Assembly: GCF_026210795.1 (NCBI RefSeq)
Contig: NC_089429.1
Coordinates: 5,084,001-5,148,000, forward strand
DNA length: 64,000 nucleotides
Source: Rhizophagus irregularis
Taxonomy: Eukaryota
Reading direction: 5' to 3'
The position numbers and the translations under genes are program-made. The notes under the pieces are model-generated. The model had not been told where the DNA came from and made no database searches. It saw nothing but the letters and a program-made list of their open reading frames with translations. Shown here one piece after another: positions 1-64,000 of the stretch. Positions within the stretch are counted from its first letter, which is position 1; the number at the start of each line of letters is the position of its first letter.

Positions 1-140
1 TTGATTTTTTCATTACAATTCTTATTTAAACAATCCTAAAATAACAACAAAGAATTATAATAAACAAAGATGAAACTTAATGGTAAATAATTGTCTTTCA
101 CAAAAGGCATGGCGTATACCGACTGTATCACACGCATCAC

Positions 141-560
141 ATTGCAGTAAATGATTATTGATATTTCCGTAATAGCGTTCACTCCGAAAATCATACATAT
201 GGACATACCATTTCATGTTTATTAGCTGCAGTAGTAAATGACTATTGATATTAATCGGAGTCTTTTATAGTGTTCACTTCGAAAATAATATATACCATCT
301 CACGCTTATTAACCGCAGTAGCAAATGATTGTTACTATTGATCGCAATATCTTTAATTGACCGTAATAGTGTTTACTTCGAAAATAATACTGTATAAAAT
401 AAAATAGATCAAGAAATTTCATACCATCTCACGCTTATTAACCGCAATACTATTGATTGCAGTAGTATCCTTTAATTGACCGTAGCAGCTACCGTAGTAG
501 TTCACATTTTATCACATTTATAAGTTTCAAAAATAATATAAATAGATCAAGAAATTTCAT
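141..560. repeat. Degenerate tandem repeat, about 4 copies of a roughly 100-130 bp unit
   Basis: Recurrent blocks gcagtag(t/c)aaatga(t/c)tattgat, gt(t/g)ttcact(c/t)cgaaaa and ataccat(t/c)tca(t/c)g(t/c)ttatta. Confidence 0.6.
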
Positions 561-3500
561 AACATTTTTGATTTCTACATCTTTGTGCATGGGTATTAAC
601 TGGCTAGTGAGGATTTTTATCTGAAGCCAGTTGTTTGCTATTTGCAAACTTCCCAATCGCATCATCTTTCGCAATAGTCGGAAGAGAATTTTTTTAAAAA
701 AGGGGAAACCCTATAAGAAATTTTAGCGGGTTGGGAGTGTAAAAATGTGAAGTGTAAATAATTTTTAGTATAGTACATCATATTTATTATACAATATGAT
801 TTTGTTACGAAATCCAATAATATTCGTTATCATCATCATAAATTATAGAAATACGCGAAAAAAAATAATAAATAATTGTTTTAACATAAAAATAACTCTT
901 TATTTAAGTGACTTCATATACAACTAATAAAATTTGTTCGACACAGTTCAAAAAAAAACAAGTATTTTTTTCTAATCTCGTAAAACTTCAATTTAACAAA
1001 CATTATTCCTTTTTATCGGAAGGATGTAAAATAATAATATATCGGTCAATAGTCAATACTCCCCCTCATTTTTTAGGAAATTTAATTGGTTTGATATAAA
1101 TGATATAAATGTATAGTAAATCTTTGTAATACGGGGGGTATAAACGTGGGGAAAGTTTATCAACTTTATCATTCATGCATTCTCTTTATATGCTGATATA
1201 CATCATTTTTCTCGGGTCCTTTACACCAAAAACTATGAGAATAAATTAATGTTTATCGGGATCTCTATTTGTGTAATTCGTTTAAATGAATAATAATTTT
1301 TCACCTTTTTTACCTTTGTAAAACATAATCAAAATATTCTCTCTCCCCCTGCAGCCCAAACATATTATAAAGAACTAGAACTCCGTTCGAACAAAGAAAT
1401 TAAAATCAACTCTATCATGATCAAAAGATAATGATCAAATTGGTCAATGCATAATGTGTTTTGCAACCTACGGAACTTGTATTTGTGAAACAGTTTGAAC
1501 AGTTTGGCGCTACTTTCATCACTGAGTTATCAGATGAATTGTATAGTATATACTAAACTAGTAATTTATAAATTCTAGGAATTTTCATTCATGTATTCTT
1601 ACGGGAAGATTAAATTTAGTATAGCGTTGAAGAACACTCATTTCGAGCAAAATATTGAATAATGAAATTCTTTAACGAGTACTAAAAATATTTTTCTATA
1701 AAATCATTATTTTTTCGCTCGAGAGTGGATTTTCCGGATCAACTTACGCAAAAATGCTTATAATTATATTATATACTGCTAACGTTCAAAATCTAATTTG
1801 AGAAGAGGATTAAGCCATGTATTGTTTAAAAATAACGATTTTTTATTAGTATTATGATAGCACAATATTTAAACATGACAAAGCATTTAACGATAATTGA
1901 ATCAAATCACACATTGATTAATCAACAATTTCCTTAAAACGTATAATAATATGCAATCTTTATTATTATTATTATTTATAATTATACTTCATATTATATA
2001 CAACATAGCAGATAGTAATTGTGAAAAAAAAAAATTAAAAATAATATTTTTTTTTTGTACATTTTAAACCAAAAAATTTTTCTAAATAAAAAAAGAAAGT
2101 CATTTTAGATTCTATATACACACTTTATTGCAGCAGGTCTTTTGATTGCGCCTCCACGCATAAGAAAATACCCGTTATCGGATGTTTATATATACAGTAT
2201 ATATATATATATAATGATATACTATCTTTTCAATATAACGCCACAAAAAAAAAAAAAAAAGTTTTTGTCTTATAAGTTAAAATAGGAAAAAAGAAAAAAA
2301 AATTATTTTAACTTTTTTTTTTTTTTAAATTTAGAACCGAAATTAATTACAGGGAACAAATCCGGAGAATTCTATTTTTTTTGTAAAATTGTATCATTCG
2401 ATGGGGTTGATCAAACAAAACAATGTAACCATTCCCTTACATTCTAAAAAAAAAATATAATACATATTATAATGAAGAACAAAATAATTACCATAAAAGG
2501 CTCATTTAATTTCTGAAGTGGAATTCCATATTTTTTCAAATGGCGTAGCGTGATTAAACATAAATTATTGGTAAATTTTATTTATAGAAATTGTGAAACA
2601 TGTAAATCCTAATGAGGTTTTTTTTTTTTTTTTGAGGAGAAAGCTAAATTTTTTACTGATTGACATTTGAATTTATGTCATTAAGTATCAGATGAAGAAC
2701 TAATTAATTAATTTTCTCCTTAATCTACGTTTTTTTTTTTAAGTAAAAAAAAATCATCATCTTTTAAACACATGATTGTTAAAATCCACCAATTATTTAA
2801 AAATTTCTATTAATAAAGTTTTTTTCGTTCAATTCTGTTGTGTAAATTAATTAAATTTTGTGATTCTTTTTTTAATATATTAAAATAGTCATTATAATAT
2901 ATTTTGTATATGTATTTTTAAAAATATTTAGGATTTTTACGAATTTAGAAATTTTAATTAATTACAAACAAATAATTTTAATTAAATCCGAAAAAAAAAA
3001 AAAATTTAAGATTTTTTTCTAAACCTTACTTCTTTTACTTCCCTTACTTCTCTTACTTTCCTTACTAGGATATTTATTATCATACTCGGATGACAATAAT
3101 GACAATATCAAAAAAATCATACAAGTCATACGATATCAGAATTTTTTTTCTCCGACAATCATTTGATTTATCCGATAACGAATTTGAGATTCCCGTTTAA
3201 TCTAGTCACATTTCGTTTTTAATTATAACGGAAAGATCTCAATATTGTCAAATAAAGAAATCTTTGATTCAAGATCTTTGTACAAGAAAAAAAAAAGAAA
3301 AGAATACAGTATGCAATATGCAATGAATAAACAGACTATCCACTAGTAATCGACATAAAATCGTGTGCCAAATATAAACAAAGAATTACTGAATATAGTT
3401 AACCAAATTATTAGAATCGATAACAGGTAAATTTTTTTACAACCGTTAATAATTTGCATTGGCTGAAATGTGATTAAAACTGCGAACAATTAATAATTTA

Positions 3501-4621
3501 TTTTAAGAAAGTTGATCTTTTGAAAAATATGAATTTTATTTTTTTTAATGTATCTCAACTATCCTTTAAACTTTATTGCTCTATTGAAATTAATTTGATT
3601 AATTTGTTGCGGTGTTTGCGGTGTTTGCGATATAAAAATAGCTCAATTAATGCAATAACATCTGGTTTGTCTGGTTCTTCCAAATTCTAATATTAAACCT
3701 ATAATAGGTAATTTAAAAAAAAAAGCGCATTTATGTAACATTTATTCCGAACCATTTATTTATCTCCTTATGAATTTCAATATTTAAATCCTATTCTCTT
3801 TGCTAATCATTTTTCTATAGATAAAAGTATATTAAATATAGAATAGAACGAAAAGGTTTAAAAAATTTTCATTGTCTTTGTTAAATATACTATTATAAAT
3901 TTATCCTTTGTTTTGCATATTCAAAGTTTTCCGCTATTTTAAATATTTTTTTTTTTTTTTTTTTATCAACAAAAAAAAAATTTAAAAGTGATTATTTGTT
4001 AGATAATTATCCATAAATAATATTTTATTCCTGCAGTGAAAAAGTCTTGGCAAAACATTACACATAATATAATATATAATATAATATATATAATATAATA
4101 TAATATTATATAATATAATTTAATATAATTTTACATTAGAATCGGCAATAGGTCGGTTGATGCGTTACGTGATCATTTAAGTTTGTTACTATTTTTATCT
4201 TAACCGCATGGTTAGCCAAATTTGGTGGAAAAATTATATTATAAGGTAACACAACAAAAAAAATTCTTTAATATATAAAAGTAACGGGGCCTTTAACTTT
4301 TTTTTTTTTTCCTCACTCTTGAGCGAATCTTGCAATCTAAGAATATATTTTTTATTTTATTTTTCATAATAGCTTTTTTTTAGCTAAAGATTTTCTAGAA
4401 AGCAATTTTTGTTCGTAAAAAAGAGTCTAATTGAAACTTTAACGTTTATTTTTTTCATAAAAAGCTTTTCTCAAAAAAAACCAAAAAAAACAATAACAAT
4501 AAATTCGTTTTCAATATAATATATATATTTTTTTTTTCGTAAAATTTTTTTCTTATAACGTCGTTATCATTTGATATATATTTCTTTTTTTTATTTTTTC
4601 ACGAAACTTTTTTTTAAAATA

Positions 4622-5365
4622 ATGAAATCTTCGACTTTTTTCGCTACTATTGTAGCTATTTCCGTTTTATTATTTTCCGTTGTACCTACGAACGCTTGTG
4701 AACAAAGTTGTCGTACTGGTATTTCATTAGCATTTGGAGACAATTACTCCATAGAGGTCGATAAGTTATTCCCAACACTCGAAGATAATTTAAAAGATAA
4801 TTGTCTTAAAGGATTTAGTGGAAGTGTTTCATCATCAACCAAATCATCATTTAACAAAATAATTGAAGATGAAACTGATAAATGTAAAAAAGCTTTCACG
4901 GATAATTTTGCAAAATTAATTGAGGATTCAATTTTCAATCAAGTTCCACAATTTAAAGGACAATGTCAACATCCATTAAGAGTTAATCAACCACCAGCAG
5001 GTGTTGCTTGGACTATGGAAGATTGTGAAAATCAAGATTATATTTGTGGTAATCCTCCAGCTGTTTGTCATTATATGGATCAATATGTTAAACCAAGAAA
5101 TGTTAAAAATGTTAATGAATCATTGAAAGATCGTCTTTCTTCTAATGGTTCTTGCTTTAGTTCTCTTGTAAGAAGTTTAATAATTGCTGCTGCTAAATCA
5201 AATATTAAAGCAAGTGACCTTGGATCACTTGCTCAAACTTTTGAAGATAATATTGAAGCACAATATAATGATTTTGTTAAATATTTTGAAGATGAATTTT
5301 GTAAAGGAACAACTTGTGATAAATATGACCATGATATTAAGGTCAAACTTTTGAGTTATCCTTAA
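4622..5365 (+). CDS. Secreted cysteine-rich protein (247 aa, single exon), unknown function
   Basis: ATG at 4622; hydrophobic signal peptide MKSSTFFATIVAISVLLFSVVPTNA; 11 Cys including a C..QDYICGNPPAVCH cluster; uninterrupted ORF. Confidence 0.85.
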   Translation: MKSSTFFATIVAISVLLFSVVPTNACEQSCRTGISLAFGDNYSIEVDKLFPTLEDNLKDNCLKGFSGSVSSSTKSSFNKIIEDETDKCKKAFTDNFAKLIEDSIFNQVPQFKGQCQHPLRVNQPPAGVAWTMEDCENQDYICGNPPAVCHYMDQYVKPRNVKNVNESLKDRLSSNGSCFSSLVRSLIIAAAKSNIKASDLGSLAQTFEDNIEAQYNDFVKYFEDEFCKGTTCDKYDHDIKVKLLSYP

Positions 5366-7949
5366 AAAGAAAAAACAATAACAATAATGAATATTTATAA
5401 ATATACATTTATTTTAATTTTTTTTAGTATTCTAATTTCCCCCCCTTTTTTTTAATTTTATTTTATTTTTTTTTTCGAAATTATACGAAAAATTTAACAC
5501 GCACATAAGTACATTTTTTTAATTTAGAAAAAAAACAAATTGAGATTCATTTTTAAACTTTTTATTTTTGCATTTTTTTTCCACATTTTTTTTCTTTTTT
5601 CTCTTTTTTTTTCTAATTTTTTAATATAGAAAGTGTGTTTTTTAAATTTTGAAATTGGTGTGTTTTTTTATTATTATTATTATATTTAGAAGAAGAAAAA
5701 AAATTTAATAAATTGTCAAATAAATTGAAATAGTTTTAATAATTAATTTAACTTGTTTAAAAAGTGGTGTTTTTTTTTTTTATTATTTTTGTCAAAAAGT
5801 GTTACAATCGATCTTGCCAAGAAATTAAAAAATTTTTTTAAATTTCGGCGATCAACGAAATGAATTTCCTTTTCTTGTCCAATAAGTTATGAGTACAAAA
5901 TCAATTACATGCATATTAAAAAGAAAAAATTGTGTTAAGACTTTAAGAAGTACGATACGAGAATTTTAGAGCTCAATCAAAAAAAAAAAAATTTTAGATT
6001 TTGAATTTTTTTTTACGAGACAAAGTACGAGGAAGTAAATTAAGTAGTAGTGGTAAAACTTTTTGATATGTAGCTGTTAAGAAATTGAATTATTTGAACG
6101 GCCGATTCTTAATCTAGGTTAGGGATTTCCTTATATGGTTCAAAAATTATATTATTAACAAATAAGATCATTTTATATATTGTAACGCTTTTTTAAAAAA
6201 TTGTTTTGGTTTCACCACCTTCCTTTTGTTACCGTATATTTTTAGTTTTGAAACGGTAATATATTTTAGGTTTTGAACAATTTATAATTTATGATGTTAG
6301 CCAAAAATAAGCATAGTACAAAAATTAAAATATTAATTATACGTTTACAAGCCTAAAGTTCAATCGAAATTCATATTAATTGATTATACATTTACAAGCC
6401 CAGAGTTCAATCGGAATTGACTAAACTTTTATCACATAAAAATATTAAAAATATTAAAAAATACTGAATCATTGAGTTTCCGCGAATATTTATGAAAATG
6501 CTTTCTTAAAGGCTCTAAATACACCCAATTCAATAATTGTCCGAAACAGGAGCGAAATACTACGAAATTTTCGTCTATCTTACATGATTTACGCACACGT
6601 GATCAAGTGTATATACTTGTTAAATTTTGGTGTTAAATTTAACTTTATAACTTTCAATACTATTGGCGTGTTTAAAAGCTTAATAAACTTAATAATGAAT
6701 TTAGCAAATTTAATCTGAGATTATAAACAATTTCACAATTTCACAACCTAAAGAATGATTGATATCATTCATTTTTCTTCTTTGTTGAATAAAGAATCCC
6801 TTTGTTAAACAACGAATATCATATTGGTATATTTATCTGCGTCTCGTTTATTGAATCACCTCATCCATATGATTCGTGTTAATTTTGGGCAAAGCCCAGG
6901 CTGCCCAGTTTCACTGGAATAATGGTTTCCCGTATTCATGTGGTAAAGCTTCTCAAGTTTTGTTTTTTTATCCGACAAAAAAAAACACAATTACAATTAA
7001 AAAAAGAAAAATCCTTAGTATGAGATCAAGTTGTGCAGTGTGCCCTTTGATTTCGTAAATTAGGTGTTTCGTTATAGATGTTTTGACTGGTCGCTCAAAG
7101 ATGGGTTTACCACATCGGACTTGAGGAACTCAAGGCAGTGTAATTGGTATATCTCGCCTAGTTATTACTGTAAGGATTGTAAGGATCGAAATCACCGGAT
7201 ATACGGACTAGTTGGTAAGTAATACTTATACACATTTTAGTTATACACATTTTAGTTATACATTTTCGAAATTTCGTTTCGTCATGCATTTTGTTTCCCG
7301 AAAAATCCTATAATTTGGTCAATTCTATAATTGTTATCCGGTCACTTAATGGTTGGCTTCTTGGCAAAGAAGTCTTGTTAAGAAGCTAATGCGTATTATC
7401 ATTATCATATAATAAATAGATTTTAGATTTTGCGATATTTTATACCTAGGCTGCTAGGCATTTTTGGAGATCGAATTATAGCCCGGGATCATTTAGGCTT
7501 AGCCGAAAAAAATAATTTATACCACTGTTATCATATGACACACTGAACAAATGTAGTTACTGGTCACGGTCTCGTTTTCCCTATTGATTATAGTCTATTA
7601 ATCGCATCGTTCCATATTTGGATTAACCCCTATGAAGAAATATTATTTGGATTTCGAAAATACAAACCATCTTTCTTTGTTCACTAGGGGATCCGCTTTC
7701 CGGAAGGTATACAGATCAAATCTCCTGGAAATTAGTTGTCTTTAGCTGTAGAAGTTACGAAATAATCCAGGCATAGTGAATTCTGTTCGTGATTTTTGGC
7801 GGAATATTCTTCTAACTAGAGTGAAGAGTTACACGAGATATAAGAGTTACACGAGATATATTTCATAAGACCAATTTCTATAAATGTTGTTTCAATTATA
7901 CAACTTAAAATAAACGACTTAAAAAAATCTTTATTATTTAGTATTACAT

Positions 7950-9600
7950 ATTCCCCCCCTTTTCTCTTCACTCGCTCTTCCCTTTTTCCTTCTCTATTGC
8001 CCTTCCTTTCATTCTTTCAAACAGAAAGTGGACGCGATTTTGGTAGGGAAGGTAAGCATTTCTTCATTACTTTTTATTTTATTTGCTCTTCCAATGAACA
8101 GTTACTAACAGTTCGTTTGTTTTCCTATTTAGACAGTGGCTTTTTGGCTCCTTTGAACGCGTAAATTCCTCTTTTTTTTAGGTATTTGTTGTCAATTTCG
8201 GAGACTCTTGTAAAAATGGAGGTGGATATATTTTTTTATATTTTTTGTTTTTTAGTCTTAGTCTAATCTTTCCCTAATTTTTTTTAGGGTTTGTTTTCAT
8301 TTCGAACTTTGAACACATGGGGTGGTTTCTTCTTAATAATTTCTATTAACGAAACGTCTTCTAACGTTTCTTTCTTTCTTTTTTTTTTAGACGAGCCTGG
8401 ACACGTGAGATTTCGGTAAGTTCTTGTTTTTTCTTTTAAAAAATCTTTTTAGCGAAACGTTTGTTAACGTTTCAGTTTTTCTTTTACCCATTTTTTAGAC
8501 GACCGGTTCTTTAGATCTTCAGGCGCATGGAATTTTGGTAGGGATTTCGATGGACTTCTTTTGTATTGTTTTATTTAGAAACATTAACTGATGTTTCGTC
8601 ATTTTCTTTTTTTTTTAGATGGATCTGGAGAGTGTGAGAATCAAATCAATCTTTTGTTTTTACCAAAATTTATTTTAACGAAACGTTTACTAACGTTTCG
8701 ATTTTCTTTTTTTTTAGATGGTCAGGTCTTTAGAGCGTGGAATTTTAGTGGGTTAATTTATTTCTTTTGGAAATCTTGGTAGGCCATTTTATTTTTTCTT
8801 TGATGAAACGTTTATTAACATTTCTATTTTTATCTTTTTTTTAGATGATTTCTTCAAATATCTATAAATGTGGACTTCGGTAAGGGTTTATTGCTTATGA
8901 ACTATCTCTTTAACGAAACGTTTATTAACGTTCAAATTTTTTTCTTATGTAGCTTTGTTACAGCACCCTGGTCTGGCGTTAAAATTTTTTTTTTAGGTTT
9001 TTTTACTTTTAATAAAACGGAATGTCTAATAATATTTCATTCTTTTATTCATGCAGTTTAACACTGGTTCTTAGGATTCAGGAAGTCAGATTGCGGTAAG
9101 TACCTTAATTTTTTTATATTTTTTATTTTTAATAAAATGAAACATTTACTAACGTTTCTTTCGTTTTTTTTTCTTTTGCAGTTGTAAATTTTAGGTGGCT
9201 CTTAGTAAGTTTTTCTTGATTTTTTTTTGATCTTAATGAATTTAACGAAAATTAGTTAATGCTTCTTTTTTTCTTTTGTAGGTCTTGTATGACTTTGAGC
9301 GCGGATTTCAAGTGAGTTCTTTTTTTTTTTACTTTATTCAATGAAACGTTTACTAACGTTTCATTTTGCAGTTTGTAAGTTGTTTATTAGACAGACTTAC
9401 ATGGATTTTGGGGAGTGGATTTTTTTCTTTAACATTATTTTTCAACGAAACGTTACTGACATCAGTTTCGTTTTTTCCTCTTTTTTTATCGATAACTGGC
9501 GTGTTGGAGTTCTGTATGGTTTCTTTTGAATTATTTCTTTTGCGAAACAATTACTCTGTTTCGTTTTTTTTCTTTTTTCCTTGTAGGAAGCTGTCCCCGT
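7950..9600 (+). other. Micro-exon/hairpin-branchpoint intron array 1 (about 14 units, probably a non-coding transcript)
   Basis: CT-rich leader 7951-8020, then repeated GT(A/G)AG ... GAAACGTT-TACT-AACGTTTC-like hairpin ... poly(T)-(T/C)AG units with 20-45 nt exons, e.g. exon 8391-8415 and perfect stems at 8679-8700 and 9340-9365. Confidence 0.7.
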
Positions 9601-9840
9601 TAAAATAAATTTATGGGCAATTTTTATCATAAAAAAAATTACCAGTGATCAAATGAGAATGGAATAACATCTATTAGCTTTTTTTTATTAGTAAACGTAA
9701 AATAGCGCAATAATAAATATATTTTTTTTATACATTTAATTAAATACATAAATATATGTGATATGTCATGTGATAATATATCATGGGTTACATAAGCTTT
9801 TTCTTGATTCACAGCATGGGCTGCGTGATACATGTACTGT

Positions 9841-10600
9841 ATTAGGATACGCCAATGAAGGAGTTACTTAAAAGTAAAATTTGATTCACTTGAATGGGGA
9901 GACAAGATTCGAATGGCTTTGGATATTACATGTGGATTAAAATGTTTACACTCAAAGAAGATAATTCATAGAGACTTGGTAAATCTGTGGTTTATTTTTT
10001 TATAATATTTGTTTAAATGGGGATAATTTTTAATAACATAAATAATTTACTTTAAAGCATTCAAAAAATATATTAGTGAATAATGGTAGATTATTAATTG
10101 CGGACTTTGGATTATCTAAACATTTAACAGATGCTACGTCTAATTCAACGGGTAATAGAACAGGAATTACCGAATATATTGACCCACGATGTTTTAGGGA
10201 CTTTAAATATGTAAGGCGTGAAAAGTCTGATATTTATAGTTTAGGTATTTTATTATGGGAAATTACAAGCGGACGACCTCCTTTTCATGACGATAACGTC
10301 TCACAAGCACAAGATGACTCAGAACAAAGTAATTTGCGTTATCACATTGGTCACTTGAATCTTAGAGAAAAACCAATTGATGGTACACCTTTAGAGTATC
10401 AACAACTTTATCAAAAATGTTGGGATGGTGATCCAGAGAAAAGACCTGATGTTAATCAAGTATATAATGAAATTTTGTGTCAATATAATGCTGATGATAT
10501 CCACGAAAAACATGAAGATTTCTCTAGCAGTAATAGTCATGATAATTTAAATATATCATCAGACTATTCAGAGCCATACTTAGGAAGTGAGTTTGATTGA
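9841..10600 (+). pseudogene. 5'-truncated tyrosine-kinase-like (TKL) protein kinase, C-lobe fragment
   Basis: YANEG...IIHRDL, intron 9979-10057, then HSKNIL...IADFGLSK...YIDP...SDIYSLGILLWEI...CWDGDPEKRP; N-lobe absent; small deletion near 9860. Confidence 0.8.
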
Positions 10601-10999
10601 CTGTACTTCAAAAAAAAGTTAATAAATGTTTTGATTATCAGGGAATTTTGCCACAGTTTTATTAAGTTTTTTATTAAATTCAAACGATATTATTAAGTTG
10701 ATCTGAACTAATATAATGGAAACGGAAAGGTTATGGTTATGAATTTACTTTATATACAAAAAAAAAGATAAATAATAAATAAATTAAACCATAGATTATC
10801 AATTATCCTCATAAGTTCATGCAGATTTAATATTATTGTTGTTTTGGTCGGTTGGCATAATAATAAAAAAATTCCCGATAATATTATCACTACGTGCCGC
10901 ATTTGACTACGATTTGGTTAGATCATTCCAATGATATATAAATACAATATGTAATTATAAAATATGTCCGTAGAATCACGCAAGCTTTGAAGTTTTTGA

Positions 11000-11384
11000 T
11001 TTAAATGATTTCAATGTTATAAAAAATTGATTCCTTGACTAAAAATTAGCTTATTTTCAAAAATTCATTCAGTAGTTGTTGAGAAATCCAAAATCGGCAA
11101 AATTGATGGATTTCTCAACAACTGCTGATCGAATCTTTCTGATATTTAAGTCAAAGAATTGATTTTTAGCATCTATTTTACTCTAGCTGTTCTGGTTAAA
11201 AAGTTGAAAATTTTTTTCACTTCGAAAATTGAATATTTATACACAATTTTATTATTAATTACGTGAAAAAATGTTCATAAAATGTATTTTACATTTCTCA
11301 TTCTAATATAAATATAAAAATATTAATGAAAACAGTGGAATTTATTTTATTTTTAAGTGGTCGGTCACTTTTTGTAACCCACTG
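11000..11384. mobile_element. Fold-back/Tc1-like non-autonomous element remnant (one terminus only)
   Basis: Internal inverted repeat centred near 11098 (tcagtagttgttgagaaatcca / tggatttctcaacaactgctga); right end ...tttgtaacccACTG followed by TA; matching left TIR not found. Confidence 0.45.
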
Positions 11385-11899
11385 TACATCACTTCGGACT
11401 TTAATAACGCACTGGAAACTTAACGTTAAGGATCGTAAAGAAAGGGAAAGATTCCAGGCAAAATTTACCTACCCAGACAACATCGACTATAATGCCTTAT
11501 TTTAACGACAAGCCCTTACTTCTTTTCTTGCGGATTGTAAGGTTAAAGCACATGTTTGCATTAAACAAAATGGGAAACAAATCTGGATACTTTATTTTGA
11601 GTCGCACAACGACCTCCAAGCTTTTCTGGATATCGAGCAACCAATAAAGATGACCGCCTCCTACGCTCCCATTAAGAAAAATCCATGTCCTACCCAAACA
11701 AATTGTCAAATGGTTGAGCATAGTAATGAAGTCCAAGCAAATTGAAAAAACTGAATTGTCTTTAAGTAATTTGAGAATTCATAAAAAAATGAATACAAAT
11801 TATTTTTCAGAGATGAATTATATTAATTAGTCGAAATTTATTTATAGAAATTTGGAAGAATTTGATATTACTGTCCTACTGGATTTGGATTTAGAAAAT

Positions 11900-13850
11900 T
11901 TTCGAATTTTTTGCCGCGTGTAAAAGCCTATGATGAAGAGAGTAGAGATAGCTGACATAGCCTTAAAAAATTTAAAGGATAATAGAAAAGAAAATTCAGG
12001 ATATTTTTCAAAAAGAAATTATTATATTGATTTATGTAGTTTAGTTGTTATTGATAAAATGATAAAATGCGAAAATTTATTGCAAAATTAATTATTATAA
12101 AACTAAAAATATTTATGAAAACTCTAAATATTTAAATGATGAGTTTGATTCTATCGTTCAACCTCTGAAATTTTCTTTAATAATTTCATCTGTAGCAGTA
12201 GTCTATACTGGAATCGAAACCGCATCTATTAAAAGTAGAAGTATTATTTGCAAATTTTTTACCACTTATAAAAAAAATTGAGCGAATTTTACAGTATATT
12301 TAAATGGTTAAAATTTGTAAGTCAATAAAAAGACATGTGAAGCAATATTAGAGAGAGTAAAAATGGCCAATACAGCTGTAAATAATTTAAAAATTCTAAA
12401 ATTCGAAAATTCGAAATTTAGAATTTTTTTTTTCATAAAAAAAAAATTACAATATTAGAGTTATCAATAATTTCTCAAATGATAAAAATATTGAAAAAAA
12501 AATTTTAAATTAGATGACGAGTTTAAACTATGCTTCAACTTCTGCAAATAATGATGATATTATGATATTGAAGAGATGAAATTTTAACTTTTCCAATTTC
12601 TTTCATTTCTTTTAAAAATTACTTATCATTGCTCAATATAGGAGTGGATTAAAAAAAAATTAATAGAAGAAGATATTAATTATTTTGAATATAGCAAATT
12701 TAATGACTTTAAAGAAAAAGGTTTGGTATCGTAAATAAGGTGGTAACTGATGATGGAATGAAAGTTGCACTTAAAGTCCTTATCGATAAGAAAACTTTAA
12801 TAATCAAAGAGGATGATATTAAAAAGATTGTAAATAAGATAAAAAGTTTATTTAAATCAATTTTACTGTAAAAGCGACATATGTAAATTTAAATTCAATA
12901 TATTATACCCATTATTCTTTACTCAGATAAAACTTGTCCGTATTATTAGTTTTCATCAAAATATCAACGGTTTCCTTGGAATAACAAAAGTAAGGTGTGT
13001 GTTAAATTTTTTTAATAATACAGTGACACCTCTCTAAGTGCACCCTCCTTGGGACCATAGTAAAAAAATAGTAGAATGTGCACTTAGAGAGGGTGTGCAT
13101 TTATAGAGAGTAAAATATTAAGAGCTCTTATAAGTTGGGACTTGGGACCAGGCCCACCGTGCACTTAAAGAGAATTTATATAGTGCGTGCATTTATAGAG
13201 GGTGCACTTATAGAGGTGTCATTGTATAAGTAATTTAATAACATAATTACATTAATTATATTTAAATGAATAGATGATATTGGAAATTATTGAATACGCC
13301 AACGAAGGAAATTTAAGAGATTATTTAAATGAAAAATTTGATTCATTACAATGGGAAAATAAGATTCAAATGGCATTTGATATTACAAGTGGATTAAAGT
13401 GTTTACACTCCAAAAACATAATCCATAGACACCTGGTAAACCAGTAATTTATTTTTTTATAATACATTGTTTAAAAGTATTGTTTCTTTAATAATATTAA
13501 TAATTATCTTTATAGCACTCAAAAAACATATAAGTGAATAATGGTAGATTATTGATTTCAGCCTTTTCAGACTTTAGATTATCTAATTTAATGGGTAATA
13601 GAACGAAATTGTCGAATATATTGACTCACAATGTTTTAAGGATATTAAATATGTAAGGAGCAAAAAGTCTGATATTTATAGTTTAGGTGTTTTATTATGG
13701 AAAAATACAAGCGGACGACCTCCTTTTCTTGACGATAACGTCTCACAAGATGAAAGTAATTTACGTTATCACATTAGTCACTTGAATCTTAGAGAAGAAC
13801 CAATTGAAGGTACAGTACACCTTTAGGGTATCAAAAATGTTGGAACCGAT
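11900..13850 (+). pseudogene. Decayed MLKL-NTD-like + TKL kinase gene, paralogue of 9841-10600
   Basis: Frameshifted remnants of NKKTCEAILERVK, KVALK, EYANEGNLRDYL, IIHRHL and KSDIYSLGVLLW; introns at positions equivalent to the paralogues. Confidence 0.75.
13021..13224. mobile_element. Tc1/mariner-pogo-type MITE (204 bp) in a kinase intron
   Basis: 27-bp TIRs cagtgacacctctctaagtgcaccctc (2 mismatches); TA on both sides (13019-20, 13225-26). Confidence 0.9.
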
Positions 13851-14149
13851 ATTGATCATCGCCTTATAGATCTAGTTCTTGTTGTACAGTTTTCGCAAGC
13901 AGTAATTTTAAAAATTTAATGTTGTTCAATTAAGAATATATTTAAAAATATTAAAAGTAATGATAAGTAGTGAACGTGTCATTAATAATAAAACTTACAA
14001 GTGTTGATTTTTCTTTTATTACTTTATTTATTTAACATGACAGATACAAATAAAATCTTTTGTATATACACTTTTTCCAAATGTATAAAATAAATGTTAC
14101 CTATCTAAAAACCTATCTAAAAAACTATAATTTCTATTTTTGATACTAT

Positions 14150-16850
14150 AATTTATGTATCTAATTTACTATACGTTATTTTCTAACATGTTGGAATTTT
14201 TTCCTATTACTTCGATCGGTACCTTTTTACCTCTTACAATGTTTTTCTTCTTTGTTGACCGATTCTTCTTTTTTTAATCTGTCATTATACCTTGGAGAAT
14301 TTCATTACATTCTTGAACTTTATTGCACACGTTTGTTGGGATAACTTTTCGCCTGATTTCCTAGAAAATTTCTAATGTCGGTTTGTACCATTTCTTGCTT
14401 CCTTTTTCTCTCCTTTTCTTACGATAAGCTTCGACTCTTTCATTTTGTAATTTTGAGTAATTCTTTTCGTTCCGCTTCTTCCTCTAAGAGTAACTAGCTT
14501 CGACTTTACTTACCGTTACCTGAGACTCACTCAACTTTAAGTTTCGTACAGTAATCTGTTAGCTTTTGCTCAATCGGTGCTGTAAGAAATTAAATCGATA
14601 AGCATAAGCATGATAAGATAAATACATTAACAAGGGGGTGAGTGAAAAACAAACCTCTAGAAAACGTATAAACATGATGTGCACCGCCTCATACGCAGGT
14701 AGCTTATTCGCTGAGGCGGGTAATGCAACCTAGTCGATTGTACCAAAACGATATATTCCTGTAGTTCGAGTATCCATGGCGTATAGATTTAACTGTAAAC
14801 CTGAAGATAACATAAAATACATCTTAGCAAGAATTTCTAAGCATACTATAAAAGCAAAACATTTACCAATTACTTGACAACCAAACACTATGACTTTCAT
14901 GTAATTTGTAGGTGCTAAGCCGGGAAAGGTTTTCATCACTCTATTAATCATATCCCTCATGCCGACCATCAACTTTATCAGTCCAAATCTTTTTCGGACA
15001 CCCCGCCGGAAGACCTCCCGAAACTTCGCATATCAAAGCAGGGCCTGTCAGTAATTCGATAATAATGTCGGTTTTTTGCCCGATACGTGCTCGTTCTTTG
15101 TTAGCTTCCTTACGCCTTTCCCGGCTTGCAGTTAATTGTTGTTCGGACCTGAAGATCCAAGAATAGAATGTCACATATGAACATTTGATGACTGATATAC
15201 AAGACAGCAATAAGACGCTTTTTGAAATTACCAGTATTTTCGGAATTTATCTTGATATGGGTCAAGACTCCTGTGTTAAAAGCGGGGCTACAAATCGAAT
15301 CATGAGCTCTCCTTCATTTATAGGTAATTTAGAATGTTCAAAGTACGATTTCAATATTTTGAGATGGGCACTCAATATAATATAGGAAGCGTTTGCTATT
15401 CGATAAAAGAGCACATGTTGGACAAGGAAATTAGTAGATTTTCGAATGACCTAGTTACTAGATCAAAAGCAATAGATAAATGCACGTAAATCTATCATTA
15501 CCTTCATATTATCAAAAACTTCTATTTCAGATCGGTCAAGTTCTATCATATTCCACACTACGTCTAATTGGAAATCGTTTAATAAATCACTCCATATTGT
15601 GATAAGCTTATTTTTTGTCAGTTTGTGCTGCCTAGTCAGACCAAGAATCCCCAATATGGCGGACTTAAAAAAAAACGATATTCGTGAATTTCCATAATAA
15701 GTTTCGCCCACAAAGTCTTTACAAAAAAGCAATACTTGCTGAACCTCGGGATTCTTTCTTGGCAAATTCGAATTTCGAAGAGAATTAAAAACTTTTATAA
15801 TGTCAATGTCATCAATCTCGAAGGAGTCCCAACTATTAACTACCGGAAATTCAGACTTTGGGCGTGGTGGCGTAAGATCATCCTCTCCTCTGATGTAGGT
15901 TAAATCCACATTATCTATTAATTTCTCGAAATACTCGGGATCTTCAATATAATTATGATGAAATATCTCTTGTTCCTTTGAAGGACTTGACGGAACGGAT
16001 ATTTCTTCACATAATCTGAATTGTTATTTTCATGAGTGATATCACAGAAGACAGAGAAAATTTCATTAATTTTTTTCTGCCCGTAATTGTCCTAAGGTAT
16101 TAAAAGAAATACATCGAACATGGGTTATGATCAGAGACTTATCATATTAGAATTCTCAGTCAGAAGACAATTAACAAAGCTGGAATTAAAAATCACAACT
16201 TACCACTTTGTTTCACATTATTAGTTCCGTCGTTTGTGAATGTTGGCTGGTGGATATGAAATTGATTACGCGAACGGTTAGAGTCCCACTTTCTTGCTAA
16301 CGCGCGATCGGGTCGAGTATCCTAGCAACAGAAGATTTAAAAAATGACTAATACTGTATTTCATTTCAACACATCTCAATTTTTCATCCAATTTCCCTAT
16401 CTCACCAGAATGTCAGATAAGCTTAGAGGTTATCTGCACTCAAAGTGGGGTAGTAACAGTTCGGCTTAGAGGCTTGAAAATCAGATAAGCTTAGAGGTTA
16501 TCCGTGCACCAGTACTACTTCGTGACTTGAATGACAGAGGAGCTTAGAGGTCCTTGCCACGCCACAGATTCTTAATTTACATTTTAACAAAAAAATTACT
16601 TATCTTCTTATATTGATTGTACAGCTGTTGTGATTTGTCACGCCTTTCGCCCTTCTCAGTACTTATGATGTTTTCAAGAGACGTGAGGTATTGCCCTATC
16701 TTATTTCTGAGCGGTTCTATAGTACACTCGTTTAAGAACCCATAATGCTCCACTCGGAGTAAGTTCGATCGAAATATTCGTGGTTCACGTATTCTGACTT
16801 GAGTTAAATATCTCACGGAAGTTGAATCAAAGTCGCGTTGAAACTTGTCG
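14150..16850 (-). pseudogene. Crinkler-like / restriction-endonuclease-fold protein pseudogene
   Basis: Fragments KTDIII...ICEVSGG...KKIWTDK...GMRDMINRV...VFGCQVIG...LNLYAMD resemble the REase-like C-terminal domains of fungal CRN-type proteins; N-terminal fragment at 16577-16816; frameshifts and introns. Confidence 0.55.
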
Positions 16851-18819
16851 CGTTGAAACTTTATACAAAATTCTAAGCCACAAATTATCTTAATGTGCTA
16901 TTGTAACCAATTTCCATATAAGAGGTAGATCATATCGATTAGCGATCACATGGTCGTGTAAATAATATGTTACAACCGAGTTCTCGGAATACGCTTTTAA
17001 AAACTTTAATTATTTCTCAGTTACTGTACATCTGTACATATCGAATCGGTGAATTAAGAGACCTTTAGCATCTATGGACTCGAAGGCACCTTTAGCATCC
17101 ATTACAAATTTACAAAAATAATTTTAATTGATAAATCTAATTTGTGGGCAAGGTAAACGGAATAATTTTTTTAATGATCGTTGTTCCTGAAAGTCCAATA
17201 CAAATAATATTTGACGATTCAGAATCAAATGATAGACTAAAAGGTTGTAGAAAAATTTTAAAAATAAACAAAAATTAAAATTGATCACAGATTTAACCTT
17301 GATTCTCTGTGAAATAATTCTCTGTGAAATATATTAATTATTTTTCTTTGTAATGTTACGCGAGTCTGCCAAAAAAAAGATTCAACCCTCAAATCACAAT
17401 AGACAAATTTTTTTTGAATCCCTTTTTAGATAAAAAGGAGACCAACCGTGGCTCGGTAGCTCGATATTAAATTTTTTTATATTGCTTATATAATTGAATA
17501 CTAGGTTTTCGTAAGCTTTTATTTTAATGTAAATACTCTTAAAGGCTTTAATTTCACTATTTCAATAATAAAATGATAACTGAATGTAAAATCAAAATGG
17601 TGAATAAATACGGTAAGTTAACTGTGAATCATTAGACTTGACTAGTCAAAAGCGAATGTTAACTAGTTAAACAATCAAAATTTTCCGTTTATTATTTATT
17701 GGTCTGAAACTCAAAACACAAATCCATTTAATGAACTTGCTAGATAAGTAATTGGCGCATCCACGAATTACTAACCTAATCGCGTGATATTGATGTCTAA
17801 ACGGGATATATATTTTTAATATTTTTTTTTTATACCACTTAGTGAATGCATTTTTTGACTTTTTATGCGGATTTGAATTATTGTTTTTCATTATTAGATG
17901 CCATGCAACCTATGCTGAAGATTGGGAAATTTCACTACATTCATTTGATTAATATCGAATCTTTTTTTTTTTTGATCACTATCTCAACATTTTTCGATAC
18001 TCTAAATATGTGCCTTCAATTAGTTCTTCTCTGATATGGCTAATGTGAAAATGTAACCTATTTCGTTCTACCATTCTACTATATTTTTTGAGATGTCATG
18101 ATAATTTCTATAATAAACTCAAATTAAAGAATTATAAAAATATCGATCAGTAAAATCCGCATATTCCTAATTGACTGAACAATAAATAACAAACATTATA
18201 AGTAAAATATTATAAGTAAAACATCATAAATTAATTTACTGTACCAAGTTTTTATCGAAGTTTAAATGTCTTAATCCACAAGTAAAGTTTGAAATTGTAA
18301 AGTTATTCAAAAATCCACAGCCTTGCTGATTTTAACGACGTTACTGAGTTGTTTTGACTAAATAAAGAATAAATCATATTTAATGTTGTTTTTTTACGTC
18401 ATTTTTATATTTTTATCACTTTTCAGATTTATTTTATCATATCACATGTGTCAAATTTTCTATTGATTTTTTAATTTACTCCAAAAAATACTTGTTTCTG
18501 ATTTTTAAGTAAATATTTATAAGTAACTCTTTAAAATAAATAGATGATGTTGTAAGTTAAAATTAACCATTAGATATATTTCTATTTTCAGTCACACTTC
18601 TATATTTGATAATACAGTATGTCTGGTTCATTCGCCGCTATTACTTTTGCTATCAAAATAAAGAGTATCGGTCAAATATTTACGCTATATAATTTATAAC
18701 ATTATCCGGGAATGTTCGTAACACCATTGTATTGACTGATATGCATAATACTTGGAAACGGGAGCTATTTTCGATTCCTTACATCTGTTCACTTAAAATT
18801 GTATCAATTGCGAAAAACT

Positions 18820-19640
18820 GTACTGGAATCGAAACCGCATCTAAAGTAGAAGTATTATTTGCAAATTTTTTACCACATATAGAAAAAGTGAACGAAATTT
18901 GTAAGACAGCTCAATATAATAAAAAGGCATGTGAAGCAATATATAGAGAGTAAAAATAGCCAAGACAGCTTTAAATAATTTAAAAATTTGAGATTCAGAA
19001 TTTTTCACAATAGGTAATTTTAGATATTAGTTAGGGTTATCGATGAAGTTCATCAATAGTATCGTTTATTCCAATGATGCTCAATATTAGGAGTGGATTA
19101 AAAAAAATTAGATGATGAAGACATTCATTATTTTGAATATAGCGAATTTAATGACATCGAAGAAATTGACAAAGGAGGATTTGGTATTATAAAGAGCGCG
19201 TTAACTAATGATGGAATTGAAAGTTGCACTTAAAGGCTTTATCGGCGGAAAGAAAGCTTCAAAAATCGAAGAGAGTGATATTAAAAAGCTTATAAATGAG
19301 GTTAGAAATTTGATTTAGCGTAAGGGGTGACGTACTATGTAGTATTAAATTTGACATATTATACCCATCGTCCTACACTCAGATAAAGCTTGTTCGTATG
19401 GTTGATTTTTACCAAAATGGCAAGAGTTTTTCTAGGAATAGCAAAAGGTATGTGTCAAAATTTTTTTAAATAATTTAATAGCTTAATTACATTAATTGTA
19501 TAGATGATATTGGAAATTATATTATTATATTATGGTATTAGAATAGTATGCTAATGGAGGAAATATAAGAGATTATTTTAAAAAAAAATTGATTCATTAA
19601 TAAGATGGAAGGATAAAATTCTTATGACATTGGATATTTT
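18820..19640 (+). pseudogene. Decayed MLKL-NTD-like + TKL kinase gene, 5' half
   Basis: EICKTAQYNKKACEAI; FEYSEFNDIEEIDKGGFG; KVALK; homologous to 12205-13400; truncated near 19640. Confidence 0.7.
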
Positions 19641-19695
19641 GTTTGAATTATTGTTTCTTATTTTCATCAATTAAGACGTTTCAAATGATATAGAA

Positions 19696-20063
19696 CATCT
19701 TTACTAAAACCCTAAAATTTCAAACAATATCGTTAAGATCATCTTAACGATCCCATTTTGATATTGTAAAATATCAAAACGATATCAAACAATTTCACTA
19801 CAATCTCATCATGATATCACTTATCGTTACGATATAAATGTAATATTGTAACGACATTGTTTTGATATCTCATAACAAATATCAAAACAAGGTCGTTAAG
19901 ATAGACTTAACGATATCGTTAACAATATCACTACGATATAATTTCGATATTGTTAAGATATTATTCAATATCATTTTGATATTGTATAATAGCTATATTG
20001 TGACGATATTATAATGATATCAAAATGATATTATTTTGATATTGAAAGATTTCTGTAAAGATG
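19696..20063. mobile_element. Small non-autonomous CAT-terminated TIR element with internal (AA)CGATAT-type repeats, CACTA/Plavaka-like
   Basis: Termini catctttactaaaa / tttctgtaaagatg; interior packed with gatat/aatatc motifs; no clean TSD. Confidence 0.45.
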
Positions 20064-21409
20064 TAAGATGATCGTAAGATGATCAATAGACAAAAATATT
20101 AAATCTATGCTTTCTTAAAGTTAAAAACTGGGAAAAATATCGATTTTATCTATACTTTTATTGCAGCAATTAGTAACTGTATAATTGGACTTACGTAAAA
20201 GCAAAAAATTCATAAGCAGTTGAGAAAGATTCAAGGATGGTAGAAGTTATAGCAGTTTGTTGATTTTTATACCGTTTTAAATACTGGTAGTTTAAACAGA
20301 ATTTTAAACATCCCATTTTTAAAACTAAGTTTTACAAAAACTTAGTTTAAACTGAGATAGATGATCGGTTCAGTTTTTCAAACTTTCGTGATCCCTAATT
20401 TTTTATCGACGAGAAACATTCAGTACAATTTGGTTTCTACCAGTAGTTAGTCAAAATATTATCAGTGTCTTCATTTTCTTTTAACATCGCTAAATTCACA
20501 GCATTAAATTTTTTTTAATTCATTTTCTAATTTTTTGACTTTCTTTATTAGAATTATAATTTTCGCCAAAGTATTTGCATTGAGAGTCATAATACTATAA
20601 CTTTTGCTGAAGATACGAGATATTTAACATATTTACCAAGTAAATTTATTAATATCGGATGTTTTCGGCATATTAATTGCTAGATTATTATTTCATAATG
20701 AGTTCCAGGGTGATTATTTTCGGTGTGTTTAATAACAGGAAATTTACGGTACTTTTCTTTACAGAAACCCAGTGTTTTGCAACCTAGAAGTTATGGGTTC
20801 GTCGCCCAATATTTTTGAATTCGTATCTATCTTGTGATGACATTTTTTGCTAAGTTTTCTATAATATTTCGATAAAGTTTTGACAGAAGCTAGTCTTGAA
20901 ATAGTGGCGAGCTCGAATAATAATCTTTAAAAGATAGCAAATGACATTGAATAAATTAATTGAGACATTTGTGCGACGTATTTGCGAGTATACAATGATT
21001 GACTAAATTATTTCTTAAGATGTTGAAAATATTTTTTTTTTTGTTTTGTATTTATAGTTTTTTATTTTATTTTTTTTTGAAGTGTTAAAAATTCGTGAAA
21101 TTAGATGAAATACTTTAAATTTTCTAAAGTATTTTGGTCTTGTAGGATATCATACAATATTAATTTATTAACATGTACAGTACATTTAATAAATTGTAGT
21201 AAAATTTAACTGTAAAATATAATGTAAATTTAATTATAATGTTCCTCTTGTTATAATTGGATAGCCGCGGATTTTTAAGCGATCAACGTACTAAAATTTC
21301 CGTTGACATCGCACCCCTGGTGACACAACTATAACAAGGTGGGAACCTGATTTGGACAATGGTATCACCTGATTGATCCGTACTCACCTGGAAATTTGGG
21401 TGTTACGAT

Positions 21410-21604
21410 AACATGTAGTGTATGGATAACTATGTATGTAGGGTATGCAAAATTTCACGCGCGTTCCATACAGATCTACATTGTTTATTGCCAAATAAGG
21501 AAAGGCCTAGACCGTTCTATTCTGTACCACGTATGGTCACGTGATACTTTTATATGTGATGTTTAACCATACCTACATACATAGCCAACCATACACTACA
21601 TGTT
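21410..21604. repeat. MITE-like inverted repeat with arms of about 37 bp
   Basis: aacatgtagtgtatggataactatgtatgtagggtatg (21410-21447) versus reverse complement of 21568-21604. Confidence 0.65.
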
Positions 21605-21639
21605 TACTATGCTCTCCTGGAATTTCAACTTTCAAGTAA

Positions 21640-21790
21640 GAAAAAGTAGAAAACTTGCACTTACCAAAATTTCACATCCGAGGAAACCTAAAGAGCCACC
21701 TAAAAAATGTAAAATGTTAATAATAATGTTCGTTTAAAGAAGGTAAAATAATAAAAAAAAATTGCACATACCAAAATCTTGCGTCAAAAA
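21640..21790 (-). other. Minus-strand fragment of a micro-exon array related to array 1
   Basis: Reverse complement reads gacgcaagattttg|gtatgt...tttttag|gtggctctttagg...ttttg|gtaagt and shares ttttaggtggctctt with about 9190. Confidence 0.45.
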
Positions 21791-22769
21791 ATTTTTTGAA
21801 ATTTTGAAACTATAAAGTTGAAACTCAAAGCTTAAACTTCTCAGAAAAAAGGTTTAGATAGTTCAGTTCGATTGAGAAAAAATTAAAAAAAATTTAGAAG
21901 TTTTGATAGTTTGATCAAAACTTTTAAAAGAAAATTAAAAAAAAATAATTAAAAAGTTCCGACTTTGATCAAAACCTTTAAAAGAGTTTTAACTCAAAAT
22001 TTAAAAGTCTAAATTCATCCATCACTGTGACACAACTGACACATGATGTATAATATTTTTTAACTTAATTATTATATTTTAAATAATAAAAGTATAGTAA
22101 GCGATAAAAATTAATAGTAAAATTTATTGTCAGTAAAATCAATAGCGATAAAATTATAATAATAAAACTCTGTAAAATTGTAATTAATAAAATTTTACAA
22201 TTAATTTAATTTATGTATCAAATTAGATGTGTATTTAAATAAATTTAAGCTATTTTATTTAATTAAACGCATATTTAATTTAAGCTATTTAATTTAATTC
22301 AAGTATTAAATTTAGCTATTTTTATTTAAGTATTAAATTAAACGCGTATAACGCGTATTTAAATTTAAGCTATTAATTTAAACTATTTTAAGTATTAAAT
22401 TAGACATGTATTTAAGTATTTAAATTAAAAGAAAAATTAAAATAATTAAATATAAAAATACAAGATCGTAAAGTTTATTTCCTAAAGTTAATCTACTTTA
22501 AATAATTTTTATTTTCCACACCTAACTGATGTGTAATCTGGTACAAAATGTTTTAAAATCATAAGAAACCGCTACAATACCTTTAACATACAATCCCATC
22601 ATATATCGAATGAAGAGTTACTAAAATAGACGAAGAACCATACATTAGTTGAAATTATTTCTCTCGTCATGACTTTTCAATCAATTTGTCATATATATCA
22701 AGTAAATCACGTGATATTATATTGTTAATAATTGAATATGATCATGATCAATTAAACTTTTTTTAACTA

Positions 22770-24070
22770 CTCTTTCCTACACTTTCGTCCTCTTCCATTT
22801 TTACACTTTTGTCTTCCCCTTTCCCAATCTTTTTCCTCTTCTCTTTTTTTATATTTTTTAGACGGCTTCTCAGTTCTTTGGATATGGATTCTAGTAAGTA
22901 TTGTAATTTTTTTATTTTCTTTATTTTGGTTATTATTTTGTTGCATTATTCATATATTCTATAAATATAATATGACATTTTTTTATTTCATTCATGCAAA
23001 AAAAAAGAAAAGTTACACTTTATCTTTTAAAAAACGGCTACTACGGTTGGTTCTTTGGCTTTTGGAGGCATGAGAACTTTGGTGAGAAGGGTTTCTTTAA
23101 TTTTTTTCAAACTTATCTTAATAAAACATTTTGCTAATATTTTTGTCATTTTTTTCATATGTCATTTCAAAGGGACTTAATTCGAAGGTAATATCAAAAA
23201 TTATTCCTTTTTTGATTTTTATGTAACAAAACATCAACTAACATTTTGTGTTTTGCATTTTGTAGCTTAGACGGCTTTAGACAGATGTGGATTTCGGTAA
23301 GTGATTTTTTTTTCTAACACTATTTTTTTTAATTAATGTTTCATTCTTTCATTTTTTTAGATGGTTAGTTCTTCAGGACGTGCGATTTATGTAAGGAATC
23401 AAATATCTTTTTTTAACAATAATTTATTTCTTCAATGAAATGTTTACTAATGTTTCATTATTTTATTTATTTTTTTTAGAGATCCAGTTGGTAAGTTTAC
23501 GAATTTCTAACTTTTTTAGGAATCTTACCCAATTTTTGGATTATGGAACTGAATCGTAAATTTTTAGATACAATTCGAAACTTAAAAAAGTATTTATTTT
23601 TTTAAAAAAAAGAGAAATTTTCGAAAATTAAAAAATATAAAAAAAGAAGCATTTTATTAACGTTTCCCCATTTACTTTTCATAGGATTCAGTCACGATAA
23701 TTAGAATGCTGAGTTTCGTATGTATTATTGCGAAACTTATTTTTAATATTTTTTAAAAGAAAAGTTTTGTAGGACTTCGGTCGATCCAGCCCATAGAGAA
23801 GTTTTGAAGGTAATGTTACTTTCAGTATTTTTTTTTTTAAGGGAACAGGTTTACTAACTGTTTCCTTCTTTTTTTGCTTGAATTAGCTATCCCGGGCATG
23901 GATTGGTGGATGGTAAGTTTCGAAGTGTCTTTCTTTGGAACTTTATTTATTTTTTTATTAAAGAATCGGTTTACTAACCGTTTCTTTATTTTTTTTGTAG
24001 GTTTCCCTTTGGACTTTTATTGGATAGGCGGTAAGTTTCAAAGTTTTAACTTCAAAACTTTAATTTTTTT
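22770..24070 (+). other. Micro-exon/hairpin-branchpoint intron array 2 (about 11 units)
   Basis: CT-rich leader, then GTAAG/GTGAG donors and poly(T)-AG acceptors; hairpins aatgaaatgtt-TACT-aatgtttcatt (about 23434), ggaacaggtt-TACT-aactgtttcc (about 23842) and aagaatcggtt-TACT-aaccgtttctt (about 23961). Confidence 0.65.
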
Positions 24071-25181
24071 ATTAAAGAATCAAAGTTGTTACCATAGTTA
24101 CCGACTGTGCTGGGATGCCCTGTGTTCAAGCTCCGGTCTGCAAATAGACAACAACATGTCTTTCCTATAAGCGTGATCCATACAAGTACTACGCATTTTA
24201 TTCATTATTGTAATGGGAATGAATGCATCAATTATCACGAACTGTTTAAATATATATTTTACTCTATTTATTTATGAATGTATTGATTTTACAATTGGTA
24301 ATTAATTTAATAATAAATTATTATATCTAATATTCAGTTTATACATGAATACCATTTCATTACAATGTATTATATATGCGATTGATATTTATTACAAATG
24401 CTGTTATAATATAATTAAGATTTATTTTATATGCGCCTACAATGTGGTTATGACATCGTTAAGAAAACACTACAATTTATTAACGATTTATTGAAGTCTT
24501 TATTATATAATCTGTCATGATGATTAACGGTTTGTTAAATAATTAGTTTTGATGATGCTATGATATATTATATAAGCTGCTATTGATGATATTGATGATA
24601 TTGCGATTTATTGACGATTTGTGAATATCGCCTTAATATCTAGTAACTAAATCTATGACGAAGCCATGACTAACTCAAGTCTAACACATGACTAACATGT
24701 GAATAACTCTTATTCTGATTGTTCACAGGTTGGCCATGGCTTGGTCACGACTTCGTCTTGGTTTTACATGTTTCTGTAAAAGTTATTATGTCTCGACAAT
24801 TTCTGATGCATTTCTTGAATATATCAAATGTTCAAATTATTGTTGATTTTTCCGCTTTTCTGATCCGATTATATTATTCACATATGATTATTGAAGAAAA
24901 TTAAAGATATTATCACTGATAAAAAAAATTTTTTCTTAGGCGTTAGTCTTACACAATTATATGTAAAAATAAATATATTGCGGTTAGTTATAACGCGTCT
25001 TTTAGTCTTCTCTTTAATTTTTATTTTTGAATTTATATTTAGTTTATTTAAAGACCAAAAGAGGAAAGAAAAATCATAAATTTTATTTATTTTTACTCTA
25101 TATATAATGATAATAATAAGTATAGTAAATGATAAGTAGCTAGAAATACAGATGCAAAAAAAGTTTTTAAGTTTAACATAT

Positions 25182-28100
25182 TCAAAAAAGACTTATCTCC
25201 TTTTCTTCTAGAAATTTAATTGCCCTAGCGTAATTATGTAAAGCAGCCAATCTTAACCATTTAATTCCTTTATTTTCGTCTTTTGGAATATTCAATATTC
25301 CATTATAATATAAATCACCCAAATTGTATTGTGCAACACAATTATCTCCTTCGGCAGCTTTAGTGATATAATTCATAAATATATTTCGGTTATCACCTTC
25401 ATCATAAACATTTATTAAAGTAAAAGCATAACGTAACTGAGCATCTGAATTTCCTTCGTCAGCAGCTATTTTAAGTAATTCTTTACCTTCTTCACGTCCT
25501 TTTATACCATCATGAGTTCCTTCCCACAAATAACGACCTTTCCAATATTTTGCTATTGTGTTACCATTTTCTGCATGATATTCAAAACATTTCCATGCTT
25601 TTTGATGGTCACCTACTCTAAAAGCTAATATACCTTCATCTAATGAAATTATTGGAATTATTGGACTAACATTTTCATCTGGTAATACTAAATCATCATT
25701 TGATCCATTTAAATATAATGTATTTTTATTGAGTAAAGCTGGCATATTCTCATCAAACATATGACTAATGGAATTATATAGCTCTTCTAGCATGTTCAAT
25801 GTTTTCAAAAAAGAAATACGTTCTTGTGGATTATTCTTCCAAGCTAAATGTATAAAATAATTGATGAAAGTATTTTCGTTATTAATATTATTATATATTA
25901 TAGGATTGCTTATGAAAAATAATACTTACTGTCATTTATAATTTTTTTATAATCTTCTTGGAGTTTAGAAATTTCGGGAGTAGAATTTCCAAATTTAATT
26001 GCTTCTCTACCACCTTTAATCACAAAGTCCTTAATTTCGTCTACTTTCAAACTTCTGTATGGAATTTTTTCAAAAGCAAGTTCCCAAAGTAGAACACCAA
26101 AACTAAAAATTTCACATGATGTCGTATATATTGACTTATAATTGATTAATTTTTCGGGAGCTAACCAACGCACAACGTTATTACTAATTACTTCATTCGA
26201 CAATGTAGTATCGGTACTATAATCCACTAAGCGAAAATTATAAATTTTAGGTTCTAGACTTTCAGACATTAAGATATTTTCACATCTAAGATCACGATGT
26301 AAAATTTCAACTTTTTGTAAAAATATGAGCCCACGACAAATTTTAAGAGCAATTTGGACTTTATAATGCCATTGAATAGCCTTTTTTTCGTATAACTCTT
26401 TCAAAGTTCCACAATGAGCCCATTCGAAAACTAGAGCATTAATATCGTCAATTTTTGATACACCATAAAACCTAAGAATATGATTAGATTCAGATAATTT
26501 CATTAAAATTTCAAGATGCTCTTGCACACTTGTATTTATTTTCATTTCTTCTTCGGTCATAGAAGTTAACTTACATGCTACCTCTTGTCCCCAATAAATT
26601 CTTTTCACTACATAATTAGGATGTTTTCCACGTTTGTCATCAGATTTTCCTCGTAAAGGGAGTTCTAGATATTTTGAATCAATTTTAATTGCGTCACGAA
26701 ATGTTTCATATTCTTCATTATCAACTCTCACAGCAAAATGTAAATCTTTCATTGCATTATCATATTTTTCCGTAAGTTTTATAAATTTTTCTTTAACAGA
26801 AATTGCTTTTACATATTTTCTAAAACCGTGATATTTTGAAATTTCCTTAGTATATTTTTCAATTTCTTCTAAAACATAAATAAATTTATAAAAAGCATTA
26901 TAATATGATTCATTACGTAATTCCTTTTCCTTTTCTTTTTTTCTAACTTTTAATAACTCCATAGGAACACGAGCTATTTCCACTCGTTCTGCTAGAGCAT
27001 TGCAGATTTTTTTGTTATATTCTGCTTCTTCACGAATTTCTACTATATTCTTAATTATGTTTGTAGCCATTTGAATTAAAGGATTATATAGAATCATAAC
27101 ATCGTCTACAGTAGTTAATCTAACAAATAAAAGATTTGCTTTTCTATATTTTTCTGCTTCTTCAAATTGCTTTTTAATGTCGTGATGTATTTCCATAGTT
27201 TCTTTAATATCTGATTCATTATCCAAATATGAATAAAAAAATAAGTTAATCGATTCTTCTATTTCACTAACATTCGGTCTATTTTCTGGATTTTGATCCA
27301 AACACTTTTCCATTAAGTCAATATAACATTTTGGAGCTTCTTGTTCATTAATTTCTTTTTGTTTAATTTCATCACTAGGGTAATTTCCAGTTACCATAAA
27401 ATACATAATCATACCGAAGCTATATATATCTGTTGCTTGAGTATAAGAATTTCCACTTAATACTTCAGGAGCAGTATAATGTATATCTCCATAAACTTTA
27501 GTCTCATTAATATTCCCAAATTCTCCACATAATTTCATATCTAAAATAGTTATATTGAAATCATTATCATTTATATTATTTGTTGAAATTAACAAATTTC
27601 TTGTATGAAAATCACGAAGAACCATCTTCTTTTGATGAATTTCTTTAAGACCTTGAATAATATAAAATAATAGGCGTATTTTGATTGACCAATTAAAATT
27701 GTTAAAATTGTTATATGCCCAATCATTAAAATTTTCACCTTCTGCATTTTCAAGAACCACAATATAGTCTTTTGTATCAGGATCTTGAGATATTCCATAT
27801 ATATTAAGAATGAAATTAGAATTAAATATTAAGTGCATTTTAACCTATTAATGTATTAAATTATTATTATTATTATTTATTATTATTTCAAAAAAAAGGT
27901 ATTTAAAATTCATAGAAATTTCATACCTCATTTAAAAATTTATTAGTATCATCATCTGGTAAATTATGATAATACTTTAAATAGACGGTAATATTGGATT
28001 TTCTTACCCTTTTATGAAAATAATGTAATGGACCATCTTTCCATATTGCTGAAAACATTGTAGCAAAATCACTTTTGTTTATTTCTTTAATATCATAAAA

Positions 28101-30036
28101 TTGATTACTATAGGGTATCCATTCAAATACTATCTTGTTCGGATCATTAATTCTTAATTGAGATTCTTGAATTAAATTATCAATTATTTCGTTACCACTG
28201 GACCAGCTTGTAAAATTTTCTTTAAAATATTTTATTTGACATGGATTACACCATTCGTATTTTGCATTTAAATCGTCTATATATCGTCTATCACATTCTT
28301 CACATTTCTCATTTGGAAAAACCATAATATAATCTTTCATACCAGGACTTTGAGATAATCCATATATTTTAAGAATATTATTCGAGTAACTGATTGAATA
28401 TATTTTAACCTATTAAAACATGATAGAAAATTATTATTTAATTAAATTAAAAAAGTATATATATTAATTTCATAATAAGTTTCATACCTCATTTAGAAAT
28501 TCGTTAGTAATACTTTGCGAATTATGAAAAAATTTTAAAATAACTTTTTTGTCTGATACTCTTGTCAATTTCTTTTTAACATAATTGTAACTTAATGGAC
28601 CATTCTTCCAAATTGCTGAATATACTGTCATAACATCACCTTTACTTATTTCTTCAACGTTATCAAACTGACCATATGGAATCCATTCAAATATTATATC
28701 ACTTAAATTATTAATTTTTAATTGCATCTCTTGAATAAAATTATCAATTATTTTATTTTTACTAGTCCAATTTGTGAAATTATTTTTTAGATCATTTATT
28801 TGGCATATTTTACACCATTTATATTGCGTATCTACGTAGCTTTTACCACATTCCACACAATTTTCACAGTATGTATTCTGAAGAACCATAATATAATCTT
28901 TTGTATTAGGGTTTTGAGATATTCCATATATTTTAAAATTATCATCAATATAATCAATTGAATACGTTTTGGCCTATTAAGAAGAAAAAAAAAATTATTA
29001 TTAAGTTTAAAATAAGTACATAAATTTAACATAAGTTTCATACCTCATTAATAAACTCATTAGTCAAATATTGTAAGTTGTCTATAGATTTCAATGCAAC
29101 TTTTTTATTTGATTCTCTTGTCCAACCAGTCATATATTCATAATGTAATGGACCATTTTTCCATATTGCTAAATATATTGTAGTAAAACCACCTCTGCCT
29201 ATCTCATTAATTTCGTCAAGCTGGTCGTATGGTATCCATTCAAACACTATAGCACATGGATTATTAAGTTTTAATTGCATTTCTTGAATATAATTATCAA
29301 TTTCCTCATTTTTACTGGTACGGTTTGTAAAAATTTTTTTTAAATAATTTAAATGACATGAATTACACCATTTATATTCTATGCTAGTATATAGTTTACT
29401 ACATTTTTCGCAACATTTTCCAAAATATTCATTATGAAGAACCATAATATAATCTTTCGTATTAGAAATTTGAGATATTCCGTATATTTTAAGAATATTA
29501 TCTGAATTATTAATAGAGTATGTTTTAATCTATTAAATTAATAAATGATTTTTATTAGATTATTAGATTGATTTTTTTTTAAAAAAAAATAAGTTATATC
29601 AAAAATTATAAAAAAATTTTCGTACCTCATTTAAAAATTTGTTAATAGTATTCTCTGAACTTTTACGTAGGCATTTTAAGGCAACCTTCCTTTCTGATAC
29701 TCTCATTAATTCTTTGTTAAAATAACTATAACTTAATGGGCCACTATTCCATTTTGCTGAATATATTATAGTAAAATCATCTTTTCCTATTACTTCAATA
29801 TCGTTAAATTGATCATATGGGATCCATTCAAATATAATATCATTCGGATCATTAATTTTTGATTGCATTTCTTGAATCAAATCATCAATTTTTTCATTTC
29901 CACTGGTCCACTTTGTAGAATTTTCTTTGAAATATTTTATTTGACATGGTTTACACCATTCATACTCTGCATTTAAATCATTCGTATATTGTTCATGACA
30001 TTTTTTACACTTCTCATAGTTTTTGGAGGGCAACAT
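25182..30036 (-). CDS. Multidomain protein of about 1480 aa: 4 Cys-rich/kinase-N-lobe-like repeats + degenerate TKL kinase + MLKL-NTD-like helical domain + pseudokinase + Sel1-like repeats
   Basis: Six exons with canonical GT-AG (30036-29626, 29529-29044, 28973-28488, 28409-27927, 27844-25930, 25843-25182; 4443 nt, open frame). Repeats CxxC..WCxxC..WTSGN..ID..IQ..FEWIPY; kinase 1 LRDFH/DMK; kinase 2 HRDLRCEN/YNFR; Sel1-like AQYNLG..Y..G. Confidence 0.85.
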
Positions 30037-30599
30037 GGCTTGGAATTTCTCGATTATATATTTTCCACACTATTTATAAAAAAACTTGTACATTGTACTA
30101 CAAAAATCAAATGTTTTACTGCAGTTGTACTGTATGACGAGTGTAACAGAAGTACAAAATTTTTTGCGCAGTTTCACGTGATTTTATGCGGTTATAGATA
30201 AATGAGAAACAAGACGTAAATTATTAATAGGGGTTCAATATTAAGCAAAATTTGTGTAACCTTAATTAGGTTACTTCATTTTATAATTAACCGTCAATAT
30301 TAATATGCTATACTAAATAAAGTAATTTAATAGATTACCATGTGCTCTCAGTTTCTTAAATTAGTTTACTATGTTTACTATTAAAATTTTTTTCTCACAT
30401 ATAGTACGTGGTTTATTTAAAAAACTTTTTTCAAGATCCTTTTAAAGGTAGGAACGAAAATGCAGTTTTAACAATAGAAATATGTGTAATTTTACGGGGG
30501 AAGAAAGTTTGTCTAAGTTTCTGATATTGGTTATTCATACAGATTTTGTATAATATTTAAAAAAATCAAAAATTTATAATATTCTTAACATATGCAAAA

Positions 30600-31200
30600 T
30601 TTTTTAGAGCGTAGTTACAGTATTTTTGACATAAGCATATCGCTCTTATATATTAAGTGAAAATTGTTCAACAGGGCCAAAACTACTTGTATCTCAATTT
30701 TCATTATATTCCATTTAATATTTTATAACTTATCTGTATTTCTAACATTAAATTTATTAATTTTTCCATTTAGTAACTTCAGAGCGTAATTTAGGCACTT
30801 TGGTCATATGAAAATTGCCTTTATATATTAAGTGAAATTGTTCAGCAAGGTCGAAACTACTTGGATTTCAATATTTACGTATATTTGTGATGCTTTTGGC
30901 GTTATTTGTAACATAATTGAATTCAGATTTTGAAATTTTTTGCACCCGATCTGTTACTTTAGGCACTTTGATCATAAGAAAATCGTATGTATTAAGTTCA
31001 GCGAGGTCGAATCTACTTGGAATTTGATTTTCATAAGATTCTAATCAGTACGTATAGAGAAATTGGCATTTATTATTTATGTATCTATTTAATCACTTCA
31101 GAGCATAATTTAGGTACTTTGGTCATATGACAATCGCCTTTGTGCATTAAGTGATAATTGTTCTGCAGGATCGAAACTACTTGTATATTGAATTTTGTAA
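30600..31200. repeat. Degenerate tandem repeat, 4 copies of about 150-175 bp
   Basis: Core tttaggcactttggtcatatga...attaagtgaaattgttc...tcgaaactacttg recurs near 30606, 30781, 30955 and 31101. Confidence 0.7.
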
Positions 31201-31739
31201 ATAATATACGTGAAGTTATTAGTGTTTTACGTAATGGCATGAATTTTCGAAACTTTATTTTCTTTATTTTTAATATACAAAAAACATTAATTTCAAATGA
31301 CTTTTTTTTCAATGAAAGTGTAGGGATGGTTAATAAGATTATTCTTGCTTTTAAATCAAAGTATTATATTATGTTACATTTGACCTGTATTTTTTCGAAT
31401 TTATTTAAATTAGGCCGGAATTATGAATTTGGCCATAATTAAGAAAAATTTGACCAGAATAAAGATTTAAAAATCGTTAATCTTAACTGGTTAAATTAAC
31501 TTCGATCAAATTTAAACTTTGTATATATATTATATATTTAAAATAGATGATATAGTAAAAATTTATTATAATATTCATAATAAAAAAATTTTGCTCCTAA
31601 AATTATATGACATCTTCCCTGTCTGATACGTAAATTTCTTACAAGAAATTATCGATTAAAGGTTGTTAAAATTATCAAAGTCATATCTTATCTAAAAAGG
31701 ATATTAAGAAGATTTAGAATCAACTTTGAATTCACTTAC

Positions 31740-32340
31740 TGTTGCACCAGTTTGCGATGAAATTGAAAATCTGCATCTAAAATGGAAGGTACTATTTACA
31801 AATTCTATGCTAGGAGGGATTTTTGGACGGCTCAATATAACAAAAAGGCATGTAATGATGTGAAGAGTGAAAAAAGCTAATAGGGTGCAAAAAATTTAAA
31901 ATTCATTTTTTTTAAAAAGATTCCTAACTTAATCACTGTACTTTTATGATGAGCACGCCAAAAATATCAAATAATTAGTAGTGGTAAATTATAAAATTAA
32001 TTTTTCATAAATTCTGACTGTGTATTTCGGGCTAAATTAAAGAAAATATAGTTTTAAAGTATTTAAATGATCAAATTTGAAAATGACATTTAACTCCTGC
32101 AATTTTTTTTTTTTAGATGACAGTGGCGATAATGAAAAAAAAGAAGAAATTCAATTTTTTAAATAGTAGTAAATTTGGTAACACTGAAGAAATTGGACAA
32201 GGGAGATTCGCTAGCGATAATTTATAATAGAATTCAAGTTGTGATGCCGACATTGCGATGCTACAGTAAAATAAACACTACATTACATGTGGATTAAAAT
32301 GTTTACACACAAAGAACATATTTCATAGAAACTTGATTGA
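31740..32340 (+). pseudogene. Highly decayed MLKL-NTD/TKL kinase remnant
   Basis: gctcaatataacaaaaaggcatgt (AQYNKKAC) and acatgtggattaaaatgtttacac, shared with the kinase paralogues. Confidence 0.5.
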
Positions 32341-33811
32341 ATCATATTGGAAACTACAAATTGACACTTTACTTTTCTTTCCAAAATATCATGATGATTA
32401 TTTTCAAATTGTAAATGTCTTGAAGAATAATTAAATTGTAAGAGACCTTTAGTGTATCAACAACTTCCCTATAAAATTTTATTCATTATTTCTGTAAAAA
32501 CTCCGTAAAAAATGAGCCTTACAAAATACAAGGATCCATTCACGGAAAATGTAAATAATTCGATAAATTCCGTGATATAAGGTTATTAATTCAGGAAATA
32601 TGAGCCTTTTACGGAATACAAAAACCGTTGATTTATTATTATATACAGTACGGTATAGTATAAATTAATATACTAAAAAAATTCCTTGTGGAACCTAACT
32701 TTTAGATTAGCCTGTATAAATAATTTTGAATTGTCCAACACATGATTTGTCTGCGCCTTAACTATTCCGTATTCATATAGTTAATCAGCAAATCCAATTA
32801 TTTTTTAGTTTGGTTAACATTTGTAACAATAGATCAGACTTTGGCCTTTCTTTTTTTTATTTTTTATTTTTTTACAATGGATCGGAATTTGTTTTTCTTT
32901 TTTATTTTTTTTTTAACGATCGTTAGTAATTTTTTTTTTATTTTTTTAGGATTTTTTTTAATTTAGAAATTTTTTTTAACAGATCGGATTTTTTTTTCAT
33001 TATAATTTTTTTTTTATTTTTTAAAAAAAATTTTTTTTCAGATCGGACTTTGCCCTTTCTTTAATGTTCGGTAACTGACGTTTACTAATATTAATTTGTA
33101 TAGTTAGTTCCGGTTATAAAAAAAAATCTACTTTTTTTATTTGCTTCCCGGTAACTAGCGTCATTCTAATACTATTAAGTAATAGTTCTATCGATTTTTT
33201 AATAACAATAGATTTTGGTGATAAGAATTCTTTTTTTTTTTTGTAACAATAGATTTGATAATGGAAATTTTTTTTGATATAAATTTTTATTTTTTATTTT
33301 AAACAATAGATTACTATGATATAATCTTCTGTAATAATACATTCGTATGGTATTCTTGGTGATGAGAAATTTATTTTATTTTTTTTTGTAAAATTAATTA
33401 TTCAGAATTGATTTTGTGATGAGTCTGTAAACATATAAACCATAAATTTTATAATACTGCAACATTTGTTTAATATTATAATATTTGTATCAAGTTATTG
33501 TAAATTTGTAATACTAAATCATTCTAATTTAATCATATTGTAAATACACTTCACATTATTGTATTGTGAATATTGTAAATATAATTTATATCATTCAAAT
33601 ATAGATAGTTGTGTCTATAATACTTAACCTTTTTTTTTCACCTTTTAAATTTTTATTTTATTTAATTTTATTATTTATTTATTTTGAATTTTCAATTCTT
33701 CAAATTTCTTGCTACAAACAAAATTTAGTATTATATAAGTAACAAAATTTCTAAACATAAATCAGAATTTTCTTTTCAATACATACACTATAATATGCAA
33801 TTAATATATAT

Positions 33812-33846
33812 CCCGGCGCGCGACGGGTTACGGGCTTACGGCTAGT
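33812..33846 (+). mobile_element. Helitron 3' terminus
   Basis: Isolated GC-rich hairpin cccggcgcgcgacggg followed about 14 nt later by CTAG|T (33842-33846); 5' end not identified. Confidence 0.6.
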
Positions 33847-34436
33847 AAATTACTATTTAAAATTTTGAATTCATTAATAATCATAATTTTTAAAATTATT
33901 AAATTATTAAAGCTTTATTGTTGCTAATACGCACTCAAACATATATAACTGCGATTTATAGCCATCTACAAATTTTTATCGATGCGAAATGTTCAAATTT
34001 CTATTGCATAAATACAACATAAATACATAGAAAAATGTAAAGTTGCCATTCGTGATGATCCTGAGAACTGAGCCATCGAACAAAATCGGAGAATTAATAT
34101 GAATCATCCATATTTTATTAAGTAGTTAGTAATGCATTCAAATCTCTAATTTTTCCGATATAGCCGGTTCGATTTTATACTATTCAATTGTTGAAGTTGT
34201 TGATGAAATTCTTAATTTCAATTCCTTGTTGGATATTGGTGCTATACCATCGAGAAAGTTTTCATACATACTAAATTATATAATAAATCTGCGCGAAGCA
34301 GTCATATGTCGGAAGATTTAGAGTTTTATACAAAAGATCAATAAAAGGAAAAGAAAATAATGAGAATAAATATATAAGATTTATTTACTGGAATAACTAT
34401 ATATATATATAAATATAATGATAGTAAATGATAAAT

Positions 34437-36496
34437 TTAACATATTTTCATTCCCTTTTCTTCTAGAAATTGAATTGCCTTATTGTTATCATTTAAAGCA
34501 GCCTTTTTTAACCATTTAATTCCTTCATTTTCGTTCTTCGTAATATTCAATTTTCCTTTATAATATATATCACCCAAATTATATTGTGCAATATTATTAT
34601 TTCCTTCAGCAGCTTTAGTGATATAATCTATGAACATTTCTATATTATTACCCTCATACATGGATTTTTTTAAAGTAAAAGCATAATATAACTGAGCATC
34701 ATGATGTCCCTCATCAGCAGCTTCTTTAAGTAATTCCTTACCCTCTTCACGTCCTTTTATACCATCATGAATTCCTTCCCACAAATAGCGACCCTTCCAA
34801 CATTTTGCTGTTGTATTACCATTTCTTGCATGATATTCAAAACATTTCCATGCTTTTTGATAATCATTTACCTTATGAGCTTTTATACCTTCGTCTAATG
34901 GAATTGTTGGAACTATTATAATAAAGTCGTCTGATAATTCAAGATCATCATCTTTTGATCCATCTAAGTCCAAGGTTTTATCCGCAAGTAAAGCTGGCAT
35001 ATTCTTATCAAACATATAAATGATGGAATTATATAATTCTTCTAGCATGTCCAATGCTTTCAAAAAAGAAATACGTTCTTGTGGATTATTCTTCCAAACT
35101 AGATATATAAAGAAGATAATGAAAGAATTTCTTTAATTTTTAATAGGATTGCTGATGAAAACTTATACTTACTGTCATTTATAATCATTTTATAATCTTC
35201 TTGGAGTTTAGAAATTTCGGGAGTAGAATTTCCAAATTTAATTACTTCTCTACCACCTTTAATCACAAAGTCTCTAATTTTGTCTACTTCCAAACTTCTA
35301 TATGGAATTTTTTCAAAAGCAAGTTCCCAAAGTAGAACACCAAAACTAAAAATTTCACATTGTGTCGTATATTTTGTCTTAAAGTTGATTAATTTCTCAG
35401 GAGCTAACCAACGCACAGCGTCATTAGTCGTCTCCTTTATTGTAGTGGTGTTCCCAAAAGTATAACGTGACAACTTAAAATTATAAATTTTAGGTTCCAA
35501 ACTTTCTGTCATCAAGATATTTTCACATCTAAGGTCATGATGTAATATTTCAGCTTTTTGTAAAAATATAAGCCCACGACAAATTTTAAGAGCAATTTGA
35601 ACCTTATAATGCCATTGAATATCCTTTATTTCGTATAACTCTTTCAAAGTTCCACGATGAGCCCATTCAAAAACTCGAACATTATCATCGTCAATCTTTG
35701 AGACACCATAAAATCTAAGAATATGATTACATTCAGATAATTTCATTAAAATTTCAAGATGCCCTTGCACCTTTATATCATCTTCGGTCGTTGAAATTGA
35801 TTTACATGCTACTTCTTGTCCCCTATAAATTCTTTTCACTACATAATTAGGATGTTTTCCACGTTTGTCATCAGGTTTTCCTCGTGCAGGAAGTATTAGT
35901 TCTTTTGAATCAATTTTATTTGCGCCATGAAATGTTTTATCAACAAGATGTTTCTTAATATATTTTACTTCTTCATAAATATTATCAACTTGGTCACCCA
36001 TCGTTCTAAGATATTTATCGAATTCGGCGAGATCTCCCGATAAAGCTTCTTCGTCATTCTTTCTTCGTTCTTCATTAGCCACCACCAGAGTAAAATTTAA
36101 ATCTTTCATTGCAGTATCATATTCTTCTGTAAGTCTCATAAATTTTTCCTTAACAAAAATAGCTTTTGCATATTTTCTAAAACCTTGAATATTCGAAATT
36201 TCATCAATATAATTTTTAATTTTTTCTAAAGTGTATATAAATTTATTAAAAGCATCATAATATACTTCATCACGTAATTCCTTTTCTTGTCTAAGTTTTA
36301 ATAACTCTAAAGCACCAGTAGTTATTCCAACTCGTTCTGCTAGGGCATGGCAAATTTTTTTGTTATACTCTGCCGCCTGACAAATTTCTATTATTGTCTT
36401 AATTAAACCTGAAGCTGTTTCAATCAAAGAAACATATGGGTCTATAGCGTTTACTACGCCATCGACAATTTTAATAACATTATTAACATTATTCAT
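34437..36496 (-). CDS. MLKL/HeLo-like N-terminal domain + pseudokinase + Sel1-like repeats (661 aa)
   Basis: Two exons (36496-35173, 35098-34437; 1986 nt). N-terminal IIEICQAAEYNKKICHALAERV; kinase fold with VACK but no Gly-loop, HHDLRCEN, and NFK in place of DFG; Sel1-like C-terminus. Confidence 0.88.
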
Positions 36497-37804
36497 TGTG
36501 ATATTACGGTAGAAAAATATTTTTACAAAAAAGGTTTATGATTGAAAGGAATTTCCTTAAAATCGTATAAAATAAAAAGTTAGCCTTCTATTTATAATAA
36601 AAAAAAAAAATTTCGTTATGAAACCTTAAAAAAAACAGCTCCACAAATTTTTTCGCCGTTGTCGCCATTGTAAATCCCAATTTAAGCGAATATGCTTATC
36701 CTTAAAAGTCAAGGTTATTTGTAGATCATGGTTTATTGAACAAGGGACCTATTACAGTCTAGAAGTATATATTTGGTCAAGGGGCGTCCATAATTTATTT
36801 TAGGGATCGATCGACAAAAATGCACGAATGTTACATTTCACAGGTCGTAACCTGGGGAATTACAAGAATCACAACTGATATCTGCGGTTCGTGCGTAGAT
36901 TCAATGAATACTATACAATTTATACATGCATGTAGGGTGTTAAAATAAATCGCGCCTAAAATTATTTTAAAAAATCTTTAATACAAAATATTGAAATAAC
37001 GAATCCAAAGATTTCGACACTCGTATTAAGTTAATGTTTACAATATTATATCATGAATATTTTAAATCATGAAAATTAATTCATTAACATTTGGTCCATT
37101 GTCCAGACTTAAACCCAAGCACAATATAACATAATAATCCCGGTAATCTACTTTTAAACACTTTTAATATTAATTTATAATAGATAACAAGAAATAGATT
37201 TATTGGGGAAGCTAAACACGATTATGATTCAATTTTGACATGAATGATCTTATACATAATTTTTATTGACACTACATTCTAATGCTCACAAATGTTTGTA
37301 TTAGAGACCACTTTTAAATAAGATGGGTTGAATAGTTTGAGGTCCATATGAAAAAAAAGATCAACCCTACATATTTTTAACCCTTATTTAAATCTCAACT
37401 ATTTCTTTACAAATAATTTCTTTATCTAAGTATTAATAATATTGTTTAGATACTGATCAAATCAAAAATTAACGAATTTACTACTACTTTCTTCCTTTTT
37501 ACTAGGTTTTTTTCAACCGATGATCGTATCTTTTTCAAAATTATTATAACTATAAATTAATGTGACTTTAATTAATTGAAATATTGAGAATTTCTTTTGA
37601 AAAAGAAGAGTAAAAGATTGTTAATTTTTTGTTTACATAAGAAAAAGGTAATCAAAAATGGAATGATTTCTATTTTTATTTTATTTTATTTTTTTTTTGA
37701 TAAAAACAGATGAACTTTTTTAGAGAAAGAGAAAGGATAAATTAAAAAAATGGTAGTAAGCGATTTCCTTTCTAACAAAAAAAAAAAAAAAAATTTTAAG
37801 TAGG

Positions 37805-40800
37805 TTTTTTATTTTTATTTTTATTTTTATGCAACAGAAAGAACCAAACGGTAGTATCAATTACACGGACAACATATAAATGAGTCTAAAGTAATTCTAT
37901 CACTACACGTCAAGCCACCCTAAGCGTGATGACTTCTGACCTTTTAAAAATAAGGAGACCACGAGTCGGATCCAAGATCGTTCTCAGGAGAAACCTTCCA
38001 GGTAGAAAAATATAAGTAGAAAAACATAAAAATAAACTATCTAATATCTAAAACATTTCCTATATAACTATTATTAATAAAAGAAAATAAATCTATTTGA
38101 TTGAACCCCAAACAATCCCGATATACGGTCCAATGTGCTGAATGTAAAAAATTACTTGACGTCCAACGAATATGGGCGTGATTATCATAAAATCCACCTT
38201 CCCTGAAATAAGGAGTCGCAGTGATGCGACGATGCGTATAACTTCGTCGTGGTACATCATTATTTATTGTATCATCTGCTGAGGGCGGAACGGTTTGCTT
38301 CTTATATCGCCGTCTATAAAATCATTTTTTGGTTTTTGTAATGGACAAAGTACGCTCCCAACATTTTATAAGGGAAGAACGTTTAGCCCAAATATGAGTA
38401 TCAATTTTCTGCATTAAAATTGTGAAAAATTTAATAAAAATAGAGAATCGTAATTTTTTGTCTTTGATATAATTATAAAATATTATAGTGAGATCACTCG
38501 GGACCAAATGGTGAATAAGTAAATAACCAGGATGTGTTTGTGATAATGCACCCGGAAAAGTAATGTTAAATAAAGGTGAACTTTCAATAGTCTCTCTCAA
38601 AGCAAAAGATGTACCAGTACTATTTTCAATAATAATATCGTATAAATCATAAGCGGCTTCCATTAATAAAGTAACGACATCGTTCAAGTGATTGATACAT
38701 AAGCCCACATGTGCATTCATATCACAGGCGTTGGAGCATTGAATACAAGGAATGCTACCCAAAGGATATAAGCGAGGGTAGTTGCGTTGTTAAATATCTA
38801 TTGTGGGGTAAATAAAGTTACATTTCTTGATTTTGTTTCCATGATATTTGGAAAGGTTTATGCTACAAGGAGCATCAGAATTATTATAATTCAACCATTC
38901 TCTAGTAAAAGTCCAATCTATCTCTCCATCCAAAATTTGTTTTTTAATAGGGATGAGAGCTTTGTTGTTAATCATCGAATTAAAAATTAATGGTTGTATT
39001 ACGTTATCAGCCCACTTTCTAACGTTACGATCAATAACGTGTAAGCGATTCCAAGAAGCAAAGCCTAAACTTTGGTGGGCAAAAAATTTGTGGTTAATTA
39101 TGATCGGTTCTCTTATATGAGCACCAGCTTTAGCTAAAGTATCTGCTTCATCGTTGTAAAGATTGTTACTATGACCAGGAACCTTAAATAAGGTAACCAA
39201 TAAATTTTTCTGATTAATCAGGAAAAAAATTAAATCCCAAAGTAAAAAATTTAATTGTTTAAGTTTTTGACGTGGACTCACGATGCCTAAATGCATACGT
39301 GTATTAAAAGTGGTGATACAGTTGGCAGAATCTGTATATATATTAACTCTACAATTAAAGGGTGAGACGAGTAACGCCGTGAGTATGCCTATAGTTTCAC
39401 ATTTGGAAGAAGATGGGAAAAAGACCGTGGATCCTTTGAAACTGACTTTCGGCGTTAAAGGTTGTGTTTGAATCCATCCATATCCACTAAGACTGTGGGT
39501 AGTGCCAATATTCTAGACGGAACCATCTGTGTAAAAAGTTAAAATTTCTTCTGAATGTAATAAATCGGCACAATTTTTCAATTCTGACTTAATAGTGGGA
39601 TGACAGATTAAAGCGTGGTCAATGTGATCATTGACATTTTTTGAAAATGAATTATTAGCGGGTGTATCTAAAACATCCGAAGAACGTAAGGTGGAAGATT
39701 TCAAAGGGATTTATCTATTTTAATAAAATTTTCATAAGCTATGTGTCTAAGAGTATGAAAAGGTTTAGTTGCGACAACAAAAGGTTGTCGATTATAAAAT
39801 TCTAATAAAGATTTGTGTTCTACCGAAGATTTTTTAAAAGTATTAAATAATAGAAGTCGTTGTGTTCTTATCGCAATTACACAAGTTGGATGGGCATCAT
39901 GTGGGTAATATGAATGTAATAAACACCCTTTACATGCTACTAAACCCAAAAGTTGTCGTTTAGGTGTCAAATTAATGTCATGGTGTGTTTGTTGAGGTAT
40001 GTAATGTTGTAAATAAGATATTGATGTGGAACGATCAGTGTCTTGTGATAAAGTTTTTCCAAAAATAACTTGTTTTTGTGTGTTGTTCCAATGTATCGTC
40101 CATTGAAATTTAGGTTCAGAAATGGCAAGAATAAGTTGTGGTGATTTGTGTATTCTATTGATGTTGCTCACGACATCGTTCAAAGGGTGGATTAAACGTA
40201 AATTATTACTGAGCACATAATTATTGGCCAAGTTGTTATACCAGGCGGGAATGTTTTCTTTGTAATTGTCATTATTATTTCTTTTGACGTCAGGCCAAGA
40301 GAGTAAATAATTACCATCTGAAGACATGACTTGATCCATATATATAATATTTTTAGCTTTAAGAGATTGTATGTCTGCGGCTGTTAAGTCAGACATATAG
40401 TCTCTTATAGGGGTATTTCCACCTAGAATATTAATGTCAAAAGTAAAATTAAAAGAGAATCCATAATTACTTGATAAACCTAACATTTTAGTGAGATAAG
40501 TAGGTTTTGCCACTAGGTCCGTGTAATCATTGATGTTGTGAGGGATTCTAGGGTACCAGATTTCTGATACCGTGTTGTAAATTTTTTGAATAGCTATATT
40601 TCGGAGAACTGGTGTATTAAATAGCGCTCTTAAAATATTCAATTGTGATTTCATCTGGATGTCAAAAAAATTGGTAATCGATTGGAATAATTGGTTATAG
40701 ATAATATTATCTGCAGTGTTTGATGGGAGGTTCAGGCGTTGTTTAAGGAGTCTTTTTAACAGTCCCATTAAAGTTTGGCATTGTTTAATATTAAGGATCG

Positions 40801-41424
40801 TGTGTTGGAATATATATTCCAGTTTCAGTATAATAATTTTTTTGATGATATATTGTATTGTATGTGGTGATGCATTAATTTTTTATTTTTCATAATATTG
40901 TAGTGTGCCATCACAATTTGTCTACCTTTTTGTATTGTTTGTGTATGACGGTCTGACGTATTGATATATAATCCCAAAATACGTTCACTTTTGTTACGAG
41001 ACATGATGGGTGCATCATATTGTTGATTATTAATCGTTAATGTAATAGTTGATTGCTTAATAGAACGGTCATTAGTCAGGATTCTGTATTTGTCCATATT
41101 AACTTTAATGTTATTGAGATCATAAAATGAATTAGCTATCGACAATTTCTCCTCAATTTGTTGTTGTGAAGAACCAAACCATGTTGTATCATTTAAATAG
41201 CCAACTAAAGAAATATCATAAGTATGGATAATATCATTATTTTTGTGTTGTGAATTCATTTTTTGGATTGAAAAGGTTTGATAATGTAAGTGGGTAAGTT
41301 GATTAATACGATGGAACATCGGGTCGTAATATATGTTCCAAAGAAGAGGTGATACAACTTCGCCTTGGTCAATGCTTTGTAACATAGCATAGGGTTTCAT
41401 GAGACCGTACGGGGTAATGATTGT
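37805..41424 (-). mobile_element. Non-LTR retrotransposon (LINE), 3' portion: RT - RNase H - Cys/His finger, degraded
   Basis: IITPYG...IDQGEVVSPLLW...GYLNDTTW (RT); FYTDGS, YTDS and KVPGHSNNLYNDEAD (RNase H); CIQC...H..LC; (AAAAAT)n tail at about 37805-37830; stops and frameshifts; broken within RT at about 41425. Confidence 0.9.
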
Positions 41425-41526
41425 CATCGGGCTGGTAGTGTGTCTCGCTATGCTCACCCCACCTCGGCCTCACGGCCTCGCAGTACCTACATCCCCCCTC
41501 CATGGGGCGGGAAATCCCTATATATC

Positions 41527-41737
41527 TGAAACAATATGAAACAAGATCTGAAACATAATAATATAAGCAAAAAAGGATAAAATAAGGGAAAAGAGAGGAA
41601 AATAAGAGAGAATCAGAGAGGGCGTTTCGATGTTTCAGATGTTTCAGCAATTTTGGTAAAAGTCAGGCGAGGACAAACCCTCCAGAAAAAGTTTTGATTT
41701 TACCCCCCAGATCCAAACTTCTGAAACATCTGAAACA
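41527..41737. promoter_or_regulatory. Iteron-like TGAAACA cluster, candidate origin or helicase-loading site
   Basis: TGAAACA at 41527, 41537, 41549, 41722, 41731 and inverted at 41631, 41640; perfect 17-bp inverted repeat 41631-41647 / 41721-41737. Confidence 0.45.
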
Positions 41738-41932
41738 GATTCAGGATTCCGTTCATTTTCTTATTGAAGGCAGTGAGATAGCAAACCAGGTAAATTAACA
41801 GGTAAGCCCCTAGAAGGCCTGTAGATCTGTAGGAGAATAATTGGGTAGGAGCACGGATCTTTGAAAAAAATACATTCGGCAATTGAAGATTAGGTAACTA
41901 TAAATTAGTACTCGATTTAATAGAACGAAAAA

Positions 41933-44440
41933 ATGACCACTCAAGCTCAAGTTATCCCTAAGTTCGGTGAACAAAAGAAAGCCTTCAGTATCGATGAGCT
42001 TAAACGGCTTATTGTCACTGCAAAGAGTATGAGTGACCTCGATCAAGCCAAGAGGTATCTTTGCAGTTATTTCATTCCCTGTGCAGATCCTCATGAGGTT
42101 TTCTGGTGGGACCCGGATAGTAAAAGTTTGAAACACGTTATTGACAAAAATATTGGTAAACTTATCCATCCAATCATGAAGGCATTCTACACACAACCTG
42201 AACAAGGACCCTCTCAAAAAACCGAGTTCAACATCTACAAGTGGTTTATGGTCAAGAATACCGATGTATGTAATGCAACCTGTGATCCCCATAAACAGCG
42301 AATCTTCAGATCCTTAACCGGCTAACTCTATCTAAATATCTTTCCGGGATTCCTCCACGTCTTGCGTCCAATATCCACCTTTGAGTCTACAATCCACCTC
42401 GCGGTTAAATTTATCTTTTCTCACATTCGGGATATCTGGTGTTCAGGCAATTGGATCTTACTGAGTATATCATTAAGTGGTTGGCCGGTATATCTGCTGG
42501 AAGGAAGATGTACTCGATCCTTTACCTGAAATCTGGACAGGGTTGGGGTAAAGGTATTATAACAGATTTCATTCAGCGCAGCGTCCTAGGCACTCAACTC
42601 GTTTATAAGACCAGCGATCCTCAGACGATTCTTGGAAGTTTCAATAAGCAATTACAGGGTAAGGTTCTTCTTCTTCTCGAGGAAATGCCCACGGAAAAAA
42701 GCCAGTGAAATAATCTGTATCGCTCTTTAAAGGATAAAGTAACGAGTGACATAATGGAAATCCATGAAAAATACAAGACGCCAACACATTACAAAAACTT
42801 TATGTCCACCAACGTCCTAACCAATGAAAATGCTCTCAGAGTGGAAAATGATGATAGGCGCATAGTATTCTTGGATGTGTCACCATCCCGCAAGGGAGAT
42901 CTCAACTACTTCAAAAAACTCGGTGACGCTATGAAATACCCAGGCGCCAGTGAGGCATTCTATGCTTATTTGAGAGCCATCGCGGATGCTTACCCGAACT
43001 TCAATGGAAATCCGCCACCTATGACAACATCCAAACAGGAACATATCATCTCGACTCTTCCACCGCTATTCAAATTTATAAAGGACACATATCTCGTAGT
43101 GAAAAATTATATGACCGACCTACCTGTTCAAGAATTTTATAGGGTATATACTTCATATTGCGAAACTCATTGCATTTCACCCCTATCAAAGATAAACGCT
43201 TCTAGAATCCTATCAAATGAGTTGGGTATAAATAGCAAAGTAGTACCAAGGGTGGAAAAACACTATGGGTTTACAGTATATCCAGGGAGGACCTCTACAA
43301 GAAGTTCCTCGGCAAAAACTGGATCCACGAAACAGACGAGATAGACATAGAAGGAATCGATATAGAGACTTCTAAAAAACCTGCATCAGACCCCAATGCC
43401 TTGGAAAAGTTCTTGGCAAATATATATAATCCAACTAACAATTCACAAGACGTACAAGAAAAACCCACTGAAGAAAAACCCGAACCTGTTATTAAAGAGC
43501 AACCGATTTCCAAAAGGACTCCTCCACCGCTTCCACCTAAGCCTGATCACTTAAAAGAACGTCTACAAGAGTCAAGGGAAGAAAAACCGTCTACCCCCGA
43601 GCCAGATAACTATGACGTCTTAGACGACTTGTTATCAGACTCGGATTCTACAACCGCAGACCCAGTTCCTGAAAAACCGTCTGCCCCCGAGCCAGATGAC
43701 TACGACATTTTAGACGACTTGTTATCAGACTTGGATTCTACAACTGTGAACCCAGTTCTTGAGTAACAACCCGAGTCACCTACAGAATCTTCCACAAAAT
43801 CTGAATCCCTCGCAGATTCCAAATCTTCTACAGAACCTATAGTAGAATCGGCTTCTGAGCAACTTATCCCAGAACCTGACACAGAACCAGAAGTCGACCA
43901 GGATCCTGAACCAAAGGAAGGCACTCGAGCACACTGGGCTTGGCAAGAAAGACACCGATGGGACCGCAAGCCATGGGTTAAAAATTCAAAGGACCAGGCC
44001 TTCGATGATCTCTACAATACAGGTAAGGAATTATGGGCCAAGTACCAAGACGCGTCAGACGAATATGACTGGGAAATACTCACGTTTGAAGTAGAAGAAT
44101 GTCCCACAACGCGTATTGAGGACAAGTACCAGTACTACCTTAGGGAGGTAGTAGACCGCTTTAAGGACTGGATCAAATATAATGGATACTTATCTAAAAC
44201 ACCTAGCCGTAAAGAACTCGTGGATTTAATAAGAGTATACAAGGATAATCGTGATGCTGAGATTATCCCCACCCCTCTGGTTATGAAACTATGAGGGCAG
44301 ATAAGGGTAAAGCGCGAGAGATCCCTGAGGAACGTCCAAAAACTAATATGGAACGTGAATGGGAAGCCGCCAATAGAATCATCGACGACTGGGATGAAGA
44401 GGATCTTGACCGTGTATGCAGCAAGATTGACTCCTTTTAA
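41933..44440 (+). pseudogene. D5-like/SF3-type helicase (DUF5906-like P-loop NTPase) with Pro/acidic C-terminal extension
   Basis: Walker A SGQGWGKG (about 42532-42555), Walker B LLLLEE, LTNEN and DDRR motifs; upstream YLNIFPGF; broken by stops (42323, 42706, 43764) and frameshifts (about 42440, 43245); 90-bp duplication at 43580-43760. Confidence 0.75.
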
Positions 44441-44523
44441 TAAGATAAGCACTTCTTAGTTATCTTATATTTTTTGTATAAAAAACCTATATTACAACTG
44501 AACACAATTCATAAATACATCAA

Positions 44524-46915
44524 ATGGTTTATTCAGAGATTGTCCGTGCTTTACCTACAAGACCGGATATCAAAGAATTACAGTATTCAGGCGCAAGATT
44601 TTCTAGAGGATCAATAGTAAGACTTGGACAGCGACTCCAATCCCGGTATTCGACACATAAATTCCAGATCCTGCTTCCCTATGAAAACTGGAAACCCAGT
44701 GGATGGACATCAGGAAATGAACCGGTAAGTCTTTTTTCACTGTTAGACCATTATGATGAAGCATAACTACCAGATGACGCAGACCCCGATTATTTCGAAC
44801 GATTTATAATTTATATAAGAGACGCTCTACCGGCCACAGGAGGATGCGATGGGGAGCTAAATAATTGCCTGTATGAATGCCTAAAAAATATCTACGGCAC
44901 ATTCTCTAAAATGCCAAAATCAATCGAAAAGCCTGAGTTTATCAAAAAGGCATTAGGTCTCAATCGTGATGCTCCCATCCCAGTTTCATGCATGGATAAG
45001 GTTGAACAACTCGCAGGAAGTCTCACACTTAATATCGTGGGGGATATTACCTGAATCTCTAAGAGTAAGTTCGATAGACGTGCGACTCTCATCCTGTCTG
45101 AGGGTCACTACTCCCTCGCGTTAAATCCTAGAAGACTCCACCCCAGTAAATTAGATAAAAAGCGTAATCTGCCCATTGTGTATCATGAAGATGGAGTAAA
45201 CAATGTAGTCACAATATATAACGGCAAAATGGTTAAGTCTTGTACAATTGGGCAGTTTCAAAAAACTAAGAATTCAAGAAGTTCCTTTATCTCTGTTGAG
45301 AAGAACCATAAGACTGGAGTATATGAAACTCTTGAAGAAGCATATCAGAGAATCCACGAGGAGTAGAATTCCTTTCTACAGGAGACAAAGAAGTTCGGTT
45401 TAGGAATCGACTTATCATACCATAACTGGTCTTACAAAAGAACGGCTCTCTGGTTATTCGAACGATTAAGTGTAGGGATTCCAGCTAATGATCCTCTTGA
45501 CACAGGTCGAAAAGTGAAAAATCAGGCACCAATCGGTCACCAATCAGGTAGCTGATTGGTGACTGATTGGTGCCTGATTGGTGCCTGATTGGCATTTTCG
45601 CCAAATACCGTCACCAATCAGGCAGTTTGCTAACTTTTGATCCAGTGATCAGAAAAAGATGAAATATAGCTCATTGGAATCGTCTCAACAAGACGAATCT
45701 AATGGTAGTAAAATCGCATCTTTAGGATTAATAGTTAATAAAAAATTAAATAAAATATAAATGATACATTTTCATTTTTATATTTTACTTAATTTCTCAT
45801 CAAGTATTAATCCTAGAGATGCGATTTTACTACCATTAGATTTGTCTTGTTGAGACGATTCCAATGAGCTATATTTCATCCTTTTCTGATCACTGGATCA
45901 AAAGTTAGCAAACTGCCTGATTGGGCGACGTATTTGGCGAAAATGCCATCAGCACCAATCGGTCACCAATCAGGTACCTGATTGGTGACCGATTGGTGAC
46001 TGATTGATGCCTGATTTTTCACTTTTCGACCTGTGTGACCCGATAGAAGCAGAGTGGTTAAGTGATGCAATGATGGGAGGATTAATCTGAGCAGATAACG
46101 AGTGGAAGGGCTATGGAAGACAGTACGACGCAACAAGTTTATACCCGAGTATCCAACAATTAAACGTGAACTTTCCAATCAGACGGGGTAAATTCCAGAC
46201 ACTTAATGACTTTGTTGACCACAGGAGTTATGCCTTGTATGGATTATTTCGTGCTAAAGTAAGTGGGAATAATATTCTCTTCCGACAGAATAAAAGGGGA
46301 ATCTATACATTCATAAACTTACAACGAGCAAAAAAACTTGGTTTCAATATACAGTTAATACAGGATGGGAAGCCAAATGCATTGATATATGATAGAGAAG
46401 TGAGAATCCCTGGAACTGTAATATTCAGTGAGTATGTACACTTCCTCTTCAAAATTAAAAACCAGGGTGGCATAGCTGGCCGCGTGGCAAAGCGAGTCCT
46501 CAACATATTATGGGGAGCATTATGCCAGAGGAAGCGTAATTACAAGACACTCACCACAGATCAAACAGACCCATTTACATTTCCAGAGGGCCATACACTC
46601 AATTCTATCATGCCAGTAGGATCTGACCAGTAGCGATTCCAGTTTACAAACCCAGGTAATTCCTTCAAAGGTGAATATTCTAGGATCGCCCCATTCTTAT
46701 TAGCACGTGGTCGCAAAATCACATCTGAGGCAATTCAACCATACAAGGATAAAGTACAACGTATCCATACAGACGGATTTATTTTAAAAGAGCAGCCAGA
46801 TAGCCCCGCGCTTTTCACTTGTTCAGAGAATGCAGATACGACTCTAAAGACTTTCAAGTTTAAAACCGCGGGATACTGCCATGTAAAAAATGCGAACAAG
46901 GTTATCTGGACATGA
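44524..46915 (+). pseudogene. Family B DNA polymerase, protein-primed type, about 617 aa after removing the MITE
   Basis: AMMGG; motif A YDATSLYPS (about 46124); motif B KRVLNILWGAL; LARGR (Tx2GR-like); motif C RIHTDG. The frame is continuous once the 538-nt insertion plus TSD is removed; several in-frame stops. Confidence 0.8.
45501..46035. mobile_element. Fold-back MITE, copy 1 (CACAGG termini), inserted in polB
   Basis: Near-complete palindrome with arms of about 240 bp; CACCAATC internal repeats; TGA on both sides; excision restores ...PLDPIEAEW. Confidence 0.92.
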
Positions 46916-47060
46916 TTGCTAAGAACTGGTAGGTTTATTTTTTACCGACATACCGTGATGGCATAATTGAATAAACCTATAGAACATGTAATCTTACGAG
47001 ATACCCAAATGCAAAACACCGACGGATTAGGTAGACAAGACGACGAAAGTTTCCACACGT

Positions 47061-47602
47061 TGTAATAACTGAAAATATAATAAATAAATGACGCAGTAAA
47101 TCCTGTGGCGCAGTAGGTCACATGATATGGTTACACAAGAAGAAATAGTTGGGAATACAAAAGTCACGTGACAAGTCACATGGCGCAGTAAGTGACAGAT
47201 AAATATTTAGCCGATGGAATTTTGATAGAGAAAGAGTAGTAGATAGTAGAAATGATTTTCTTAAAATGTATAAATACAAGTGGATTTCGATAGGGAATTC
47301 GGCAGTTAAAAATTTTTGGAAAATAAAAAAAAAATTTTAATTTGCCCTTAAAAAAAAATAAACTAACACATTCTTTTAACCTTTTTCTTATGATGAAAAA
47401 GAAGTGTCATTTTTAATGACCTGATAATGATTTATAATTTTGGGGAAACTATCACAATTTAAAATTTTGGTAAGAAAATAATGCTTATGTACTTTTTGTA
47501 ACTAATTTTTATTTTAAACCAAGCATATAATATATTCGAACTCAACACGTCGGTGGCAACATATGATATTTTATTTTAATATCCTATGGGCGGCATGTCA
47601 CA
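47061..47602 (+). repeat. Probable 5' LTR of the Gypsy element
   Basis: TGTAATA...TGTCACA ends followed by TTT-TGGTGCATG (PBS-like, TGG at 47606); partner LTR lies outside the window. Confidence 0.55.
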
Positions 47603-47680
47603 TTTTGGTGCATGCTCACGAGAAAATAAAAGATTGTTGTCTTCATACAAAATCTAAATAAGAAATAAAAGAAAAGTATA

Positions 47681-47820
47681 TGAGAAATCATCAAAGAAAT
47701 ATAAGAAAGGAAGGATGATATAAGAAATCATCAAAGAAATATAAGAAAGGAAGGATGATATGAGAAATCATCAAAGAAATATAAGAAAGGAAGGATGATA
47801 TGTGAAATCATCAAAGAAAT
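47681..47820. repeat. 40-bp tandem repeat (about 3.5 copies) in the Gypsy leader
   Basis: gaaatcatcaaagaaatataagaaaggaaggatgatat repeated. Confidence 0.85.
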
Positions 47821-48241
47821 GATAAGATAATGAAGACTTATCTGAAATATGAGAAAAATGTTACTATATATGAAAAAGGATATAGTAAAAGTAATATTAT
47901 GAAAAAGGAATATTACGGAATATATGAAAAATGAAATATACGATATATTAAAAAAGTATATATCGAAAGGATAAATGAAATATTCAAGATAATAATGAAA
48001 AGATTTAAAAATTAAATGAAAATAAAAATTTATAAGGAGAATGAATTTTGTGAATAATAAGAAGTTAATAAATGATTGAAAAATTCAAAAGTATTATAAG
48101 AAAAGAAAAGTTATTAGTGACAAACCCGTAAACTACTATACTTCTATAAAGAAAATAAAGGCAAGCCCGGTATAGGTTACTAAATGAAAAAAGAAAATTA
48201 AATGATATTGTAAATATGAGAAATATCAAAATGTTGTTATA

Positions 48242-48733
48242 CACAGGTCGAAAAGTGAAAAATCAGGCATCAATCAGTCACCAATCGGTCACCAATCAGG
48301 TACCTGATTGGTGACTGATTGGTGACTGATTGGCATTTTCGCCAAATACCGTCGCCAATCAGGCAGTTTGCTAACTTTTGATCCAGTGATCAGAAAAGAA
48401 TGAAATATAGCTCATTGGAATCGTCTCAGCAAGACGAATCTAATGGTAGTAAAATCGCATTTCTAGGATTAATAGTTAATAAAAAATTAAATAAAATATA
48501 AATGATACATTTTTATTTTTATATTTTACTTAATTTCTCATCAAGTATTAATCCTAGAAATGAGATTTTACTACCATTAGATTCGTCATGTTGAGACGAT
48601 TCCAATGAGCTATATTTCATTCTTTTCTGATCACTGGATCAAAAGTTAGCAAACTGCCTGATTGGTGACGGTATTTGGCGAAAATGCCAATCAGGCACCG
48701 ATTGGTGCCTGATTTTTCACTTTTCGACCTGTG
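48242..48733. mobile_element. Fold-back MITE, copy 2
   Basis: Same cacaggtcgaaaagtgaaaaatcagg TIR and palindromic body as copy 1; TA on both sides. Confidence 0.92.
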
Positions 48734-49494
48734 TATTTGATATATGAAAAATAATTTTATTACAATAAAAGAATAATATGAAAGATTGTAAAAGATAATA
48801 ATGAATTATATGAAATAAAATGATGTAATAATGGCGCAGTAAAAGAAATATATAGCTGCCCCTTGGGCAGGGGCGATTGATTAATAAAAATATAAATGAA
48901 CAAGAAAATAATAGTAAAGAAATAGTTGTGTCACCAGGGGCGTTTGTCAACAGAAATTTTAGTACATTGATTGCTTAAAAATCCGTGGCTATCCAATTAT
49001 AATAAGAAAATATTAACGAATTATAAAATGAAATGCGAGAAATAAAATAATATGAAATAGATTTGAAATAAATATTTTGGAAGTTAATATAAGAAAAAGA
49101 TTAAAAGTTATTAAAAAGTTTAATGTTGTGTATAGAACTGGGAGAACCCCAGTATAAATAAGAGCACACTGGGAGGACCCAGTATAAATAAGCCTTTGTT
49201 GGTGATCATATTAGTCTGACACTGGGTGGCCCCAGTTATAAATAATCCCTAGCCTTGATCACAGTTTATTTGCGCAAGATATAAAAAGTTTATAAATAAA
49301 ATCGCGATTATAGATTATAGATTATATTATAGAATGTATAGAGAAATTATAGAATCAAAGCTGGAACTTTGAAAATATTAAAATTTAAACTGTATTTTAA
49401 AAGAAGTAAAAGATAAAATAGTAATTTAAATGATGATAAAATTTTAAAAAAAATATAAATAAAAGTGAAATTATGAAATGTTTAAATAAAAAAA

Positions 49495-50325
49495 ATGTCT
49501 GATATATACGATGAGTTAGAAGAGATTAAGAATAGACATGAAATAGAGAAACATAATGAATTAAGAAAAGAATATCAAGTGGACCCTTCATGTCTAAAAT
49601 GTTATAGTACTGATGAAATAGAGATAGGAGATTGGTTTAAAAGATTTTGGAAGATTTTTCAAAAAGTAATATTAGAAGCGATGAGTTATAACAAAAATAC
49701 ATATGTAAAATTAATGGAATACATAGTACTAACAAGAAAGGATGGGGAAGAAAGTTATCCATCTAGTAAAAAGAAAAGAAATAGAGAATTTGAGAAAATA
49801 AGAAAAGAAGGGGAAAAACTTCTAGATATAGTTGTAAGGTCAATTAGATATAGGAATAAATCAGATTACAGAAAAATGGGAATTATATCAGTGATAAAAG
49901 TGATCTGCGAACATTACATATTGAGTGAAGATAACGAGTTTATATTAGACGATCGAACAGAAGTGAATCTATTAGGAAATAGAGAATTATTAACATATAG
50001 ATATATTATAGAAGATGACGAATTAGATATAAGATTTGCAAAATTTGAAGAATGGTTAGACGAAATAGAATCAATAACCATTAAAAACAAAGGATACGGT
50101 ACTATGAGATATTTCAAAGAAATACTACATTTAGAAGAAAATATAGTAGAAGAAGAAAATAGAGAGAAAGTCAAGAAGTTTCAGAAAAGTATAACATATC
50201 AATGGTGGGATATAAATGAATATCCAAGACCATGGGTAAATGACGATATAACAGATAAGATAATAAAGAAAATTAGTATCAATAATAATAGATTCAGGAG
50301 CATCAGTCAGTTTAATATCAGATAA
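49495..50325 (+). CDS. Gag-like ORF of the Gypsy element, probably internally deleted
   Basis: 276-aa charged ORF directly upstream of the protease, in the A-rich retroelement strand. Confidence 0.55.
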   Translation: MSDIYDELEEIKNRHEIEKHNELRKEYQVDPSCLKCYSTDEIEIGDWFKRFWKIFQKVILEAMSYNKNTYVKLMEYIVLTRKDGEESYPSSKKKRNREFEKIRKEGEKLLDIVVRSIRYRNKSDYRKMGIISVIKVICEHYILSEDNEFILDDRTEVNLLGNRELLTYRYIIEDDELDIRFAKFEEWLDEIESITIKNKGYGTMRYFKEILHLEENIVEEENREKVKKFQKSITYQWWDINEYPRPWVNDDITDKIIKKISINNNRFRSISQFNIR

Positions 50326-50560
50326 ATTAAGAAAAGAATTAAATATTCCAATAATAGAAAAGAGTGATATTAGATTTATAATGGCTAATGGAACAAGAGT
50401 TGCATCAAAAGGAAAAATAGAAATAACAATAGAAATAAATGAAAATACAGAAATGAAAATAATTATGGACGTAATTGAATCAGTAGAAAAAGAATTAATA
50501 TTAGGAAATGATGTGTTAAGAGAAAAGAAAGGAATAATAGATTATAATGAAAAGATATTA
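50282..50560 (+). pseudogene. Retroviral-type aspartic protease, split by the Plavaka element
   Basis: IIIDSGASVSLIS...MANG...LILGND...IIDY; reads EKIL|ILRENGK across the empty site. Confidence 0.85.
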
Positions 50561-51922
50561 CATCAGGAAATTATATAGTGCGAAAAGTTGCGCAAGTTTA
50601 CACATCATAATATTTCGTAAGCTTCCAGACTCGCCGCAAGTTTGCGTAAGCGTAATATTTTGTAACTTTTTAAAATATTTCGAAATATTACGATATGCAA
50701 AGCTTCATAATTTTACGATTTGTAATATTCCGTAATTTTGCAGTTCGCAATATTTCGTAATTTTACATAATATTTCATAAGTTTTCAGATCCGCCGCAAG
50801 TTTGCGTAAGCGTAATATTTTGTAACTTTTTAAAATATTTCGAAATATTACTGTATGCAAGGCTTCATAATTTTACGATTCGTAATATTCCGTAATTTTA
50901 CTGCGTAATACTTCGCAACTTTTTAAAATATTTCAAAATTCTATGATGCGTAATATTCCATAATTTGACGATTCGTAATATTCTGTGATTTTACACAACT
51001 TAATATTTCGTAATATTTCAAAATATTTCGATAAATAATACTTCATTTTCTGTACTATAAGTTTATATAATGTATGTTTTATTAGATATAATCATAAAAA
51101 ATTACAAGTATTTATTAATATATACAGAATACATAAAAGTAAAAAAAAGAAAGAGTAGAGTAACAATATTATTAGACGTAAAAAGAAGAGAAACAGCTAT
51201 AGTAACGTTAGTATTAGATATAAAGATAAAAGAAATATTGTTATTATTGTTAGTATTAAGGTAAAAAGAGTTAAAGAAACAGTAAAAGGAGTAAAAGAAA
51301 CATGGATATTATCGTTAGTATTAAAGTACAAGTAAAAAGAAATAAAGGAAACGTAGATAGTATTGTTAGTATTACGACATAAAGTAACAAAGAGGTAAAA
51401 AAAAACGCGTTAATATTAAAATAATTAGTATTAATAAATAAATATTTCTATACCTGCAAAGTAATTGAACAAAAGAATAAAGAAATAAAGAGAAAGGAAA
51501 AAATAAACATGTTGTTAGTATTGTTAGTATCGTTAGTATTAAAGTACAAGTAAAAAGGAATAAAGGAAACATGGATATTATTGTTAGTATTACGATACAA
51601 AATAACAAAGAGGTAAAAAAAAATGAAAATAATTAGTATTAATAAACAAATATTTCTATACCTGCAAAGCAATAAATTATGAAATATATGTAAATATATT
51701 GTATATAATTAAAGAAATAATAGAAAGAAGAGACAAAAAAATTAAAAATATTGAACAAAAGAATAAAGAAATAAGAAACAAAAAAAATAAGACAAAAACG
51801 CGTGCATGATTAAATGATTAAATGATTAAATCACATGCAAGGATCAGCCTAATTTTGATTGGCCAGAAAATACGATATCGTAAAATTACGGAAATCCGCA
51901 TTTTAAAAAATCACAGAAATTG

Positions 51923-52135
51923 TATATGCACAATTACTAAATATTATCCCCTCGTGATAAATTAAAAATTATCAACACAAATTCAACACAAATTTAACAA
52001 ATTTAACGAAATTTGGCCAAAATTAACAAATTTTTACCAGAATTATCAACACAAATTGAACACAAATTGAACACAAATTTCAGCCATGATTTATTTATGT
52101 CACACCCGTGTTGTTAAGAATTAATAACCATTTTA
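51923..52135. repeat. Left arm of a long internal inverted repeat (partner 59195-59413)
   Basis: About 210 bp with aacacaaatt sub-repeats and atgtcacacccgtgttgttaa, reverse-complemented at 59195-59413. Confidence 0.85.
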
Positions 52136-52752
52136 TTTATTAAAACTATATTAATTATGGTAAAAAAAAATGCTATTACGTGTGATATATATAAAAAATA
52201 ATATTTATTTCCTATGCAACCCATAATTCTCTAATAAACTATTTACATACCGACCTTCCTCCTCCATGTTATAAGAGTCAATAGAAAGTATATCATCATC
52301 AGCTATGCCATCATTGGCCGCACCATCGTTGGCCGCACCATCGTTGGCCGCATCATCATTAGCCGCACCATCGTTAGGCCTACCATCGTTAGTCACACCA
52401 TCATCAGCCGCACCTGCTCTATCGTCAGCTGCTCTATCACCACCATCATCTACATCATTACCATCATGAGAATCATCGTCCGAATGTGTAAATTTATCCC
52501 TATTTTCCAACTTTTGCTAAAAATCAATAAATAAATAAATAAACTGTAATTCAAATAATTCACATTTTGCAAATTGTAAATTAAAAACTTACTAAGTTGT
52601 TGATTATCTTCGACTTCATTATACTTTCGCTCATTTGAATGTTTTGATTATTAGGATTTAAGTACGTTTCACATATGCTAATCGCATACGCTATTTGTGT
52701 TTTTGAGGGATTTTTATTTTCTTTTCGCAACTTATCAATTATCAGCGACATA

Positions 52753-54104
52753 CAGTCCCCTCTCGATATAACGAACCCTAGGTTCCAGCTGATCAGGGTT
52801 TCGTTATAAGCAACTTCGTTAATACTATAACGAATTCTTCGGTATAGGAATATTGGTTATACAGATCATGTGACTTGTTGATCTGATTACCGATAATTTA
52901 ACATTTTTTTTAATCTTTTTTTTATAGGGGTGCTTTCTAAACTTCAAAATAGATGCCTAGAATGAGAAGTAAGTGAGAACTGGAGGTTTTTTATATTAAT
53001 TTCATTTAAGAACATTTACTAATGTTCTTTTTTATTTTTTTTATTGTAGGGAACTTCCTGGACTTCAAAATGGACGCCTGAGACGAGAAGTAAGTGGGGA
53101 ACTCAATTTTTTTTATTTAAGAACATTTACTAATGTTCTTTTTTTATTTTTTTATTATAGGGAACTTCCTGGACTTCGAAATGAACGCTTGAGACAAGAA
53201 GTAAGTGGGACAACTCAATTTTTTTTATTAATTTCGTTTAAGAACATTTACTAATGTTCTTTTTTATTTTTTTTATTGTAGGGACTTCGAAATGGATGCT
53301 TGAGACAAGAAGTAAGTGGGACAACTCAATTTTTTCTTTTAATTTCGTTTAAGAACATTTACTAATGTTCTTTTTTATTTTTTTTATTGTAGGGACTTCG
53401 AAATGGACGCTTGAGACAAGAAGTAAGTGGGACAACTCAATTTTTTCTTTTAATTTCATTTAAGAACATTTACTAATGTTCTTTTTTTATTTTTTTATTA
53501 TAGGGAATGCTTCCTGAAGTGTTCTATATAAAAATGTTTATTATAATTCCTTTTTTTTGTAGGAATGCTGTTTAACAATAACTGACTATATAATAAATAA
53601 ATTATTAATGATATATTAATTTAACTAGGAATGTCCTTACCCCTGTGATAAATATAAATTAATAACAATTCACATCAAATCCTATTACAACCGAATTAAT
53701 GTAAATTAATGTAATTCTGCCTAAATATTAAATAAAATAGCCAGAATTATTAATCTTGATACGATCCTAATACAATCCTGATCTATAATTTAAATATAAA
53801 ACACAGGGGTGATATTTAATGTCATAATGCATCAATATTTATTAATAATTACATTTAATTATAAACTATAGAAATTCTTCGTTATAACTGAAAAAAAATT
53901 CGTTATAAAAAAAATCTGTTATATCGAAAGGCATTTTTATATAAGAAATTCACACACTTTACTTTGTACTACGTTATACAGTAAATAAATAGTAAACTTC
54001 ATTATATCAAGGTTTTTTTCATATTTAAAATCGGTACCACACTGTATGATCCGTTATATCGTGTTATTCGCTATATCGAGGTTCGCTGTAGAGAGGGGTG
54101 ACTG
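52753..54104. mobile_element. Non-autonomous pogo/Tc1-mariner-type element (1352 bp) carrying micro-exon array 3
   Basis: Imperfect TIRs cagtcccctctcgatataacgaacc versus cagtcacccctctctacagcgaacc; TA on both sides; removal restores the host frame. Confidence 0.85.
52921..53560 (+). other. Micro-exon/hairpin-branchpoint intron array 3, young tandem units of about 110 bp
   Basis: Five introns GTAAGTG...AAGAACATT-TACT-AATGTTCTT...TAG; exons of 41, 40, 40, 30 and 30 nt. Confidence 0.8.
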
Positions 54105-54999
54105 TATATGTCGTAGGTTGCCCATCTTTAACCTTTTTAAATAGGTTGTTGTAACATCTTTTCACCTCCGCCTTATTCTTCCATTTCTGAATCTTTGACG
54201 GACTAGCCTGAGTGTTAGTAGACGGTAATTTATGCCCAGTCACTTCGAAAACAGAATACATAACGTCTTTAACTCTAGACGTGAACGTCCCTCATATGCT
54301 TCTATGTTGTTGTACTAACTATTAAAAAAAAATGTTAGTATGAAATTTAATAAAATTCATAATTGCTTTAACTTACAGTCGGGGCAATTTTTTTTTCGAA
54401 AAAAATAATCCATTGATTTTTTTTGAACTGGCGCATAAATTCCGGATTTTCGTCTTTTAAATATTTTTCAGTAGCGAGTTTGTACTCGTCTTGCGAAGGA
54501 TAAACAAAATTTTCAAATAAAATTTTTGACACCTTCTTAACGAGCTTCTAATCAAACGAGGTTAGCATTTCAGGTTTACATTAAATAATATTCATCTTTA
54601 TTACCTTTACATACTCCGGATCTATTGTATTATTATTATTTTTGTTATTATCGTTGAGCTTTTTTTCTATGCTCGAGAGACGGGTTTCAAGATTTTTTTG
54701 TCCGGTGATAAGAACTTCAAGCTTAGAAATTATCTGCGAATTGGTTCTTAATAGTTTTTCTATTGTTTTTTTATTAACTTTAACAATAAAATATAATTTA
54801 ACTATATATTATATAATTTCTTTTATAAAGAATATGATACATATTATGTCATATATACCATCAACACTATCATCGGATATTCTCACTCGCTTCTCAGCTT
54901 CGCTACCCTCAGTACTACATTTTGAAAATCTTTCATTATCGTCAATTCTTCGTTTCTCGCCACGCTTTGTAGCCATTATGATAATAAATTTGAAACGAA

Positions 55000-55098
55000 A
55001 ATATGAGAAAAAGGAGGAAATATATGAGAAAAAGGAGGAAATATATGAGAAAAAAGAGGAAATATATGAGAAAAAAGAGGAAATATATGAGAAAAAGG
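55000..55098. repeat. 21-bp tandem repeat (about 4.5 copies)
   Basis: atatatgagaaaaa(g/a)gaggaa. Confidence 0.85.
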
Positions 55099-56119
55099 TG
55101 AACTAGAAAATTCGAAAAGGATGAGGAAAAAGGGGGAAATACATGAATCAGAAATTCAGAAAAAGAAGGCAAGCTGTCATAAGGTAATTTCCGCCATTCT
55201 ATACTAAAAAAGAAAAAAAACTTGCGAAATATTGCGAAAAATGAATGAACTAATGCGAAATATTACGAAAAATGAATGTACTAATGCAAAAATTTTGCAT
55301 CGTGATATTACGAAAAAATATTGTAACACTTTCATAAGAGAACTTTAAAAAAAAACTCTCGTAAAAGCACATAATACAATCGAAATATTAATCAAATCCA
55401 ATTTATAAAAAAATAACATGTTACACATGTTGGGGCTTTTATGCATGGAAAAAAAAAGTTGCAGCCAGTGAACTCATTTGGCTGATCAGATTGATAGTGA
55501 TCTTGAGCGCTTATAACCTGATTATCGCATAAATTTGTGGCTGATCATCTGTCCATTATTGTAAAAGTGATTTGCCGTGTTAAGCCAATAAATTTGCGGC
55601 TGATTATCAGATGATTAGCCGATTGAATAAGCCATCCGAATTCTTACAGCCCGTTACAGCAAATTCAAAATATGCGAAACACTCAGCACTTTTGCTGTCA
55701 GATTCACTTGGCAGGTTGCCGGCAAATTGAAATAGTAAATAAAATAATAAACAATATTTATATGGTACATCATAGACTTGTTACATTTATTTTTAGATTT
55801 GCCAACCCACGAACTTGGCAAGTTCCCGACAGCAAAATTGCTGAGTGTTTCGCATATTTTAAATTTTGCTATAATGCGTAAAATTGCGAATGATTCCGCG
55901 ATATTAGCCACCAGATTCTTACAGCCAGTTCCATTCATTAATGCGTAAATTTGCGTAGTCGTGTCTATTCAAATAACTTAATCAATTGTAATCCATTCAA
56001 TTAATTCATTAAATTTTTACAATGAATTTGCAATATAATTTTATTAGCACATATAATCTTATATAAATTAAATAGTGAATTGATACTTTTCATCAAATTT
56101 GACGCGTTAATTTAGTAAC

Positions 56120-59099
56120 ATGAGTTTCAAATGCCCCCTTTGTATGCGAATATTCAGTCAACGCTTTGCATATACTCAACACGCCCAAAAATGCTTAAAA
56201 AATGTAGAAGTAGAAGTAGAAGATGATGATGATAATAATGATAGTGAAAAATATAGCAGTGAAATGGATACAAGAAGTAATCTAAGTAGTGAATATGAAA
56301 ATGATAAAGTTGAGGTAATTATGTTATTCCAGATTATTCTTTTTAAAGAAAAAGCTCAAATTATACTAACTCATTTTGGTTTATAATTTTAGGTGGATGA
56401 TGATAATAATGTACAAAATATGTCATTTGACAGTATTGGAAGTGCAATATCAGAGATGAGCCTTGAAGATAGTAACTTTGAAAATATATTAGATTCATCT
56501 GAAGAGCCTGAAATTTTTGAAGAACCCAAAAATCTCAATACCAAAACTTGCACAGAATTTCCTAATGATGCTTATAAAGATCTAATGTTATTAGTAACGA
56601 AATATAAAATAAACAATAAAGGTGGTAATGAAATAATACGTTTTTTTAATAAACATTCAAATCTTACAGAATCACCATTACCAAAAAATATTGAACAGGG
56701 ACTAGCATTTATGAATAATATGAAGTTTTCTAATTTAGAATTTAGTAAAGTTCTTATAACAAAACATAAGGATAAAGATTATTTTCTTTATTATCAAAAC
56801 TTAATACAGTGCATCAAAAATATCTTAACTGTTCCTGACATAACACAAAATTTTGCGCTATCTTACGAAAACTATGAGGTAAATAGTAAATATTAGTTAA
56901 TTCAATAATTTAAATAATATTTATTTTAATTTATTTATATTATTTTATAGTATAATAGAGAAAGTATTTACAGTGAACAAAACACTGGAAAATGGTGGAA
57001 AACTACGCAAGAATCCTTACCTACTGGTTCCAAATTATTATCAATTATTTTATATTCAGATGCAACAACTACAGATACATTAGGAAAAAGTCAATTGCAT
57101 CCAATATATATTTCATTAGGCAATATCCCAATATGGCGTCATAATAAACAGGATGCAAAGCAACTTTTGGGATATTTACCAATTTTAGAAGCTGCAAATA
57201 AAGATCTGGTTCGTGATACCTTTCATAAATCTTTACGTCATTTACTAGAACCAATTATTTTATTAAAAGATGGTATAGACCTTTTTATAAATAATGAAAA
57301 TACCTGGTTTTATCCTAGAGTTTCAACTATTATTGCAGATTGGCCAGAAGCCGCAAGTTTTTGTTTAGTTTATAAATCCTCCAATTCAAGCCTTCCATGT
57401 CACTCCTGTTTAATTAAAAGGGACAATCTTGCAAATATAAACTTATCGGTTAATGATGTAATACTAAGAACTCATGATGAAATGCATAAATATTTTGAAA
57501 ATGATACACAAAAATCTGTTTGCATAGAATCTGTACCTAATTTTTTTGGGATTTGCCGTAAGTATGCAAAAGTAGAAATAATTATAATAACATATATATA
57601 TATTAATTATAAATATTTATATTATCAAGGAATATAAATATCTACTTGGCTACTGTTCCTGACAGAATGCATCATTTAGATTTGGGTTTATTTCGTTATC
57701 AAATTATCTTCACGTGCGATATCTTAAAATTGCAACATGTTAATGGTAATAAATTAGTTGAAGAAGTAGATTGCCGTCTAGCAGCAATTCCACGTTTTCC
57801 CGCCATTAAAATTTTTTCCAATGGACTGCAGTCAATTGCAAGATTAACTGCTAATGAATATCGAAGTTTGATGAAAGTCATGATATTTGTTATTGATAAT
57901 TTATATGATGAAAATAATAACGAAGTAGATAATTTTGTAAATAATGATGATCTTGTGAAATTGTACGAATATTGGAATGAAATGTATATTTTAAGTAGAT
58001 ATGAAGAATTTAGTGAAAGTGACTTGGAGAAATTTAATATATGTATTAAAATTTTAGTAAAATCGAAAATTTAAATTAAATAAATTAAATTAACATTTAA
58101 ATTTTAGGATGCAATACATAGATGGGCGCGGATGTTTGTCAAGGCTTTTAAATTTGTTTCTCCTTCCAATTTGAAGTTGCCTAAATTGCATTCATGGGTT
58201 TATCACATTATTGACTCAATACGATCTTATGGCGCAATAAATGGCTATACCACAGAAACTTACGAAAGTCTCCACAAATATTTCGTTAAAATACCCTACC
58301 GAATTAGCAATAAAAAAGATGTCGAACCTCAGCTTTTACAAACTGTAAGTATTTGGAAATTTATTTATTGTATATATTTATTATATAACTTAAGATGGAA
58401 ATTAAATTAATAGATAAAACGTCAAGCAATATCTATTAGAATGTCTCAACATTCAGTGAATCCAGCAAAAACACCTCGCACTTGTAAATTTTCTGCAAGA
58501 CTCTTTGATTTCTCTTTACAAGATGCAAATACATTTTTTAATGAAAAAAAAGATTCCGTAGACAATAAAATGCAGACCGGTTTTGCTAGATTTATAAGTT
58601 GTCTGGATTCATATCTAGATTTACTTGATGGGTTCACAATTATTGGTGAAACCCGAATAAACATATACGGATCGGTAACACTGGAAAATGGTGCCATAAT
58701 GCGTGCCACAAACAGGTATCATAATAAAGTATGGTTTAGCGACATAGCTATTTCAATGGATTCTGAAGAATCAAATGATTATATATCAGACAAAGGACTT
58801 TGTTATGGACAGGTATTTTTCCAATTTATGTAATAATTTATTATAAAGTATTAATAAATATTTATTATTTATAGGCCTTATTGTTAGCAGAAGTATTAAC
58901 AGACCCACCGCTAAATCTCGCATTAATTCAATGGTACGATTTTAAATCTAAAAGGAACCCATATTTATATGGATGTCCTCACTTAAAATTGATAGAATTA
59001 TATAACTTTGTAGCTATAGAGTCTATACATGGTGTCGTTCACATAGTACCCCGATTTGATAAACAAAATGAATATTTCGTAAATAAATATATTTTTTAG
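56120..59099 (+). pseudogene. Plavaka-type (CACTA-related) transposase with N-terminal zinc finger, about 7 exons
   Basis: CPLC...H...C finger; LYSDATT...HPIYISLGNIP; IIADWPEAA; VPDRMHHLDLGLF; PKLHSW...ESLHK. 1-nt frameshift near 57541 and a mutated donor near 58040. Confidence 0.85.
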
Positions 59100-59194
59100 T
59101 CACTTGATATAGGAGTTTTGATTTATTTTAATAAAATTATATCCTTAAAGAATTTATGGTCACGTTTCCCATATCATAAATAAAATGCAGATTT

Positions 59195-59413
59195 ATTTAT
59201 TTAATTATTAACAACACGGGTGTGACATAAATAAATCGTGACTGAAATTTGTGTTCAATTTGTGTTCAATTTGTGTTGATAATTCTGGTAAAAAATTATT
59301 AATTTTGGCCAAATTTCGTTAAATTTGTTAAATTTGTGTTGAGTTTGTGTTGAATTTGTGTTGCGTAATTTTTTATTTATCACAAGGGGATGATATTTAG
59401 TAATTGCATGTAC
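59195..59413. repeat. Right arm of the internal inverted repeat
   Basis: Reverse complement of 51923-52135. Confidence 0.85.
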
Positions 59414-59630
59414 GACGTACAAGATTTTTTTTTATGATTTTTTTAAGAAATGTACGCAAAATATTTAATCAGAATATAATTGTTTTATTTTTAAATATGA
59501 TATATTGATGATTTTTTTTTTAAAAAAAAAAATTGATTTTTTTAAAATTCAATAGAATGTGCTAATAATAAATTAGTTTATTTTTAAATATAATATATTG
59601 ATATTTATATTTAAATAACCAAAACATGTA

Positions 59631-60919
59631 CAGTCACGTCCGAAAGTGACGCCCGATTTAAAATTAATGCCAAAAATGGCAAAACTTTATTGATTTTCAT
59701 TAAAATTCACATAAAAAATAATTACTAAAAATGGTTAATAATGTGTTGGCCCTCCCCTTGCTTCTAGTACTGCATTTATTCTTTGTGGCATTGAAGCAAC
59801 AACCTCTTCAAAAATGGAGCAATCCAAATTTTCCCATTCTTCACTTAGTGCAACTTTAAGTTCATCCACAGTTCTTGGAAAGACTTTACAACTCTGGATA
59901 TTGTCCTTTAACTGCTTCCAGATGTTTTCTATTGGATTTAGATCGGGAGAATTTGCCGGCCAATCAATAACCACAATTTTATTCTTCTTCAACCAATCCT
60001 TGGTTATTTTCGCGGTATGTATGGGTGCATTATCCTGTTGAAAAATTGCAGCCCTTCCTGTTAACTCATGAACTGTATGCTGAAATGGATACAGATATGA
60101 ATTTAGGATTCTAATGTAAGTATTTGAATTGATTTTTTCATTTCCTTCTTTATTTTCATCACAAAAAATTAATGGCCCTTTTATCCCTCCTGCAAAACAT
60201 CCCCAAACCATGACTGATTTTCGACCACTTTTAAAGATAGGTGTCAAGCATTCAGTGTTAAACCTTTCCCCTGTGTGTCTCCAAACTCTTATTTGTCGTG
60301 ACTGCTTGCCAATCTCAACACTTGATTCATCTGAGAAAATAACTTGTGCCCAATCATAAGCTGTTTTTTCTTTATATTTTTCACACCAACTAATACGAGC
60401 TAATGCATGCTTTTCTGAGATAAAGGGTTTTTTTGCAGCAACATGGGAATAAATTCCAACACTATGTAATGCTCTTTTAGCAGTTGTAAGGCTGCAATTT
60501 AAATCTAATGTATTAATGACTTCATGTAAAGGTTCGCGTCGATCTTGTGTAACTTTGTTTATGAGTGCATTTTTCTCATTATTATTGAGAGCAGGTGGAC
60601 GCCCCGATCTAGGTAAATTTTCAGTTTTCCCTGTCTTCTTGTATCTGTCAATAATTCTTCTTATTGTGGTGGGGTCACGACCAATTTTTCTTGCTATTTG
60701 TGCAGGGTTAAAATTCTCCATATATGCTAGTATTTTTCCTTTATCTTGAGAAGTTAACTCAGTTCTATGTGACATTATTTTTTTAACTTTGCAACGCGTT
60801 TATTAGGTTATGAAATTGTGAGAAAAACATTTAAAAATAAAAAAAAGGGGGTATAAATAATGTAAATTTTGTGTATCGTAACACCGTACAAAATCGGGCG
60901 TCACTTTCGGACCCGACTG
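59631..60919 (-). mobile_element. Tc1 element, full length
   Basis: 29-bp TIRs cagtc(ac/gg)gtccgaaagtgacgcccgattt; TA TSD in a catgTAcatg context. Confidence 0.95.
59735..60775 (-). CDS. Tc1 DD34E transposase (346 aa, intact)
   Basis: N-terminal HTH and GRP; FSDES, FQQDNAPIH, SPDLNPIEN; 34 residues between the second D and E. Confidence 0.95.
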   Translation of the reverse strand: MSHRTELTSQDKGKILAYMENFNPAQIARKIGRDPTTIRRIIDRYKKTGKTENLPRSGRPPALNNNEKNALINKVTQDRREPLHEVINTLDLNCSLTTAKRALHSVGIYSHVAAKKPFISEKHALARISWCEKYKEKTAYDWAQVIFSDESSVEIGKQSRQIRVWRHTGERFNTECLTPIFKSGRKSVMVWGCFAGGIKGPLIFCDENKEGNEKINSNTYIRILNSYLYPFQHTVHELTGRAAIFQQDNAPIHTAKITKDWLKKNKIVVIDWPANSPDLNPIENIWKQLKDNIQSCKVFPRTVDELKVALSEEWENLDCSIFEEVVASMPQRINAVLEARGGPTHY

Positions 60920-61217
60920 TACATGATTTTTAATTATTTTTAATTGAAATCAAACTAAGATCTTTTTTTTTAAAAAAAAATTAAAATAAATTAAGTGATT
61001 TATATTTATATTTAGAATCATGATATTTATATTTAGATAATCCATATCCGCATGAGATTTAATTAATATGTTTAATGATGAAAAGTCTAATAAATTAAAT
61101 TTTAATTGAAACGAGAAATAAAATCAAACCAAAGAGGTATTGTTCAAATTTTATTTAAAGTGACATTTTACGACTTTCTTTCAAATTTTTACTCATCCCA
61201 AAATCAAATTACTAATA

Positions 61218-61871
61218 ATGCCTCGCCACACACGTCGTCGTTCCCACTATAACGTCCATTGGAACTAAGCTATGATGGACGAACTTGTTGATATACGCCG
61301 AGACAGAAACTGCGCCTACCACAATATTAATGGTAGAAGCCGCCAAGATTTTTGGGACTCTGTTGCCAATAGGTTCATATGACTAATATCTATAATTTCT
61401 TTAAGAAAGAATTTAAATTCAAATTAACCAATCCATTTAATTGAATCAGAATAAATAGAATATTTCGAACGAGGGTTTCTGGGCAACAGTGCAGCCAAAA
61501 GTGGAGGAACCTCGTCAGGGATTACCATGTAAGTAAATAAATAACATTACATTCATATAAATTAAATGTATTTACCGAATATTCAAACTGATTTTGATAT
61601 TTAGAACTATGTCCTTTATCGTAATGGTAACCTTGGGCAGCGGCTGTGGACGCGTACCGGCGTAAGATATTATCGCGAATTTAGAACGAGATTTTGGGAG
61701 AGGCCGGGTAATTATACTATAATAAAATTTATAATTAATATTTACGTTCATGTTTTAAATTTGATAAATTTGATCAATTTTAGTCACGCGTGATGATCGT
61801 AGGGCAAGGAGAAACTTACCTACGTATCGTAAGAAGATAATTATTTTTATTTTTTTATTATTTATTAAGTG
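61218..61871 (+). pseudogene. Myb/SANT-like (trihelix-type) DNA-binding protein gene, spliced, one premature stop
   Basis: Not in the ORF track. Spliced translation MPRHTRRRSHYNVHWN*AMMDELVDIRR...FWDSVANR|INRIFRTRVSGQQCSQKWRNLVRDYH|NYV...WTRTG..YY.EF...FWERP; 3' end uncertain. Confidence 0.7.
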
Positions 61872-62220
61872 AGTAGCTAGGCCCAGTCCGTACCAAATAT
61901 CGGCTGGAGACTCACGTTTTTTTGGGCTGTGACTGATACTGACGTCCACGCCGTACAGCCTGGGTACTATTTTATAAAATAGTAGCGAACAAGTATCAAA
62001 TGTGTATTTTTTTTATTAAGTTATAATAAAAATTAGAATTTACTTTAATTTTTAACATAAAAATTGTAAATAATAAAAAATTCGTAAATAAAAATAAATT
62101 TGCTTTCCCAAACTTAAAAAAAAAGGTGTTTATATAAAAGAAAAGGTGTTTATATTATTTTTGATTATTCAATAGTATCACATGCCCCTTGTATACGTTC
62201 TACTGCATATGCAGTTTACA

Positions 62221-62720
62221 ATCTCGTAAATTTTTGAAATATTTCAACCGTAATATTACGCAGGTTTACAGTTTCGTAAATTTTTGAAATATTTTAACCG
62301 TAATATTACGCAGGTTTACAGTTTCGTAAATTTGCAGAATATTTTGATCGTAATATTACGCAGGTTTACAGTTTCGTAAATTTTCAAAATATTTTAACCG
62401 TAATATTACGCAGATTTACAGTTTCGTAAATTTTCGAAATATTTCAACCGTAATATTACGCAGGTTTACAGTTTCGTAAATTTTCGAAATATTTTAACCG
62501 TAATATTACGCAGGTTTACAGTTTCGTAAATTTTCAAAATATTTCAACCGTAATATTACGCAGGTTTACAGTTTCGTAAATTTTTGAAATATTTCAACCG
62601 TAATATTACGCAGGTTTACAGTTTCGTAAATTTTCGAAATATTTCAACCGTAATATTACGCAGGTTTACAGTTTCGTAAATTTGCAGAATATTTTGACCG
62701 TAATATTGCGTAAATCTTAC
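62221..62720. repeat. 50-bp tandem subterminal repeat (about 10 copies) of the Plavaka element
   Basis: taatattacgcaggtttacagtttcgtaaatttt(c/t)gaaatattt(c/t)aaccg recurring at 62251, 62301 ... 62701. Confidence 0.92.
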
Positions 62721-63115
62721 GATATTGAAAACTTACGTAATATTTAACCGTAATATCACATAAATCTTACGAAATTGTAAACTTACGTAATATTTTGAAA
62801 TTTTTCGAAATATTATGCCATAAACTTTCGTAAACTTACAAAATCGTAAACTTACGCAATTTTTCGCGCTATAAAATTTCCTAATGTAATATTAAGAGAA
62901 AATGGAAAAGATATTGAAATACCAATAGAATATGAAAATAATGACGAAAATATTAATGACAATAATGATAGTGATGATAGTGAAGATGAAGATAGTGAAA
63001 ATGAATATGAAGAAACAAGTGAACGAGAAATATATTTAATAAATAATGAAGAAAAAGGACATATTATAGAGGAAAACTATTAGGTCTTGGCCATAATAAT
63101 GGAGAGACATTAAAG

Positions 63116-63925
63116 ATGCACAAAGATTGGACAGACGAAATAAAATATAAAGATTTAGAGAGATTACAAGAGAAAGAATTAAAAGATTTAGTTAAAGAAT
63201 ACGAAGATATTTGTATATATGGGGATAAGAAAATAAGTAAAACAAATATAGTAGAATGCAATATAAGGTTGAAAGATGAAACGCCAATAAATCAAAAAGC
63301 ATATAGAGAAAGTACAGAAAATAGAGAAATAATAAAAAGAGAAATAGATAAAATGTTAAAAGAAGAGATAATACAAGAATCATGTAGTCCATGGTCGTCA
63401 CCAGTAGTAATAGTAAATAAGAAGACAGGAGATAAAAGATTTTGTATAGATTTTAGAAAAATAAATCAAATGACGATAACAGACGCATATCCCTTACCAA
63501 GAATAGATGACTTATTAGAAAAATTTAGAGTAGCAAAATGGTTTACAACAATTGATTTAGCAAGTGGATATTGGCAAATAGAGATGAAAGAAGAAGATAA
63601 AGAAAAGACAGCATTTATTTGTAGTCAAGGATTATACGAATTTAATGTTATGCCATTTGGGTTAAAAAATGCACCGGCAATATTTCAAAGAACAATGAAT
63701 AAAATATTTAAAGAATACTTAGATAAATTTATGAACGTATATATAGATGATATTATAATATATTCAAAAAATTGGGATGAACATTTACAACATATAAAGA
63801 TAGTATTAGAAGAATTGAGAAAAGCGAATATGATGTTAAAATTAAAGAAATGTGAATGGGCGAAAAAGAATGTAAAATATTTGGGACATATAGTAGGAAC
63901 AGATGGATTAAAACCAGATAATAAG
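63116..63925 (+). CDS. Gypsy reverse transcriptase, truncated by MITE copy 3
   Basis: SPWSSPVVIV.KK; RFCIDFR; YPLPRIDDL; IDLASGYWQI; MPFGLKNAP; YIDD; YLGH. Confidence 0.92.
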
Positions 63926-64000
63926 CACAGGTCGAAAAGTGAAAAATCAGGCACCAATCGGTCACCAATCAGGTAGCTGATTGGTTACTGATTGGTGACC
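63926..64000. mobile_element. Fold-back MITE, copy 3 (left end only)
   Basis: cacaggtcgaaaagtgaaaaatcaggcaccaatcggtcacc, identical to the start of copy 1. Confidence 0.9.

Follow-up and report, generated by a model that had tools for sequence, protein, structure and literature searches.

In a 64,000-nt stretch of the Rhizophagus irregularis genome (the window, which is AT-rich and holds many kinases and transposons), a tandem run of very short exons and introns, array 1, is very probably a non-coding spliced member of a dispersed family of exon-plus-intron cassettes. Array 1 expression was followed in eight of 24 listed runs (16 were left out), using raw reads and contigs from the same species, and spliced poly(A) RNA from the array was seen in reads and contigs from three studies. 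The joints, all GT..AG, were present in three of four raw-read runs (X21–X23, poly(A), from one study) and in two contig sets (X8 and X6, from two other studies), and those in the contigs are identical to those in the reads; the fourth raw-read run, X24, contained none of them. RNA-seq junctions, which the initial annotation had proposed as a check, thus bear out the splicing it predicted. DNA-like contigs (X15 and X1) run through the introns in genomic letters and hold none of these joints, and because the X15 contigs follow the genome in this way, a DNA copy does not account for the spliced form. With about a quarter of each run sampled, the main joints drew 10–41 reads each: 17/23/17 (X21/X22/X23) at 8051/8133, 28/23/30 at 8537 to 8619-8633 to 8718, 35/41/37 at 8747/8845, 24/13/15 at 9095/9182, 25/11/16 at 9204/9282 and 15/10/12 at 9311/9372. 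The libraries were unstranded, so the strand was read from the GT..AG borders, and the transcript ends are approximate (start at about 7706 or 7954). The exon model to 9311 sums to 442 nt, the length of the X8 contig. The features of array 1, in window coordinates, are as follows.

7706..9718, + strand: array 1 transcription unit, poly(A), spliced, likely non-coding (contig X6 7706-9718, X8 7954-9708)
7954..8051, + strand: exon 1, pyrimidine-rich 5' part (start 7706 in one contig)
8052..8132, + strand: intron 1, imperfect branch-site hairpin (junction reads; fold)
8133..8221, + strand: exon 2, 89 nt (minor donors 8161 and 8182)
8288..8288, + strand: probable 1-nt exon (G) between introns 8222-8287 and 8289-8390, in about half of reads
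8391..8415, + strand: exon of 25 nt, then intron 8416-8498 with hairpin (letters between joints and loose ends)
8499..8537, + strand: exon of 39 nt, then intron 8538-8618 (RNA joints)
8619..8633, + strand: exon of 15 nt ending at a cryptic donor (RNA joints)
8679..8700, + strand: perfect 9-bp branch-site hairpin in intron 8634-8717 (z −3.73)
8718..8747, + strand: exon of 30 nt (alternative donors after 8751 and 8778; acceptor 8844)
8845..8879, + strand: exon of 35 nt, then intron 8880-8952 (RNA reads)
8953..8970, + strand: exon of 18 nt with cryptic donor, then intron 8971-9056 (loose end in 20 reads, one X6 contig; length arithmetic)
9057..9095, + strand: exon of 39 nt, then intron 9096-9181 (RNA joints)
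9182..9204, + strand: exon of 23 nt, then intron 9205-9281 (RNA joints)
9282..9311, + strand: exon of 30 nt, then intron 9312-9371 (alternative acceptor 9509)
9340..9365, + strand: perfect 11-bp branch-site hairpin (z −3.82)
9372..9718, + strand: last exon with two decayed, retained intron-like units (contiguous contigs, flat depth)

About 12 introns are spliced out and the two last, decayed ones are retained in the last exon (9411-9490, which has lost donor and acceptor, and 9514-9586). The roughly 14 units originally described are therefore real exons and introns, but not of the sizes first given (20–45 nt exons, roughly 70–100 nt introns): internal exons in use measure 1–39 nt, with one of 89 nt, introns measure 60–102 nt, and the last two units stay in the RNA. 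Splicing is efficient, with a depth of about 1–2 in intron bins against 22–26 in adjoining exon bins, and both perfect hairpins lie in introns that are removed in this way. The hairpins are hence no block to steady-state splicing, and the suggestion that they hide the branch point does not hold in effect. Beyond the 3' end, at 9720-9830, RNA depth falls below 1; array 1 as the 5'-UTR of a kinase fragment (9864 onwards) was rejected on the depth below 1 between the two.

Several exons use cryptic donors, and alternative donors and one alternative acceptor occur as well. Exon 8619..8633 has probably lost its ancestral donor, judging from sister units, and together with the retained last units these cryptic and alternative sites look like ongoing decay. 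Reads carry an extra G after three different upstream donors (five with and six without it among main-donor reads in X23). The simplest and probable explanation is that G8288, flanked by AG and GT, forms an exon by itself, and an allele is also possible (the DNA at 8361-8393 is masked); one-base exons have been reported in fungi (PMC12940212). At 8171-8190 an acceptor-like AG abuts a downstream donor (8181/8182) that some reads use, an arrangement like that of a recursive splice site.

The transcript is likely non-coding. Its longest ATG open reading frame, 49 codons across seven exons, is reached by 39% of 1000 shuffles (p=0.39), in keeping with the earlier impression that no convincing frame exists. 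Between 8391 and 9311, six of nine exon lengths are divisible by three, a hint of coding; at family level, exon lengths are random modulo three (31/29/27, p=0.87; 87 unique exons parsed by script, taken from a non-redundant set of 23 of the 48 loci). Polyadenylated, spliced, longer than 200 nt and devoid of a significant frame, the RNA belongs with the lncRNAs. A protein search with a frame crossing a related array returned a self-like fragment only. An Rfam search of the array 1 introns found no family at gathering score and one chance-level match (E=0.37); the idea of a host for structured intronic RNAs thus fails for known classes, and a snoRNA or other known ncRNA host was rejected. Mirtrons are whole introns that fold into one long hairpin, and array 1 introns were not assigned to them, as they carry local stems of 7–11 bp only.

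Both hairpins quoted in the initial annotation are present at 9340-9365 and 8679-8700. A local fold of −5 kcal/mol or better was found in eight of 14 array 1 introns, in none of eight candidate coding introns and in 121 of 167 introns of related arrays; a different window gave 7/13, 0/6 (an overlapping set of coding introns) and 104/167. That most introns carry a stem-loop is barely true by folding, and a perfect TACT-loop hairpin occurs in just two of 14. Candidate coding-gene introns lack the hairpin in this small control of script-predicted introns, in line with what had been claimed for neighbouring kinase introns. Whole introns with z ≤ −2.39 against dinucleotide shuffles number four of 14, one of them by way of a different structure, and GTT-N4-AAC taken by itself is no commoner in the window than chance allows (29 occurrences, 21.3 expected; six of 100 shuffles as high). 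A repeat search recovered a 44-nt branch-site segment as a family, with seven copies in array 1 and two in array 2. With only two perfect hairpins, and four of 14 introns beyond shuffles, array 1 is a worn copy: its hairpins and donors are decaying and strong donor hairpins are absent from it. Its CpG observed/expected ratio of 1.42 lies in the top 10% of window tiles, which is not decisive.

The exon-plus-intron unit forms a dispersed family, found at three further sites in the window and at 48 metagenome loci. A profile of 65 units, drawn solely from seven loci with transposon ends, matched 11 units in array 1, five in array 2, five in array 3 and one solo unit, and a reversed-sequence control gave two weak matches.

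22860..24060, + strand: array 2, units of the array 1 family (unit profile)
21695..21776, − strand: single family unit (unit profile)
52930..53510, + strand: array 3, five young tandem exon-plus-intron copies with a period of about 111 nt (profile units 52969-53504)

The metagenome loci were retrieved by an exact 20-nt hairpin pattern, a selection on perfect hairpins that inflates hairpin frequency; all 48 hold additional hairpin-motif matches, and the pattern had no matches in viral contigs or prokaryote genomes. From composition and shared transposon ends we infer that these loci come from arbuscular mycorrhizal (AM) fungi. Extrapolation from four sites in 64 kb suggests that the family is very abundant, and DNA depth at the hairpins (2032 versus about 123, X15) is a qualitative sign of further copies. 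T-rich repeats with short palindromic cores at 32820-33080 (+) weakly resemble decayed units and gave no profile match.

Exon ends within array 1 are themselves related (mean identity 0.35; none of 2000 shuffles exceeded 0.32). In array 3 the perfect hairpins are identical and three copies match at 96%. Tandem duplication of the whole unit is seen in array 3 and in locus L016, and repeats of part of a unit occur in L017, where about 20 copies of the hairpin alone, without splice sites, lie just inside the left end, and in L036, where acceptor plus exon is repeated alone. In many relatives the donor, too, lies in a hairpin (113 of 167 donor regions reach −6 kcal/mol or lower, versus 27% of shuffles). 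Of 167 family introns, 116 have the branch A paired at P>0.5, and family introns are CpG-rich (observed/expected 2.7). In 10 of the 48 loci a last-exon sequence of about 50 nt is conserved though other exons drift (L006, L013, L014, L015, L017, L019, where it is internal, L036, L040, L042 and L047); it is absent from the window. In L034 two convergent inverted copies of the array end (3017-3506 and 4007-4545) form a fold-back that could give long dsRNA.

Across paralogues (24 of 25 pairs aligned; the pairs are not independent), differences amount to 9/267 at GT, 14/290 at AG and 45/965 in stems (31/483 in the 5' arm, 14/482 in the 3' arm), compared with 399/3791 in exons and 825/8914 at other intron positions, so that splice sites and stems change two to three times more slowly than exons. 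Statistically, selection has acted on splicing and not on exon content. The picture of diverged exons with persisting splice signals and hairpins is thus right for the family, on both differences and covariation; in array 1 itself, donors and hairpins are decaying. Covariation of the stem arms, which had been put forward as a further check, is present at family level. Among 70 units sampled from 129 irrespective of hairpin, the named 10-pair stem is 68% paired, against 33–54% in slid controls, and its covariation score was reached by none of 500 shuffles and exceeds all slid controls. At the outermost position of the stem, 69 of 111 cases show a Watson-Crick pair (38 expected), reached by transversions and switching among A-T, C-G and T-A, and with 23 distinct perfect arm pairs the stem sequence varies as the pairing persists. 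Pairing is kept between families. RNAalifold returned no consensus pairs on the 70-unit alignment, probably owing to loop-length variation that shifts the register.

G-U pairs show no excess over A-C mismatches in branch stems (12 vs 17), at the outer pair (10 vs 12) or in recent changes (6 vs 8); a looser branch-stem count gave 27 G-U vs 13 A-C (p=0.04) and donor stems lean to G-U (28 vs 15, p=0.066). The strict counts give no sign of RNA-level selection on the stem, and neutral decay of dead copies could mask a wobble bias. The paired arms are strict Watson-Crick palindromes, which a DNA-level process fits at least as well as an RNA switch. Template switching is described as making and repairing perfect stems at the DNA level (PMC8794818); like the family, it would leave perfect stems without RNA-level intermediates, which fits the lack of wobble bias. 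Unlike what that process predicts, the array family has no excess of recent double changes (1 double compensated stem change vs 0.34 expected among close paralogues, a comparison of low power).

Relatives of array 1 sit in DNA transposons. PlavakaB elements have CATCA..TGATG ends and 2–3 bp duplications (PMC12730594), and ends of this type face the array in nine of the 48 loci (L005, L013, L014, L017, L025, L033, L034, L036 and L040), a lower bound given that most contigs are 1–3 kb. Both ends are present in L017, the sole array locus with two, where a clean 2–3 bp duplication is absent; CATCA is exact in L034 and one base off in most others. One right end is common to L013, L014 and L040 and one left end to L005 and L036, each with unrelated flanks and hence at different insertion sites. 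The end type matches the PlavakaB termini published in PMC12730594 and those of a Plavaka-encoding element in the window, within which array 3 lies.

50561..62886: PlavakaB-type element, 12.3 kb, with CATCA-type ends, TA duplication and Plavaka transposase
52753..54104: non-autonomous element holding array 3, 1.35 kb, Tc1/mariner-type, with terminal inverted repeats and TA flanks

Subterminal repeats of 25 and 50 nt are present in the larger element, and a Tc1 element (59625-60925) is nested in it. Tc1/mariner elements are marked by CAGT..ACTG ends with a TA duplication. The array 3 element, nested in the Plavaka element, bears this signature of non-autonomous members: its TA-flanked arms (52750-52777 and 54080-54107) are 79% complementary, and it starts with TA-CAGT as does the Tc1 transposase element at 59625-60925. 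Inside the left end of the Plavaka element, at 51200-51660 (−), lies an intron-like duplicated stretch with many TACTAAC motifs and no hairpin. No CATCA..TGATG-type terminal inverted repeats were found around array 1 (7700-9720), where a CAC-type look-alike end at 9647 lacks a partner. Neither array 1 nor array 2 showed terminal inverted repeats of any type or a target-site duplication, so for these two arrays the case for a transposon origin is one of unit homology only. In L016 the array precedes a DUF7869 reading frame, which we take to be a Sola-like transposase. In L038 a TET/JBP dioxygenase gene (PF12851; 216-1697, −) lies beside the array, and the array terminates in a hairpin like that at a Helitron 3' end.

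Introners are structured spliceosomal introns that resemble one another within a family and have a link to DNA transposons. The arrays differ in that the flanking exons are homologous and duplicated with the intron and in that the hairpin is missing from all eight candidate coding introns. An introner or introner-like element was rejected on the related flanking exons of array 1 and on array 3, which repeats both exon and intron; the introner-like spread first proposed gives way to joint copying of exon and intron in tandem and movement inside DNA transposons. As for PlavakaB elements (CACTA/EnSpm-related), the array relatives share CATCA/CATCG-type ends and subterminal repeats with them. They are unlike in that the available part of PMC12730594 describes no internal tandem micro-exon array with hairpin-paired splice signals, in that array 1 has no detectable ends, and in that the cassette also occurs in a Tc1-type element.

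We favour, at about even probability, the reading that array 1 is an old, immobilised and still-transcribed relic of a transposon-borne splicing cassette, with a licensing step included. Such a history would comprise the transcription and efficient intron removal observed in array 1, and tandem duplication of the whole unit or its parts, as relatives display and as is plausible for array 1. Cassettes would have been carried at different insertion sites in non-autonomous PlavakaB-type and Tc1-type elements, and splice dinucleotides and stems would have been held as exons drifted, in line with the family-level rates. Selection at the level of the element may then have favoured transcription and clean splicing: by analogy, spliced RNA could be handled as mRNA and not fed to RNAi, which would spare the element from silencing and keep it accessible to transposase. 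Template switching or a palindromic binding site could be the DNA-level route that keeps the arms paired. Array 1 would be a stranded copy that has kept its promoter and on which constraint is relaxing, with donors lost and cryptic sites substituted. In Cryptococcus, splicing efficiency is reported to decide RNAi targeting of transposon RNA (PMC5851062), and the spliceosome-coupled RNAi (SCANR) described there would give a reason for selection on transposon RNA splicing, one carried over to Rhizophagus by analogy. We advance more tentatively, as somewhat doubtful, the general form of this reading, in which DNA transposons of several superfamilies in AM fungi would have gained a transferable anti-silencing module of tandem non-coding micro-exons with donor and branch sites in covarying hairpins, so that their RNA is spliced repeatedly and licensed as self. 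On this view selection would favour the act of splicing and not anything it yields, and new multi-exon transcripts, array 1 among them, would arise from the module.

One alternative is that the hairpins are RNA devices that slow or gate spliceosome assembly, acting as splicing sensors or as tuned siRNA sources via stalled spliceosomes; the host may have turned them against the carrier transposons. The stems lie exactly over the splice signals, at the branch A and the donor, with pairing well above shuffles for the donor, their arms covary, the convergent inverted arrays of L034 could yield long dsRNA, and 41% of R. irregularis small-RNA loci are given as unannotated (PMC8647823). Such gating would nonetheless be unlikely in view of the efficient splicing of array 1 through two perfect hairpins, branch stems that show no preference for G-U by any of the three strict counts, and the lack of strong donor hairpins in array 1.

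Rather improbable, too, is that array 1 has been domesticated by the host as an lncRNA gene, for instance by giving rise to stable RNAs from its introns or by regulating the kinase genes clustered nearby. It is expressed, with the same splicing, in data from three studies that bear two organism labels, and no transposon ends were found around it. Against this, array 1 has lost several of its ancestral donors, its final two introns are dead, its hairpins are decaying, there is no Rfam match, and the unit is one of many dispersed copies.

We regard as similarly improbable that the palindromes act as DNA, either as sites for transposase or accessory proteins or as cruciforms aiding mobility or duplication, with splice signals accrued only so that the palindromes are removed from read-through transcripts. 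The hairpin-only repeats of L017, the strand-symmetric pairing, the CpG-rich family introns and the TET/JBP gene adjoining the L038 array all speak for such a role. A sequence-specific protein, however, needs no change of the kind seen in the 23 distinct perfect arm pairs, GT and AG are conserved equally with the stems, and similar units lie within elements of different end types.

Runs of short exons and alternative splicing also characterise schistosome micro-exon genes (MEGs) and SP7-type repeat effectors. A micro-exon gene making variable short peptides by alternative splicing is highly improbable here and was rejected: the multiples of three and the frame over seven exons are offset by a frame length ordinary among shuffles and by the lack of frame symmetry across the family, unlike coding micro-exon genes, a 1-nt exon and a donor 4 nt downstream shift the frame, and exons are the least conserved part.

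A partial parallel is offered by Blumeria hordei, a transposon-rich biotrophic fungus in which lncRNAs arise from transposon sequence, the highlighted ones being antisense (PMC10648671). These are likewise non-coding transcripts of transposon origin; the array 1 transcript is unlike them in being a tandem homologous exon-plus-intron cassette with conserved splice sites and stems. The anatomy of the array is apparently unusual and undescribed. No description of hairpin-bearing micro-exon arrays was found in a literature search that most subscription papers and supplements lay outside, and the available portions of PMC8647823, PMC11075540, PMC13465315 and bioRxiv 2022.10.19.511543 contain none, although the transposon library of PMC11075540 may hold such arrays unclassified. 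In that source about half of the R. irregularis genome is given as repetitive and two-thirds of transposons as unclassified, and the curation kept domain-less elements with terminal inverted repeats (TIRs) only up to 1 kb, a limit by which array elements of roughly 1.4–4 kb could have been missed.

From the young, perfect array 3 to the old, decaying array 1, the arrays form a natural series for testing splicing-based protection from RNAi or methylation, the role of splice-signal hairpins in vivo, and the origin of introns and spliced transcripts by tandem duplication. They also call for caution in annotation, since they can be mistaken for multi-exon genes.

The window has several other features of note. 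A U4 spliceosomal snRNA gene (Rfam RF00015, 71 bits) lies at 579-712 (+). At 4622-5362 (+) is the gene for a 248-aa Glomeromycota-specific protein with a hydrophobic N-terminus, several cysteines and no precomputed Pfam domain; it shares 97% identity with a protein of Rhizophagus irregularis, and all its named relatives belong to AM fungi. The stretch 41900-48740 holds a DNA polymerase B fragment of the protein-primed type (PF03175), and DUF5906 is weakly matched there. Palindromic inverted-repeat elements of about 0.5 kb lie at 45500-46036 and 48239-48736, and another starts at 63926.

What the first reader, a model, noticed from the sequence alone, without database searches (positions are those of the whole stretch)
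41425..47060. Minimal two-gene helicase + protein-primed-type PolB element integrated in a fungal chromosome
Seen: an intronless, higher-GC block with two co-oriented decayed genes. One is a D5/SF3-like NTPase (GQGWGKG, LLLLEE, DDRR). The other is a PolB of about 617 aa that only appears after excising a MITE and reading through stops (MMGG, YDATSLYP, K..LN.LWG, LARGR, IHTDG). Known: pPolB plus SF3 helicase is the replication module of Polintons, Polinton-like viruses and related elements, which usually also encode an integrase and/or capsid proteins. Inference: no such genes are visible here, so this may be a stripped, capsid-less self-synthesizing element family not captured by standard TE classes. 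Caveat: its right end is pushed out of the window by the Gypsy, so more genes may exist.
Basis: partly seen in the sequence, partly recalled or inferred. Interest (0 to 1): 0.85.

Follow-up and report, generated by a model that had tools for sequence, protein, structure and literature searches.

The report
Fungal Polinton carrying retrotransposon capsid genes
This is the broken left part of what is likely a known self-copying DNA transposon (Polinton) of mycorrhizal fungi, not a two-gene element; its longer relatives carry a retrotransposon-type capsid and protease where no usual virus shell gene is seen, so they may pack their DNA in a borrowed shell.

Summary
In detail: a decayed SF3 helicase gene and a decayed 617-aa protein-primed PolB, split by a 535-bp MITE. 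The 'two-gene element' reading fails. A contig 93.5% identical runs on past 47060 into a third gene that the Gypsy LTR cuts here. Longer relatives continue: small ORFs, A32 packaging ATPase, coiled-coil ORF, Gag-like capsid, retropepsin, RVE-chromodomain integrase. In R. irregularis records PolB, Gag and integrase have neighbouring accession numbers. This fits the Polinton/Maverick of Glomus intraradices (11-12 kb), catalogued as lacking jelly-roll capsid genes. What I add: the polymerase is mavirus-type (terminal protein, vOTU protease, palm, exonuclease remnant); the fungal clade's nearest relatives in my tree include elements with a double jelly-roll capsid; in the fungal clade no such capsid is seen, a Gag-Pro module (probable -1 frameshift) sits beside the ATPase, and the ATPase is under purifying selection. 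One figure legend (Starrett 2021) already lists Gag/retropepsin labels. That Gag packages the DNA is inferred, untested. The window copy itself is dead.

The parts
41433..41932 (+). Non-coding leader; probable left end of the element at about 41433-41437 (TGGTAGTGTGTCTC), set into a LINE-like RT gene
   Evidence: GC step and break of the LINE frame; exact end and TIR not shown, right end is outside the window; L034/L035 share a left boundary about 890 bp before their helicase
41527..41737 (.). Seven TGAAACA repeats in both orientations, iteron-like (function inferred)
   Evidence: 7 of the 18 copies in the window lie here; 0 of 1000 base shuffles reach 7; the L035 leader has another motif, CTTGCC x9, also 0 of 1000
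41933..44440 (+). Decayed D5/SF3-like helicase with winged helix and long acidic tail, no primase domain detected; 3 stops, 3 frameshifts
44524..46915 (+). Decayed mavirus-type pPolB: terminal-protein domain, vOTU protease (C115, H195), exonuclease remnant, palm; 5 stops, one MITE
45501..46035 (.). 535-bp MITE with CACAG...CTGTG ends and TGA duplication; further copies at 48242-48733 and from 63926
47009..47060 (+). First 17 codons of the element's third ORF (about 165 aa in L016), cut by the Gypsy
   Evidence: 14 of 16 residues identical to L016; L016 93.5% identical over 46036-47060 and runs on
47061..64000 (+). Gypsy retrotransposon with nested insertions that displaces the rest of the element (LTR starts TGTAATAAC; RT at 63050-63976); not part of the element
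38037..41432 (-). 3' part of a LINE-like RT/RNase H element, the insertion site; not part of the element
   Evidence: RVT_1 and RNase_H hits

Best explanation
The block is the dead left 5 kb of a longer element, likely the Glomus/Rhizophagus Polinton, which would copy itself by protein-primed synthesis, would integrate with an RVE integrase, and has likely swapped the jelly-roll capsid of its viral ancestors for a retrotransposon Gag-protease module. Shown: gene order in relatives (helicase, pPolB, small ORFs, A32 ATPase, coiled coil, Gag, retropepsin, RVE-chromo, DUF5679), the polymerase's domain make-up in a model, the capsid fold of Gag in a model, intact catalytic motifs, and selection on the ATPase. 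Inferred steps: (1) an excised linear copy is primed at its ends by the terminal-protein domain (invariant Tyr77 is my candidate linking residue), which the vOTU cuts off; (2) the separate SF3 helicase loads at the leader repeats and unwinds for the exonuclease-less polymerase, as proposed for mavirus; (3) Gag and, by -1 frameshift, Gag-Pro build a particle that holds the DNA with integrase, with the retained A32 ATPase helping to load it; (4) RVE inserts the copy. The window copy landed in a LINE, decayed, and was hit by a MITE and a Gypsy.
For: Third ORF continues in L016. A32 follows PolB in 6 of the 8 fungal-clade loci that run 1.9 kb or more past PolB; Gag in 2 of 2 that run past A32 (L008, L035; PolB only 52% identical, same order); retropepsin and RVE in 1 of 1. 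R. irregularis accession order on one 181-kb contig: PolB CAB4442465, Gag ...472, RVE ...480; PolB-Gag within 4-7 numbers in 3 of 4 same-contig pairs. pPolB model pLDDT 88.6; best viral match mavirus pPolB, TM 0.73, E 2e-43; phi29 Z 21.5; OTU domains at 108-202. Gag: Retrotrans_gag in 19 of 34 homologues, atlas 0.93, every listed Foldseek row and the top 26 VIA rows are retroviral, retrotransposon or Gag-derived capsids. Run of 9 or more A at the Gag stop with an open -1 frame in L008 and L035; 17 of 17 full-length Gags picked end in a Lys run. A32 dN/dS 0.18-0.42 in three pairs. Fungal clade SH 100; L053 outside it has a jelly-roll capsid. Published: 11.0-12.0 kb, no MCP, penton or protease.
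Against: None of the downstream genes is in the window; linkage for this copy rests on relatives. No contig holds a whole element with both ends. Gag is seen next to PolB on only two contigs, and in L008 Gag has a frameshift, in L035 A32 has one. Gag Foldseek E-values are weak (best 0.013), only the C-terminal capsid domain superposes well, pTM 0.48. The protease motif is DSA or DTC, not D[TS]G. Gag dN/dS of 0.27-0.49 comes from one near-saturated pair. One of four PolB-Gag pairs is 41 numbers apart, one RVE is 71 or more from its pair, two RVE sets were not comparable. One published 11,954-bp copy is listed without ATPase. No particle is known, and I know (from recall) no case of an A32 ATPase working with a Gag shell. 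No sequence comparison with the Repbase Polinton-1_GI was possible.
Confidence: 0.6

Rival explanations
1. Same Polinton, but purely a transposon: Gag-Pro is a kept passenger with a non-packaging job (scaffold for the integration complex, shield from RNAi, copy-number control, or protein processing), and A32 does something other than packaging.
For: No particle known; weak match of the capsid N-terminal domain with a long insertion; odd protease motif; three relatives carry a stand-alone tandem capsid C-terminal-domain ORF, which suggests regulatory reuse; a published copy lacks the ATPase.
Against: Both capsid domains, a protease and a frameshift signal are kept together in divergent copies, the layout that sets the Gag to Gag-Pro ratio in particle-forming elements (established knowledge); A32 Walker motifs intact and conserved.
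Confidence: 0.27
2. An ordinary polinton-like virus whose jelly-roll capsid gene lies in the unseen right end, or is supplied in trans by rarer complete copies; A32 serves that capsid.
For: A32 is kept; relatives outside the clade have a jelly-roll capsid; the last stretch of the element was not seen (L008 ends 130 bp after DUF5679).
Against: L035 (left boundary to Gag) and L008 (PolB to DUF5679) together cover about 13 kb with no candidate ORF; published copies are 11-12 kb with no MCP or penton found.
Confidence: 0.08
3. One reading: a minimal two-gene helicase-PolB replicon of a new class.
For: Only two genes are readable in the window; helicase and PolB are adjacent with no integrase between them in 8 of 8 fungal-clade loci that show the helicase.
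Against: A third ORF is cut at 47060; relatives carry ATPase, Gag-Pro and integrase.
Confidence: 0.03

Closest known systems
Polinton-1_GI / P_Gi1.1, P_Gi1.2 (Maverick of Glomus intraradices = Rhizophagus irregularis)
   Same: Same host by nearest proteins; pPolB, RVE and ATPase; no MCP, penton or cysteine protease; 11,019-11,954 bp (PMC4028283 supplement rows; PMC7805220 passage); recently expanded in Glomerales (PMC11952901, PMC8647823 passages).
   Different: The passages I saw treat it as capsid-less and do not mention Gag-Pro, the mavirus-type polymerase, two helicase types or leader repeats. Not compared by sequence.
Mavirus-like virophages (Cafeteriavirus-dependent mavirus)
   Same: 617-aa pPolB with TP-vOTU-palm, exonuclease remnant, first Asp of motif C missing, separate SF3 helicase (PMC11161782 passages).
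   Different: Here no jelly-roll capsid, penton or maturation protease is seen; RVE lies far downstream, not between helicase and PolB; Gag-Pro present; 21% identity only.
Unnamed polinton-like elements in metagenomes (L053, L064, L072)
   Same: Closest PolB group in my tree (26-33% identity), same helicase, RVE 33-40% identical to that of L008, A32 ATPase.
   Different: RVE sits just upstream of PolB in 16 loci; L053 encodes a jelly-roll capsid; no Gag hit in any.
Element(s) in Fig. 5 of Starrett et al. 2021 ('MELD viruses and related elements')
   Same: [quoted passage not shown] Likely this family.
   Different: I could not see the figure; the text I read neither names the element nor discusses Gag; the supplement is held cut and gave no hit.
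Ty3/Gypsy and retroviral Gag-Pro (PEG10, Arc, HERV-K, MLV capsids)
   Same: Capsid C-terminal fold (Z 9.5, rmsd 2.7 over 82 residues), retropepsin, probable -1 frameshift.
   Different: No reverse transcriptase or RNase H and no zinc knuckle were found next to it; the integrase faces the other way and resembles the PLV integrases.

Membership tests
Polinton/Maverick | Protein-primed family B polymerase | tested here: met
Polinton/Maverick | RVE integrase on the same element | tested here: met
   Met for relatives (L008; R. irregularis accession order); not visible for the window copy
Polinton/Maverick | A32 packaging ATPase | tested here: met
   6 of 8 long fungal-clade loci; not in the window
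Polinton/Maverick | Terminal inverted repeats and 5-6 bp target duplication | not testable with these tools
   Right end outside the window, no host genome held; no partner of the left end inside the window
Polinton/Maverick | Sequence identity to Repbase Polinton-1_GI | not testable with these tools
   Consensus not held; original paper not held
Polintoviricetes / PLV (virus form) | Double jelly-roll MCP and penton | tested here: inconclusive
   No candidate in about 13 kb of composite coverage and none in the published table, but the right end was not seen and the small ORFs were not folded
Mavirus-like virophage | TP-vOTU-palm pPolB with exonuclease remnant plus separate SF3 helicase | tested here: met
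   TP assigned by full-length match to mavirus, not searched alone
Mavirus-like virophage | Virophage MCP, penton, cysteine protease; dependence on a giant virus | tested here: inconclusive
   Structural genes not seen; dependence not testable
LTR retrotransposon (for the Gag-Pro module) | Gag capsid fold and retropepsin | tested here: met
LTR retrotransposon (for the Gag-Pro module) | Reverse transcriptase/RNase H after the protease | tested here: not met
   In L008 the protease stop is followed within 30 bp by the end of the opposite-strand integrase; one contig only; R. irregularis Gag-Pro gene models end after the protease
Transpoviron / Tlr1-like (pPolB-S1H) | SF1 helicase fused to the polymerase | tested here: not met
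   The helicase is a separate upstream SF3 gene; PolB ends after the palm

The most novel reading that the evidence does not exclude
Mycorrhizal fungi carry a chimeric DNA virus: a mavirus-type, protein-primed linear dsDNA genome that lost its jelly-roll shell, took Gag and protease from an LTR retrotransposon, and packs its DNA into retrovirus-like particles with the old A32 pump. It would be a retroviral-type capsid serving a genome that never passes through RNA.
Probability: 0.3. Interest if true: 0.9.

Novelty: new variant of a known kind. Interest (0 to 1): 0.55.

Why it matters
The Glomus Polinton is a standing example of a Polinton with no capsid gene found (PMC7805220). If Gag-Pro is its replacement shell, that gap is explained and a capsid swap between two unrelated virus lineages becomes testable in a cultured fungus with intact copies. 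It would also give a route by which a recently expanded element family moves between nuclei or fungi. If Gag does not package DNA, this is a useful re-annotation of a known repeat. The window copy alone is an ordinary relic.

Tried and rejected
No host genome is held and no sequencing-run result was obtained, so the far side of the Gypsy, TIRs, target duplication, copy number and expression stay open. Sequence searches of solved structures found nothing for PolB or helicase. Viral contigs gave one distant PolB locus and nothing for the integrase, ATPase, Gag or a left-end pattern; prokaryote genomes gave two distant contigs in assembled bins, not used. The first tree run did not finish; the tree used has 46 rows, FastTree, midpoint root, no outgroup and no mavirus sequence, so direction of change is not tested. 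Wide fold search listed no good match for residues 1-100 of PolB (best Z 5.5); that domain was not folded alone. Earlier scan notes gave nothing on this element; one search listed six pPolB-SF1 findings from other genomes, not used. Rejected: linear plasmid origin (nearest fold is mavirus, integrase and ATPase linked); one fused helicase-PolB protein (fusions are spliced gene models; contigs show two ORFs); Gag as a one-off nested insertion (same place in two divergent elements, no RT). No complex prediction was run.
Full report
Observation. The block 41433-47060 has 41% GC against 28% for the rest of the window. It holds a helicase gene (41933-44440; DUF5906 E 3.8e-16; three stops and three frameshifts) and a PolB gene (44524-46915) that reads as one frame with five stops once a 535-bp MITE is removed. 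The MITE left a TGA duplication. Of 115 longer proteins found with the C-terminal half, 61 by my count are named Rhizophagus irregularis, the best 92-93% identical, among them an intact 617-aa protein; 10 are gene models that fuse helicase and PolB. The host is therefore R. irregularis or a close relative (inference). Against two relatives, the window lineage has 38 changes to L016's 17 over 877 columns, 28 of them C>T or G>A: a dead, decaying copy.

It is not a two-gene element. L016 matches 46036-47060 at 93.5% and runs on into an ORF of about 165 aa, whose first 17 codons are in the window before the Gypsy LTR starts at 47061. A metagenome scan returned 79 loci, the best of 149 matches. I mapped 23 query proteins on all 82 loci held. 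In the clade that holds the fungal proteins, helicase and PolB are adjacent in 8 of 8 loci that show the helicase. An A32 ATPase follows in 6 of 8 loci that run 1.9 kb or more past PolB (L007 and L008 are 96% identical, so five independent); the two misses hold only a PolB fragment followed by what look like other transposons (by eye). L008 continues: coiled coil, Gag-like ORF, aspartic protease (E 4e-6), RVE with chromodomain (E 7e-6, 6e-17), DUF5679. L035, with a PolB 52% identical to that of L008, has the same order up to the contig end after Gag. R. irregularis has many Gag-protease and RVE-chromo homologues. For pairs I chose because they share a contig, PolB and Gag accessions lie 7, 4, 5 and 41 apart; on one 181-kb contig the order is PolB, Gag, RVE; other RVE distances were 4 (to Gag), 12 (to PolB), 71 or more, and two sets could not be compared. 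Accession distance is indirect and counts isoforms.

The polymerase. An AlphaFold model of the intact homologue (51 sequences, pLDDT 88.6) matches mavirus pPolB over its whole length (TM 0.73, E 2e-43, next full-length rows about 0.4), phi29 polymerase (Z 21.5, rmsd 5.0, 344 aligned) and many OTU proteases at residues 108-202 (Z up to 6.8). C115 is kept in 50 of 51 sequences (one gap), H195 in 51, motif A Asp in 50, motif B Lys in 51, motif C reads HTD in nearly all, Tyr77 is invariant. Krupovic et al. 2024 (PMC11161782; passages and section 6) describe this TP-vOTU-palm layout with an exonuclease remnant for mavirus, a missing first Asp in motif C that is compatible with activity, a linking Tyr or Ser in a loop before the last strand of the TP domain, and a separate SF3 helicase. 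Tyr77 lies in such a stretch; its role is my inference.

The capsid question. In a 46-row FastTree tree the fungal clade has SH support 100 and a long stem; on the other side lie elements with RVE directly upstream of PolB (16 such loci), the order I recall for mavirus. One of them, L053, encodes a protein whose atlas neighbours are jelly-roll capsids (0.97-0.98; TM about 0.8). The root is a midpoint, so loss in the fungal clade is inferred from the wider family, not tested. In the fungal clade no capsid candidate appears in about 13 kb of composite cover. The Gag-like protein hits Retrotrans_gag in 19 of 34 homologues at E up to 0.1, scores 0.93 in the atlas, and its model (pLDDT 74.6, pTM 0.48) returns only retroviral and Gag-derived capsids in the Foldseek list, though with best E 0.013, and in the top 26 VIA rows (best Z 9.5, rmsd 2.7, 82 aligned). 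Gag ends in a run of at least nine A with the -1 frame open into the protease in L008, and open to the contig end in L035; 17 of the 17 full-length homologues I picked from 34 end in a lysine run. A32 keeps Walker A and B and shows dN/dS 0.18, 0.23 and 0.42; Gag 0.27-0.49 from one near-saturated pair. Against a working particle: the protease motif is DSA or DTC, L008's Gag and L035's A32 each have a frameshift, and no particle is known.

How it likely works. An excised linear copy is primed at each end by the TP domain, released by the vOTU; the SF3 helicase loads at leader repeats (7 TGAAACA here, 9 CTTGCC in L035, each 0 of 1000 base shuffles) and unwinds for a polymerase without proofreading; Gag and Gag-Pro form a particle, perhaps loaded by A32; RVE (D-D-E intact in L008, read) integrates it. 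I put about 0.9 on the identity as a Glomus Polinton, 0.6 on the whole account with Gag-Pro as a working replacement module, 0.3 on true DNA packaging with A32.

What is known. Bellas and Sommaruga 2021 (PMC7805220, passages) state that the G. intraradices Polinton has no detectable MCP. Krupovic et al. 2014 (PMC4028283, passages and supplement rows) list 11,954 and 11,019 bp copies with no MCP, penton or protease, ATPase in one. A 2026 preprint (10.64898/2026.06.19.733378, passages) finds Glomus and Rhizophagus A32 genes related to those of Polintons. Mavericks are expanded in Glomerales (PMC11952901, PMC8647823, passages). PMC11296320, PMC4409740 and PMC6431247 (passages) add nothing on Gag. 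Starrett et al. 2021 (PMC8502044, passages and section 3.4; preprint passages) have a figure legend with Gag, retropepsin, TBP and S3H labels, likely for this family; the figure, the cut part of its supplement and the preprint supplements were not visible and may bear on novelty. Kapitonov and Jurka 2006 and Pritham 2007 were not read. Searches found no text that discusses a Gag-for-jelly-roll swap; subscription papers are not covered.

Verdict. Real feature, known family, wrong first reading. The under-described point is the Gag-Pro module beside a conserved packaging ATPase in a mavirus-type replicon. Interest 0.55.

Noticed in passing
P0004/P0017 against P0083/P0050 (R. irregularis gene models); L013: Two helicase heads only 28% identical are joined to a 76% identical acidic tail and near-identical PolB: helicase swap by recombination within the family.
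   Followed up: partly
L009:2400-2888, L048:519-1007, L045:825-1301: A stand-alone ORF of about 165 aa right after PolB made of two Gag capsid C-terminal-domain repeats (41% identical to Gag); could act as a dominant-negative copy-number control, as recalled for Ty1.
   Followed up: partly
L029:1647-2408 (-), L044:4107-4430 (-): TATA-binding-protein-like gene after PolB in one subgroup.
   Followed up: partly
L008:4232-4753, L003:2436-2849, L012:3056-3589: F-box-like ORFs among the variable small genes; with the vOTU they suggest handling of host ubiquitin.
   Followed up: no
L008:7215, L035:9283: The Gag start codon overlaps the end of the coiled-coil ORF in the -1 frame in both elements; coupled translation is possible.
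   Followed up: no
window 45501-46035, 48242-48733, 63926-64000: MITE family with long imperfect inverted arms and CACAG ends, CACTA-like by recall; three copies in the window.
   Followed up: partly
window 47061-64000: Gypsy with nested Plavaka (56111-58833) and an open 354-aa Tc1-like transposase (59735-60799), plus 50-, 111- and 160-bp tandem arrays.
   Followed up: no
window 25180-26929 and 34435-36535: Duplicated MLKL-like N-terminal domain tyrosine-kinase-like genes about 9.25 kb apart.
   Followed up: no
The mavirus-type pPolB family is large: 1,177 representatives at 50% identity score E below 1e-30.
   Followed up: no
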